64,000 bases of DNA, from positions 51,894,001 through 51,958,000 of the forward strand of contig CM060732.1 of the NCBI GenBank assembly GCA_030704615.1, given 5' to 3'. Of this stretch, positions 1-64,000 are shown one piece after another. Numbering within the stretch: the first letter of the stretch is position 1; the number at the start of each line of letters is the position of its first letter. The notes beneath the pieces are model-generated. The model saw only the letters and a list, made by a program, of their open reading frames with translations, did no database searches and was not told the DNA's origin. The DNA is from Takakia lepidozioides (lineage: Eukaryota; Plantae; Bryophyta). The position numbers and the translations under genes are program-made.

Positions 1-1045
1 GCCATGGTCCTTTAGAGCTTACCATCACTGTTTCACAGGAGGCTAATGCCATGTTTTGCAAATAGAACCTCACTATGCTCCATTCCACAACAAATCCAGG
101 TCTGAAAACGGCCTGTCATTGCCTTATCAGGTTGTCTTCTTTTACAAAAACCAGACAACCTCATCCTTAAAGCCCAGCAGCCACTGATGCCTTTACCCTT
201 ACACCATCAATCCTCTTTTAAGGGCAAAAAAAGAACCTAGTCTAAAAATCCACAGACAAAGCTGTCAAAGATTCAAGACAGGGTAGGATTCACATGTTGT
301 GTTGCATGAGACAAGGCTGCCAGGCCGAAATGCTCCATCAGCAGCAGTAAAAGATAAGTCAAAAGCAAGCATGATCATGTCAAACCAGGAGCAAACGGGC
401 CGAAATCGGGGCTGCAGGCAGTAGCAGTATGTTCATTTTGTTCACATCCTTATCTGCAAGCTCAAGAGAATTCAGAACAAGTAGGGATCCTCACCTGGTC
501 CCATCACAAGCCCCCACAAAAACCAATGGGTTAGTGAGGATTGTGGAACCCTAGGTGAATCACAGACCCCTACACTTGTCATCGATGTCAACTAAGAACC
601 TCAAAAACAAGAGAGAAAGACATGAAGTAAAAGGAACCCTAAACACCAAAAGCACCTTGAGCGATTGGGGAAGGTAATTGTGCGCCATCGCCACCAGCAA
701 GCCACCTCCAGCACAGCTAAGGAGAAGCGAAGCATACAAATGCTAGGTTTAAGAAGGGAGAGAGAGAGATATATACTTCCCCACACAAGCGCCGCTGCGA
801 AATATAAAAGCCAGAGGAGGGAAAGAGACGATGCCATCACGGCGGGGTCTCCCGCCTGTGAGAAAAGACAAGACGCCGCCATTGTGCATCCCCAGGAGCT
901 CGTCCGGCATGGGCACAAAGCAGCAGACAGGGTAGCAGCAGAGCTCAGACGCCATAACTCTTAGCCCACGAGTTCAGAAGCACGAGGAGTGCAGCTGACG
1001 GCGGGAGAGACACCCTAGGGCACATCCCGATTTTTCATCCGCGGC

Positions 1046-1835
1046 GCAATGGGCTAATCAGCCCCTCTTTTAACAAAAATTTAAACAACTAAAAAAATAA
1101 AGCTCAATGAAAGGGAGCTACAAGCGGGTAATGGGGGCTGGTTGGCAAGTCCCTCCCTGCTTTGGGCTCCCTCCCTCTCATGCAGAATCTGCCATAACAG
1201 AAGCCAGAGGGGCTATCTTATCAAACCCCAATTGTATCAAGAATTAAAAAAACTTCAAGAAAAGGAAGATACTTACCAGTGGGTATTGTGGGCTGGTTGG
1301 CGGGGCCCTCTTTGCTTGTGCTCCCTCCAATGTAAAATCTACCATAGTGGAGCAAGGGGCTATCAGCCCCTTGGTATATCATCAAAGAAAACAGGAAAAA
1401 GAAAAGAATGATGATCAATGATTACCATGGACCAAGGGGGCTGGAGGCAGGTCGGGCCCTCCTTACTCGTCCTCCCTGCACCACATGCCATAGCAGAAAA
1501 GGAGGAGGCTGATTAGCTTCATGGTGAACTAAAGCTAAAAATAGTAAAATAACCAAAAGTGGTGGATGCTTACCAACAAAGGGCTGGTTGACGACAGGGC
1601 TGGTTGCGCGGGCCCTCCTACTGGCACTTCCTCCCTCCAATGCGCTACTTACCACAATACAAGAGCATGGGGCCCATTAGCTCCGCTGAACCAAAAAATT
1701 AAAAAAAAAAAAAAGAACATGGTGGATTCTCACCAACAACAAGCGACGGCTGGTTGGCGGGGCCCTCCTGCTCACACTCCCTCCCTTTGTGTCCACCACC
1801 TGCCACAGCAGCAGAAGAGAGATCAGCCCCCTCTT
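1046..1835. repeat. Degenerate ~150-bp tandem array
   Basis: GGGCTGGTTGGCGGGCCCTC-like motif at ~1134, 1290, 1436, 1597, 1748 alternates with a GGGGCT(A)ATCAGCCCC-like palindrome at ~1051, 1356, 1505, 1668, 1820; further units at 46710-46945. Confidence 0.75.
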
Positions 1836-2048
1836 GTGCGATAAACTGAGAAGAAAAGAAACAAACAACACATTAAATCAATCAACCTAAGAGGGAAAGA
1901 TAAGGGAGATGGAGATGAAATGAGAGCGAGAGAGAAATCAAACAAATAAAGTAGGAGATGGAGACACGGAACACGAACCTTACCTGGACTGGAGTAGCGA
2001 GCAAGATGTATGCGAGAGAGAGCGAGCTGGATGAGTTGTAGAGACACT

Positions 2049-2271
2049 TAGGGCTACAGCCAACGGGTGGAACCGGAACCGGAACCGCTTTAGAGTCCCC
2101 AAACCCCGGTTCCCACACATGTGGTCGTAGCTGGAACCCCCGGCTCCGGTTCCCACACAATCCCCAATTTCCGGTTCCGGTTCCGGTTCACAGCGGGTCC
2201 GGTTCCGGTCCGGTTCCACGTAACCGGAACCGGCGGTTACCCGGGCCCAAGCGGGTAACCGCCCAACACTG
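2049..2271. mobile_element. hAT-like MITE remnant
   Basis: Starts TAGGGCT, ends CAACACTG; dense GGAACC/GGTTCC subterminal repeats in both orientations; no TSD found. Confidence 0.5.
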
Positions 2272-2559
2272 GTTAAGACAACATCCTCGTATGACAGAAT
2301 AAGCCCTGACACAAGTTATTAGGTCAAAACACATGCGTATGTCAATATAGAATTTACGCCAACAATTGTACACACAAGTAAAATGATAAGGTCCTCCTTT
2401 TGAAGCCCAATCTCTAGTTTGCAATGGAGGAGACTGCCGTAGACCCCACGTCTCTGGACAAGCATACCCAGCAAGGATGTTCAAAAAAGAGCAAGACCGA
2501 AAGGACCTAATAAGCTGGTACCAGGAGTCAGACATAGACCAGCTTTATACTTGAAAAAC

Positions 2560-3877
2560 ACCGAGGCCGCCTAGCGTCAGTGCGGTGGAAAAATGCACCA
2601 AGTGAAGAATCTCCAGCTCAAGAATGAGCAAACACACACGAGAGCGCAAGCCTGACTCACATAAGTAGTAGGCAGCAGCCACCACCGCCCCCATCCTTAT
2701 AATGTATTTAGAAGGGTCGCTATTGAGATGTAGCATGTGGAGCTATCTAAATCATCCATACAGTCGCATCGAAATGGTCTAAGAATGAGCGTTTGATATC
2801 TTCTGTACTTCCCATTGAGCTGGGCCATTGAGCTGGCTGAAGGACTAACCTGAGAAGGAATAGCTAGAGAGAAGCAGTGAGTCAAACTTGTACGAACCGG
2901 CCCATTGCTTATAGTACAAGCTCCAATATTCAGGGATGTAAGGCTCCTCATAAGCTCGCTCATAAGTGCCTTGTTGAAGGTTCTTCAGATTTGAGAGATC
3001 AGGAGGGATATGTCCGGAGAAATCATTAATGGAGACATTCAAAGAATACAAACGTTCCAAATGTCCCCACCAGGAAGGAAGGTTTCCTGACAAGCGATTC
3101 GCCGACAGATCTAACACGACCAGTTTCGTGCAGGTACTGATACACAGGGGAATAGATCCTCCCAGGCTTACGTTCATGAGCAAAAGCACTCGTAGATTTT
3201 CAAACCCTGATATATGTAAAGGAAGCTCACCTGCCAACAAGTTGTAGGACAGGTCAAGGACGGAAAGGTTACTGCAACTCTGCAAAGCAGCGGGAAATCC
3301 GCCTTCGAACCAATTGTTTGAGAGCGATACAATAGAAAGGTTTTGAAGAGTACCCAGCACATCGGGAATTGCACCAGAAAGGAAATTGTTTGAGAAGTCC
3401 AATGTTTCCAAGGCTGTGCAGTTTCCAACGGATAAGGGGAAGCTACCTGTAAACGAGTTGGAGTTGAGATCTAGATATTGTAAGTTCACAAGATTTCCTA
3501 TCTGGGGAGGGATGCTCCCAGATAATTCGTTACCACTCAGGTCCAGATGTCGCATATTAGACAGGGACCCAAGCTGGGAAGAAATTGGCCCCCGGAGTTC
3601 ATTTTGCTCAAGAGGAGAGCTAAGAGAGAGCTATGTCACTTGGCTGTAGGCATTGCAAGTAACCCCTGTCCAGTTGCAAGGAGAGCTATCAGCGGCGACC
3701 CAATCAAAGAGCTGGTCTTGGCCCCCTGTCAGCCCCTCCTTGAAGGCCAGCAAGGCCGAAATGTTTGAACCTCCGACACAAACCGGCCACAACACACCAC
3801 AACACAATAGAACCTGGCCGTTAAGGGTGCAGAATGCCCCCCCCCCCGACCATTCCAGTTAGAAGAGTCTTCCACAT
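2560..3877 (-). pseudogene. LRR receptor-like protein (PSKR/RLP-type ectodomain), copy A
   Basis: LRRNT (SALLAFK...W...PCNWTGVTC), plant LRRs LxxLDLSxNxLSGxIP, island-like segment and a degenerate TM-like C-terminus; premature TAG at 3631-3633 (Gln codon in copy B), frameshift in the C11 run 3837-3847, degenerate beyond 2870. Confidence 0.85.
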
Positions 3878-4206
3878 ACTGTTGAGCTGTGGCATAAAAG
3901 AGTTTATGATGGGGCAGTTTTTCTTTCCTTTTCTTTTTAATTTTTACGGAAAGGGCATTTGTTGAGTTGGAATATCTGGAATTCGGTAATTGAGAGTTCA
4001 AAGGTTTTCTTTTATTGTCGGTTGTAAGTTTCCCTTGTAAGCTTCACGCCCCGTGTGGCTATTTATTTTTCCCAGGCTCTTATCAAAGCAATTGCCAGGC
4101 TTTTTGCGCCCTTTCCCCCAAGAACAAAAAAAAATGTCGTCTTTTCCATGTTTGTTGCTGTATTTTTTACACCTGGGAGCGACAGCTCACAAAGCAGGCC
4201 CCTTAA

Positions 4207-5030
4207 CCCTTAAGTTCCCAAGCCCTTTTTTGACTTTTTACCAATTTTGGGTACCCAGCTGCAGTAAATTGCCCCTAGAAACCTACCAAAAATCATCCAC
4301 AGATTCCAGCCTTATAGCAATGGGCCCAGCTCATTTATGCATGACATACCAAAAAATGAGCCAAGTCCACCGTGGAAATTGTGAGATTATAGCGTTGGCC
4401 CGGACCTCAAATATCAGGTCCCAAAGAAAAAGTGAGAAAGAAATAGGTTTGACCAAATCAAAACCTAGCTTTATCCAATTTTGCTTGCCCCAAGACCCAC
4501 CATTTCCAAATCAATAGTGAAGTGGCCATGACCCCACTAAATTGCAGGTCCAAATAATTTTTTCACCTATGCTTGCTATTCATGCAATTACATGGGGGTT
4601 GAAATCTCAAAATTGACAACAGAAAATGTGCCTCCAAATGAAGTACTTTTTTTTCTACAAATTTTTTAAAAGCTAACGGTGGATGTGTGTATGCAATGCT
4701 CACACACCACAAGGTGAAGTGTTTTTTCCAAAATTGCTAATTTTCTGCCAAAAATGGCCTTTGGAGTGCAATCTGTTTTGGGCTTGTTTACCTGCCACGT
4801 CAGCGGTCAACAGCCCATTTCAGGCCCCAAAATGTAAATTAAAGATCTAAGATATTTTTTGTAAGTCGCAGCTTTTGTTTTGTTTGAATTTTGTTTCTTG
4901 CATCATACTCGAGACAAATCCTTTGTCATTAAAGCTTCAGGAGTGGGCCCCATCAGATTAGATCTGCAAAAATTAGGTCGACCCTGCAAATTCAAAGTGA
5001 CCCGATTCAGGTCGCTTGGGAACTTAAGGG
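4207..5030. mobile_element. piggyBac-like non-autonomous element (family 1)
   Basis: Perfect 17-bp TIR CCCTTAAGTTCCCAAGC (4207-4223 / 5014-5030); TTAA on both sides (4203-4206, 5031-5034); paralogous site 48243-48246 has a single TTAA and no insert. Confidence 0.9.
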
Positions 5031-5034
5031 TTAA

Positions 5035-5210
5035 TAGTGAGAGGCGAAAATAACCTCTTTCACTGTAACCGCGCCATGAAGGCGTATTAGTGGGACACCG
5101 CACAGGGGAGGGGGAGAAGAGAATACCACACCCGTCAAGTAGCAGGATTTGACCCAGAATCGTCTGGGTGGCACTCAGTGCACTTAACCAACTGAGCTAC
5201 TGACTGTTGG
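5035..5210 (-). mobile_element. tRNA-derived SINE
   Basis: Minus strand has A box GTAGCTCAGTTGG and B-box-like GGGTCAAATCC; 3' tail GAAAGAGGTTAT shared with copies at 18765-19063, 48245-48420 and 57137-57437. Confidence 0.7.
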
Positions 5211-5379
5211 TTTTTTTAACCCTTAAGCGACCGTCTAAGTTTTGGTGGGCCACCCCCAAAATCCTACACACCTTTGTGGATGAGGGTGTAACTCCTTACC
5301 TACAATCATCCACAGATTTGAACCTTATAAATACCTATGTAACTACCACATCCATCTACTCATAAAGTTTCAACACATT

Positions 5380-6670
5380 TTCAGCCATTGCGAATAATCT
5401 CCAGATTTCGACCTCGTGGGAGTCTTGGCAACAGGGGTAAAGGGCTTTTCGCCAAAAGCTGATCTGATGGGCCCACCATTCGCTAGAGGGGCCTCCACAG
5501 GGAGGCACATGGCGCCATATTGAGTGAAGACGGTTTACAGCAGAGGAGCCAGATCCCACCGACCACGTGCAAGACATCACCGCATGCTGAGTGCGCGGGA
5601 GGACGTGGAGCCAGCTATGTTGCCCATTTTTGGGCATATATATATATGTACATGGGTAAGTATAGTGTAGTCTGTATAGATAGACTTTGTAGTAATATAT
5701 TTATAGCATGTGTACGGGTAGTTTGGTGGTAGAGATCTCCCTTCCTAGCCAGTAGACTTGGTGTTCGATTCCTGACGCCTCAACGTTTTCTTGATAGCAA
5801 TCTGGTTTGGATGGTAAAGGTCCTAAATATGAAAAAGGTGGCCGTGGAGGAGGGGAAAAGGGTGACTGCAGAGGAGGATGATAATCAAAAGGGTGGCAGA
5901 GGGTTACAAAAACGGAATGAGAATGTCATTTATTCATTGTTCTTGGGATGAAAGGACACATGTCAGCAAGTTTAGGGGACACACAAGATAGAGATACCTT
6001 CCCTTATCAAGAGGCTATCAGTGATTGGATGGAGGTGAAGATCCATAGATCTACTGATGCTTAGGTCTCTTGACAAGTTTCTTGTCTTAGGTCACTTGCT
6101 GGTCTCTTGGCAGGTCTCTTGGTGCTGGTTCGCAGGTCTAGGTCTCTTGGCTGGTGCTAGTCTCATCATCTATAATGTGTCGTGACATATAATCTTCATT
6201 ACTGTTTACAAGCTTTGTGAGCCAAGTTACTTGGTAATTTTATTTGTATTTCCAAGAGCCTTGCAAACATTGATACTTCTTATCTATGTGCCATGTAGCA
6301 TTAGGCAGGGTCTTTTTGGGCCAGGGTTCAAATATGCCACTTAATGTAGATTGACTGAAATGCAATATAAGCCAATTTAAGGTTTTCTACTTATGAATGG
6401 TGGTTTAAATTTTTTTGGTGGTGTTTGGCATAATTTCTGCCTAGTCTCCAATGATGCCTAAACCCTCCAATTTGCTATGTCAATTCTGGGTTATTCGCCT
6501 CAACAAGTCTACTAGGTTCTAGGTTCATTCGCCCAATACCCATTCAAAATCTCATATTATCGCCAGCCATTTCCACTACGCATTTTGTACAAGCGCCAGA
6601 CATGTTCCTCTAAGGTTCTAATGGATGCCACTTGTGCTACAATGTAAATACCTTAAAAGAAACGCTGATT
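5380..6670. other. Segment present only in block A, probably TE/LTR-derived, with a tRNA-like head at ~5717-5780
   Basis: Absent at 48590 in block B (ATTT microhomology at the junction); GGTAGTTTGGTGG...GTTCGATTCC Pol III-like boxes; short GGTCTCTTGG repeats at 6064-6150. Confidence 0.45.
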
Positions 6671-6804
6671 TGACCGTTTGGATTTGCACATTATAGCAAA
6701 AGAAAGCACCACTTTTACAAGTTCGCTCCCCAAAAATAGGGGTAACTTTGGTTTGACCATACATTTGTAGTATCGGGTTGAATTTTCTTGTCAGAATGCC
6801 CACC

Positions 6805-9800
6805 ATTTTTTATTTTTTATTTTCATGTTTGAAGAGGGATGGTGGCCTCAAAGCTTTATAGATACGTGCGTAAAAACCGCAAAATACATCCTGGGGGAGA
6901 GTCAAAATGGTGGTCTGTGGAGGAAAAAATAACCTCCTGTAAAGGCGTATCGCATGGGGTACACCCAAGTTACCGAAGGGAGGGGGGAGTAGGAAATGGT
7001 GAACTAATAGTGTGTAAGCCCTGATCTGAGAAGAAACAAGGTAGACATAGGGGGGACTGGCGTTGGACAATCTAGGTGGCAGAAACTATCACAAGCATAA
7101 GACGAGGTGTTCCGCTACAATCTATCACCGAAGTCTCGGTAGTGATGTTATTGCCCTTCTGCTCTATGCTCCAAAGTCCAACTGCACCTTTGATTTGTAA
7201 GAACTCAGTTTTTGGTGTCTCCAATTGATATCCGGTGCTTCAAAGTCAGCTGGCCATTTGCCAAGCCCTGGGGATGTTGTCATTCCAAATGACTCTAGTG
7301 TCAGAGATCCTGGTGCAGATGATGTTGTCTTTAGCCCAGGTGATGTCGAAGTCCGATAACAGTTGTTGCCTCCTCCCTTCATTACACCTGCTGGAAGCTG
7401 CAAGCAATACCCACCAAGCTTTATGTCCCTCAGTCACCAAATCTGCATAGATTTTGCAGAGAGTCGCTCTGATGCTTGGCTTCTGTCCCTCAAAAATCAT
7501 TTTGCATCTATCTTTTTAGATGGCCCAGAGAGAGTAAGCTCTCAAATTAGCCCATATTGGACATGCATTCCATAAGGCCCCATTCTGCAGATTGAGAAGC
7601 AGCAGGTTGTCCGAGATGGGTGGCAGATCCATCCAAGTGAAGTAGAAAGAATTGATGAAATTCCACACCCCTGAGGCGGTCTGACAATGTAGCAGCCAGT
7701 GCTCAAAAGACTCATGATGCCCTTGATGGCATGAAACATAGATCGGGCTCAGGGCAGGGATGAAGCTTGCCACTGGCAGAATCCTATCTGCTATTTTCCA
7801 AAGGAAGGCACTCATTTTCCAAATCCTCTTTCATCCCTGGCTGTTGAGATTTATATTCCATTTGGCATTCCATTTGGCGGCAAAGCAAGAGTCTCCCAAC
7901 AAGAGCTTATAACCAAATTTTACTTTATAGCCTAGAAATGGGGTTTTCTTCACATCTTTCCATGTCCATTCACCACGGTCCAGCTGCAGTCTGCCGAGAG
8001 GGAAGCGAAGGAACTAGAGGAGGAAGATATTTTTGGCCCAACAGATATCGCCAGGAGGGGGTTTGGGATCTGGCGAGCCGGAAGCTATATCTATCACTCA
8101 GATCCTAAACGCTTCTGCACAGGGCAGGTCTCCTGCACCAACAAATTCAAGGTTGCCCTCTTGTGATGCTTTGAAAGCAAGGCTCAGCCAAATAGAGCCT
8201 TCTTTTTCCAATGACAGGATGGATGTGAAGGCCTGGTCGGAAAGGCACCCAGCCAGCATGGCAGGGTGCTTTCAGTAGTGTGTCCTCCCTAAAGCAGGGC
8301 AGCAACTGATGAGATCCCTTGCTTGATAAGATCCCAGCCGTTACGGATGGAAGAGGCTGTGAGGAGCGAGGAGAGGATGTGTGGTGCAATGAAGTCTCCT
8401 TGCTCCCATACATTTGCTACATGGGAGAGCCCCTTAGATTCCCATTTTAGGTGGGCCATGGAGCAGCCATTTGAGTGAAGGTGCCCAGGCCCCTGAATTT
8501 GTAGGGAAGGTCCTTCCCATGTGGGAACGCATCAGAGCACACCAGGGGCTACCACCACGAACTAGAGACCTGGGAATCCATTTAGCCAGGAGGGCGGTTA
8601 TCTGAGTGGGAGGATCAATTAATCCCAGCCCCCCTTCTTTTTTGCGTCTGCAGAGCTGACTCCAGGAAACCAGCGTTCGCTTAGTGGGAGCTTGGGGGTT
8701 GGCTCCCCAAAGAAAATTGCGCATCGGAGCCTTAATTCTGCTTATGTATTTGCTTCCGGGGGACCAGACCGAGGCAAAATACCATACTAATGCCAGCAGG
8801 ACTTGATTAAGCACTAGAGCTCTCCCTGCCAGAGATAGCATGCTTGAGCTCCAGAAAGCCAATTTATTACGGAGCTTTGAGAGAACAGGTTCAAATCTCT
8901 GCTCGTCTGTGAGACCAATGTCCACAGGGAACCCAAGGAGAATATGGGCTGAGCCTGGTTGAAGCCATTTGAGTCCAATATCTTACCCCCACGGGGGCCC
9001 ATGACACTTGGAAGCATGGGGTGGCAGTTCAGTCAGAAGCCCTACAGATTTATTCCAATTGACCTTAAGACCCGAGGCTAAGCAAAACAGCTGCAGGGCT
9101 TCCCTGGCTCTCACTATATTTTCCGGGCTCTCATTGTTCAGCAGCAGGGTGGTGTCATCTGCATACATGGATAGCTTAACAGATGAACCGAGAGTGAGCT
9201 TAAGACCAATTATGTCCTGCCTCGCACTGAGGTAATGACCAAAGTGCATTAGCAGCTATGAGGAAAAGATAAGGGGCCAGGGGGCAACCCTGCCTCACTG
9301 ATCTGAAGAGAGCAAAGGAGTTAGAGATTGCTCCATTTATCATGACCTTGCTGGATGCAGAGGTAAGAAGAAGCCTAACCCAATCTGAGAAGACCGGCAG
9401 CATCCCCATTTTATCCAGGACCTTATGAAGGAAGCTCTAGTCTATATTGTCAAAAGCTTTTTCAAAGTCTAGCATGAGGATAGCCAAAGGCTGCTCAGAT
9501 ATTTTGGCCTCATGAATGGCCTCATTGACAAGAACCAGGTTATCCAGAACCATCCTTCCCTTAAGAAACCCGGTTTGCTCAGGTCTTATAATTCTGGATA
9601 AAATTGGCTGAAGTCTTAAAGCCAGAGCCTTAGCTATGATCTTGTAAGATGTGTTTAGGAGTGTAATTGGACAATAGTTGGAGATAGAACTCTTGTCACC
9701 CTTTTTTTAAATCAATGTGATGAGGCCCACAGATAACTGTGAGGGCATAATACCCTTGGCAAGAACGTCATTGGTAAACTCCACAAAGTCATCTCCCATG

Positions 9801-12800
9801 CTTTGCCACAGTGCTTTAAAGAGCCCTACAGGAATACCATCTAAACCAGGTGCCTTGCCTGATTGAAGGGAGTCGAGCGCATGCCCCAGTTCTGGTTCTG
9901 TAAGAGGGGCAGACAACGTCTCTTTATCTTTGACAGAGAGGAGATCAGGAATGTTGCATAATGGTATCAGAAGCTTGATCCATTTCTGCTGAATGTGGTC
10001 TCTTAGAGAATAAGCTAGCAAAGTGGACTTCTGTTATGTTGGCCATCTCTTTTGGAGAAGAGGACGAGGAGCCATCAGCCTCGAAGAAGCTAGTCTTCTT
10101 TGCTTGGCTTTGACAAAAAAATATTTGTTCATCTTTTCCCTTTTTAGAGACCAGTTAACACCGGCTTTTCTACGGAGGTCATTGTCCTTGTCATGCTTGA
10201 ATTGCCAAAGATTGGTCTTAATGAGGACCATACTTGGGCCAGAACATTGACCAAGTCCTGGTGCTTGAGAAGGGCCGACGGGTTGAGTTTAAAGAAGCCC
10301 CTGCCTTTAGGTCTAGATCCACGGGTCGTGAATACAGAGCTGATATGAGCGTGATCGTAATCTGGCAGCACTGGACCTAGAGGGGAAGACCTAGCCCATG
10401 GAGCGATACCACTAGTACAATATATTCGGTCAAGTCTGGCCATAACTAGGTCTGGCGGAGATTTGCAATTGGACCATGTGAATCTAAGGCTTTCCTTCAC
10501 TAGGGATAGAAATGTCCACCAGCCCTACTGAGAAGCACAAAGATTCCCATGCACTAAGCTCCTCTGGCGCAAGACTAACAGAAGTTAGGTCTAATCTGTC
10601 CATGGTCCTATCAGTCATGTTAAAGTCTCCAACCATAATCCATTGATCCACCTCTGTCATCTGAAGAATTTTGGATTGCAGCATAAGCCAGAAGGAAATC
10701 CTATCTGCAATACCATTAGGAGCATAGATATTTATGAAGCCTTGTTGTTGTGGGCCTTCTTGTAGATTGTGACATTCATTTTGATAATTCTCTTGATACC
10801 ACATCTGTATGTGTTGCTCCAACATATTCAATGCCTCTGCCTTCTTTCTTAAAAGACTACCAGCCACAGCCATATTTGATCGATCATAGAAATAAGCTAC
10901 AATATGCATGTACATGTACAATCAATCGAAGGGATGGGTACAGTTCGGTGCGAGAATTGTTATGTACCGGAGCGAGTACAAAAAGCAAGCGAGGCTGTTA
11001 CAACCCTTGCCGATTCCAAAGGGGTCTTGATAAAGTGTCTCCATGGATTTCATGATTGCTTTGTCGTTGTCAAAATGATTCGATGCAACCATGGTGGTGG
11101 TGGATAGGTTCAAGAAAATGGTTCATTTTATCCCCACTAAAGAGACGGCAACGGCGCAGGAGACGGGGCGACTTTACTTCGCCCACGTCTTCAAGCATCA
11201 TGGACTCCTGAAGGATATTATTTCGGACCGCGATCCAAAGTTTACAAGTAAATTTTGGAGGGCACTTTGGAAGAAAATGGGGACGAGGCTCAAGATGAGC
11301 ACGGCCTTCCGACCTACAATGGACAGCCAAACAGAAATAGTGAACTCCGTGGTGAAGTAGATCTTGCGGAATTATGTATCGGCAAACCAGTCGGACTGGG
11401 TGGAGCACTTGGATGCGGCAGAGTTCTGTTATAATAACACAAAACACTCCGCAACGGGAGTTTCCCCTTTCATATTTGTCTATGGAAAAACACCTCTAGT
11501 GCTGACAAGTTGGGCCGCCCAGGACGGTGAGAAGCCGGCAGCAGCAGCGGTGCTGGAAGAACGCGAACATTTGTTGGAGCTCGCAAAATACAACATTGCC
11601 AAAGTTAGGAAACGGTATGAACGACAGGCGAATCAGAAGCGGAGGGAAGTTAAGTTTGAGGCAGGCGCAGAGGTCTGGTTGAACATCAAGAATTTTCGAC
11701 TACCTCTGGAAATGAGTCCAAAGTTCGTACATCCGTATGCGGGGCCCTTTCGCATCCGGAAGGTTATAAATGAGGATGTGTATGAATTGGAGCTGCCAGC
11801 AAATAGCAAGGTGCATCCAGTATTCCACGTTCCCTTTTGAAGCCTTACTTCAAAGATAAAGCGCGTCCAAATCAGCATCAGTCCACACCATTTTGGCTTT
11901 CCGCTGGGAAGACATAGTGAACCATAATGGGATAGCTAAGGGATACACATGGATTTCTAAGAAAGAGCTGCAGGAAGGCTCGTTCAGAGGATTTCACGGA
12001 AACATTATAGTTCTATATGCGGGTTTCAGGCTGGTGAACGCCATCGGTGGTGCAACCCCATCCCGTCGCCCCCACCTGGAAAAGAAGGAGAGGTGGGATG
12101 CCTCCCCTATGTCAAGACCACCAAGAGGGCTCAGCTGTCTCCTTCTGCTCCGCGTCGTCAATATGATCAAAAATGTTTAAGCTCCCAATGTATGCGCCGA
12201 AATGCGCTCCAATCTCTGGGAGAGACGCTAGATAATTATCAGGAATGTAGGGAAGGGCTATAATTCGCGGCTTGCGTGTTACTCCATCTTTGTGTCCCCA
12301 GTCTGGGGACCATGGGAAGATATGAACCTTTGAAGCGGGACTTGCGAGTGTTGAAGGCCAGAGCCCTGTCCGTCTCTTCCTTTGTCCCAAATTTAACTAT
12401 GTAAAATCCCCTGTCCATGGAGTGGCAAAAGTGATGCGAGAGGCCCCCTTCTGACCCCAAGTGCTTGATGATCCATTTTCTCGCTCCGTCACTGTCTCTT
12501 GGGCATCCTGGAAAGTACACAAGTATGCCATGTTGCATCATTTTGTTGAACTGAGCCCTCAGACATTCTAAATTCAATTGAATGATATCCTGAGAGTCTG
12601 AGATCGGGGCTATTTGGCTCCGCCCATGGGGCTAGCTCCAATCCTGACGATGGGATGGTGATCTATGGGCCCTTGCCTAGAATGGAGGGGGCATGGTTAG
12701 ATGAAGAGCGGGCCGTCCAGCTGCCTCGGCCTCTAGAGCTACCTCCTAATCCTGATCGCTTTTTACACGAGGGAGCTCCTCTGAATGCCATGAAAAGGAA

Positions 12801-13400
12801 GGAGGAGACTAGCTAACACCACTTGCCAATCACTCAGCGCCTAGCATTTCTGCTGTGGAAGGCTTAAAGGGGAACAGAGAAGAGACGAGGGGCAAGTTCA
12901 CCTTGAAATAGGTGTGGCGGAAGCGCGCAGCTTCTGGAAAGAGTAGTGAATTGAGCAAAGGCGATTGAATGAGCGATTAACGCCAAAGCGTCCCAGGGGA
13001 GAGTGGGGTGCACTGCTTAAGGCAAAGAGCTTCAGAGTCCCTAAATTCCTCGAGCCGGCGATTTAACTCGCTAAGACAGGCAGCCGCGATTGAAGAGACA
13101 AGAGGTCGAGGAGCTGACAAAACCAGGATTCTTTTAAGAACTGGAGCAATACAGCGAGGGGGTGCTGTTACGAGGACTGGATTGCAGTCCAACAGTGAGA
13201 GGGAATGGCCATAATGCGCCGCCAAGGTGAGAGGGGAGAAAGGATGCGGGGCCAAAAACGGCGTTTAACACATGCAGAAGATTAAATGGATGACGTGAAG
13301 AGAGCATGCATAAGGCCAGCAAGGCAGATTAGGGGGGGAGGGATAGATTAGACAGAAAGGGACACTTCGCACGCTGGAAGAAGGGGGAAGAGGCGAGGCA
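6805..13400 (-). mobile_element. L1-clade LINE, near full length, degenerate (ORF1 DUF4283-like; ORF2 EN-RT-zf)
   Basis: ORF1 12239-12577; endonuclease INIYAPN/VGDFN/RLDRIY (10144-10745); RT GKAPGLDG, RQGCPLAPYLF, YADDT (9000-10020); GGLGL motif and C-terminal CxxC...H...C; A-rich tail at 6805-6822; many stops and frameshifts. Confidence 0.93.
10745..11870 (+). mobile_element. Ty3/gypsy (chromovirus-type) integrase fragment nested in the L1
   Basis: MVVVDRFKKMVHFIP...IISDRDPKFTSKFW...STAFRPTMDSQTE; GPF motif and HPVFHV; in-frame stop at 11358-11360. Confidence 0.9.
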
Positions 13401-13673
13401 AAAAATCTAAGTCCCCGTCCTCCTCACCGCAAACTGCGGAGCCCTCCCCCCACCATATTTGTAATGATCTGTGGCACATACCAAGTGCCCTCTCAAAAAT
13501 TCAGACCCAAATTCCAAAAAAATCAATGGGTTGCTTTGTATGTGAAATTGTGGGGGGTGAAGATGTGTCATGTACCAGTCCCTGCAGGATACTGAATCCC
13601 AAAACAAGTGCCCAGCCCAACCCAAACAACATCAAATCCCAGGAAAGAAATTCAAGCCCGTGACCTTGCAACC

Positions 13674-13925
13674 ACGGCCATCACCGAGACAGACATCCCA
13701 ACAACTACCACACCCACCCTGTGTGCACCAGCTCCCTGCCAACATACAGCCAACCATGTAAGTGTCCCGCCCCACAAGACCTCACAGGCATGAACTGTAT
13801 GCACTCACAGGAACACAGGAACACAATCACCTTGCCCGTATGCGGTGGGCCTTCCGCTAGCAAGTGCCAAGGCACATGAATGTGGAGCTACACTGGGGAC
13901 AGTAATGGTGAGTCTGCTTGTGACA
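13674..13925 (-). mobile_element. Probable 5' LTR fragment of the DNMT-carrying retrotransposon (block A copy; paralog 52034-52285)
   Basis: Minus strand begins TGTCAC at 13925 (52285 in B); in block B it runs directly into the DNMT coding fragment. Confidence 0.35.
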
Positions 13926-14260
13926 ACGTGCACACTGCTTGCGGAGCGTAGAATGCAAGCTTTGGTGGGCATCGCTCGTGCCTTATTGCCCTTAGCTATA
14001 TTTTATAAAAACGGTTTCTGCAAGTCCTCGCCTCACCGCTAAAGTGACATATCCACATTTCTAAACTTGTTACAGGGGTTTCCAGAAATTTTGAAGGTCA
14101 AATTCCTAGATTTTCTAAATGTCTTTTTGTACATGAAGCCTGTGGGGTGGTTTCAAAAGCCATGAATATGCTTGAACTTCAAAATGGACATTCCCAAAAA
14201 TTAGGACCAAGAAAAGGAATGTATTTTGGAAATCGCCGTGGTGACAAGGTTATATGCACT

Positions 14261-14905
14261 CCCTTAAGCGCCCAATGGTCCCCGTTGACTTTTTCCAAAA
14301 ACATTATGAAAAATGACAATAATTCTCAGGAAAAAAATAATTTCCCAAAAACTAACCGCACATTACCTCGCCACCTTACCTCCTGCATGCACCTGCCCGT
14401 TTTCAGGGCAACCAGAAAAGATCCAACAAAACCCCACCGTTGGAATTGGGCCCATTTTTGGGCCCTTGTGCAATAAAAAATAGTTTCCAGGGAGCTTTTT
14501 GGAGTTTTGGGTGACGGGATGAAGTCAGAATCTGCTGATTCTGCGACCACATCATCCCTCTTACATCTGTCATCCAACAAACCTATTTTCATTGGATTTG
14601 GCCAAGAATTGTGGTGTTGACACTTGGTCAAACATGGGGGGTCATTTTGTGGATTTTCTTATTTGGTGCTGACGCGAAGGAATCCAATGTGGTAAGGAAA
14701 GCGCGGGACGGGAGCTGGCCGCCAGACGCCCATCAAGCGTAACGGCATATCTTTGCCCTAACCTAGTGGATTCTCATCTGTGGGCACCCACTTGGCTGCC
14801 GAACCCCACCGCACAAAAATCATGCAATTTGGCCAAAATCTGAAAAAGTTATTAACTCTTGAGTAACCCACAAGGCCCTGTGCGGGCCTGGTGGGCGCTT
14901 AAGGG
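14261..14905. mobile_element. piggyBac-like MITE (family 2)
   Basis: 14-bp TIR CCCTTAAGCGCCCA / TGGGCGCTTAAGGG; TTAA at right (14906-14909), none at left; subterminal TTGACTTTTT(T/A)CCAA shared with families 1 and 3. Confidence 0.75.
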
Positions 14906-14909
14906 TTAA

Positions 14910-16379
14910 CATGCTGCTGTATTTTCTAACGCATCCAATGGTGGAATAAAGAAAAGAGTCGGGCAAAAGTTAGACCAGCAAGTTTTGGGCCATTTGGGCT
15001 GGGAATTACCTACACCGGCAGAAGATTCCAGCAACTTCCTTAGGGCCACGTCAACTAAATGCTCTTGCACCCTATGTGGAGCTGCCCACGCTGTGGGGCT
15101 GGAACAGGCCCTGATGGCCACCTCCGGCGTCACAGCCCGGTTGTGCATACCCAATCGAGGCCACGCAGATGGTCAACTCTGCATGGCCCCCTCTCCAAGA
15201 TGGAAATAGATGACCCACCCTCCTGGATTTTGAATAATCCTGCGAGGCCTTGCTTTTATCCAAATTCAAAGCATTAAATGCAATAGGGTGGGCCATCTGC
15301 TCCAAAAAAAATAAAAAAAAAATAAAAATCTGAACAAATGACGGGCTTTTTTCACACGGCAAGGACTACGTTACAGGACGAGTTTAAGGCAAGCGTGTGA
15401 GGTGGTGGGCCCGCTAGCCCGAGCTCAGGGAGGCTCCCGCAGACTCCGGCAAACTACCTGTCAAATGTCTTCCCCCAATGTGAAGGTGGGGAGCGCTCCA
15501 CACCTCCTCCTCCCTCCTCACGCTCCCCACCTATAGGACCATGTTCCCCAACATTCTCCAATTTTGCCCCCTTTCCCGGTCCAAGATCCTTGCTCCCCAT
15601 AGTGGGACAGGGGAGCGGGGACCACAAACAGGGGAGCGAGCCGCATTCCACAGGGCGAGGAGGGGAGCGGGGTTGGGACGGGGCGAGGAAGGGAGCGAGG
15701 ACCGGAACAGGGGATGGAACCGCATTCCATAAGGCGAGGAGGGGAGCGGGGACCAAGAACAGGGGAGCGAGGACAAGGGACAGGGATAGGGGAGCGGGAC
15801 TGGGAACAAGGAGGGGACAGAGGGAACAGGGGAGCGTAGCAACGATCTTGGACTTAAAATTATTTTGGAGATGAAAAAATATATTATTCAGTCCCATGTG
15901 CAACCTATCAGTCAACATGACTATACTGACACGAATTGAATCTCATACCTCTTCATTGCATCACACATCACGTAACCACCGCACTACCATCCGCTTCTTG
16001 CATCATCCTTGATTTCCTAAGCTTTAATCTACAAATCTATTTTGGAGATGAAAAAATATATTATTCAGTCCCATGTGCAACCTATCAGTCAACATGACTA
16101 TACTGACACGAATTGAATCTCATACCTCTTCATTGCATCACACATCACGTAACCACCGCACTATCATCCGCTTCTTGCATCATCCTTGATTTCCTAAGTT
16201 TAATCTACAAATACAGGCACGCAGGTGAGAGGGGAGCAAGGGGGTGGGGATTTGACAGTGCGCCGACCGCGACCGTACCGGCAAGGCTCCCACGCTTGCA
16301 TTCAACTCTTCCGGTAAGCATAGTATGCTCCTTTTTACACATACGGCTACCCGTTTTAGGTCGCATAAGCAGATAAGGG
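14910..16379. mobile_element. Right part of another piggyBac-like element with GGGGAGCG repeats
   Basis: Ends AGGTCGCATAAGCAGATAAGGG|TTAA, resembling the family 1 right end CAGGTCGCTTGGGAACTTAAGGG|TTAA; GGGGAGCG repeats at 15600-15840; left end not found; paralog ends at ~54692. Confidence 0.5.
15862..16212 (+). repeat. Tandem duplication, 2 x ~176 bp
   Basis: TATTTTGGAGATGAAAAAATAT...TAATCTACAAAT occurs twice in tandem. Confidence 0.9.
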
Positions 16380-16868
16380 TTAATGTTATCATTTCTTCAA
16401 TCGTGAGCAATACAAAATATTTTATTTTTAAGTTTCACATTTATTTTGTAGGTGTTATATGTCATTTTTTCAGCAATTTTATTCTATAGGCCTATAAACA
16501 TGAGTAGATACTGGATACACATATATTAATTATAAAAGAGAAACACCTTGGAACAACCACTCACAAATCAGACCCTTGCATTATAGTTAGAAGAGAAAAG
16601 AGGACCAAACACGAGCTCGAGGGACACTACCCAAAGGAAGGGGAAGAAGATGTAGGATTTGGCATTTAATGCTCTATCCAACTATCAGCTGATTATATAT
16701 TACTGGTTATTGTTTTTTTTATGCTAAAACTGTTCCAATATTATTGTGTCATGATGGTATGGTTTTATATGGAAGACAATAGGAATAATGTAAGAACTGA
16801 ATGGACGCGTGTGATCTGACAGTACTATCGCCGGGTTCCGGCAACTTGGGCTCCTCTGGTGGGGCCCC

Positions 16869-17263
16869 TGTCAAATCCTCCCCACCCCCTCTTACCTCGG
16901 TTTCACTATTAAACACTTAGAATCCAAGTGAGTTGCAAGCTGTGGTGGGTAGCGTGATGGTAAGGTGATAGCATTTGAGCAGCAGGTTTCCAGTTCGGTT
17001 CTTGATGGGAGGCTCTCATAGTGTAACCCTGGTCGATGTAACCCTCCAATTGGTGTAACCCTATGTAACCCCCGTTTCACATGTGGTTAGTCCATTTTAT
17101 ACTTAGCCACATCTGGACTTAGTGAAATTTCGAGACCAAGTGTGGGTTACATCGACTTGTATAACCTCGAGTGGAGTTACACACCATGTCGTGTAACCCC
17201 GACTGGAGTTGACACTCCTTCAGTTCCATGTCACTCTCAAGAGAGGGTGGGGAAGATTTGACA
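16869..17263. mobile_element. MITE with ~25-bp TIR and internal TGTAACCC repeats
   Basis: TGTCAAATCCTCCCCACCCCCTCTT ... AAGAGAGGGTGGGGAAGATTTGACA; paralog 55247-55676; related end at ~31826-31950. Confidence 0.6.
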
Positions 17264-17395
17264 TGCCGAAAACCGGCGTACCATCCTGTGAGAGGTTGCA
17301 CGTGTGCATTAAGTTCTTACATTATTCCTATTATCTTCCGTTTTATACAATTTTTACAAATGCCAAATAACAAGAACAACATAATTCTTCAATTG

Positions 17396-17417
17396 GAGAG
17401 AGAGAGAGAGAGAGAGA
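17396..17417. repeat. (GA)n microsatellite
   Basis: GA dinucleotide run; deleted in block B. Confidence 0.9.
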
Positions 17418-18136
17418 CATAGCCATAACCAAGAGTCATTTCACCTTGCAGCTACTCTCTCCAATCACAATGAATATATATCACATGAAATTTTAATTCA
17501 ATTCACAAAACCCTTGTATTACATAGTATAATTCAAGATTTTATCATATTTGGACAAATGCCGCACACAAAAACCAAGATTGCATTATATCTAGGACTAT
17601 TGAATCATATTTCATATATATTTTAAAAACAAACTACCTAGTCACTTCTATTATTTCATCGTTCATTTTTGTAATAATAATTAATATAATAACTGTGTCA
17701 CTATACTTACAAATGTGGATCCTTTTTTTATAGGACAAGGGAGTGAACAATAATTGGAATATTTTGACTTGAACTAACACCAACAGTTAATAAAACATGG
17801 AGAATTACATGTTTTAAGTATATCTGACTTTGTAAATATATTTTGGACATATGACTTGACATTGTCCACTAGGATATTTATCGATCATACGTGGTGGCCT
17901 TTGGGATTATCGATCTTACCTATCATTACACCCCATTGCATCATCATATAAATGAAATAAACTAGAGGCCAACCCAAGCAGCTGACAGAGTTACCTACGT
18001 ACTTTGAGACTATCAAACGCTAAAAAAACAAACAAATCGCATCGAGGATGTCATTTTTAATTTTTTAATTCGATATATGTAATACACCTTTACTTTGGCT
18101 ATAATATCAAACAACATAAAATCTGAGCTGCATTCC

Positions 18137-18143
18137 ATATAAG
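18137..18143 (+). promoter_or_regulatory. Putative TATA box of the lectin gene
   Basis: CATATAA about 100 bp upstream of ATG 18239; conserved in copy B. Confidence 0.4.
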
Positions 18144-18238
18144 AGAACCAAAAGACTGGACCAGCTAGCTTCAATAGAGATCACATGCTTGAGCATAAGG
18201 AAAACTCCACAATTGTCTTACACCAAAGAAAGAGAAAT

Positions 18239-18679
18239 ATGGGTGGTTTAGGTATGCACACATATGTACCCATCTTGTTAGTGGCCGTATTGACATTATC
18301 GGCACTTGTAGCCTTTGTAAAAGCGTATCCAATTCCTCCGACCCTTCGCGCCACCAACTCGTTGTATATCGGTCAATCTCTCCAAAGCACCAATCTCGAA
18401 TATCTTTTGACAATGCAGGATGATTGCAATTTGGTGTTGTCCAAGGGCGACACTCTGGTGTGGAGTACGAAGAGCAAGCAAGTACAAGGTTCACAGTGCT
18501 ACCTTTACCTAGATACAAATTCACACATGGTGATTGAGGATGTAACGTCCAACACGCTCATATGGGACAATGTAGTGTTCGACTCCGGGTATGATTGCAC
18601 ATTGATATTGCAAGATGATGGAAAGGCTGTTATTTATGCCTATGATGGTAATGGTGATTATCCGACATGGACCACATGA
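18239..18679 (+). CDS. Secreted GNA/bulb-type (B-lectin) mannose-binding lectin, single exon
   Basis: Hydrophobic signal peptide (PILLVAVLTLSALVAF); beta-prism II pattern LTMQDDCNLVL, CxLxL, LQDDGKAVIY. Confidence 0.88.
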   Translation: MGGLGMHTYVPILLVAVLTLSALVAFVKAYPIPPTLRATNSLYIGQSLQSTNLEYLLTMQDDCNLVLSKGDTLVWSTKSKQVQGSQCYLYLDTNSHMVIEDVTSNTLIWDNVVFDSGYDCTLILQDDGKAVIYAYDGNGDYPTWTT

Positions 18680-18764
18680 ATTGGTTTCTACTACTTGTTG
18701 TATTAGCATTTAAATTCAAACTTTATACCATGCTAAACGTTAATATATTCCCCGCCCTTAAATA

Positions 18765-19063
18765 TAGTTAGAGGAGAAGATAACCTCTTTCATAGTAACC
18801 TTGTCATGAGGTGCCAAGCACAGGGCTCAAGGATATATCTTTTTAACCAGTTTTAGATAGTAGTTAGCTGAATTGAGTTAGCTTCTTGAGTTAATAATAT
18901 GTCCCTCAGTCCACATCTCAGGACTCTTTCAGTAATTTCGTCATGAAGTTTCACAGGGAATGGGAATTATAATATGACACCCAACAAGGTACTGCTCAAG
19001 ATTGAACCTAGAATCTCCTGGGTGGCACTCGGTGCTTATCCAACTGAGCTACTGACTGGTGCT
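18765..19063 (-). mobile_element. tRNA-derived SINE
   Basis: AGCACCAGTCAGTAGCTCAGTTGG A box and GGTTCAATC B box on minus strand; shared 3' tail. Confidence 0.65.
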
Positions 19064-20619
19064 ATGAATAGATATATTTTTATCTAGGCTTGCGAAGAGC
19101 TGAATATGCAATGACTCTTGGAACTGCAAATGAAGCTTGCAAATGATTTGTTTCAAATGCACATGTAGTAATAGGACAGTTTATAGGCAACAGTGGACTG
19201 TTTACAATAAAAATTTGAGGAGAAAGCATGGGGATGAAGCCCTTGAGAGATTTATTGAAGAATAGTGAAGGGAAAATAATTAAAACAGTTACAAGCCCTT
19301 ATAACGTGTTACATGGTGTCAAAAATAAATAAATAAATAAATAATGTGAACACGTTGCTCAAGAAAGTGTATTTAGTATATAACGGGATGATGTAGTTCA
19401 TAGATTTATCCTACCCAATGACGGGTATAAATTAACATGAGGGTATGTTGTAATCAAGGGTATATTTATCCCATATGCATGGTGGCATGGGAAATTTATG
19501 ACTACATAGAACCATACAGGCTGTGTATTAGGGCCAAAATCTGATATACCCGTTATGAATGTATGATTTACTCCAGGGTATTATATAGGGTAAATGATTT
19601 TATTTATATCTTGTATTTATACATACTCATCATTACAAAAACACCAAGATAAATGTATTTGAATATATTACTCAAAATAAGAGGTATTTACCAGTCCACG
19701 AGGGTATAATCTACCTCAAATTGAGCAAATTACCTGGTTCCCGGAGGGTATATGTTTTTATCATAACTACTCGGACACGGTGGATATGTCTAAAACTATA
19801 TACCTGCACAACGCTGGTTGAACCCACAACCACTAGTTAGGCGGTTTGTGCCCTTATCACTAGGCTAAATGTTGGTTGTCTACAAAATGTCATACAATAT
19901 ACTAAGACAATAACTTCAATATGCATGCTTCAAATTACAGTAATATCAAGAATTTTATAAACTCTTCATGAATAGAATCAAGATTACATATTAAACTACT
20001 AATCGAACAAGGGTATGAAGTGAAGTTTATGAAATTATATTCCGTCTAGGTCCTACACAACATACCTATCTAAGCTGATTCGACTATCTATACCACTACT
20101 GATCCATACCTAATTACCAAGGCTGGTTTACCATACATAACCTATTTTAACTAATTCTAGACTTTTGGCTTAAATCCGGACCAAACTTAATATATATTTG
20201 AATTAAAATTAATTCAAATGTTAATAATATCATGATGTAATGTGTGATTGAACTTTGTGAAATTACAAGTGATGTCATACTTACTTCAAAATGTGACATA
20301 TAAGATGTCCATTTGACATTGAAGTGCTTGTGAAGTTGCAGTACTGAACAATTCATTGAACGTCCACTGGGAAGTCGAATGATGTAATATTACATTATGT
20401 AATCACAATATTAAACAAATGTGTCGAATCGAACATGGGGTAGACTCCTACTCTACCATACTCAATATAACTTGATAGTAATTTTGATTGAATCTTCATG
20501 TTGACAAGCACAATATTCAGACACAATGCCATTGGAATGATGTTTTGGGTCTGAGAATGGCAGTAAAATATTAAAATAGCTTGAAACATTAGGAAGATGA
20601 CCTACTAGGGTAGTAAAAT

Positions 20620-21990
20620 AAGGTTTGGGGTGTAACTAGATATATTAAGTGCAATAAGGTCCAAGTTTGTGGTGAGGAGAAGGGTTTAGGGTTTGGATTT
20701 AGGGTAGAAAGAGAGAAATAAATAAGGATGATTCGCCTCCGTAGAATGTAAAAATGTAAGGGAAATTTGATATCCATATAATCATTCTATCTTACGTTAT
20801 CCAACAAAATTAAAGAAAACATTAAAAAAAAATGATACAAATTTTACAAAAGGTAACATGGTAGTACAATAAGGTTTGGAGTTTAAGTAGGGTACTATAC
20901 TAAGGTTTTTGGTATATGGTAAGAGTAAGTGCTAAGGGTCACGCTTAAGCTTAGGGTAAGGATTAAGGGAAGGGTAAAGGGAAGGGTAAGGGTTTAAGGT
21001 TTGGATTTAGGGTAGAAAGGGACAAACAAATATGGAGGACTCACACATGGTAGTACAATAACTTGGTTTGGAGTGTAAGTAGGGTAGTACACTAACTTGG
21101 TTTTTGGTATATGGTAAGAGTAATGGTTTAGGGTAGTAAGTGTCAGGCTTAAGCTTATGGTAAGGATTAAGGCCAGGATAAATGGAAAGGTAAGGGTTTA
21201 GGGTTTGGATTTAGGGTAGAAAGGGACAAACAAATATGGAAGACTCACACATGGTAGTACAATAACTTGGTTTGGAGTGTAAGTAGGATAGTACACTAAC
21301 CTGGTTTTTGGTATATGGTAAGAGTAATGGTTTAGCGTAGTAAGTGTCAGGCTTAAGCTTAGGGTAAGGATTAAGGCCAGGGTAAGGGTTTAGGGTTTGG
21401 ATTTATGATAGTACACAAAGGTTTTTCGTATACGATAAGAGTAACGGTTTAGGGTACTAAGGGTCCGGCTTAAGCCTATGGAAGGGTTAAGGAAAGGGTA
21501 AAGCAAAGCAAAGGGTAAGGGTTTAGGGGTGATGATAAAGGTATAAATAGACAAACAATGAAAGACTCGCACTAGCTAGAACTTGGTGTGTATAATGGTT
21601 AAAAAATAAAAATAAAAATGGATAAACAAATATTATGGAAGAGTAATGAGACGGACAAGTATTTAAATTAACGACTCGTCATTGGAACCTGGTCTTAAGA
21701 TACATAGAAATCACACTAGTATGTAAAAGTAAGTGCATGTGAATCCAAAACAAACGAGAAAAGTAGCGCAAAAAGGAAGAGAGAAGAGATTTGGATTACC
21801 ATAAGGTCTATAACCATTATTGGTTATGGTATGGATAGTACAATCCAATTTGCAGAAGAAATGGTAAGGGTTTAGGGATAAATGCTTAAAGGTCTTTTAG
21901 GGTAAAGGGTTTTACTAGGATAAGGGTTTACTAAGGTAGGGGTTTTGGTTTAAGTTAGAAATGGACAAACAAACATGGAAGACTCCGCTC
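20620..21990 (+). repeat. Degenerate ~200-bp tandem repeat rich in telomere-like TTTAGGG/TTAGGG
   Basis: Unit GGGTTTAGGGTTTGGATTTAGGGTAGAAAGGGACAAACAAATATGGAAGACTC recurs at ~20683, 20990, 21193, 21386 and degenerately at ~21940. Confidence 0.85.
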
Positions 21991-22399
21991 GCTAGACATA
22001 GACTCGCTTAGAGGTCCAAAGGAGGAGAACATGAGAGGTATAAATTAAGGAGTGGCAAATTGAAAAGTATGGCAATAATGATAGGGTAAGGGTCCTCTTA
22101 GTGGGAGACCTCAGTTGGAAACTTGGCTTGAGGCAAGTGCAAGCACTAAGAGACAGATTAGAATTGGCGCAATGACGAGACATTGGAAAAAAACATTTAG
22201 ACCGGATTGGGAAAAAAAAACTCCAGAGGTTATGCCAGCATTTTTTTTTGGTAGGTGCACTGTTTGTTTTGTAAGCCAGAATCCCCCACACGAATATTTA
22301 TAGATGAATAGAATGTACAGCAATACCGAGTCCAACACGCCAAAATAAAAAAATAAAAAAATGTCCACTGCCCACTCCAGGTTCAGTGCGACAGAAAAA

Positions 22400-24720
22400 G
22401 AAAACAAGAAAGATCCCTCAACGCAAACACGAATGGAAAAAAACGTAAAGAAATTTTTATATCTTAAAATGAAGGACCGGAAATGACCTCAACATTTAGT
22501 CTATGGACGGAAAGTGGTTCGCAAGAAGGTAACCTTCATGTATCTGGCTGAAGGTTAGCATCCTCCAAATTCACACGCGCCTTCACTGCTTCCACCGCTG
22601 TAATTCTCTTGGTGCTATTTCTTGTCGTATTTTTTCATGGCGACATTGTCCATACGATATTGTTCACGTGGAGAGCAGGATCTGATGGGTTGTACTCCCA
22701 AACTTTTGACCAACAGTCCCTGTACCTCTCCAAGTCTGAGGGGTTACCTCATTTCTTCGGTCTCCACCACTCCACCTTCACTTTCTTAAAATTAGGATCC
22801 TCCCTTTCTCGGATGACATCTGAAATTGCCATCCCATCCAGACCGGGCATGTCGGTGGGTCATGAGGCGAACGAGCACAAAAAACCATTTCTTAATATCC
22901 TTGAACGGATTCAAGGGTATCATTGGACGTTCGCACCTAAGGCCACAGTAAGGTTCTGGAACTTCATCCTCAATTTCCATATCTTGCACTATCTGCGGCT
23001 GGATGTCATCCCTCCGATGGTTTGAGGACCAATTTGTTTTCAACCAGAATCCCTCAAGAAGTTGAATACAATCCGGAATTTCCTGCATTGACTTATCAAG
23101 TTCGGCGAGAATATTTCCCCAGTATTGGTCGTATTGTTCCATTATACCTCGGTAATGATCGTCAATCAACATTCCTTTGGTCCAAAAATCTCTGTATTTC
23201 TTAATACCATTTTTTATGAATGACTGTTTTTCAGAGGAGTCATCCCCGACTCCCCATATTTTGGAACGACATCTGGGTCTCCTTAAGGGAGATTTGGAGT
23301 TCCGTCAGGGTTGGACTTCCACATCTTAACGCTGGAGTTTGTAGGAAGCCACTCCAAATCAGTAGCTGACTTCTTGTACTTCATAACGGGCCAACCATCC
23401 GCATCCTTAAAACTGAAAGTTGTGCATCTCTAAGATCCCGACCAAAGCCTCATTTCCATCAAGAATACAACCCTTAACAAACTTCTTAAAGTCGGGAACC
23501 TCCTGCATATCTTGAAGAATGAATTGCATATCTTGGGGAATCATGAGTGACCTCACCAAATCCGGAAGAATATAGGTGTTGCGTTCCTTTAGCTTCTTCA
23601 AGAGATAGCTAAAGAATCCGTCAATATCCTCAAACAGGGTGTGCCCGACCATGAGAAAACCAAGCTGGATCTCTTCAAAGAATTTTTTGGCAGTGAGGAG
23701 GGATAGGAAAACAAGCATCCATCTATTCTTATTGTCCTTGGAGGAGTTGTCTATCTGCAAATAAAGTTGTCTAGGAAGTGGTCGAGCACCACGTTTATCC
23801 TACGGCCTGCAGGGTTTCAGAGCATCCAAATATCTCGATTTACTTCTCATGAGCGTTTCAAGAAAATCATTTTGAACTGCAATGCCGAAAATGTTCTTGG
23901 ATTCCCGGCATGTCAGCTTTTCCAGTTGGCACAGGCACCGAGCCAACGACCCAATTGTGAAGTTTGAATTTCCCTTCCAAAACTCAAGAGAAAATTGAAC
24001 GTAAGCTCCATCACTGTGTCCGTGCGTAACCATTCATGTCAATGAGATAGACAACTGACCCAATCCCGAGACCATCTTGTTCATCGTCTGTAACCTCAGA
24101 ATAGTTGTTTTTCGATGATCCATCTTATCGTGAATAATACACAGGAAGTCCTCCGGAATCATAACGGACTCATTCCTCTAACTATGGTACAGCTTTTTGC
24201 ATGACTCTTGATGCCTCAAGTGTAAATCAAGCGCCCGCTTATGTGCGACCTGTTCGGTACTCCTCTTAATAGACTTCTTGATCAAGTCCTTCAACATCTC
24301 GCATTCTGTGCACTTAGCAAAGGTGCTTCCTGTTTTTCGAACCTCCACGTTAGGAAATATTCGATTCCGTATATGGCTTGCAGCGGGCTGCAAGACTCTT
24401 TTCAAACCGATAAGTTTGTTCGTCTCCACCCCAACTCCCCAATAATGTCAACATCCACTGGGAAGTGGAGGTTCTACAAAGTGGAAGAACAAGAAGGTAT
24501 GATGGCATCAACACGAATAAAGTCAGCCACAGTATTTTGAGAAAAAAAAAAAAAACAACGAATAAAAGTCGCCTCGTTGGACTCCTCTCGAATTCTCTTC
24601 CAGTTCATTTCAGGTGGCAAAACTCTCAAAGTATCCCGAGGTCCCTCTCCAATGCAACGTGTTTTGTGAGGCGGAGATGTCCCACACAACTGGAACCCAA
24701 TCACTACTACAGATTAACGT
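22400..24720 (-). mobile_element. Degenerate DDE-type transposase (DUF7869 / Sola-like) of a large DNA transposon (~19313-25280)
   Basis: Motifs FAKCTEC, DKMDHRKT, LQIDNSSKDNKN and FLMVGHT..EDIDGFFS across frameshifted ORFs; GACTAC-rich repeats at 24730-25070. Confidence 0.7.
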
Positions 24721-25324
24721 TTTTATGACTACAGATGATATAAACTTTGGTAACCATGACTATACATGTGACTACGAGGTGATGAAACCCATTGTTGGGC
24801 GCATTTTTAATATATTTTAATCTAATGCAGTCATATGTTTTACTACATGACTGGGAGCCGTGGTCAAATATTGTTGACTAGAAATATAAGCTTGGTTTAT
24901 ATAACTAGTAGTTATACGCAATACTACACGTCAGACACGTGCCATATAAGCTTATGACTAAATGACTACACCAGTACTACACATTGATGACATGCCATAG
25001 AAGCTTATGACTAGATGACTACAGGAGGTTTCATAGCTCTGTTTATATGACTACATCACTACACGTGACATCTTAAGGCATATACATAAATGGGTTCATC
25101 CATTGGATGATCTCATCCATCTATCTTTAACGAAACACTTGTGTCAATGGAATGACACAAAGTGCAAAAAGTTAAAAGATTTAAAAAATTGCTTTAGGGT
25201 TGCCCATGTTCAGCCGTGAACACAAAGGGCCGGGACGTAGCCTCCTTTTGTCTCCCGCGCCATATGTTTTCGTAGTATCGAGCCGAAGCAGTGAGAATTT
25301 GTATCATGGAACGGGATGAAAGCA

Positions 25325-26186
25325 GGATATGCAATGCAGGGGCGTGGGATTGAGGCTTTGCAACCTATTCTTGAGCAACTGATGCAGTTTTTTTGAGCTT
25401 ATTCTTGAGCAAATGATGCAGGAAGGGCGAGGATATGCACAGCGGGGGTGTGGTATAGAGGCTTCGGAGACGTATGAGCAAATAATGCGGGAAGGGGTGA
25501 AGCCGGACCGGGTCACGTTCGTTTGTGTTTGCAATGCGTGTGCAAGCCTGGCAGCCCTGGAGAAGGATAAAAGGTCCATGGTGCCATTGTCAAATTTGGA
25601 ATTGTACCCCATGTCATTCTGAACAATACCCTCGTGGACATGTATGCCAAATGTGGCAGTATTGAGGATAGAAAGGGAGTGTTTGAGAATATGGCTAAAC
25701 GAAATGCCGTGTCCTGGAATGTGATGATCACGGGATATTGCCCAGCATGGATGCGGGATGGAGGTATTGGAGACCTATGAGCAAATGATGCGGGAAGGGG
25801 TAAAGCCAGACCTGGTCATGTTTGCTTGTATATGCAATGCGTGTGCAAGCCTGGCAGCCCTGGAAAAGGGCAAAGAGGTTCATGGTGACATCATCAAAGC
25901 TGGAATTGTACCCGACGTCGATCTGAACACTACCCTCGTGGACATGTATGCGAATGTGGTGCATCGAGGATGCGAAGGGAGTTTGCAACAATAGGGTTCA
26001 ACGATGGTTGCGGGGTATGCACACCAAGGCCGCGGGAATGAGGCTTTGGTGACCTACAATCAAATGATGGCGGAGTGTTCAAGGAAATGAGTGTTCAACA
26101 GTATGGCTGAACGAGATGTGGTGTCATGGAGTGCGATGATTGCAGGATATGCACAGCAAGGGCGCGGGATGGAGGCTTTGGAGACA
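25325..26186 (+). pseudogene. PLS-class PPR gene fragments
   Basis: VSWNVMITGY, YEQMMREGVKPDxVxFxCxxNACASLAALEKGKEVH, NTLVDMYAKCG; frameshifts. Confidence 0.88.
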
Positions 26187-28770
26187 CCTTCTTCAATATT
26201 TCAACCTGTTTTCCGTATTATCAGAGTTGTCCCTAGATTTTCAGGTTGAATTCTGCAAGTTAGCTTGTTGGTGCAAAAAGGTGAATGCCTGTTGGAAGCG
26301 CAAGTCAGCATAGGAACTTGTGTGATAAGTAGGGTTAAGGTGTTTGCTGGAACAAATCTAGGCTGTCATTCTCAGCTGCTAGCAGCAAGGCAAAGATGTG
26401 TGCATGATTTGTGCAGAGGCAGAGATAGCTGAAGGAGCAGAGATAGAGTTGGGTCCAGATTCATCCAAGAGGGCCAAGTTTCAAGCACAAGATTACTTAT
26501 GAGTCCATGTGGAGCAATAGCTACAAGAAACCTGCATGGATAGATGGTCAACTGGGTGCCACAGCAGCAGCGGCACACCTGATATTTTAATCAAAGCACC
26601 TTCTTCAACACATTTCACCCTGTTTTTCCTCTTATCAGAATCGGCCCTAAATTTCCATGTTGAATTCTGCAAGTTAGCTGGTTGAGTGAATGTAGTTTGG
26701 AGTGCAAGCCTCAATTTCCCAGGAGGTGTGCATTTAGTCATACATAAGTTTTAGGTGGAGGATAGGTTGTTAGTCTGAATGGGATAGACGTGAGAGCCGA
26801 ATGCAGCCTTCCATTGTTGTGATCAAGCATGTAGGAAGGGCGGGTTATGCCAACCCCAAAAACTCACACTGTTCACCCTGTTTTGCCATGTTACTAGAGT
26901 CGTCCCTAAAATTTCATGTAGAATTCTGTAAATTAGCTCGTTCGTGATGTGAGCTAGCATGAGTTTTATAAAGATCCTTCACGATGGTGGGACAACTACA
27001 ATCGCAAGGTGTGGCTTTTCTTAATGTACGACGTGAAGAAGTTTGTCCATCATGTAGAGGTGGGCTTTTGGCTCCTGTTAGTACCATGATTTGGTATTCT
27101 TCCTGATGTTTACAAGGTTCTTGGGAGAGTCAGCTTGGTCTTAGCAGGCCGTGTTTCAATATCTGCATGCTCAGTTGCACAGTGGTGGTTCTCACAGGCC
27201 AATCCAACATTACCTGACTATAGACACAAACAGTACACACAAGAGGTCATTTTGGGTTGATGGTCGGTCAAATCCTCCATGGGTCAAGGACAATGTGGTG
27301 AGGGCACCTTCTTCGACCTATTTTGCCTCTCATACTTGGCCCTAAGATGCATATTGAATTTTGTAAGTTAGCTCGTTGGGTGGATCTGTGGTGGTTTGGA
27401 GTGACTTTGACAAGTTACTGCCGATGTGGCCGCATGAAGTATCCAAAAACAGATAACTGAGATGAGGAGAAGATTTGGAATGAACACTTTACTGACCCCA
27501 GTCAATGGTGGGACAATGGAGATAAAAAGGTGAATGTCTGTTGGACTACAGAGAGAAGCAGATGCAATATAGAATTGGAACTACTATTATAAGTAGGGCT
27601 CGAGTGTTTGCTGGAAGAACTTCACGTGTCAACTGCTAACAGCAAGGCTGAGGATGTATTTATGATTTGTACACAGGCAGGGATATATAGCTGAAGGACC
27701 AGGGATAGAGGTCCAGATTTATCCAAGAGGCCCGGATTTCAAACACAAGATTATTTCTGATTCCCTGCTACAAGTGGATAGATGGTCAACTGGAAACAAC
27801 AGCGGCAACAACATAATTGATAGAACAATGCACCGCTGATGAAGGTGCCTTCTTCAACACATTTCACCGTGTTTTTCCTGCTATCAGAGTCGTCCCTGAA
27901 TTTTGATGTTGAACTCTGCAAGGTAGCTGAGGAGAAGCTTTGGAAGGAATACGTTTAAGACCCTAGTCAATGGTGGAACAATCGAGGCAAAATTGATAAA
28001 ATCAAGCACTAGTAATCAAGACACCTTCTTCAACACAATTCACCCTGTTTTTCCCTCTAATCGGAATCGGCCCTACAACATGAAAGTATCCACAAACAGG
28101 TAACAAAGACAAGGAGAAGCTGTGGAATGAATTCTTTCTGACCCCAGTCAAATGGTGAGACGATCGAGGCAAAAAGGTGAATGCCTGATGGATTACAGAG
28201 AATAGCATATGCTATTAAGCATAGGAACTAGTGTGATAAGTAGGGTTGGGGTGTTTGCTGGAACAATTCTAGGCTGTCATTGTCAGCTGCTAGCAGCAAG
28301 GCAAGGATGTATGCATGATTTGTACAGAGGTATGGATAGCTGAAGGGGCAGGGATAGAGTGTGGGTCCAGATTCATCCAAGAGGGCTGGATTTCAAGCTC
28401 CAGATTACCTATGATTCCATATAAAATCAGGCACTGGTAATCAAGGCACCTTCTTCAACACAATTCACCTTGTTTTTCCCTCTGATCAGAATCGGTCCTA
28501 AATTTTCATGTTGAATTCTGCAAGTTAGCTGGTTGAGTGAACCTTTGATAATTTGGAGTGACTTTGACATGGTAGTACCAATGTGACAACAGGAAAGTGT
28601 CCAGAAACAGGTAACAGAGACGAGGAGAAGCTGTGGAATGAATACTTTCTGACTCCAGTCAATGGTGGGACAATCGAGGCAAAAAGGTGAATGCCTGCTG
28701 GATTACAGAGAGTAGCAGATGCCATTGAGCATAGGAACTAGTGTGATAAGTTGAATTGGGTGTTTCCTAG
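26186..28770. repeat. Degenerate, shuffled tandem array of a ~0.5-0.7 kb module
   Basis: CACCTTCTTCAACACATTTCACCCTGTTTTTCC-like anchor at ~26186, 26597, 26870, 27305, 27847, 28022, 28447; also AAAAGGTGAATGCCTG and CAGCTGCTAGCAGCAAGG; another copy at 37850-38400. Confidence 0.8.
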
Positions 28771-28839
28771 AACAAAAAGCCGAAAAGGTTGTGTACTCTG
28801 ACAGTTGGGCTTCAATTTGGGTGCCTGACTGCATAAAGT

Positions 28840-29010
28840 AACACACAAACATTCCTTCAAGTGATCTCAGTACTCACATACCTACATCTGCCATTGGCCC
28901 AGACTGGTCATATGAAGAAACTATTCACTAACACAAACATTCCTTCAAGTGACCTTAGTACTGACATACACCTGCCAATGGCCCAGGCTGGTCATGCGAA
29001 GAAACTATTT
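28840..29010 (+). repeat. Tandem duplication, 2 x ~88 bp
   Basis: ACACAAACATTCCTTCAAGTGA...GAAGAAACTATT occurs twice. Confidence 0.8.
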
Positions 29011-29363
29011 ACAAATCAAACGCACCAAGATGGATTGAGCACCTTCAACAATATATTAGATATCTACATCTGACTCCACCAGATGAAGTACTGGGATTGC
29101 TAGTCCAGCAAATAAGAACTTCAGCTACTGCTAGACTTGTGGATGTACTATTCGTAGCACATATCTTCAGGAAAACACAATTTCACGAAATGGAAGGCTA
29201 CTAGTCTGTTGTCACTTCAGTCCCTTGCTCGCTGTAGCAGCATTTTGCAGGCAGTTTGGGATTTCCCCACCCCCCAAGCAAAAGAAAGCAACGATGTTCA
29301 TCACAAAACAGTGCCTGAGACACTACCTCGCAGATCACCAACATATATTACAGCCCAACAGAC

Positions 29364-30716
29364 CTATTTCACTAGGCCAAGATTAATCATGCCCCAGTTA
29401 TCTCTGGCCCACGTTTTGTCCCCGGCATTTTGAAGTAGCACTCGTGCCCAAGCAACCCAGCCTTCCCAGGTCATGCGCTTATCCCAATTGGTAGCCCACT
29501 CCAACAATAGCCTCAATCCCTCGCTGGCCTCCTTCTCAGCAAGCTCAAAATTGCTTTTTGAGAGATAGATCTGTGCCAGTACCAGGTGTGGCTCGGCAAT
29601 GAAGGGGTTATGTTCGCAAGCTTTTTTAAGCAAAGGCTCTGCGGACTCCCAAATCTTTTCCTGGTCTGTTATACATATCGCCTCCCAATACAAGTCCCGA
29701 GCCGTGACTTGATCGGATGGGGACAACATCTGCGTGCAATTGTTGAAAACAGAAGGGATCGGGATATCAATTTCAGAAAAGGGCCTTCGGTTTTTTCCTT
29801 TCTCCGATTTCAGCTGTTCCTTTTCCTCTGCTTGTTCCTCTTTTAGTAAGATATTCAACAACAGCCCCATGCGAGAAATGCCACTCATCCACAGCCCAGG
29901 CTTGCACTCCCCAGGCCACAAAGCAGTCCATCCATTGCCTCGAAAGCGATACGTCCCATCCTCATTTCCGAACAGAATGTCCTGCCAGCCATAGGATTGG
30001 TCGATGAAATCCGCCATGGTGAGCACAAGAAAGATGGCAATAAGACGACGCGGCACTAGTACGTCCTCTCCCGTCGCTATGTGTTTTACTACCAGTCCTT
30101 CCGAAGGAATCAGAGGGCTATATGACGCATCTTTGCCATTAACACCGCTCCGTCCTTTCTCTTCAATTGCCTCAAAATTGCTGCCTAATCTCTCCATTTT
30201 CTGCAGCAGATCATGTGTTTCCTTTCCACCTATTTCGTTGGCCTTTTCAAGCTCTATATCCCCCCGCTCGGCAACACCACGAAGAGCCGAAACTAATTCT
30301 TCATCGCTGAATTTCAAAAGCAGCAAGTCGAAAATGAGCTGCTGTCGCGGGACGATGCAAAACAGATGGACAAGCTCCTCCGCAGCATCGCCGATCAGAT
30401 CCCGCACCTTCTGCCTCTCCACGTTAGGCTCAAATATGGCCAAATTCACATAGGAATTGGAATACGAGGAGTGAAACAGACCACAGAGGGCCACCGAATC
30501 CGGCAAACCCCACAACTTGAGGATGCGATACACATGCAGCAAATGCTCATAGAAGGTGCCATGCTTGTGCCAGCACTCTCCAGCCCCCCTTTTCTGCAAC
30601 ACCGATAGCAGAGAAGGCAGCACAGGATCTATGGATGCAAAATCTTCCCGCAAAAAAAGCTTGGCTTGCTCCAATCTCCCTCCTCCTCCCCCATTCTCAT
30701 CTGCAATCCCAGGCAT
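29364..30716 (-). CDS. Conserved plant DUF6817 / TPR-like protein, 450 aa, intronless
   Basis: Uninterrupted ORF from first ATG 30716; GAGECWHKHGTF..HL, CGLFHSSYSNSYVNLAIF, NPFIAEPHLVLAQIYL (TPR), WDKRMTWEGWVAW. Confidence 0.88.
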   Translation of the reverse strand: MPGIADENGGGGGRLEQAKLFLREDFASIDPVLPSLLSVLQKRGAGECWHKHGTFYEHLLHVYRILKLWGLPDSVALCGLFHSSYSNSYVNLAIFEPNVERQKVRDLIGDAAEELVHLFCIVPRQQLIFDLLLLKFSDEELVSALRGVAERGDIELEKANEIGGKETHDLLQKMERLGSNFEAIEEKGRSGVNGKDASYSPLIPSEGLVVKHIATGEDVLVPRRLIAIFLVLTMADFIDQSYGWQDILFGNEDGTYRFRGNGWTALWPGECKPGLWMSGISRMGLLLNILLKEEQAEEKEQLKSEKGKNRRPFSEIDIPIPSVFNNCTQMLSPSDQVTARDLYWEAICITDQEKIWESAEPLLKKACEHNPFIAEPHLVLAQIYLSKSNFELAEKEASEGLRLLLEWATNWDKRMTWEGWVAWARVLLQNAGDKTWARDNWGMINLGLVK

Positions 30717-30959
30717 GCTGAACCCAACTCTCCTGCTCCCTTCCCTCCTCTCCAAATCTTCTCTTCTCTTAACAAAGCCTGTGGGTTCTGCAGTCTCTAC
30801 TCTTGTGTCACCCTTGGTCCACAGTGTGGATGGATGAGGCCACCGAACCGACTCCAAGTTAACCCAAACAAATTTCTACCCCTGCCCATTAAATATTCAT
30901 ATCTGCCCCAGAATCTGACCGTGTAAGACTTTCAGATAGTCTGACCCGAAATTTAAGAG

Positions 30960-31250
30960 ATTATCAATATATGAGGCAAGGTAGTTTGTTTTGTTTTGTA
31001 GCGTCGCCCAAACCGCGGGACACAGCCCGGGTGCTTGGTGCCTTTGGAAAGCTCTTGATGAGGAGAGGTGCACCGGCTTGGTCTCATGTTTTTGGGATCT
31101 GCGGTGTGGTGTGGGAGACATGGAATTTCAAGCACTTTTGGTCATTGGAAATTTGTGAAAAATAGCAAAGTGGGCTTTTCTGGGGCAATGATTGGCTTCA
31201 TTTGTCTTTTGTGCACGTGGACAGAAATATAAATTCGGTTTTTTTAAATA
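30960..31250 (+). repeat. Dispersed ~300-bp repeat (second copy 36272-36575)
   Basis: ATATGA(G/A)GCAAGGTAGTT...GGAAAGC...TGGAATTTCAAG...AAAAATAGCAAAGTGGGCTTT in both copies. Confidence 0.75.
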
Positions 31251-31360
31251 TTGGCGTTCACAGTATTGTGGCCAGTGTCGTTAAGATCTCCCAAACTGCA
31301 GGCCCTCTGGCCACGATTTAGTACCGTTGGAAAGCCGATGAATAGTGGTGCACCGTCTTA

Positions 31361-31700
31361 TTGCCGCTTTACACTAGGGCCCAAGCCCAGGAAATCCTGG
31401 GCCCAATTTCTACCACTCTTGGGCTGGTCTTGGGCCACCTTCAACGGTCATGATCGCACAAAAATAGTCTATCTTAATACCAAGCTTCTTGGGCCCAAGA
31501 GCTGAGAGTTGGGTCTCCATTCTAGGAGGGTTCCTTTTTCTTGGTCCGGCCCAAGAAGTTGGCGCCAAAACTTGTGTTATGTAGGTGCCATGTAGGCAAA
31601 TGACCTACTTCTATTTTCTTGGGCTCGGGCCGTAGTGTAAAGTCGTTGGGCCCAATTTTCAGGCCTCCGCCAACGGGAATGCTCCATTCTAAAGCGGCCT
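31361..31700. mobile_element. Tourist/PIF-Harbinger-like MITE
   Basis: TTA on both flanks; termini GCCGCTTTA / TAAAGCGGC; internal ~28-bp inverted repeat 31367-31394 / 31615-31643; GGGCCCAAG repeats. Confidence 0.55.
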
Positions 31701-32260
31701 TTATAGTCTCACAATTTCTGGACCTGCACTGTAGGATATATGGAATTGCAAGGGAAGATAATAGGAATAATGTAAGAATCTAATGCACACGGGCAACCTC
31801 TGACACAATTGTACGCAGGTTTTTGGCATGTCAAATCTTCCCCACCCTCTCTTGAGAGTGACATGGAACTGAAAGAGTAAACTCCAGTCCTGGGTTATAC
31901 CACTGGGTGTGTAACTTCACTTGGGTTTATATTGGGTTACACGACGGGTGCCTGAGTGCCTGGATATTCGTGAACTGGAACAATGACGTGGAGATCTCCC
32001 AAACTGCAGGATCTCTAGGTACGTAAGGGATTGCACTTGGACTTAGATGACCTTGGTCACTTGCTACCCTAGTTGACAATGAAACGAGATATGGGAGGCT
32101 GGAGGATTTCATATTTTGGAACTAATGACATGAAAAAAAACCGGCGTAAAGGTAATACCTACATCATATATGCAACACTGTGCTCTTAAGTGTGCTGTTC
32201 ATGCCAGCTGCTGGTACTCAAAGACCTGGTTTGTCATCAAACGCATCTGCAGACCCACCA

Positions 32261-35200
32261 ATGGATTGTCTGCATTTCATTCATCGTCTCCCTTCCATGA
32301 CGAGAGGAGGAGAAATTTCAAGTCTTTCAAGAAATCTCGATAGCCATAACTTAGCCATGCTTCACCCAGGCCATGGTCTGTCTCTGTACCACAGATCCCC
32401 TACGCTTCAAGCACCCAATATCTTGCATTTCCATCACACAGACCAGCTCAATGAGATTACCCAGTGTCCAATTTCTATTGCAAACAGCAGGCACAATTCT
32501 TCCATCCAAGTTCGGAGATGTCTTGGCAGAAATTGGGGCAAGGATGCACCTCTGGGTTTTCAGGCAGGCCGCAGCAGAGAGTACAGGGCTCCCGTGTCAA
32601 CTGCAGCTGTGAAGCAAGAGGAGCCTCTATTGCTTCGTGTGGCCGTCTCGGGCGTCACTAAAATTCTCGGTGTGCTGAATTTTGGCAATTGAGGAGGATG
32701 CAAGTTGGGCAGTAAAAGGGACAATCAATGTAAATTGTAACGACTGTAATCTGCCATTACACTGGACAGTTCGGATTTGACAGGGGATGAGAGACAGTAC
32801 GAGACCAGTAAGCGTCTAAAAAACACGCTTACAAAGTTTGCATTTTTGTACATACATCTGTGCACCTTTGACTGATTGATTGAGTGGTTGCTTCATTACA
32901 CGATACTGCATTTCAAAAAGTTCCACTATGCAGCTTGAAGAACCGACAACTGAAATTAAAACTGTGGTGGACGCTCTTCGCGAAGACTACCAGCGGGCTC
33001 ATTTCCTGACAGGTGGGCATTGTCACTCCATTTTCTTGTTGTGGGGGGAAGGTAAGATTTTCTTATTCCTATTTCATCATGTATTGGAAGTTTTTTGTGC
33101 GACTACTTTCTCGCTGTGTCACCACCATGATTATTTCAGATTGGTTGACCCCCCAGGATGAGTGGCATATCTAGCACAAACGTCACAAACGCCAATGTAT
33201 CATGGCAGAGAACATTCTTGCACTACAAGGCAACTCTATCCTGGGATGGCCCTTAGGCATGACAGACAGGCTCCCTGACAATGGGCGTTCTCTTAAAAGG
33301 CCATTCCATGCTAATTATTGCGGGCAACCAAGGATTGCCCTTTGTGCAGGTGTTTCAGTTAGCAGAATGGCTTCAAGGTTTAGGTCAGCCTCAGACAATG
33401 AATGTACTCTGGATAATGCGGTACTCTGTGAGTATGCAGGAGACTTCACAACAGCTTTATATGCTAAGGATTGCTTATTTGCTGACCCCACCATTGAGTT
33501 TACAGGTAAGCCCACCTGGTTTTTCCAAGACCCCTCGTTATTTCTTCATCATTCTTCAAATCCAATGGAGATTACTGCACACTTGCCTTAGAGGACCTAG
33601 GTCGTTACTATGACCATCAAGGATTGTGACTGGAGGCATATCTCCTATTTGCTGTCTCTATTGAAGGTTGATCTGGAGGTTGTTTCCACGAAGGCCAAGC
33701 TGGCTTTCGGCGAAACAGGGGCTGTGTGGATCATATCTTCACTCTAAACCAGATTATCCAGGGAAGGAAAATAGAAGGGAAACCCACTTATGGTTTTTTC
33801 CTGGATGTCAAAAAGGCTTATGACACAGTGTGGAGAGATGGCCTATGGTTCCGCCTCTGGTCTTGTGGGATCAAGGAAAGATGTGGAGAGTTGTCCACAA
33901 CTTGTATGCTCACACCAAAAGCTGTGTCACTGTTAACGGACAGAAGTCCAACTTCTTTGACATAGACCAAGGTGTAGCTCAAGGATGTACTCTCTCCCCT
34001 CTGCTCTTCAATGTTTTTATCAATCAACTCCTCGAGGATGTGGAAAGTGAGGGATTTGGGTTAAGGGTGGGTGATACCACCATACCAGTCCTTATGTTTG
34101 CGGATGACTTCGCAGGCATAGGGGAGACTCCAACCAATCTCCAGGAGTTGATTGATTGCGCGAAGAGATACTTTGATCTTTGGGGCTAGAGGCTAATGTC
34201 AGCAAATGTGCAGTGGTAGCATTCAACGACAGAGGAGAGGGAGGAAGTGATCTTAAGTGGCAGTGGGGTAGCCAAGAGATCCCGGTCCTCCCTTCCTACA
34301 CTTACCTGGGCGTTGAATTTTCCTCCAATTGTAATTGGGATGCACATATCCGGAAAGTTGTTCAAACTGGCAAGGGCAAAGCTCTGGGGCTCACTAAATT
34401 TTTCCACTAAAGAGGGGTCAACTCTGAGGTTAAGAAAACCATGCTTTGCCGCGTTATTAGACCTGCCTTGGAGTACGGATCTGCTATATGGGTTGATAAC
34501 TCCAACCAGGCTAAGTCTCTAGAATCCATTCAAGTGGGGGTGCTTAAGGAGTGTATGTCAGCATGCTCCAAAACAGCCAATGTGGCTGTTCGGGGTGAGT
34601 TTGGCATTCCGTCCTTAAGCTCCCGACGAGATGAATTCAAGGTCAGATGGTGGGGTCAGCTGCAACATATGCCCAACACCAGATATCCTAAGTTAATTGA
34701 CTCTATATCTTGGAAACAGGACCGCCCTGTCAAACAGGCTGAGTCCTGGCAGAAGAGAGTAGAAGAGATTCTCAAGGTCCTGGACCTGGATCCGCAAGTC
34801 TTGACCCTGCTGGATAAATCTGATTAGAGGCTGTAGTGTCCGATGCCATGTCTGTTGCCATGAGATTGTCTGATGAAAATGAAGTTAGGCAGAAAACCTC
34901 CCTGAACTTGTTTCCAGTCAGTGACATGGGGGAGGACATCTTGGATGACCTCAAGGTCTACCCACTCTCGGCACTAGACTGAAATTTAAACTCAGGGCAG
35001 GAAGCCTACCTTTGAACAGCAAACAGAAGCAGAGAGGAAAGGGAGAGTGCAATTGCCCATTGTGTGGGCAATCTGAAGACAGTATTCATTTTCTGATACA
35101 CTGTCCGGGGTTCTCTCACCAAAGAGACGCTCTCTTCAACTCTATCAAGGGAATTGTGCCTGTACCCCTGTTTACCAACTTTGAAAGTCTCGAGGCTGAG

Positions 35201-36233
35201 CCAAAAGCCCAGGCCCTCCTGAGGCCTAGTTTATGGCAAATCACACACAGCAGATTGATGCTTGTGTGAAGGGATTTCTAGAGGATATCTGGAAAACCCG
35301 GATTAATTCTTTATATGAAGGTAAGTCTTACTACCAACGTCAGCCCCCGACAGAGATAGGTTCTGTCCCTTTTGTTCCCGCTCAAACTGGGCGCGGGGTC
35401 AATGGCCACAAGGCTACGGCAAACAACGTCTTATGAGTACAATCTATTGAAGGCACCAAGATAAATTCTCTTTGGTCAGAGTTCTCACATAAACAAGCAC
35501 AAAGAAAGGGCATCCTTCCACTCTTGGCTAATGCATTTACAGGGTTGTGAGTGGCAGGGAGGGATAAGTACCAACGCAATTTGATGCTGTTGGTGCCCTT
35601 CTTTGAGGATCCATCACTAACTCTGTTCAGCATTGAAGAGGTCTGTTCTGCCTTTTGACGCATAATGATATTGGTAATGCAATTGACTCTGGTGTGTGAA
35701 CAGAACCTATCTACGGCTGCCATGGAAGCCTCTGATTGCATTGGATGGTTCTACAGTGTACAATGTGAATGCTGACTCCAAAGTGAGTGTCTGAAAAATT
35801 TCTGTGTCTGCATTCTAATTATGCTGGATAGTAAGTGCTCCTTCCTCTTCATGGTAAATGGGAGCTGCATATATTCTCCTTGTTTGAGAAGTCTTGTCAT
35901 GATGCAACATAGCATGGAAGAAGAGATCTCAAAGACAGTTCACTTCCACAGGTATTAGATATGAAACTGGTTTTCGACAATATCCATTTGTCATGTCTGT
36001 TACAGCGATCTGCCATACTAAGTAGTCTAGCATGAACCAGCTCTTTCTAAAGCCATTACAGAAAGGGGACCAAAGAGTTGTAAAGGCTTTACGTAGTCCT
36101 GCAGCATGAAGATGTGAGGCTCAAAAAAGAAACCTGTAGATCATTAAACTTGCTTATGGGGAGATTCAATGTTACCTTGCATTACCTTGAATATTGGCAG
36201 ATTGTGAAGCACGTGGAGAGCTGGAGCATAACA
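32261..36233 (+). pseudogene. DUF2358 (NTF2/SnoaL-like) putative plastid protein, disrupted
   Basis: AG/GT-bounded exons ~32933-33012 (LREDYQRAHFLTG), 33439-33505 (YAKDCLFADPTIEFTG), 35558-35640 (RDKYQRNLMLLVPFF), 35704-35782 (LRLPWKPLIALDGST), 36200-36233 (IVKHVESW); stops in exon 1, a phase mismatch suggesting a lost exon, and a LINE in an intron. Confidence 0.75.
33700..35436 (+). mobile_element. 5'-truncated non-L1 LINE (RTE/RTEX-like)
   Basis: FLDVKKAYDTVWRDGLW, GVAQGCTLSPLLFN, FADDF, YTYLG, C-terminal CPLC...HFLIHC; several stops and frameshifts. Confidence 0.85.
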
Positions 36234-37314
36234 GGTGGGCAAGCAATCCGTCAGATATTTGTTTCTTCTCGTTAATATATGAAGCAAGGTAGTTTTTTCT
36301 GTTTTGTGTTGTTTTGCTTTGTAGCGTTGAGATGTCGCAAACCGCGGGCCCAGCCCTTGTGCTTGGTACCGTCGGAAAGCCCTCGATGAGGAGGTGTTCA
36401 CCGACTTGGTCTAATAATTTTTGGACCTGCCATGTGGGAGATATGGAATTTCAAGTACTTTTTGGTCTCTGGAAATTCATGAAAAATAGCAAAGTGGGCT
36501 TTCCTGGAACAACGATTGGATATATCACTACTCAACAAATTCATGGAAAAAATAAATTGGTGTTTTCTGGAATATAAAATCACTGTATAATATGTGCTCA
36601 ACGACACATTATGAATGTACGAACTATGGAGTCCAAGAACTGAGGTAAGTGCCCCAAAAGAAATAAGATCTACCCGAGAATTCCATAGAAACACATCAAT
36701 ATATGAAACGAGGTACAAAACAAGTGTTTTCTTCAATTCTTCACACATGGGCCTTGACATGGAGACGCACTTGGATACATAGGGGATTGCACTTGGACTT
36801 AGATATGTTTCATTCGGGCCCTGATTCTAGAGTTTCTAGAGTGGTCGAGGAATTACTGCGGCCCATGAATCGCTGGGGCGCCTAACGTAGGGAGGCCACG
36901 TGTATTAAGGAATGAGATGAGGGGGTCCAAAAAAAAGAAGGGAGGAATTAGTCAAATTTAGAATAGGGAGTCTTGTAAGGTTGACATGTGTCAAGGGCCT
37001 TCTAGAAGGGTCCCACCGCCTTGGGGGGCTATATAAGGGAGGCCCTCCCCTCTTACTACCTACTAAATTAATAAATAGTGGGCTCTACAAAGGCGGGGCC
37101 CCCAAAAAAAACAGCAAACATGAATCAATTAATTACTAGAAAACTGACTATGTTACTAAGGCAATGATGTGTGCTCATTATTTAGACAAATTGTCAACCA
37201 CGACGGCTGGTGGCAAAACTGGTTTTTATCCATTTTTCAACTGAGCCTTGAGGGGAATAATATACCCCATCTGTGAGTCATACAACGTCAGAGCCCCAAC
37301 CTGACAAACAAATG

Positions 37315-37380
37315 ACAGGGGTTTGATTTGAACCCCAACGCCACAGCCCAATGCACAGGTGTCTTACCATGGGGCTACAG
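37315..37380 (-). mobile_element. tRNA-like SINE head
   Basis: Minus strand GTAGCCCCATGGTAAG...GGTTCAAATC. Confidence 0.45.
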
Positions 37381-37554
37381 TCCTGTTGTGTAATAATCTT
37401 CTCATTTCTATTTACCCAAGTTACCGGAAGGTAAGCAAAACTATTCTTATATTTATCCGCAAGTGATTACGCACATGCACAAATCCTCAACCATTAGGTT
37501 GTGCTTGAACCTTGTTTCAGCTATAGAATCAAATTAACATTCACACCATCCAAT

Positions 37555-37640
37555 AGGGGGTGGCCCACCCCCGAAAGGGGGCAGTAGCCGTAAGGCGAAG
37601 TGGCTCTTAGTTACGCCGGTTTCGGCCGGAGTCTTCTCTC
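37555..37640 (+). other. 86-bp GC-rich multi-hairpin insertion flanked by a 14-bp direct repeat
   Basis: TCACACCATCCAAT at 37541-37554 and 37641-37654; hairpins CCCCC-GAAA-GGGGG, GCC-GTAA-GGC, CCGGT-TTCG-GCCGG. Confidence 0.7.
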
Positions 37641-38404
37641 TCACACCATCCAATTTTCACTCAGAATATGCGAAGAATTTACTCTCAATCTACTTTAAAA
37701 TTCCATACATCCACTTGGAAATTATGTTGATGAATCCCCCACTAGAGTCATGTCAATCAAGATCGAGGATTGTAGATCAAATCTGTTGGTGGATTCTTTC
37801 TCTTCCTATCAGTATCACGACTTGTTCAGTTTACAAGGTACTTGGGAGGAGCAGCATGCCACACAAGAGGTCCTTTGGGTTGACGGTTGGTTGACTCCTC
37901 CTTGGGTGACTCCTCCTTGGGTGAAAGAAAAGCTAAGTTAGCCGCTTTCATGACACAAGGTCAAGGACAATGGGGTGAGGGCATCTTCTTCTTCAAACAC
38001 ATTTCGGCCTGTTTTGTCCTCTTATCATAATGGCTGTATATTTTTATGTCGATTTCTGCTAGTTAGCTCATCGGTTGATGTATGGTGGTTTGGATTGATT
38101 TGGACATGTTACTTTCCAATGTGGCAACAGGCGAATATCCTACAGCAGGAAACAAAGACGAGGAGAAGCATTGGAAGGAATTTTTTCATCCCAGTCAATG
38201 GTGGAACAATTGAGGCAAGAAGGTGAATGCCTGTTAGATTACAGAGGGAAGCAGACAACAAGATGCATCGCAGAGTTTTCTTGGAAATTGCCATCCTCTC
38301 TCTCCCCAGCACGTGTAAAGTCTTGGGAACTAGTATCTGATAAGTAGGGTGAGGATGTTTGCTTGAAAGAATTAGGCTGTCTTTGTCAGCTGCTAGCAGC
38401 AAGT

Positions 38405-38710
38405 AAGGGGTGAAGCCCAACCGGGTCCAGTTTGCGAGCCTGGCAGTTCTGTAGAAGGGCAAAGAGGTCCAGGTGACATCATCAAGGCTGGAATTGTACC
38501 AGATGTCATTCTGAACCTCGCAGACATGTATGCCAAAGTGGGGAGCATTGCAGATGCAAAGGTAGTGTTCGACAATACGGCTGAACGAAATGTGGTGTCC
38601 TGGAGTGCTATGATTGCAGTGGGATGGAGGCTTTGGAGACCGATGAGCAAATGATGCGGGAAGGAGTGAAGCCCAACTGGGTCACGTTTGTTTGTGTTTG
38701 CAATGCAAGA
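38405..38710 (+). pseudogene. PPR fragment
   Basis: GDIIKAGIVPDV, DMYAKVGSIADAKVVF, NVVSWSAMI, EQMMREGVKPN; similar to 25325-26186. Confidence 0.75.
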
Positions 38711-38957
38711 GGGAATGTGTACTTATCTCTGTGTTGGGCCTCCACAAAACACACATTCTTTTTGCAACACAGTAGGCTCCTTAACCCAAAAATCCCTGAG
38801 TGAGGTAGAGGGATAGTCGAAAGTTGCAAGTTTGGGTTCACCCCTCGTGCTCGCAATTCGTCTCTCTCTAATTATTGAAATGTAGAAATTTCTCCAAGCA
38901 AATTGTTCGATGCTCTTCGGGTTTTGCCTTTTGCCAGGCGGTCGCAACCAAGTGTGT

Positions 38958-40600
38958 TTAGAGGCTATACCCAGGTTGAGAATGAGAAGTCTCAAAGCTT
39001 GGACTGTTTGCAAGCTCCTCCACTGATGGGTATCTTGAGCTGTAGGCTGTGATATTGTGGCCAACGCGAGTGGCCTTAATCTGCGTAAGCATTGCCACAA
39101 CATCCCTCATGGTCGGGCGATCTCCTGCATTCTGCTTGGTGCATGAAAGAGCTACTTTTATGAGGTGACACATCTGCGGCCCATGTATCGGCACTATGCC
39201 CTGCAACCGCTGGTCAAGCACTCCCAAAATCCCCTCAGAAGGGACTGCTCTCACCCAGTCTACGAGATTGAGCTCTTCATCAATCACACTCGTGGGTTGT
39301 TTCCCTGTCAACATTTCCAAGAGAACGACTCCGTAGCTATAGACATCTCCGTTTGGTGAAGCGAGTGCAAAGTACGCATATTCTGGTTATCCCATCACAT
39401 CCAAGACTTACGATGTCAGGGCAATGTCCCAAAACAAATTACCTTCGGAGGCAGACACTGTAGAATCTCTACCCATACTCACACCAACAAATTATTCTAT
39501 GCCGAGCAAAAGGTGAAATGCACCCTCAAAGTCGTAATTACACAGGACAACTTAGAATAATATGAGGCATGCGTGACGGATGTTTCAACGATTCAATCAA
39601 CAACGCTTCGAGAACTGTCCAGCGCCTTACCTGGTGCAATATACCCAATAGAGCCTCTGAAGTTGGATGTCAGTGTTTGGATACTCAAGTCCGGGTTGAT
39701 GATCTTGGCATTCCAAAATCGGCAAGGTGTGCTACCAAGTCGCATCAAGGAGAATGTTGCTGGGCTTCACGTCACCGTGCACTATTTGCTCCACGCTGTA
39801 ATCGTGATGCAAATAAGCTAGTCCTTGCGCAACATCAAGTGAGATATTGAGGAGCTCCTCCCAACTCATCTGACCTGAATGCAACTGCTTTTCCAGGCTG
39901 CCATTGGGCATGAATTCAAGAACCAAGGCCTTCAAATCCGTATTTGAGCAGCAGCCCAAGATCTTCACAAGATTTCGGTGTCGCATTTTAGAAAGTGTCT
40001 CTGCCTCGACAGTAAAGCTACGGTTAGCCTCATCAAGATTTTCAAATTTCTTAACAGCAACTACTTTTCCATCGCAGAGCACACCTTTGTAGACAGTGCT
40101 GGTGCCACCAATTCCAATCACGTGACTTGTGCTGTATGCCGCTGTGGCCTCCCAAAGTCCTTTGATGTTAAATTAAGCCAGTCCTTCGCACGAAATTCGC
40201 TGAATTGTGGAGTTGCAGATGACTTAATCCGACCTCTCACACATTTGCAACAGAGAATACAAGTATTAAGTGCACAAATACAGCCACCAAGGACTAACCC
40301 AATCCTCACCCCACGTTTTCTTGGTCCCAAACTTTGTGCTTTGAGGCTTGGAGGATAAGATGGCGGGTGCCTTGGGCAAGCGTTGAGAGGATAACCGCAG
40401 AGACCTGGATTTCCTGAATAAGAAGCGGCACTAAAAGTGGCAAATTGGTTTTCCGTGGGTATTGGACCCACAAGCTCGTTATCTGAGACATCGAAACGGG
40501 TCAGCGAGGTAAGGTTGGTGATCGAATCTGGAATACGCCCCTGTAGTGAATTACTGCTCAGATCCAGAGTTTGAAGGCTGTGGAGATTACCAAACTCCTC
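38958..40600 (-). pseudogene. LRR receptor-like kinase (LRR-XII-like, non-RD), 5'-truncated
   Basis: Last LRRs, SYSGNPGLCG, TM segment, IGIGGTSTVYKG, VAVKK, HRNLVKILG, HGDVKPSNILLD, GSIGYIAP|EY split by intron 39383-39630; frameshifts near 40120 and 39740. Confidence 0.88.
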
Positions 40601-40988
40601 ACGCTTCCGCTCATTGTAACCACACTTAATTTGCTACTCTTGTCGTTCTAGTTCTTGTGCGCAGCGGAAGCGTGGTGGGCCCATAACCTATAGAGAACTA
40701 GAGAAGTATAGCAGTCAAGCATACATGAAATAGAATGTGGTATTACGATAGAAACAACAACAACACCCTTGGGGTGTACACAATGTACTTACATAGGTAA
40801 CAACTACCTGCTAACGACTATCCGCACAGAATAAGCGCCAAAGCCACATTCGAAGTTGATGTCCAGCTCATTTCCAATGTGCCACATGTCTACCATGCAC
40901 TGACTATTCAATCAAAATCTACAGTGTAATCTGTAGCTTACAAACTCTTGAAATGTCCTTTCATACATTAGATGAATGTAGAGGTTGA

Positions 40989-43900
40989 CTACTCAACAAT
41001 TGGGCCCAGCTCTATCCTGATTGATTGAATGATGATGGCACTATCATCCCTCTCCTTGCTTTTGGGCACAAGACTGACCAGGATGCTGGGCTCCTTCTCG
41101 AGCCCAAGCTGCTTCAGCTTTGAGCTGATGCCTACCTTGAAGGAATGATCACGGCTAGGAGTATGTTCTAGGGAATTTCCAATAGTCCGAGAGGGATAGA
41201 AAGCGCCTGCATATTCGGTACAGCTCAAGGGTGTATGCTCATCCGCCTGGGGCAAATTCAAAAACAAGACAAACCCTACTTGTCTACCTGATGGTATCTT
41301 TATGCCTTCAATGGCAAGGACCTCTTCTTGAAATCCTGGTTGTTTTGTGGTTTGGATGATAATGGCCACTGGCCTTGAGATGTGAGCTTGGAAAACTGCG
41401 CAAGTAAGAGTAATGTTTCTACTATGCAAAATTTCTGGTCCTCGTGTGGCGATCAAATCACAATCCTTAGTTGTTCGCTCTGTTTGCCATGAAGGGACGA
41501 TGAACCTTGCAAGCTTGGCTATGCCGCTCATGAGTTGCTCCCAAAACTCTGGAGCACAATCTGAAGACACTGAAACTGGAGCTGGCTTGGTGCTCAGAGG
41601 GGTAGAATTGAACGAGAGCCAGTCATTCTCTACCTCTTCGTACTTGTAGCGAAATTTTTCCATATCAAGAGAGTCTGCTACCTGTACAAATCAGCAAGTA
41701 TCTTCACTGTTACTTGACCGTTCCAGATTTTGCCGAAAGTTGTGAACTCGCACTTTGTAGACGTAGATGCACGTATTAACAGAATCAGAGAGGGAAGGCG
41801 AGATACGAAAACCGACCTTCACACGAACAAGATCAGCGTTTTCATCATAGAAAAGAAACTCCGAGTCGAGCCAGTCGGGGTCAGTAAGGTCGCCACGTTG
41901 ACCTCCTGGCAGGTTCTTCCAGAACTCCCACAAACGGTCCACATTGGTGTGATGTGCAAAGAAAAGGGGATCTTTTGATGACAAATAGCATGAGCCCAAG
42001 TCCTCAAACACCTCCCTCTCATCTCCTGCCCCCCACATGTACGTAGAAATCAAGTAAATCGTGGCCACTACAACCGATTGTACTATATCATCTTATTGTG
42101 TACCACCATCATTGCATTTGTGACGGCCCTCACAGGAAGAGGTTACTCTAAGGTTAGATCTGAAAATCTAGGATCTCGAAACAAATTACATGGACGCCTT
42201 CCAAGACTTACAAACAAAAACTCTCCTTACTCTTTTAGACGTTGATTGCATCTGACGCCAAAGACTCACCTCGCAAAGAGCAGAGGATTCCAGAGTACAA
42301 TCAGCAGAGATTACATGGCCTTCTATCCTCGCAACTCCACGCACATTTAGCGTAGATGTTTGTTGATGAACTCCTAAACTAGGAGCAAGGAATTCATAGA
42401 TTGTTTGCAGTAAACGACTGTAAAGAACCTGTCCAATAGTGGATGCTGCCATGAGGGTGAGCCTCGAAGAGAGCAGGGTTCCAAGCTGGGGCTTCGCCGC
42501 CGCGGAAAGGCTGCCCCAGAAACAGGAGCGGGAGGGAAGCACCGACTACGGCGGTGTAAACCACGTTTCTGTTGATCGCCCGCTGATCCTCCGGGCTGGA
42601 GGCTGCGGCCGTCGGGTCGGCGGTGCTCTCATAGGAGAGGTCGACAATGGCGGGGGGCTGATGGATCGGGCTGCGTTTCTCGTCGAACAGCCCGCCGTTT
42701 CGGCGGTCGACGTACATAGAGGGGAGCACGTTGGAGGGCGGGTGGACGTCGGCCTGGTTGTCCCACTGCCAAAAGGGCAGCGCGAAGGTGTCGTCGTCCA
42801 ACAGCGTTGCGAGTATACGCTCGTGAAAGTAGACGTACCAGCGATGGAAGGGCATCGTCAGCCAGTTGGCGTGCACATCCAACGTCTCCGTGGAGTTCAT
42901 TTGTCTGGGATTACAAGGATCCAGTGTTAGATAATTGAAAGTTACTTGATTCCAACAACTCGTGGCTGGTAGTCTAGTGGTACTAAGCTAAATGATGTAA
43001 CGTGGAGAGACGATGCATAGCTCAAATCTTCTAGAGCTGTACATACTTACCTTTGAAACTAACTCCTTCCTATTAAATTACAATCCGTTTGAAATCTGCA
43101 GTTTCAGTCCTCATTGCTAACGTGCTTACAATCGATTACGTAAAATAGGACAGGACAGGAGAATGGGGAAAAGCGTATTCCACCAACTCTGTGATGGTAG
43201 ATCGCACAAGGAGAAAACTACGAAAAGTTTGAAGCTGAGCCCCATGAAGGAAATAAAATTGTGCATGCACAACCCATATATATCGTTATTTCAAAGGTAT
43301 TGTATCACATGGACGTCCTGGTCTTGTGTAAGTAGCATCTGGATGGGTGTCACCAATCAAGTGAGACGGCACGTTCACGAGTATACAAGTTCTACTAGAC
43401 GGACATCAGACATACGAAGAAGGAAAACCCATGAGGACGAATATATTTAGACTACATGTATTTGAACCGATTCATCCTTTGAGCCAAACATTGTCAAACG
43501 AGATTTTGAGGAAAGTTGAAAATAGAATGCCACGAGGATTGGGGACCACTGAGAGATAGTGGTTCTTCCGACTTCCCCATCCTTTCCCATATGATGTACT
43601 TTGTGCTACGATTATACGAGATCAACCTGTTCAGGAGATTGCGCCAACAAGAAGATAGAAAGAGTGGGACTCAACACCTACAATTAACTATCAGGGTCGA
43701 GACGACTTGAGACGACTGCTTCAGAGAAATGCGTTGAATAAATTGAGGGAGGGCAACCACTGCCAGGGCGAAGTTTTAAAAATGCTCGCCTGTAAACTGG
43801 GGTACAGTAGGAGCAGTGCAAGTTGTACTGACGAAGGAACGATCGGGGGTCATCATCTGGAAGTGCTTTCATCAGTTCGTATGCTCGATTGAGCTTCTCT

Positions 43901-44184
43901 ATGTTCGCCTGATCCAGCTTGTGCGTGGGTCGCCTTACCCGCATAGGCAAGTCTGTGCTGAATTTGAAGTTGATTGCGGGTCTCTTGTTGGGCAGAAAGC
44001 AACAGTCTAGTGGACGATGGTTGACAAATACAGCTTGGCAGGTGGTCAAGTCTGGGCCTAGCACCGGAGCGGCATGCACAGTGTGTAGCTTCCTACTACA
44101 CCAGGCCATAGATACTAGCATAATGGCCCACAACAATTTCTGTGTGCCCAAACTACATCCTGGATGCAGTCCTTCCATACCCAT
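40989..44184 (-). CDS. PPO: Polyphenol oxidase, secreted type, 4 exons (44184-43790, 42904-42429, 42025-41817, 41681-40989), 590 aa
   Basis: CuA HCSYC...HANW..PFHRWY; CuB HPHGSIH...DPLFFAHHTNVDRLW; DWL domain; exon lengths 395+476+209+693=1773 nt stay in frame; first intron GC-AG. Confidence 0.9.
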
Positions 44185-44899
44185 AGTTGTTGCCCACCAA
44201 TCCTGAGACCAGCTAAGAAATCAGCTGGACTCTGTGACCGAGAGACTAAATGACTTGTATGGAGAACAATGCCTCAAGCGAAGGATTCTCCCTGAAACTG
44301 CAAAGCTTCGGAATAGCCCCTTCCGCACTTGTTACAACTGCTTATGATGGCTCTCTTGTAGAGACAAAATTTGCCTAGACATGCAAGTCAATGTCCAGAG
44401 AAGATGTGGTCAAAGTACCTTACACCAAGTCAAGGCGTTGATTGGTGTGTTGTGCTGAGTCATGCTCACTAGTCTGCCGAAGCTTTTCTTTTCTCTCCCT
44501 TGAGGACGACGGCCCAAAACGTATCAAACCCCAAGTGGGGCGTTCCATAGTACGTGTCAAGCCCACAGTCAGTTTTTGCAACACGTGTCAATCCCCAAAA
44601 CTCATACTTGTACTGCGGTACACAAGGTAGATTGCCCCAAACGGAACCGAGCATGTAGTAGGTATATATAGAGACGGGTGGGTCCTCCGTCAATCTGATG
44701 CCCACTTTCCAGTGTCCACGTAAATCACGTGAGGAGGCCCACATTCCATGGACATTGGTGTCACCATTCTAATCAGTCCGGCCTGCAGTGTTAGAGGGAT
44801 GAGTTCATCCAATAGATTAGTAAGTCAGTATTAGTAAGGGAACTTGATGGTTACACCAGTTATCTTGACACTTCACTCCCGACTCTTCATGTAAGTTAA

Positions 44900-45343
44900 C
44901 CCCTAAACGCCCGCATGCCTCCGTTGACTTTTTACCAAAAAACGGGGCCCGGCTAGAAAAACTAGCGTAAAAAATGAATCTTGAAAAAGTGACCGGACAT
45001 TATGAAGCCACCTACCCCAGGCAGGTCCTACCCAATTTTGGAGCAAACAGACAACTAGTGCAAAAACCCCACCGTTGCGAGGGGGGTCCATTTTTGGAAA
45101 TTTGTGCAGCCAAAAAAAACCAAAATGGAGATTTGTGGTCGGGATGGAAAAAAAATCGGCCTGCTGTACCCAAAAACGTGGTGGCCGTCCAACACAATTT
45201 AGGCAATCGATCTCGCATGGACCATCCTAATGCAGACACGCAGTGCACCCACCAAAAAAAACAAGAAAAGGCCAAAATTTGCTCTTGGCAGAACTATTTG
45301 TGTAAAAAAAACGACCAATTTTGGGCCGGCGGGCGTTTAGGGG
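44900..45343. mobile_element. piggyBac-like MITE (family 3) inserted in the copia LTR
   Basis: 15-bp TIR CCCCTAAACGCCCGC / GCGGGCGTTTAGGGG; TTAA on both sides (44896-44899, 45344-45347). Confidence 0.88.
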
Positions 45344-45649
45344 TTAAAAGATAAGCTTGACTTCCCTCGTTGTGAGGAGAGCTTATTCTATGCATATATA
45401 ATCTACAGTTACATTAGTCTCTATCTATTAATTCTATCATGGTATCAGAGCCTGGTTAGGAATTACTCATAGATTTTCTTTATCTCGTTGAAAATGGGTC
45501 CCTTTTGATAGAGCGCCCAGGAAGTCAATGATATATAAAATGAATAAAGCAGATTTTCGCGGACCATCCAACTTCTCTATATTCATAGTTTGATCAGCCA
45601 TTGCTGGGATACTGCAATATTAATCTTTGTCAATAGAATCTTAGACTTG

Positions 45650-46342
45650 CAGTGTTGTACTGGTATGTGCCAGTCGGTTGGGGTATATGCACTGGTATGA
45701 GTAAGGGTATTGTAGAACATACCAGTTGGGTATGTCTTGGGGCGTATACACTGGCTATACCCTGGACCCTGGGTTTTGAACACTGGACCTACCCCTCTAC
45801 CTACCATACCAGTTTAAGTATGAATTATTTTCATACTCGGCTTGAGACCCGTATTGAGGATTGATGAACCCAAGCTAGCATGGGTATATGTAATGATCCT
45901 CATTCACATTTGTGCAATGTAAAAAATAACACTATATCTTTGGGCTCCCATCGGTTGGCATCATTTATTTGAGCCGCTAGCATCATGTATCCCAACCACT
46001 AGTACAACATGGATCACCATAATATAACCATGTACCAAAAACATAAATTTATACAAGACATGTAAAAATAACATGAAGTTAACCTTAAAATCCATCATTT
46101 GAGTTTTTGTCATATCCATGCCTAGGACCAGGATATCCCAAAATTCGAAATACCCATACCCATCCTATAACCTACCCTGGGCAATCCTAATCTACCCCGG
46201 GCCCTACCAAGTTGGACCTACCAGAACCAGTCGGGTGGGCAGTCCTAATCTACCCCGGGCCCTACCAGTTGGACCCAACAGCCAAGTTGGACCTACCAGA
46301 ACCAGTCGGGTAAGCCAAAATGGACATACCAGTACAACATTG
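45650..46342. mobile_element. hAT-like MITE
   Basis: 19-bp TIR CA(G/A)TGTTGTACTGGTATGT with 1 mismatch; internal tandem repeats 46186-46311; no 8-bp TSD. Confidence 0.65.
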
Positions 46343-47068
46343 GTTCTAACTTCTCCACTTGGAAACTCAGAATGTTATATTTGCTTAAAAAAGAAAATTA
46401 TGGGATTTAGTGATAGGCACTGAACAGTGAAATTAAACCTACAAGTATTGTATCTCTTGGAGGAACAGTAGTCAATCCTCCTGCTATTGGACAAGGATCT
46501 ATCTCAAACTGGGATGATAGAGACAAATTTGCTCAAATGATAATTGTGGATAACGTTAAAAATTCATGTCTAGGTCATGCTACATCAAGTCCGGACATAT
46601 CCCTCCCGATCTCTCAAATCTGAAGAAATAGCCCCTTTGGCTTCTGTTATGGCATTTGAAAGAATAACATTAAAAAACTAAGCTGAAGGGTGGGGGCTTA
46701 CTACAATATGAGAGGGGCTGGTTGACGTGCTTTTTTACTTGCACTGGACCTCCTTCTTGTGTGTGATCTGCATTAGCAACGGCTAATCAGCCCTTGCTAT
46801 ACCAATTTTATGGAAAAAATAAAATAAAGGGGGATGCTTACATGTTCGGTGCAAGAGGGGCTGGTTGGCCAGCCTTCCTACTTGCCCTCCTTTCCCTCCC
46901 ATGCATGATCAGCCGTAGCACAAGAGCAATGGGCTAATCAGCCCCTCTTTTAACAAAAATTTAAACAACTAAAAAAATAAAGCTCAATGAAAGGGAGTTA
47001 CAAGCGGGTAATGGGGGCTGGTTGGCAAGTCCCTCCCTGCTTTGGGCTCCCTCCCTCTCATGCAGAAT

Positions 47069-47893
47069 TTAATGGAGACATTCAAAAAATACAAACGTTC
47101 CAAATGTCCCCACCAGGAAGGAAGGTTTCCTGACAAGCGATTCGCCGACAGATCTAACACGACCAGTTTCGTGCAGGTACTGATACACAGGGGAATAGAT
47201 CCTCCCAGGCTTACGTTCATGAGCAAAAGCACTCGTAGATTTTCAAACCCTAATATATGTAAAGGAAGCTCACCTGCCAACAAGTTGTAGGACAGGTCAA
47301 GGACGGAAAGGTTACTGCAACTCTGCAAAGCAGCGGGAAATCCGCCTTCGAACCAATTGTTTGAGAGCGATACAATAGAAAGGTTTTGAAGAGTACCCAA
47401 CACATCGGGAATTGCACCAGAAAGGAAATTGTTTGAGAAGTCCAATGTTTCCAAGGCTGTGGAGTTTCCAACGGATAAGGGGGAAGCTACCTAGCCTGTA
47501 AACGAGTTGGAGTTGAGATCTAGATATTGTAAGTTCACAAGATTTCCTATCTGGGGAGGGATGCTCCCAGATAATTCGTTACCGCTCAGGTCCAGATGTC
47601 GCATATTAGACAGGGACCCAAGCTGGGAAGAAATTGGCCCCTGGAGTTCATTTTGCTCAAGAGGAGAGCTAAGAGAGAGCTGTGTCACTTGGCTGTAGGC
47701 ATTGCAAGTAACCCCTGTCCAGTTGCAAGGAGAGCTATCAGCGGCGACCCAATCAAAGAGCTGGTCTTGGCCCCCTGTCAGCCCCTCCTTGAAGGCCAGC
47801 AAGGCCGAAATGTCTGAACCTCCGACACAAACCGGCCACAGCACACCACAACACAATAGAACCTGGCCCGCAGAATGCCCCGCTTCTGACCAT
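47069..47893 (-). pseudogene. LRR receptor-like protein, copy B, 3'-truncated
   Basis: Near-identical to 3026-3853; 5-bp insertion CTAGC at ~47491 causes a stop/frameshift; 3' part deleted. Confidence 0.88.
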
Positions 47894-48244
47894 TCCAGTT
47901 AGAAGAGTCTTCCAAATACTGTTGAGCTGTGGTATAAAAGAGTTTATGATGGGGCAGTTTTTCTTTCCTTTTCTTTTTAAATTTTACGGAAAGGGCATTT
48001 GTTGAGTTGGAATATCTGGAATTCGGTACTTGAGAGCTCAAAGGTTTTCTTTTATTGTCGGTTGTAAGTTCCCCTTGTAAGCCTCACGCCCCGTGTGGTT
48101 GTTTATTTTTCCCAGGATTTTATCAAAGCAATTGCCAGGCTTTTTGCGCCCTTTCCCCCAAGAACAAAAAAAAATGTCATCTTTTCCATGTTTGTTGCTG
48201 TTTTTTCTACACCTGGGAGCTACAGCTCACAAAGCAGGCCCCTT

Positions 48245-48420
48245 AATAGTGAGAGGCGAAAATAACCTCTTTCACTGTAACCGCGCCATGAAGGCGTATC
48301 AGGGGGACACCGCACAGGGGAGGGGGAGAAGAGAATACCACACCCGTCAAGCAGCAGGATTTGACCCCAGAATCATCTGGGTGGCACTCGGTGCACTTAA
48401 CCAACTGAGCTACTGTTGGT
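48245..48420 (-). mobile_element. tRNA-derived SINE (paralog of 5035-5210)
   Basis: Same A/B boxes and 3' tail. Confidence 0.7.
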
Positions 48421-48711
48421 TTTTTAACCATTAAGCGACCATCTAAGTTTTGGTGGGGCCACCCCCAAAATCCTATACACCCTCGTGGATGAGGGTGTAA
48501 CTCCTTACCTACAATCATCCACAAATTTGAACCTTATAAATACCTATGTAACTACCACATCCATCTACTCATAAAGTTTCAGCACATTTGACAGTTGGAA
48601 TTTGCACATTATAGCAAAAGAAAGCACCACTTTTACAAGTTCGCTCCCCAAAAATAGGGATAACTTTGGTTTGACCATACATTTGCAGTATCGGGTTGAA
48701 TTTTCATGTCA

Positions 48712-51215
48712 ATTTTTATTTTTATTTTTATTTTTAAAGAGGGATGGTGGCCTCAAAGCTTTATAGATACGCGCGTAAAAACTGCGAAATACATCCTGGG
48801 GAGAGTCAAAATGGTGGGTCTGTGGAGGAAAAAATAACCTCCTATAAGTGTCGTATAGGCGTATCGCATGGGGTAGACCCAAGTGACCGAAGGGAGGGGG
48901 GAGTAGAAATGGTGAACTAAAAGTGTGTAAGAAAGTGTGTAAGCCCTGATCTGAGAAGAAACAAGGCAGACATAGGGGGGACTGGCGTTGGACAATCTAG
49001 GTGGCAGAAACTATCACAATCATAAGACGAGGTGTTCCGCTACAATCTATCACCCAAGTCTGGGTAGTGATGTTACTGCCCTTCCTGCTCTATGCTCCAA
49101 AGTCCAACTGCACCTTTGATTTGTAAGAACTCAGTTCTGGTGTCTCCAATTCATATCCGGTGCTTCAGAGTCAGCTGGCCATTTGCCAAGCCCTGGGGAT
49201 GTTGTCATTCCAAATGACTCTAGTGTCAGAGATCCTAGTGCAGATGATGTTGTCTTTAGCCCAGGTGATGTCAAAGTCCGAGAACAGTTGTTGCCTCCTC
49301 CCTTCATTACACCTGCTGGAAGCTGAAAGCAATATCCGCCAAGCCTTATGTCCCTTAGTCACCAAATCTGCATAGATTTTGCAGAGAGTCGCTATGATGT
49401 TTGGCTTCTTTCCCTCAAAAATCATTTTGCATCTATCTTTCCAAATGGCCCAGAGAGAGTAAGCTCTCAAATTAGCCCATATTGAACATGCGTTCCATAA
49501 GGCCCCATTCTGCAGATTGAGAAGCAGCAGGTTGTCCAAGATGGGTGGCAGATCCATCCAAGTGGAGTAGAAAGAATTGATGAAATTCCACACCCTTGAG
49601 GCGGTCTGACAATGTAGCAAGCAGTGCTCATGGGACTCATGATGCCCTTGATGGCATGAAACACAGATCGGGCTCAGGGCAGGGATGAAGCTTGCCACTA
49701 GCAGAATCCTATTTGCTATTCTCCAAAAGAAGGCACTCATTTTGGAGGCTTTGTGCTTGGCCTAGATATCTTTCCAGATCCTCTTCCATCCCTGGTTGTT
49801 GAGATTTATATTCCATTTGGCGGCAAAGCAAGAGTCTCCCAATAAGAGCTTATAACCAAATTTTACTTTATAGCCTAGAAATGGGGTTTTCTTCGCATCT
49901 TTCCATGTCCATTCACTAGGGTCCAGTTGCAGTCTGCTGAGAGGGGAGCGAAAGAACCAGAGGAGGGAGATATTTTTGGCCCAACAGATCTCATTGCCAG
50001 GAGGGGGTTTGGGATCTGGCGAGCCGGAAGCTATATCTATCACTGTGATCCTGAACGCTTCTACACAGGGTAGGTCTCCTGCACCAACAAATTCAAGGCT
50101 GCCCTCTGGTGATGCTTTGAAAGCAAGGCCCAGCCAAATAGAGCCCTCTTTTTCCAATGCCAGGATGGCTGTGAAGGCTTGGCTAGAAAAAACACCCAGC
50201 CAGCATGGCAGGCTGCTTTCAGTAGTATCTCCTCCCTGAAGCAGGGTAGCAACTGATGAGATCCATTGCTTGATAAGATCCCAGCCGTTGCGGATGGAAG
50301 AGGCTGTGAGGAGCGAGGAGAGGATGGGTGATGCAATGGAGTCTCCTTGCTCCCATACATTTGCTACATGGAAGAGCCCCTTAAATTCCTATGTAGCCCA
50401 TTTCTTGCTAAAGGAAGTCAATTCAGCATTGTTCAAGATAGGGTTTCCGAACAATGGCTGACGAATAGCTTCCTCAAAGCAGGCAGGCCTCTTTTGAGAC
50501 AAGAATGGCTTCACTGCTATCCAAGCAGCTCAGATGGAGTTCCAAGAAGAGGATCCCTTACCCTTGTTTTTAGGTGGGCCAGCCATTTGAGTGAAGGTGC
50601 CTAGGCCCCTGAATTTGTAGAGAAGGTCCTTACCATGTGGGAACGCATCAGAGCACACCAGGGGCTACCACCATGAACTAGAGACCTGGGAATCCATTTA
50701 GCCAGGAGGGCGGTTATCTTAGTGGAAGGATCAATTAATCCCAGCCCCCCTTCTTTATTGGGTCTGCAGTGTTGACTCCAGGAAACCAGCGCTCGCTTAG
50801 TGGGAGCTTGGGGGTTGGCTCCCCAAAGAAAATTGCACATCAGAGCCTTAATTCTGCTTATGTATTTGCTTTCGGGGGACCAGACCGAGGTAAAATACCA
50901 GACTGATGCCAACAGGACTTGATTAAGCACTAGAGCTCTCCCTGCCAGAGATAGCATGCTTGAGCTCCAGAAAGCCAATTTATTACGGAGCTTTGAGAGA
51001 ACAGGTTCAAATCTCTGCTCGTCTGTGAGACCAATGACCACAGGGAACCCAAGGAGAATATGGGCTGAGCCTGGTTGAAGCCAGTTGAGTCCAATATCTT
51101 GCCCCCATGGGGGCCCATGACACTTGGAAGCATGGGGTGGCAGTTCAGTCAGAAGCCCTACAGATTTATTCCAATTGACCTTAAGACCTGAGGCTAAGCA
51201 AAAAAGCTGCAGGGC
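48712..51215 (-). mobile_element. L1 LINE 3' part (paralog of 6805-9099)
   Basis: Near-identical ORF2 C-terminal region; keeps ~50388-50570 that is missing in A; truncated at 51215. Confidence 0.92.
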
Positions 51216-51320
51216 ACCGTCTGAACAACTCTCTCTGCCAAGCCATCGGCCTCAGGATGATCCCGAGAAGTGGTGCGGTGATCTATCAAGGCTTTATCAC
51301 ACAAAGCCTGAAACTTCCCC
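51216..51320 (-). mobile_element. LTR-retrotransposon integrase core fragment (Ty3/gypsy type)
   Basis: Manual minus-strand translation GKFQALCDKALIDHRTTSRDHPEADGLAERVVQT fits the HPxxDGxAER catalytic-Glu motif. Confidence 0.8.
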
Positions 51321-51519
51321 AACCTCATCCATCACCGCCGCCTTGGATGCCAACTCCCACTGAACCTCGAGCATCTCCCACGTGTGCCATGGATGTCTGC
51401 ACCCCGTGGTCCTCACATGCTCGCCCCCACTCACTGCCTGTACCGTCTCGGTAGGCAGAGAGACCATCGAGGGAAGTATACTCCGCACTCTGCGCTGCTG
51501 CCATAGCCAAGTTGATAAT

Positions 51520-52040
51520 CCAGGTCAAGCAATTGAGACCCATTGCTTGCCCCAACACCTGAGACGTGATGCCTCAGAAGAGAAGGCACCGCCGTGGTCC
51601 CAGTGGAAAAACCCATAGCCCGCTCGCGCTCATCAGCATTAGGCTCCACTAACTGCTGCAACTGAGTATCCCAAAGGAGGCCAGGTCCACTATCCCAGAA
51701 AGCATGCGATCCTAAGAAGCTGAGTAGTGTAGGTAGTGCTGTTCGTGGTTGACCCACCTTGTTGGCCACTGCCAAAGACGAACGGTCATTGTGTCTCACG
51801 CTGAGACTGCCTCCCTGTGTCCAAAATGCTATCCACTGTGAGGTGTGTTGGTCGTTGCACCCCATCAAATGCACGCTTGAGTAGTGCAGGTGGCATCAAG
51901 TTAGTCCACCATAGCCGTGGACGATGAGCCCGTGACCCCACTGAAGCTGCATCCAGCAATACTGCTGACCCAAGCCATGACCGGACTTGATGCACACTGG
52001 CCATCACCCTGGCCCGAGAATCGCCCATCAGGGACGGCAA
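51520..52040 (-). pseudogene. DNMT3-like C5 cytosine methyltransferase fragment (motifs VIII-X), retrotransposon-borne
   Basis: LDAASVGSRAHRPRLWWTNL (motif VIII), EPNADERERAMGFSTGTT (IX), LGQAM (X); frameshifted; motifs I-VI absent. Confidence 0.75.
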
Positions 52041-52610
52041 TCACCGAGACAGACATCCCAACAAGTACCACACCCACCTTGCGTGCACCAGCTCCCTGCC
52101 AACATACAGCCAACCATGTAAGTGCCCCGCCCCACAAGACCTCACAAGCATGAACTGTATGCACTCACAGAAACACAGGAACACAATCACCTTGCTCGTA
52201 TGCGATGGGCCTCCCGCTAGCAAATGCCAAGGCACATGAACGTGGAGCTACACTGGGGACAGTAATGGTGAGTCCGCTTGTGACAACGTGCACACTGCCT
52301 GCGGAGCGTAGAATGCAAGCTTTGGTGGGCATCGCTCGTGCCTTATTGCCCTTAGCTATTTTTTATAAAAGCGGAGTCCTCGCCTCACCACTAAAGTGAC
52401 ATATCCACATTTCTAAACTTGTTACAGGTTTCCAGAAATTTTAAAGGTCAAATTCCTAGATTTTCTAAATGTCTTTTTGTACATGAAGCCTGTGGGGTGG
52501 TTTCAAAAGCCATGAATATGCTTGAACTTCAAAATGGACATTCCCAAAAATTAGGACCAAGAAAAGGAATGTATTTTGGAAATCGCCGTGGTGACAACGT
52601 TATATGCACT

Positions 52611-53254
52611 CCCTTAAGCGCACAATGGTCTCCGTTGACTTTTTCCAAAAACATTACGAAAAATGACAATAATTCTCAGGAAGAAAATAATTTCCAAAAA
52701 CTAACCGCACATTACCTCGCCACCTTACCTCCTGCATGCACCTGCCAGTTTTCAGGGCAACCAGAAAAGATCCAACAAAACCCCACCGTTGGAAGTGGGC
52801 CCATTTTTGGCCCCTTGTGCAATAAAAAATAGTTTCCAGGGAGCTTTTTGGAGTTTTGGGTGACGGGATGAAGTCAGAATCTGCTGATTCTGCGACCACA
52901 TCATCCCTCTTACATCTGTCATCCAACAAACCTATTTTCATTGGATTTGGCCAAGAATTGTGGTGTTGACACTTGGTCAAACATGGGGGGTCATTTTGTG
53001 GATTTTCTTATTTGGTGCTGACGCGAAGGAATCCAATGTGGTAAGGAAAGCGCGGGACGGGAGCTGGCCGCCAGACGCCCATCAAGCGTAACGGCATATC
53101 TTTGCCCTAACCTAGTGGATTCTCATCTGTGGGCACCCACTTGGCTGCCGAACCCCACCGCACAAAAATCATGCAATTTGGCCAAAATCTGAAAAAGTTA
53201 TTAACTCTTGAGTAACCCACAAGGCCCTGTGCGGGCCTGGTGGGCGCTTAAGGG
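52611..53254. mobile_element. piggyBac-like MITE family 2 (paralog of 14261-14905)
   Basis: CCCTTAAGCGCACA ... TGGGCGCTTAAGGG|TTAA. Confidence 0.72.
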
Positions 53255-54258
53255 TTAACATGCTGCTGTATTTTCTAACGCATCCAATGGTGGAATAAAG
53301 AAAACAGTCGGGCAAAAGTTAGACCAGCAAGTTTTGGCCATTGGGGCTGGGAATTACCTACACCGACAGAAGATTCCAGCAACTTCCTTAGGGCCATGTC
53401 AACTAAATGCTCTTGCACCCTATGTGGAGCTGCCAGGCTGTCTTCATGTCACGGGCCGGAACAGGCCCTGATGGCCACCTCCGGCGTCACAGCCCGGTTG
53501 TGCATACCCAATCGAGGCCACGCAGATGGTCAACTCTGCATGGTCCCCTCTCCAAGATGGAAATAGATGACCCTCGAATAATCCTGCGAGGGGTTGCTTT
53601 TATTCAAATTCAAAGCATTAAATGCCAGAGGGTGGGCCATCAGGTCCAAAAACAAATTTAAAAAAAAAATCTGAACAAATGACGGGCTTTTTTTCACACC
53701 GCAAGCACTAGGCTTACCCCACGAGTTTAAGGCAAGCTTGTGAGGTGGTGGGCCCACTGGCCTGAGCTCAGGGAGGCCCGGCAGACTCTGGCATACTACT
53801 TGTCAAATGTCTTCCCCCATTGTGAAGGTGGGGAGCGCTCCACACCTCCTGCTCCCTCCTCACGCTCCCCACCTTTAGGACCATGTTCCCCAACATTCTC
53901 CAATTTTGCTCCCATGTTCCCGGTCCAAGATCCTTGCTCCCCATAGTGGGACAGGGGAGCGGGAAGGGGAGCAAGCTGCATTCCATAGGGCGAGGAGGGG
54001 AGCAGGGTCGAGATCCAGGAGCGCGGAACGGGGCGAGGAAGGGAGCAAGGACCGGGAACAGGGGAGCGAGCCGCGTTCCACAAGGCGAGGAGGGGAGCGG
54101 GGACCAAGAATAGGGGAGCGAGGACAAGGGACATGGATAGGGGAGCGGGACTGGGAACAAGGAGGAGACAGAGGGAACAGGGGAGCGTAGCGACGATCTT
54201 GGACTTAGGATTATTTTGGAGATGAAAAAATATATTATTCAGTCCCATGTGCAACCTA

Positions 54259-54497
54259 TCAGTCAACATGACTCTAGTGACACGAATTGAATCTCATACC
54301 TGTTCATTGCATCACACATCACGTAATCACCACACTACCATCCACAAATCTACAAATTTAGGCTTTAATCTACAAATTCAGTCAACATGACTCTAGTGAC
54401 ACGAATTGAATCTCATACCTGTTCATTGCATCACACATCACGTAATCACCACACTACCATCCACAAATCTACAAATTTAGGCTTTAATCTACAAATT
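54259..54497 (+). repeat. Tandem duplication, 2 x ~119 bp
   Basis: TCAGTCAACATGACTCTAGTG...TAATCTACAAAT occurs twice. Confidence 0.88.
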
Positions 54498-56140
54498 CAG
54501 GCTCCCAGGTGAGAGGGGAGCAAGGGGGGTGCGGATTTGACAATGCGCCCCGCCGGGACGGCGCCGGTATGGCCATCCCCGGCGACCGTACTGGCAAGGC
54601 TCTTGCGCTTGCATTCAACTAGTCGGGTAAGCGTAGTTTGCTCCTTTTCACACATGCCGCGACCCGTTTCAGGTCGCATAGGCAGTTAAGGGTTAATGTT
54701 ATGGTTATTATCATTTCTTCAATCGAGTGAGCAATACAAAATATTTTATTTTTAAGTTTCACATTTATTTTGTAGGTGTTATGTGTCATTTTTTTAGCAA
54801 TTTTATTCTATAAGCCTATAGACATGGGTGGATACTGGATACACATATATTAATTAGAAAAGAGAAACACCTTGGAACAACCACTCACAAATCAGGCCCC
54901 TGCATTATAGTTAGAAGAGAAAAGAGGACCAAACACGAGCTCAAGGGACACTGCCCAAAGGAAGGGGAAGAAGATGTAGGATTTGAATCCAGAATCACTT
55001 GGGTGGCATTTAATGCTCTATCCAACTATCAGCTGATTATTTATTATTGGTTATTGATTCCATTATTTATTTGTTTTTTTTTAATGCTAAAACTGTTCCA
55101 ATAGTATTGTGTCATGATGGTATGGTTTTATACGGAAGACAATAGGAATAGTGAAAATAATAATAATGTAAGAACTGAATGGACGCGTGTGATCTGAAAG
55201 TACTTTAGCCACATTCCGGCAACTTGGGCTCCTCCGGTGGGGCCCCTGTCAAATCCTCCCTACCCCCTCTTACCTCGGTTTCACTATTAAACTCTTAGAA
55301 CGCAAGTGAGTGTAAGTTGTGGTGGGTAGTGTGACGGTAAGGTCATAGCATTTGAGCGGCAAGGTTTAGGGTTCGGTTCTTGGTGGCAGGCTCTCATAGT
55401 GTAGCCCCGGTCGCTGTAACCCTCCAATTGGTGTATGTAACCCCCGTTTCTCATGTGGTTAGTCCGTTTTATACTTAGCCACATCTGGACTTAGTGAAAT
55501 TTCGAGACCAAGTGTGGGTTACACCGACTTGTGTAACCCCGAGTGGTGTTACACACCTCGTCGTGTAACCCGATGTAACTCCAAGTGGAGTTACACACCA
55601 CGTCATGTAACCCCGGCTGGAGTGACACTCCTTCAGTTCCATGTCACTCTCAAGAGAGGGTGGGGAAGATTTGACATGCCGGAAACCAGCATACCAGGAC
55701 AAATGCCGCACACGAAAACCAAGATTGCATTATATCTGGGACTATTGAATCATATTTCATATTTCTTAAAAAAACAAACTACCTAGTCACTTCTATTATT
55801 TCATCGTTCATTTTTGTAATAATAATTAATATAATAACTGTGTCATTGTACTTACAAATGTGGATCCTTTTTTTATAGGACAAGGGAGTCAACAATAATT
55901 GGAATATTTTGACTTGAACTAACACCAACAGTTAATAAAACATGGAATTACATGTTTTTAGTATATCTGACTTTGTAAATATATTTTGGACATATGACTT
56001 GACATTGTCCATCAGGATATTTATCGATCATACGTGGTGGCCTTTGGGATTATCAATCTTACCTATCATTACACCCCATTGCATCATCATATAAATGAAA
56101 TAAACTAGAGGCCAACCAAAGCAGCTGACAGAGTTACCTA

Positions 56141-56720
56141 GGCAAGTAATAGAAAATGCCCGGGAGTTGAATGTGCCCGGGCCGGTAAGCCGGTAAGCGT
56201 ACGTGGCCCGCCGCCCACCCGCAGCCGCGCCCCCCTAGTCTGGCGCCTCAGATCCGCGTGGTCACCGCGACGCGTCTTGGTAGGCCCCACGCAGTCTAGA
56301 GACCCTTTTTCTGTATAAGTAACATTAAATTCAACCAGTTTTCGTGTAGCAGCACGCAGCCCAGTGGTGATCGCTGTTGCCTGCATGCGGAGGTGACGGG
56401 GTCGAACTTCAACGGTTCTACATCTTAGGCAATTTACGTTGCTACTTCAAAAAAATTCTAAGTCCTGAGTCGATGCCCATCTTCACGCATAGTCATACAT
56501 ATATGGAAATACATGAGAAATACATGGTCATGCATGTGGGGTCTCAGGTTCGGGTACCAATTAGTGTATGATGTCAGATAATACTAGAGTTTTTGTTTGA
56601 TTTTGCAACTAAAGTTCCAAGTTTAAATGCTCACTTTTTTTCTTTTCTTTTTTAATTTTTAAAAAGGAAACCTGGGAGCCATGCTCACAATTCAGGCCCT
56701 TGAGGAGGGGGAAAAATTAA
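56141..56720. mobile_element. MULE-like element, left arm
   Basis: Long (~400 bp) imperfect terminal repeat starting GGCAAGTAATAGAAAA directly after target GAGTTACCTA (56131-56140); absent from block A. Confidence 0.7.
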
Positions 56721-56739
56721 TCCCCTTTCAAATAAGCCA

Positions 56740-56880
56740 TTAGGCACACAGGTGGGAAACGTCACCACCAGACCAACCGGTCACGAACGATCCACACACC
56801 AAGCAGGGCAGCGGTTTGAACACCGAACCACCAGGGCAACACACTGTGCACTTACGAGCTGAGCTACCAGCTGATGTGCT
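56740..56880 (-). mobile_element. tRNA-derived SINE head at the inversion breakpoint
   Basis: Minus strand AGCACATCAGCTGGTAGCTCAGCTCG...GTTCAAACC. Confidence 0.55.
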
Positions 56881-57518
56881 GTAACACTTGTAAGGGCTTG
56901 TAACTGTTTTAATTATTTTGTCACTAATCGTCAATAAATCTCTCAAGGGCTTCCTCCCCATGCTTTCTCCTCAAATTTTTATTGTAAACATTTCTAAGTT
57001 AGTCCACTGTTGCCTATAAACTGTCCTATTACTACATGTGCATTTGAAACAAATCATTTGCAAGCTTCATTTGCAATTCCAAGAGTCATTGCATATCCAG
57101 CTCTTCGCAAGCCTAGATAAAAATATATCTATTCATAGCACTGGTCAATAGCTCAGTTGGATAAGCACCGAGTACCACCCAGGAGATTCTAGGTTCTTGA
57201 GCAATACCTTGTTGGGTGTCATATTATAATTCTCCATTCCCTTGTGAAACTTCATGACGAGGTTACTGAAAGAGTCCTCAGAAGTGGACTGAGGGACATA
57301 TTATTAACATAAGAAGCTAACTCAATTCAGCTAACTACTATCTAAAACTGGTTAAAAAGATATATCCTTGAGCCCTGTGCTTGGCACCTCATGACAAGGT
57401 TACTATGAAAGAGGTTATCTTCTCCTCTAACTATATTTAAGGGTGGGGAATATATTAACGTTTAGCTTGGTATAAAGTTTGAATTTGAATGCTAATACAA
57501 AAAGTAGTAGAAACCAAT

Positions 57519-57936
57519 TCATGTGGTCCATGCCGGATAATCACCATTACCATCATAGGCATAAATAACAGCCTTTCCATCATCTCGCAATATCAATGTG
57601 CAATCATACCCGGAGTTCGACACTCGATTGTCCCATAAGAACGAGTTGGTCATTGCATCTATAATCACCATGTGTGAATCTGTATTTAGGTAAAGGTAGC
57701 ACTGTGAACCTTGTACTCCCTTGGTCTGCGTACTCCACACAAGAGTGTCGCCCTTGTACAACACCAAATTGCAATCATCTTGCATTGTCAAGAGATATTC
57801 GAGATTGGTGCTTTGGAGAGATTGACCCATATACAACGAGTTGGTGGCGCTAAGGGTCGGAGGAATTGGGCTACAAGTGCCGATAATGTCAATATGGCCA
57901 CTAACAAGATTATGTGTGCATACCTAAACCACCCAT
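57519..57936 (-). pseudogene. GNA lectin copy B (inverted); signal peptide destroyed, possible 103-aa ORF from new ATG 57830
   Basis: 7-bp deletion gives ATG CAC ACA TAA, followed by a 16-bp deletion; lectin domain stays open with QDDCNLVLY. Confidence 0.75.
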
Positions 57937-58191
57937 ATTTCTCTTTCTTTGGTGCAAGACAATTGTGGAGTTTTCCTTATGCTCAAGCATGTGATCTCTA
58001 TTGAAGCTAGCTGGTCCAGTCTTTTGGTTCTCTTATATGGAATGCAGCTCAGATTTATATGTTGTTTGATATTATAGCCAAAGTAAGGGTATATTACATA
58101 TATCGAATTAAAAAATTAAAAATGACATCTGCGATGCGATTTGTTTGTTTTATTATTAGCGTTTGATAGTCTCAAAGTACGTAGGTAACTC

Positions 58192-59450
58192 GGCAAGTAA
58201 TAGAAAAGGCCCGGGAGTTGAATGCGCCCGGCCCGGTAAGCGTGCGTGGCCCGCCGCCCACCCACAGCCGCGCCCTCCTAGTCTGGCGCCTCAGATCCGC
58301 GCGGTCACCGCGACGACGCCCATGTCTTGGTAGGCCCCACGCAGTCTAGAGTCTCTTTTTCTGTATAACTAACATTAAATTCGGCTGGTTGTAATGTAGC
58401 AGCACGCAGCCGAGTGGTGCGACCGCTCTTACTTGAAAGCGAAGGCTACAGGGGGAACTTCAACGGTTCTACAACTTAGGCTTTTTGCGCTGCTACTTCA
58501 AAAAAAATCTATGTCTTCACTCATAGTCACAAATGTATGGAAATACATGAGAAGTATAGGGTTGTGGGCCCGGTCTCAGGTTTACATATTGTCAAATCTC
58601 ATGTATTATGCAAATACATGAGAAATATATGGACATGCATGTTCCCGATAAGCTCCCAATCTTTGCAATTTACTTCAAAAAAATTGTAATTTTGTGAAAG
58701 TAGTTACATGGTGACTATACTTGGATGACCATCTTAAAAAATAGTCATACAGGAGAAAATGTATGGTCAGGCATGAGTACATGAGCTGTCTTCATGCAAA
58801 AGTCTTGAATGGTATATATTATAATTATGTATGACAAATATATCATACTTCAAACCATGTATTTCCATGTAGTATTAATACTTTATCTCTATGCATAAAA
58901 ATCGTGAACTCACGGATTCAATTTACAATGGATGAGATGGTGCCTATGAATCTACTAATATCATTCTTTTTATTTTCAATCGTTGCAAAGTCAAACATGA
59001 TTTGAATGCATTGTCATATCTATTAGCATAGTCGTACATACATGATGTCATGTCTCATTCATGCACATTGCTTGTGGCATATGTATGACAATGCATCAAA
59101 CTTGTCATGTATTTTCATGCATTATTAAAACTCTATTTCTATGCATACAAGTCATGAGGTCGTGGGTTCATATAACAATGAATGAGATGATGAGTATGAA
59201 TCTTAATATCTTTACTAATAGAATTCTTTTATTCTTATTACTTGAAACATAAAATTGCATGTGTCATACATGGACTACATGAAATCTGGTATTATTTTCA
59301 TGCACAGTCACACATAAGAAATCAGTTGCATTGTCATACATATATATAGACATACGATGTGATGTGTGTCCATGCAAGACTTATGTCTGAAGACAACTGA
59401 TGTATTTCCATGCATGACCATTTATTTCTCATGTGCGACTATGCAAGAGA
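58192..59450. mobile_element. MULE-like element, inverted right arm plus internal AT/CATG-rich sequence
   Basis: Starts GGCAAGTAATAGAAAA after TAGGTAACTC (58182-58191), the reverse complement of the 10-bp target. Confidence 0.7.
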
Positions 59451-61442
59451 ATGGTGTCAAAATAAATAAATTTGTGAACACGTTGCTCAAGAAAGTGTAT
59501 TTAGTATATAATGGGATGATGTAGTTCATAGATTTATCCTACCCAATGGCGGGTATAAATTAACATGAGGGTATGTTGTAATCAAGGGTATATTTATCCC
59601 ATATGCATGGTGGGCATGGAAAATTTATGACTACATAGAACCATACAAGCTGTGCATTAGGGCCAAAATCTGATATACTTGTTATGAATGTATCATTTAC
59701 TCAAGGGTATTATATAGGGTAAATGATTTTATTTATATCTTGTATTTATACATATCCATCATTACAAAAACACCAGGGTAAATGTATTTGCATATATTAC
59801 TCAAAATAAGAGGTATTTACCTGGCTTCCCTTCAATTGCATGACCCTCTTCTTCAGTCCATTCCTGAAAAGGATATTCCATCGCATGATTGTTTAGGATT
59901 GAATGTCGAAGGTGGAAGCCAACCTAACAAATGTGAAGAGGATTTCGTGGATCTCACTCTACAATCCTCACCCTCCCTGTTAAGTGTCAAGGGTCTGAAA
60001 TCTATCTCGAGAATATCAGCCATTGAGGGCACGGCTGAGGCTGCGGCTCCGCAGCACACTGTTGCCTCTCTTCCCTCATCACGAGGGTTGGACAACCCAA
60101 ATCAGAAGGAGTCAGGTAAAATTACTTATATCTGAATTCTTACTCGTCCTTTTGTTTTCCTTAGTACTGGGTCTGATGTTCTTGTTTTACTCCAGGCCAG
60201 AAAATCTGCGGATTATGACCTTCCTGTCAAACGACGTCTTCATTGGAATTATGTTCCGAAGTAATCCCTTCATTACGTGTGTATTCCATTCAGGATGTGG
60301 AGTGCTTAAGGGACAATTTCTATTCCGTTCCCCTTTTCGGCAATTCTTTGGACAAGGACAAGGACGAAACAATTGCAACTTCTCGGCTTCCCGACCCTGC
60401 AGTGTTGGCTCAATGTTCTGCACCAAGGAAGCAGAATAGAGCCCCCAAACCATTTCCATCTCTTTTACAAATCGGTTCCACCAGAAAGAAGTTTGTCTTC
60501 AGAGACAAAGCAGACTCGAGGAAGAAAATGAATACCTCGGACATACCGGGGTCTCGTCAAAACACGTCCGTTGGGATCCCAAGTCCGCTAGCGAGACTTT
60601 CCAATAAGGCAACATTGGTATTATTCGATATCATTTCTCCATTTTTTTTTTTTCTTTTGTGTTCGTTTGGTTCTGCACTAATTTACTCCATCTTTTCTCA
60701 ACAGGCGGGGATGCAACACGATACCTTCATCAATTTCCCTCTGTACAAGGTACTTTCTTGAACCTCCACTTGGCAGTCGATGTTCCTCTTGTTCCCAATA
60801 TTAACCCTCATCTCGAAACATTCCAAGCCCACAACATATACAAGTTTTTGCCACTTTTTGCACAATCGTGTTGATCTTCCGTACACTCAATCATTCTGGG
60901 TCATGGGTATTTTCATGGCAGAAACACTAATGTCAGTGTGTGATTAACTTGCTCATGATAACTTTGTCTCTCATCTTTTACATGCAACAGCGGGGAAGAG
61001 GAAACAAATGTTGTTAATTTTGAGTGTCAACGGACTCCTGTGCTACCGGCCACCCCCAACCGGCGGTGAACTGTTTAAGGTTTCTTTGGGAATGTGACAC
61101 TTCAAGTTCCTGACAGACCGTTTGTGGTGCCTCGGCCTGGAGTCTCAACCTCTTCAGCAACATTGTCATTCTCAATTTGAAGCTTCTTAAAATTCGCTTC
61201 AACTTTTCATTTGCAATTTTTTTTTTTGTTGAGTGGTTGATGTCAAGCACTCGAATATTTCTTGCCTGCAGATAAACCTAGTCAGTAAAACAGAGGACGT
61301 GTTCAAACAAAAATATAAAAAAATGTATTTAAAATGCAAACATGTTTTACACTTATATGAAGGGCGTACGTACGTCAACATCACGCCACCGAAGAAGTTT
61401 GACAAAAGATGATGGCTTCCCAAAAGGCCCTTCAAGAATCGG

Positions 61443-63774
61443 CTAAATTGGCTCAATTAAGAGCACTGTCGCGATGTGCTCGTCCGGATTCTGCATCCCC
61501 TCAGGTGTCGCTGGAAAAACGTAGTCCAAGCACAGGGCAGTCCGAGAGAAAGTCTTCGTGCTATTTTTGTAAACGTTTTCATACTCCCCCGGAACATAAA
61601 ATCCCTGCCGGACAAAATACAATGTTCGTCCGGGACCATTTTGGATGTAGGAGACCAGATTGGCCGAGGACGGTTGTGTCGAGAAGAAAACAAAAGCACT
61701 CGTGTTCATTTTTCGAGCCACAAAAGCTTCCAGTATGTTCACATAGTCCTTGGCCTCAGAAATTGTATTGACGAACACCATCGCTATGTTGTCAAACCGT
61801 TTCTTCGGTGCGAGTCGCAAACGGGACTTGGCATCGGCGAATTTTGGTTTCCCCCCCCATGAGAGCATAATGAGACTTGAAACTCGCTGAAATAATGGCC
61901 ATGACATCCTCTCTATCATCATAAGCTTTGTTGATGGTGGAGACGTACTTAACAAAAGGGGCCGTGAGTGGTTTTGTCTCCATGTTCATCTTAATCTTGC
62001 TTTGAATGTAATCCGTCCCCAGTTTGTCTTTAAATGTTGAGAACTATGCCTTATTGAAGTGGTATTTTTTTTCACTTTATGCCACTCGTCCTTAGTGTAT
62101 GGTTCCGTACACTGTTTGTTCCTATGAGGCCACCCCAACACTTCTATAACATCGTCGACAATAAACCGGTGCATTTTCACGTCATCTATGTACTTGTTCA
62201 TGCCTTGAATTGATTTGTCTTGTCCTTTGTAATATCGAATGGTCAATTTCAAGTCTAGGATTTTCCCTGCTCCCAGCGTTTGAACACATCTTCCCAGATC
62301 TTCCAAACGTCGTCGTCGCAAAGTACCAGAACCATTGCCTCCTTAATGCTACCCATTTCAAGTATCAAATGACAGGCACACATGAACTCCTGCACTTTCA
62401 TCCACGGAAAAATTAGGTGTCACTCCGACAACAGATGTATACTTTAGCATAAAATGAATGTGAATAGTAAATTTTCATTCCATAAATGCATGCCTTCCAT
62501 TGTTTCGTCTCGGACTTGGTGGTGTGATCGTTGTATTTCTTTGGCTTCCCCCTCAGGTTGAATAACATTCGCGCATGCGCAACTTTCTCCTGCATTGTTG
62601 TATCAAACTTTTGCGCCTTCCTCGAGAAGTTCCTGCGACAGTTAAGGTAAAATGGGTGAGAGAGGTGAAAGGGATAGGGACATATCCAATTTCGAGGGAA
62701 CACCAACCTCCACTGCCCAGTGGAGGTTCCTTAAAAGAGAGGGCTGGGTGGAAATGAAGTCCATTGCCTTTGCGGCTACAATGGTGTATTGTCCTCCAAT
62801 GACGAAGAACCTGGATACGTCCATTTCCTTCCATTGCTTCGGTCGCGATGAAACAATCTTCTTTGGATTTGAAGGGTTGATTGGCACAAGATACACCGGA
62901 TGTTTGGAGTCGATCAAATGAAGCTGGGAGAGTCGCGCTTTCACTTCGTCCTTATACTTGATATTTAACGGCCTGTAAACCATGCTCCTTGGAGCTAGTT
63001 CTATCATGGAAACCTTCACAAGGAAGGTACTCTCGAATCCAATCGGAAATACATCGCTATATTCCTTCGTGAGCCTCTCCTCCATCTTCTCCCACTTTTC
63101 CTTGTCAAAAATCTCCCCAGCTTTGGGTCTCTTGTTATCTGTCATCAATGCTGGATCCTGATCCTCCTTCTGTTTCTTCTTGCCTGCGGAAGTCCCGACC
63201 TCATTGTCATTATTCCCAGCAGTCAACGACTTGCGTTTTCCCTTCTTCGGCTTCGATGCTTCCTTCAATGTTCGCTTCTTGCGATTGTCGTTCCCCATTG
63301 TGTGCAGAAGATCCAGAAAAATACTCCAGGCCATCGACAAACCTACGTCGGTAAATACTGAGCCCTCGTCGGGAAATCTAAAACCCAGTCCAATGCATTT
63401 ACTCATCAACGACTTGTTCAGACGATCCACCTCCACTTTGAAACCAAACATCTTTGGGGTTCTCGCATCCTCATACAGGAACAAAACCAACATCGGGTTT
63501 TCCTCTTCAGATTCACGCTCAATATATCAAGAGCTTTTGCGTATTTTACGTCTGTTATTACTCCACGACTTCTGTAATGAAAAGTCAGCTTGTGATCAGG
63601 AGGTGTACCCACAGGGACGATGCCCCAATCTGTCACCTCTGGGTTCAGCTCAAAAATTGCAGTATGGTTACTTTTGAAATTTGAGGACTTGCGGCATATG
63701 AATGCGCCACAAATATCTCCAATCAATTCCGGGACGCAATCTGGTGGTGTAGGATGTTTTCTGTTACAAAACAC
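61443..63774 (-). pseudogene. Degenerate, probably TE-associated ORF with a ParB/Srx-like segment
   Basis: Chain of frameshifted minus-strand ORFs (63418-63774, 62642-63493, 62413-62706, 61986-62321, 61792-61989); YRPLN...PVYLVP...FFVIGGQYTIVAAK resembles the ParB GGxH(R/T) core. Confidence 0.45.
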
Positions 63775-64000
63775 AAATTCATTAGATATTCAAATAACAA
63801 GATCTCTCTTACTAGCATCCATCATTCCATTTATAAGAACCTCCACTGGACAGTGGATCCCTGACATATACCCCTCCAAACTATTCGCGTGATATACTCA
63901 GGGAGATCAGAAGAAGCATTTTGTAGTGGTTGGGTATAACCTAGACTCGTCTGAGTATAGTAGATGAAGTCTGCGCGAGAAGTCCCTGAGTATTTTTTGA

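Follow-up and report, generated by a model that had tools for sequence, protein, structure and literature searches.

A scrap of a methyltransferase-bearing Gypsy-type retrotransposon family in the moss Takakia lepidozioides

The window analysed here is a 64,000-nucleotide stretch of the Takakia lepidozioides genome. Its minus-strand segment 52031-51215 (0.82 kb in total) is a dead, twice-cut scrap of a Gypsy-type retrotransposon family that encodes a DNMT3-like cytosine methyltransferase, with an inner deletion that joins the ORF1 tail to the integrase. The family is intronless and reads gag-protease-methyltransferase (gag-PR-DNMT, ORF1), a stop codon, then reverse transcriptase-RNase H-integrase-PHD finger (RT-RH-IN-PHD). 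Taken jointly, this identity, this anatomy and an enzyme that acts catalytically on the DNA of the element itself form our leading reading, which we judge likely on the sequences compared. The parts of the locus are:

52034..52285 (-): flank starting TGTCAC, low-copy and common to the paralogous block (from depth, with no match to family repeats)
51499..52031 (-): DNMT3-like methyltransferase, C-terminal half, behind motif VI and holding VIII, IX and X (from relatives and tree)
51316..51498 (-): ORF1 (gag-PR-DNMT) tail past the methyltransferase, cut at 51316 (aligns with P0001 and others to about 51309)
51316..51322 (-): microhomology TTGGGGA, 7 nt, where the deletion brings ORF1 tail and integrase together (from host-run contigs)
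51215..51322 (-): integrase core, 35 codons, stopping just past the third catalytic residue (83% to Sphagnum fallax P0039)
48586..51215 (-): LINE-like element, 3' part, into which the scrap runs with a 1-nt overlap at 51215 (90-95% to 6668-9099)
9100..13673 (-): the paralog's 4.57-kb segment at the scrap's position (from block comparison)

The motifs LDAASVGSRAHRPRLWWTNL, ERERAMGF, LGQAM and HRTTSRDHPEADGLAER, which a first-pass annotation had read from the letters alone, are present here on the minus strand, co-oriented, without introns and in three frames. For the methyltransferase half we use the standard motif numbering (VI, VIII, IX, X). Searched against relatives with tblastn, the region falls into the pieces 52031-51801, 51799-51578, 51561-51499 and 51500-51309, that is, three frameshifts (near 51800, at 51577-51562 and at 51500). 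The first piece, 84 residues long, matches 28 proteins among 138 candidates at 60-92% identity (best E 2e-37), with PF00145 found in 16 of the 28, well beyond what chance would give; those with a species name are proteins of Calypogeia fissa, Sphagnum troendelagicum, Marchantia polymorpha and M. paleacea. In a tree of 42 rows, made by a quick method and leaving out host DNMT3, DRM and Klebsormidium sequences, the window piece and P0001 stand together inside a Marchantia/Calypogeia/Sphagnum clade (SH-aLRT 100). The 35-residue integrase piece is 71-94% identical to integrases of family loci, 83% to that of S. fallax P0039, and has a median identity of 57% to 113 other integrases of methyltransferase-bearing Gypsy elements.

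ORF1-type contigs from the host align down to 51316 and one integrase-type contig up to 51322, which places the inner joint. Judged from relatives, the deletion took about 2.3-2.4 kb (RT, RNase H and the N-terminal half of the integrase). The proposal of an internally deleted Ty3/gypsy-type copy thus holds: the relatives are intronless, with zinc knuckle and protease fused to the methyltransferase and RT-RH-IN after it. Given the family order gag-PR-DNMT-stop-RT-RH-IN-PHD, what had been called a short linker between methyltransferase and integrase is a deletion product, the cut ORF1 tail, and not a native spacer. None of five window pieces matched PF00145 or PF00665 at E<=1 in the profile search that the annotation had suggested. 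The best PF00145 stretch, around motifs IV-VI and seen in each relative, is deleted here, which explains the null result; we dropped it as a refutation of methyltransferase identity, since the region that Pfam recognises is missing from the scrap. The interval 50604-51251 also has no Pfam match. No open frame spanning motifs I, IV and VI is left in the window copy, which begins past motif VI and carries the three frameshifts; with the SAM-binding and catalytic motifs gone, it cannot function.

The family is very abundant in the host, with copies in the thousands by rough inference. In host DNA run X1, 9191 contigs align to 1.5 kb and the summed depth over the scrap is 3.7e5-1.4e6, against about 60 for single-copy flank and 60-550 for most flank bins; summed contig depth does not equal copy number, and X1 and X2 may be the sample behind the window. 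Among the X1 contigs, 1642 are at least 99% identical. Other family copies in the host, which the annotation had thought possible, are seen where X1 contigs outrun the scrap: past 52031, 50 continue into the ENV motif (motif VI); past 51215, 32 extend into the rest of the integrase; and past 51316, 26 run on with other, ORF1-like letters. Two contigs carry about 30 letters past the shared part at 52031, and none of the contigs listed is shown to bridge the joints at 51316 or 51215. Contigs of runs X14 and X15, guessed to be RNA, cover parts of scrap and flank with differing letters and were not taken as evidence of expression.

The scrap lies in a segmental duplication, 1046-19692 versus 46926-59821, of about 88-99% identity in blocks with one block inverted; it also holds an LRR gene fragment, a LINE and a bulb-type lectin-like gene (18143-18676 / 57522-57923). 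The paralogous block has the TGTCAC segment at 13925-13674 and no methyltransferase. In the other copy of the block the 0.82-kb scrap takes the place of 4.57 kb of the paralog (13673-9100), made up of the end of a TGTCA...TGACA stretch, the 5' half of the LINE and, nested on the other strand, a Tf2-like integrase with an SH3_Tf2-1 match at 11361-11837 (E 3e-11). What we take by eye to be LINE reverse transcriptase motifs lie near 9160-9300 in the paralog. The nested Tf2-like Gypsy integrase with its SH3 domain (11000-11840, +) has no relation to the methyltransferase-bearing family. Within the TGTCA...TGACA stretch, 13812-13917 has an approximately 92% match to a 2.2-2.3-kb contig in X1, X2 and X14 and to a short one in X15.

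The insert has CCCTG on either side. This, with the single clean replacement, leads us to favour by a small degree an arrival as filler DNA: a 4.6-kb deletion in the duplicated block would have been followed by break repair with DNA copied from the abundant family. A serious competitor, which we hold to be somewhat less probable, is that a whole element of the same family inserted after the block was duplicated and decayed in place, losing its 5' half, middle, and 3' end with host flank to separate deletions. The microhomology at the inner joint suits such decay; an otherwise whole genomic copy (L047/L048) has a deletion from methyltransferase to integrase, and the roughly 10% divergence of the duplicated blocks allows time. 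Against it, three deletions that leave no terminus are required, and the net difference from the paralog is one clean replacement bounded by CCCTG.

Elsewhere in the window, a single long open reading frame at 29367-30803 (-) encodes a DUF6817 protein whose best named match is Sphagnum balticum (65%), followed by Ceratodon (55%), liverworts (53-54%) and flowering plants (about 50%); on these identities the host would be placed among land plants, and likely among mosses. By eye, 38961-44220 (-) reads as pieces of an LRR receptor kinase and frames resembling polyphenol oxidase. A DUF7869 match at 23410-23799 (-) (E 6e-29) is probably a DNA-transposon remnant, with similar transposon-like frames at 22795-23304 and 61446-63526. 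Degenerate tandem repeats occupy 20856-21572 and 25431-28931, and the latter array recurs near 37959-38706.

The anatomy of the family comes from named relatives and from a metagenome scan that found 64 loci, or 54 when near-identical ones are counted once. We take the metagenome loci as peat-moss-like because one of them has exactly the integrase of S. fallax P0039. Viral contigs scanned by pattern gave 25 matches, none confirmed. The named relatives show a zinc knuckle, a protease motif and the methyltransferase, then RT and RNase H, and by reading of locus layouts RT lies behind the methyltransferase in 42 of the 64 loci. Whole copies are gag-PR-DNMT-RT-RH-IN-PHD elements of 9.1-9.2 kb with RVT_1, RT_RNaseH and rve domains, the integrase standing ahead of the PHD finger.

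The order gag-PR-RT-RH-DNMT-INT that had been expected is not that of this clade, in which the methyltransferase lies between protease and RT. The domain is present in 137 of 150 more distant representatives; it lies behind RT/RH in 80 of them and before RT or after protease in 14, and the remaining 43 have no assigned position. The profile used to find them included RNase H, integrase and PHD columns, so this list favours RT-RH-DNMT-IN and is no census. That order belongs to other, apparently algal relatives; the names among them are chlorophyte only (a Scenedesmus sp. PABB004 cluster and a partial Monoraphidium match). These more distant sequences include over 100 clusters of Gypsy-PHD polyproteins of less than 50% mutual identity (P0124-P0271), in most of which the DNMT3-like domain stands after RNase H and ahead of integrase; its position varies between clades, and the named members are chlorophyte. 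A sister clade (P0040-P0056; L046, L052, L055-L057) has a gag-PR-DNMT ORF1 of 1200-1450 aa and a domain about 50% identical.

The stop between methyltransferase and RT is TAG in 35 and TAA in 10 of 47 aligned sites, the other two reading TAC. CAACC(C/A) follows this codon in 45 of the 47, in frame with RT, and an in-frame ATG stands 6 nt past the stop in 45 of the 47; the diverged L024 keeps TAG CAACCA without the ATG. The sequence CARYYA is a leaky-stop context, which the context of the family's stop resembles; no paper on the read-through motif turned up in the literature searched. We lean towards read-through of the stop, by which Gag-PR-DNMT would outnumber Pol. Re-initiation at the ATG past the stop is possible instead, and with either one Gag-PR-DNMT would be in excess.

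The annotation had placed the enzyme nearer DNMT3 than MET1 or CMT, and comparisons of the family domain by sequence, profile and fold bear this out. By sequence, the L001 domain has human DNMT3A as its best match (E 6e-10), with DRM at 1e-3 and HhaI at 0.04; the family profile gives DNMT3A 1e-19 versus DRM 2e-10. The L001 structure model (pLDDT 90.8) scores Z 28.6 against DNMT3B (275 aligned, rmsd 2.6) and Z 27.4 against DNMT3A; M.MpeI (Z 25.0), DNMT1 (19.1) and ZMET2 (17.9) come after these. The domain is thus nearer DNMT3 than DNMT1/MET1, CMT, DRM, DNMT2 and bacterial enzymes, and in the relatives it has motifs I (FxG), IV (PC), VI (ENV), VIII (RxR), IX and X in unpermuted order. The ESM Atlas returned generic methylase clusters only.

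The methyltransferase has been under purifying selection between lineages. Its dN/dS is 0.21 in 94 diverged pairs, which mostly run through two loci (L024, L038) and so are not independent, while the 1024 close pairs give 0.62, the kind of value that decaying copies should show. Three of 48 methyltransferase domains are free of stops, and the window copy compared with the loci has dN 0.24 with dS saturated. Each of the six motifs looked for is still present in several long ORF1 proteins, one of which is Marchantia Mp4g09160 (P0029, an 18-member cluster).

The enzyme would be produced at Gag level ahead of the leaky stop, packed in the particle and used there to methylate the element's new cDNA. 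Its fusion to Gag would bring it inside the particle, where cDNA is the DNA at hand; we regard methylation of cDNA in the particle as an evenly balanced proposition. That the enzyme is kept for another use, such as methylation of host DNA, whether around the insertion or across the genome, methylation of RNA, or binding of nucleic acid without catalysis, seems to us rather unlikely. In the accessible parts of PMC5890265, the related Klebsormidium enzyme gave no methylation in yeast, a result that its authors call inconclusive, and they list RNA methylation and host benefit among the options. Against such a use, land-plant and algal members alike retain the SAM-binding, PC, ENV and RxR motifs, and the Gag fusion would put the enzyme in the particle together with cDNA.

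The ends, like the stop and the primer site, were seen in peat-moss-type relatives and not in the host's own copies. A whole co-linear LTR pair is absent: the annotation's paired LTRs give way to split repeats, A...B-A-B or A...B. Three loci (L036, L045, L049) read A1-interior-B1-nn-A2-nn-B2, where A measures some 338 bp and B some 111 bp; a purine run before B1 serves as the polypurine tract of a Ty3/gypsy element. Target duplications of 4 bp surround the TG...CA ends in nine loci with both ends, seven perfect and two with one mismatch. In the same three split-repeat loci CHG is at 0.6 and CG at 0.55 of expectation, both depleted; the window scrap 51316-52031 (CHG 1.09) and L024 (CHG 1.21, CG 0.28) are not depleted in CHG.

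Behind A1, the leader finds its best complement at one site inside A in 12 of 19 5' repeats, and in nine of those 12 the site lies 25-27 nt after a TATA-like box; in the other 7 of 19 this self-primer site is not the best match. Pairing of 12-15 of 15 letters occurs in 8 of 19 repeats and for 0-3 of 200 control words. The element RNA's own 5' end probably primes cDNA synthesis, as in Tf1. The B|A joint is a palindrome, GACA-GC-TGTC, whose spacer is GC in 3, AT in 2, AC in 1 and TC in 1 of 7. We think it reasonably probable that the true LTR is B-nn-A and that circularised cDNA integrates after being opened at the palindrome within it. Two-LTR circles would give A-int-B-A-B, one-LTR circles A-int-B (L041, L047, L053, L061) and circles of truncated cDNA A-truncated-GT-B (L031, with 3' ends L026 and L029), so the three end forms are consistent with circles cut at one site. 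The model also predicts A-B-A-int-B, seen in none of 20 loci with a 5' end, an absence that its simple form leaves unexplained. Circular intermediates are usually regarded as a dead end for LTR elements; a DDE integrase acting on one, if true, departs from that view.

The same observations bear on a more conventional element, with a 5' LTR starting TGTCAC at 52285, the order RT-RH-DNMT-IN and the methyltransferase natively beside the integrase, which we consider highly improbable and largely refuted. The family A repeat does also start TGTCA, the paralog has a 360-bp TGTCA...TGACA stretch (13925-13566), and RT-RH-DNMT-IN is the order in 80 of 137 more distant relatives. Yet the TGTCAC segment (52285-52034) fails as the element's LTR: its depth in X1 is 90-283 (paralog copy 59-425) against 3.7e5-1.4e6 over the fragment, low-copy flank beside high-copy interior; it occurs in the paralog without a methyltransferase; and it is unlike the family repeats, blastn of the window against A and B repeats giving no match better than E 0.06, with repeats taken from peat-moss-type loci rather than from the host's own copies. 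No target duplication surrounds the paralog stretch (ACGT / CATC), the window falls in the PR-DNMT clade, and host copies go on past 51316 into ORF1 and not integrase. A chance adjacency of a host DNMT3 gene fragment and an unrelated integrase, for which the lack of Pfam matches in the window pieces and the DNMT3-like fold could be cited, is refuted: the relatives lack introns and have the enzyme joined to a zinc knuckle and protease with RT-RH-IN after, and both pieces share the very high depth; the integrase piece is also closest to the same family. The case that the annotation had named as going against it, intron-containing host genes never linked to RT or integrase, did not arise among the relatives compared, which are intronless and linked to RT-RH-IN.

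With the scrap read as part of this family, a broader picture can be proposed, plausible in outline and doubtful as a whole. Gypsy elements with a PHD finger would form an ancient group of the green lineage that bears a DNMT3-like enzyme in algae as well as in mosses and liverworts; its land-plant branch would have moved the enzyme onto Gag in front of a leaky stop, would pack many copies of it into every particle, would pre-methylate its cDNA and would insert via a circle opened at the palindrome, with near-intact ORF1s sitting in Marchantia as 'hypothetical protein'. If true, thousands of copies in a moss would be a mobile source of de novo methylation and may shape the host methylome. With the family, the range of retrotransposons that bear a methyltransferase reaches beyond algae into land plants, including the tractable model Marchantia, where ORF1 proteins such as Mp4g09160, with all tested catalytic motifs, make it testable why a transposon would bear an enzyme of the kind that silences it. 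Unlabelled ORF1 genes can also confound counts of methyltransferase genes and the reading of methylation mutants in bryophytes.

A land-plant report of such a Gypsy family was not found in the literature searched, which mostly excluded subscription journals and Repbase-type records. The accessible part of PMC12344493 places transposon-borne DNMT3 in 'streptophytes and dinoflagellates' and refers for this to de Mendoza et al. 2018; Marchantia is absent from the text and readable supplements of that 2018 paper (PMC5890265), and the accessible part of bioRxiv 10.1101/363937 holds nothing on transposon-borne methyltransferases. The family enzyme shares catalytic fold and motif order with DNMT3A/B; from host DNMT3 (animals, early land plants) and DRM it differs in being only 23-24% identical, in lacking PWWP and ADD domains, in not being permuted as DRM is, and in its fusion to Gag and protease.

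The primer site complementary to the predicted own 5' end, in place of a tRNA, is known from Tf1/Sushi and plant Tcn1 elements (Neumann et al. 2019, PMC6317226). As far as that source is accessible, these are chromoviruses with ordinary LTRs, unlike the family with its PHD finger, methyltransferase and split repeats, and the words 'methyltransferase', 'PHD' and 'Marchantia' were not found in it. Gypsy-7a_cRei of Chlamydomonas reinhardtii (Craig et al., PMC9940879), likened by its description in the accessible text, shares the PHD finger and has unequal LTRs (the left without the last 8 bp of the right), with no methyltransferase among its listed domains. The Symbiodinium elements also bear cytosine methyltransferases; in the available portions of PMC5890265, SymbioDIRS-Dnmt3 methylates CG de novo in yeast and, with SymbioLINE-Dnmt, is described as an independent capture. 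Their backbones are of tyrosine-recombinase or LINE type, in contrast to the DDE integrase and 4-bp target duplications of the family. Membership in the tyrosine-recombinase DIRS/PAT group was likewise rejected, given the rve integrase and these duplications.

The closest known system is KnitGypsy-Dnmt3 of Klebsormidium nitens, which the accessible parts of de Mendoza et al. 2018 (PMC5890265) describe as having its methyltransferase in the Pol ORF, DIRS-like repeats and purifying selection; no named Klebsormidium sequence was among the relatives found. Both have an intronless, unpermuted Dnmt3-related domain in a Gypsy element. Compared by description, both have the split layout of L036, L045 and L049, the DIRS layout being given in the review file of that paper as A1 and A2 flanking the ORFs with two B around A2. 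In KnitGypsy-Dnmt3 one Pol ORF holds the methyltransferase along with RT and RNase H, whereas in the family the enzyme ends ORF1 before a conserved stop (45 of 47 sites). The host here is a land plant, and the copy number looks far higher, as far as the 33 DNA_methylase genes listed in all for Klebsormidium allow the comparison. The family is a land-plant form of a known kind of element, with the enzyme placed differently.
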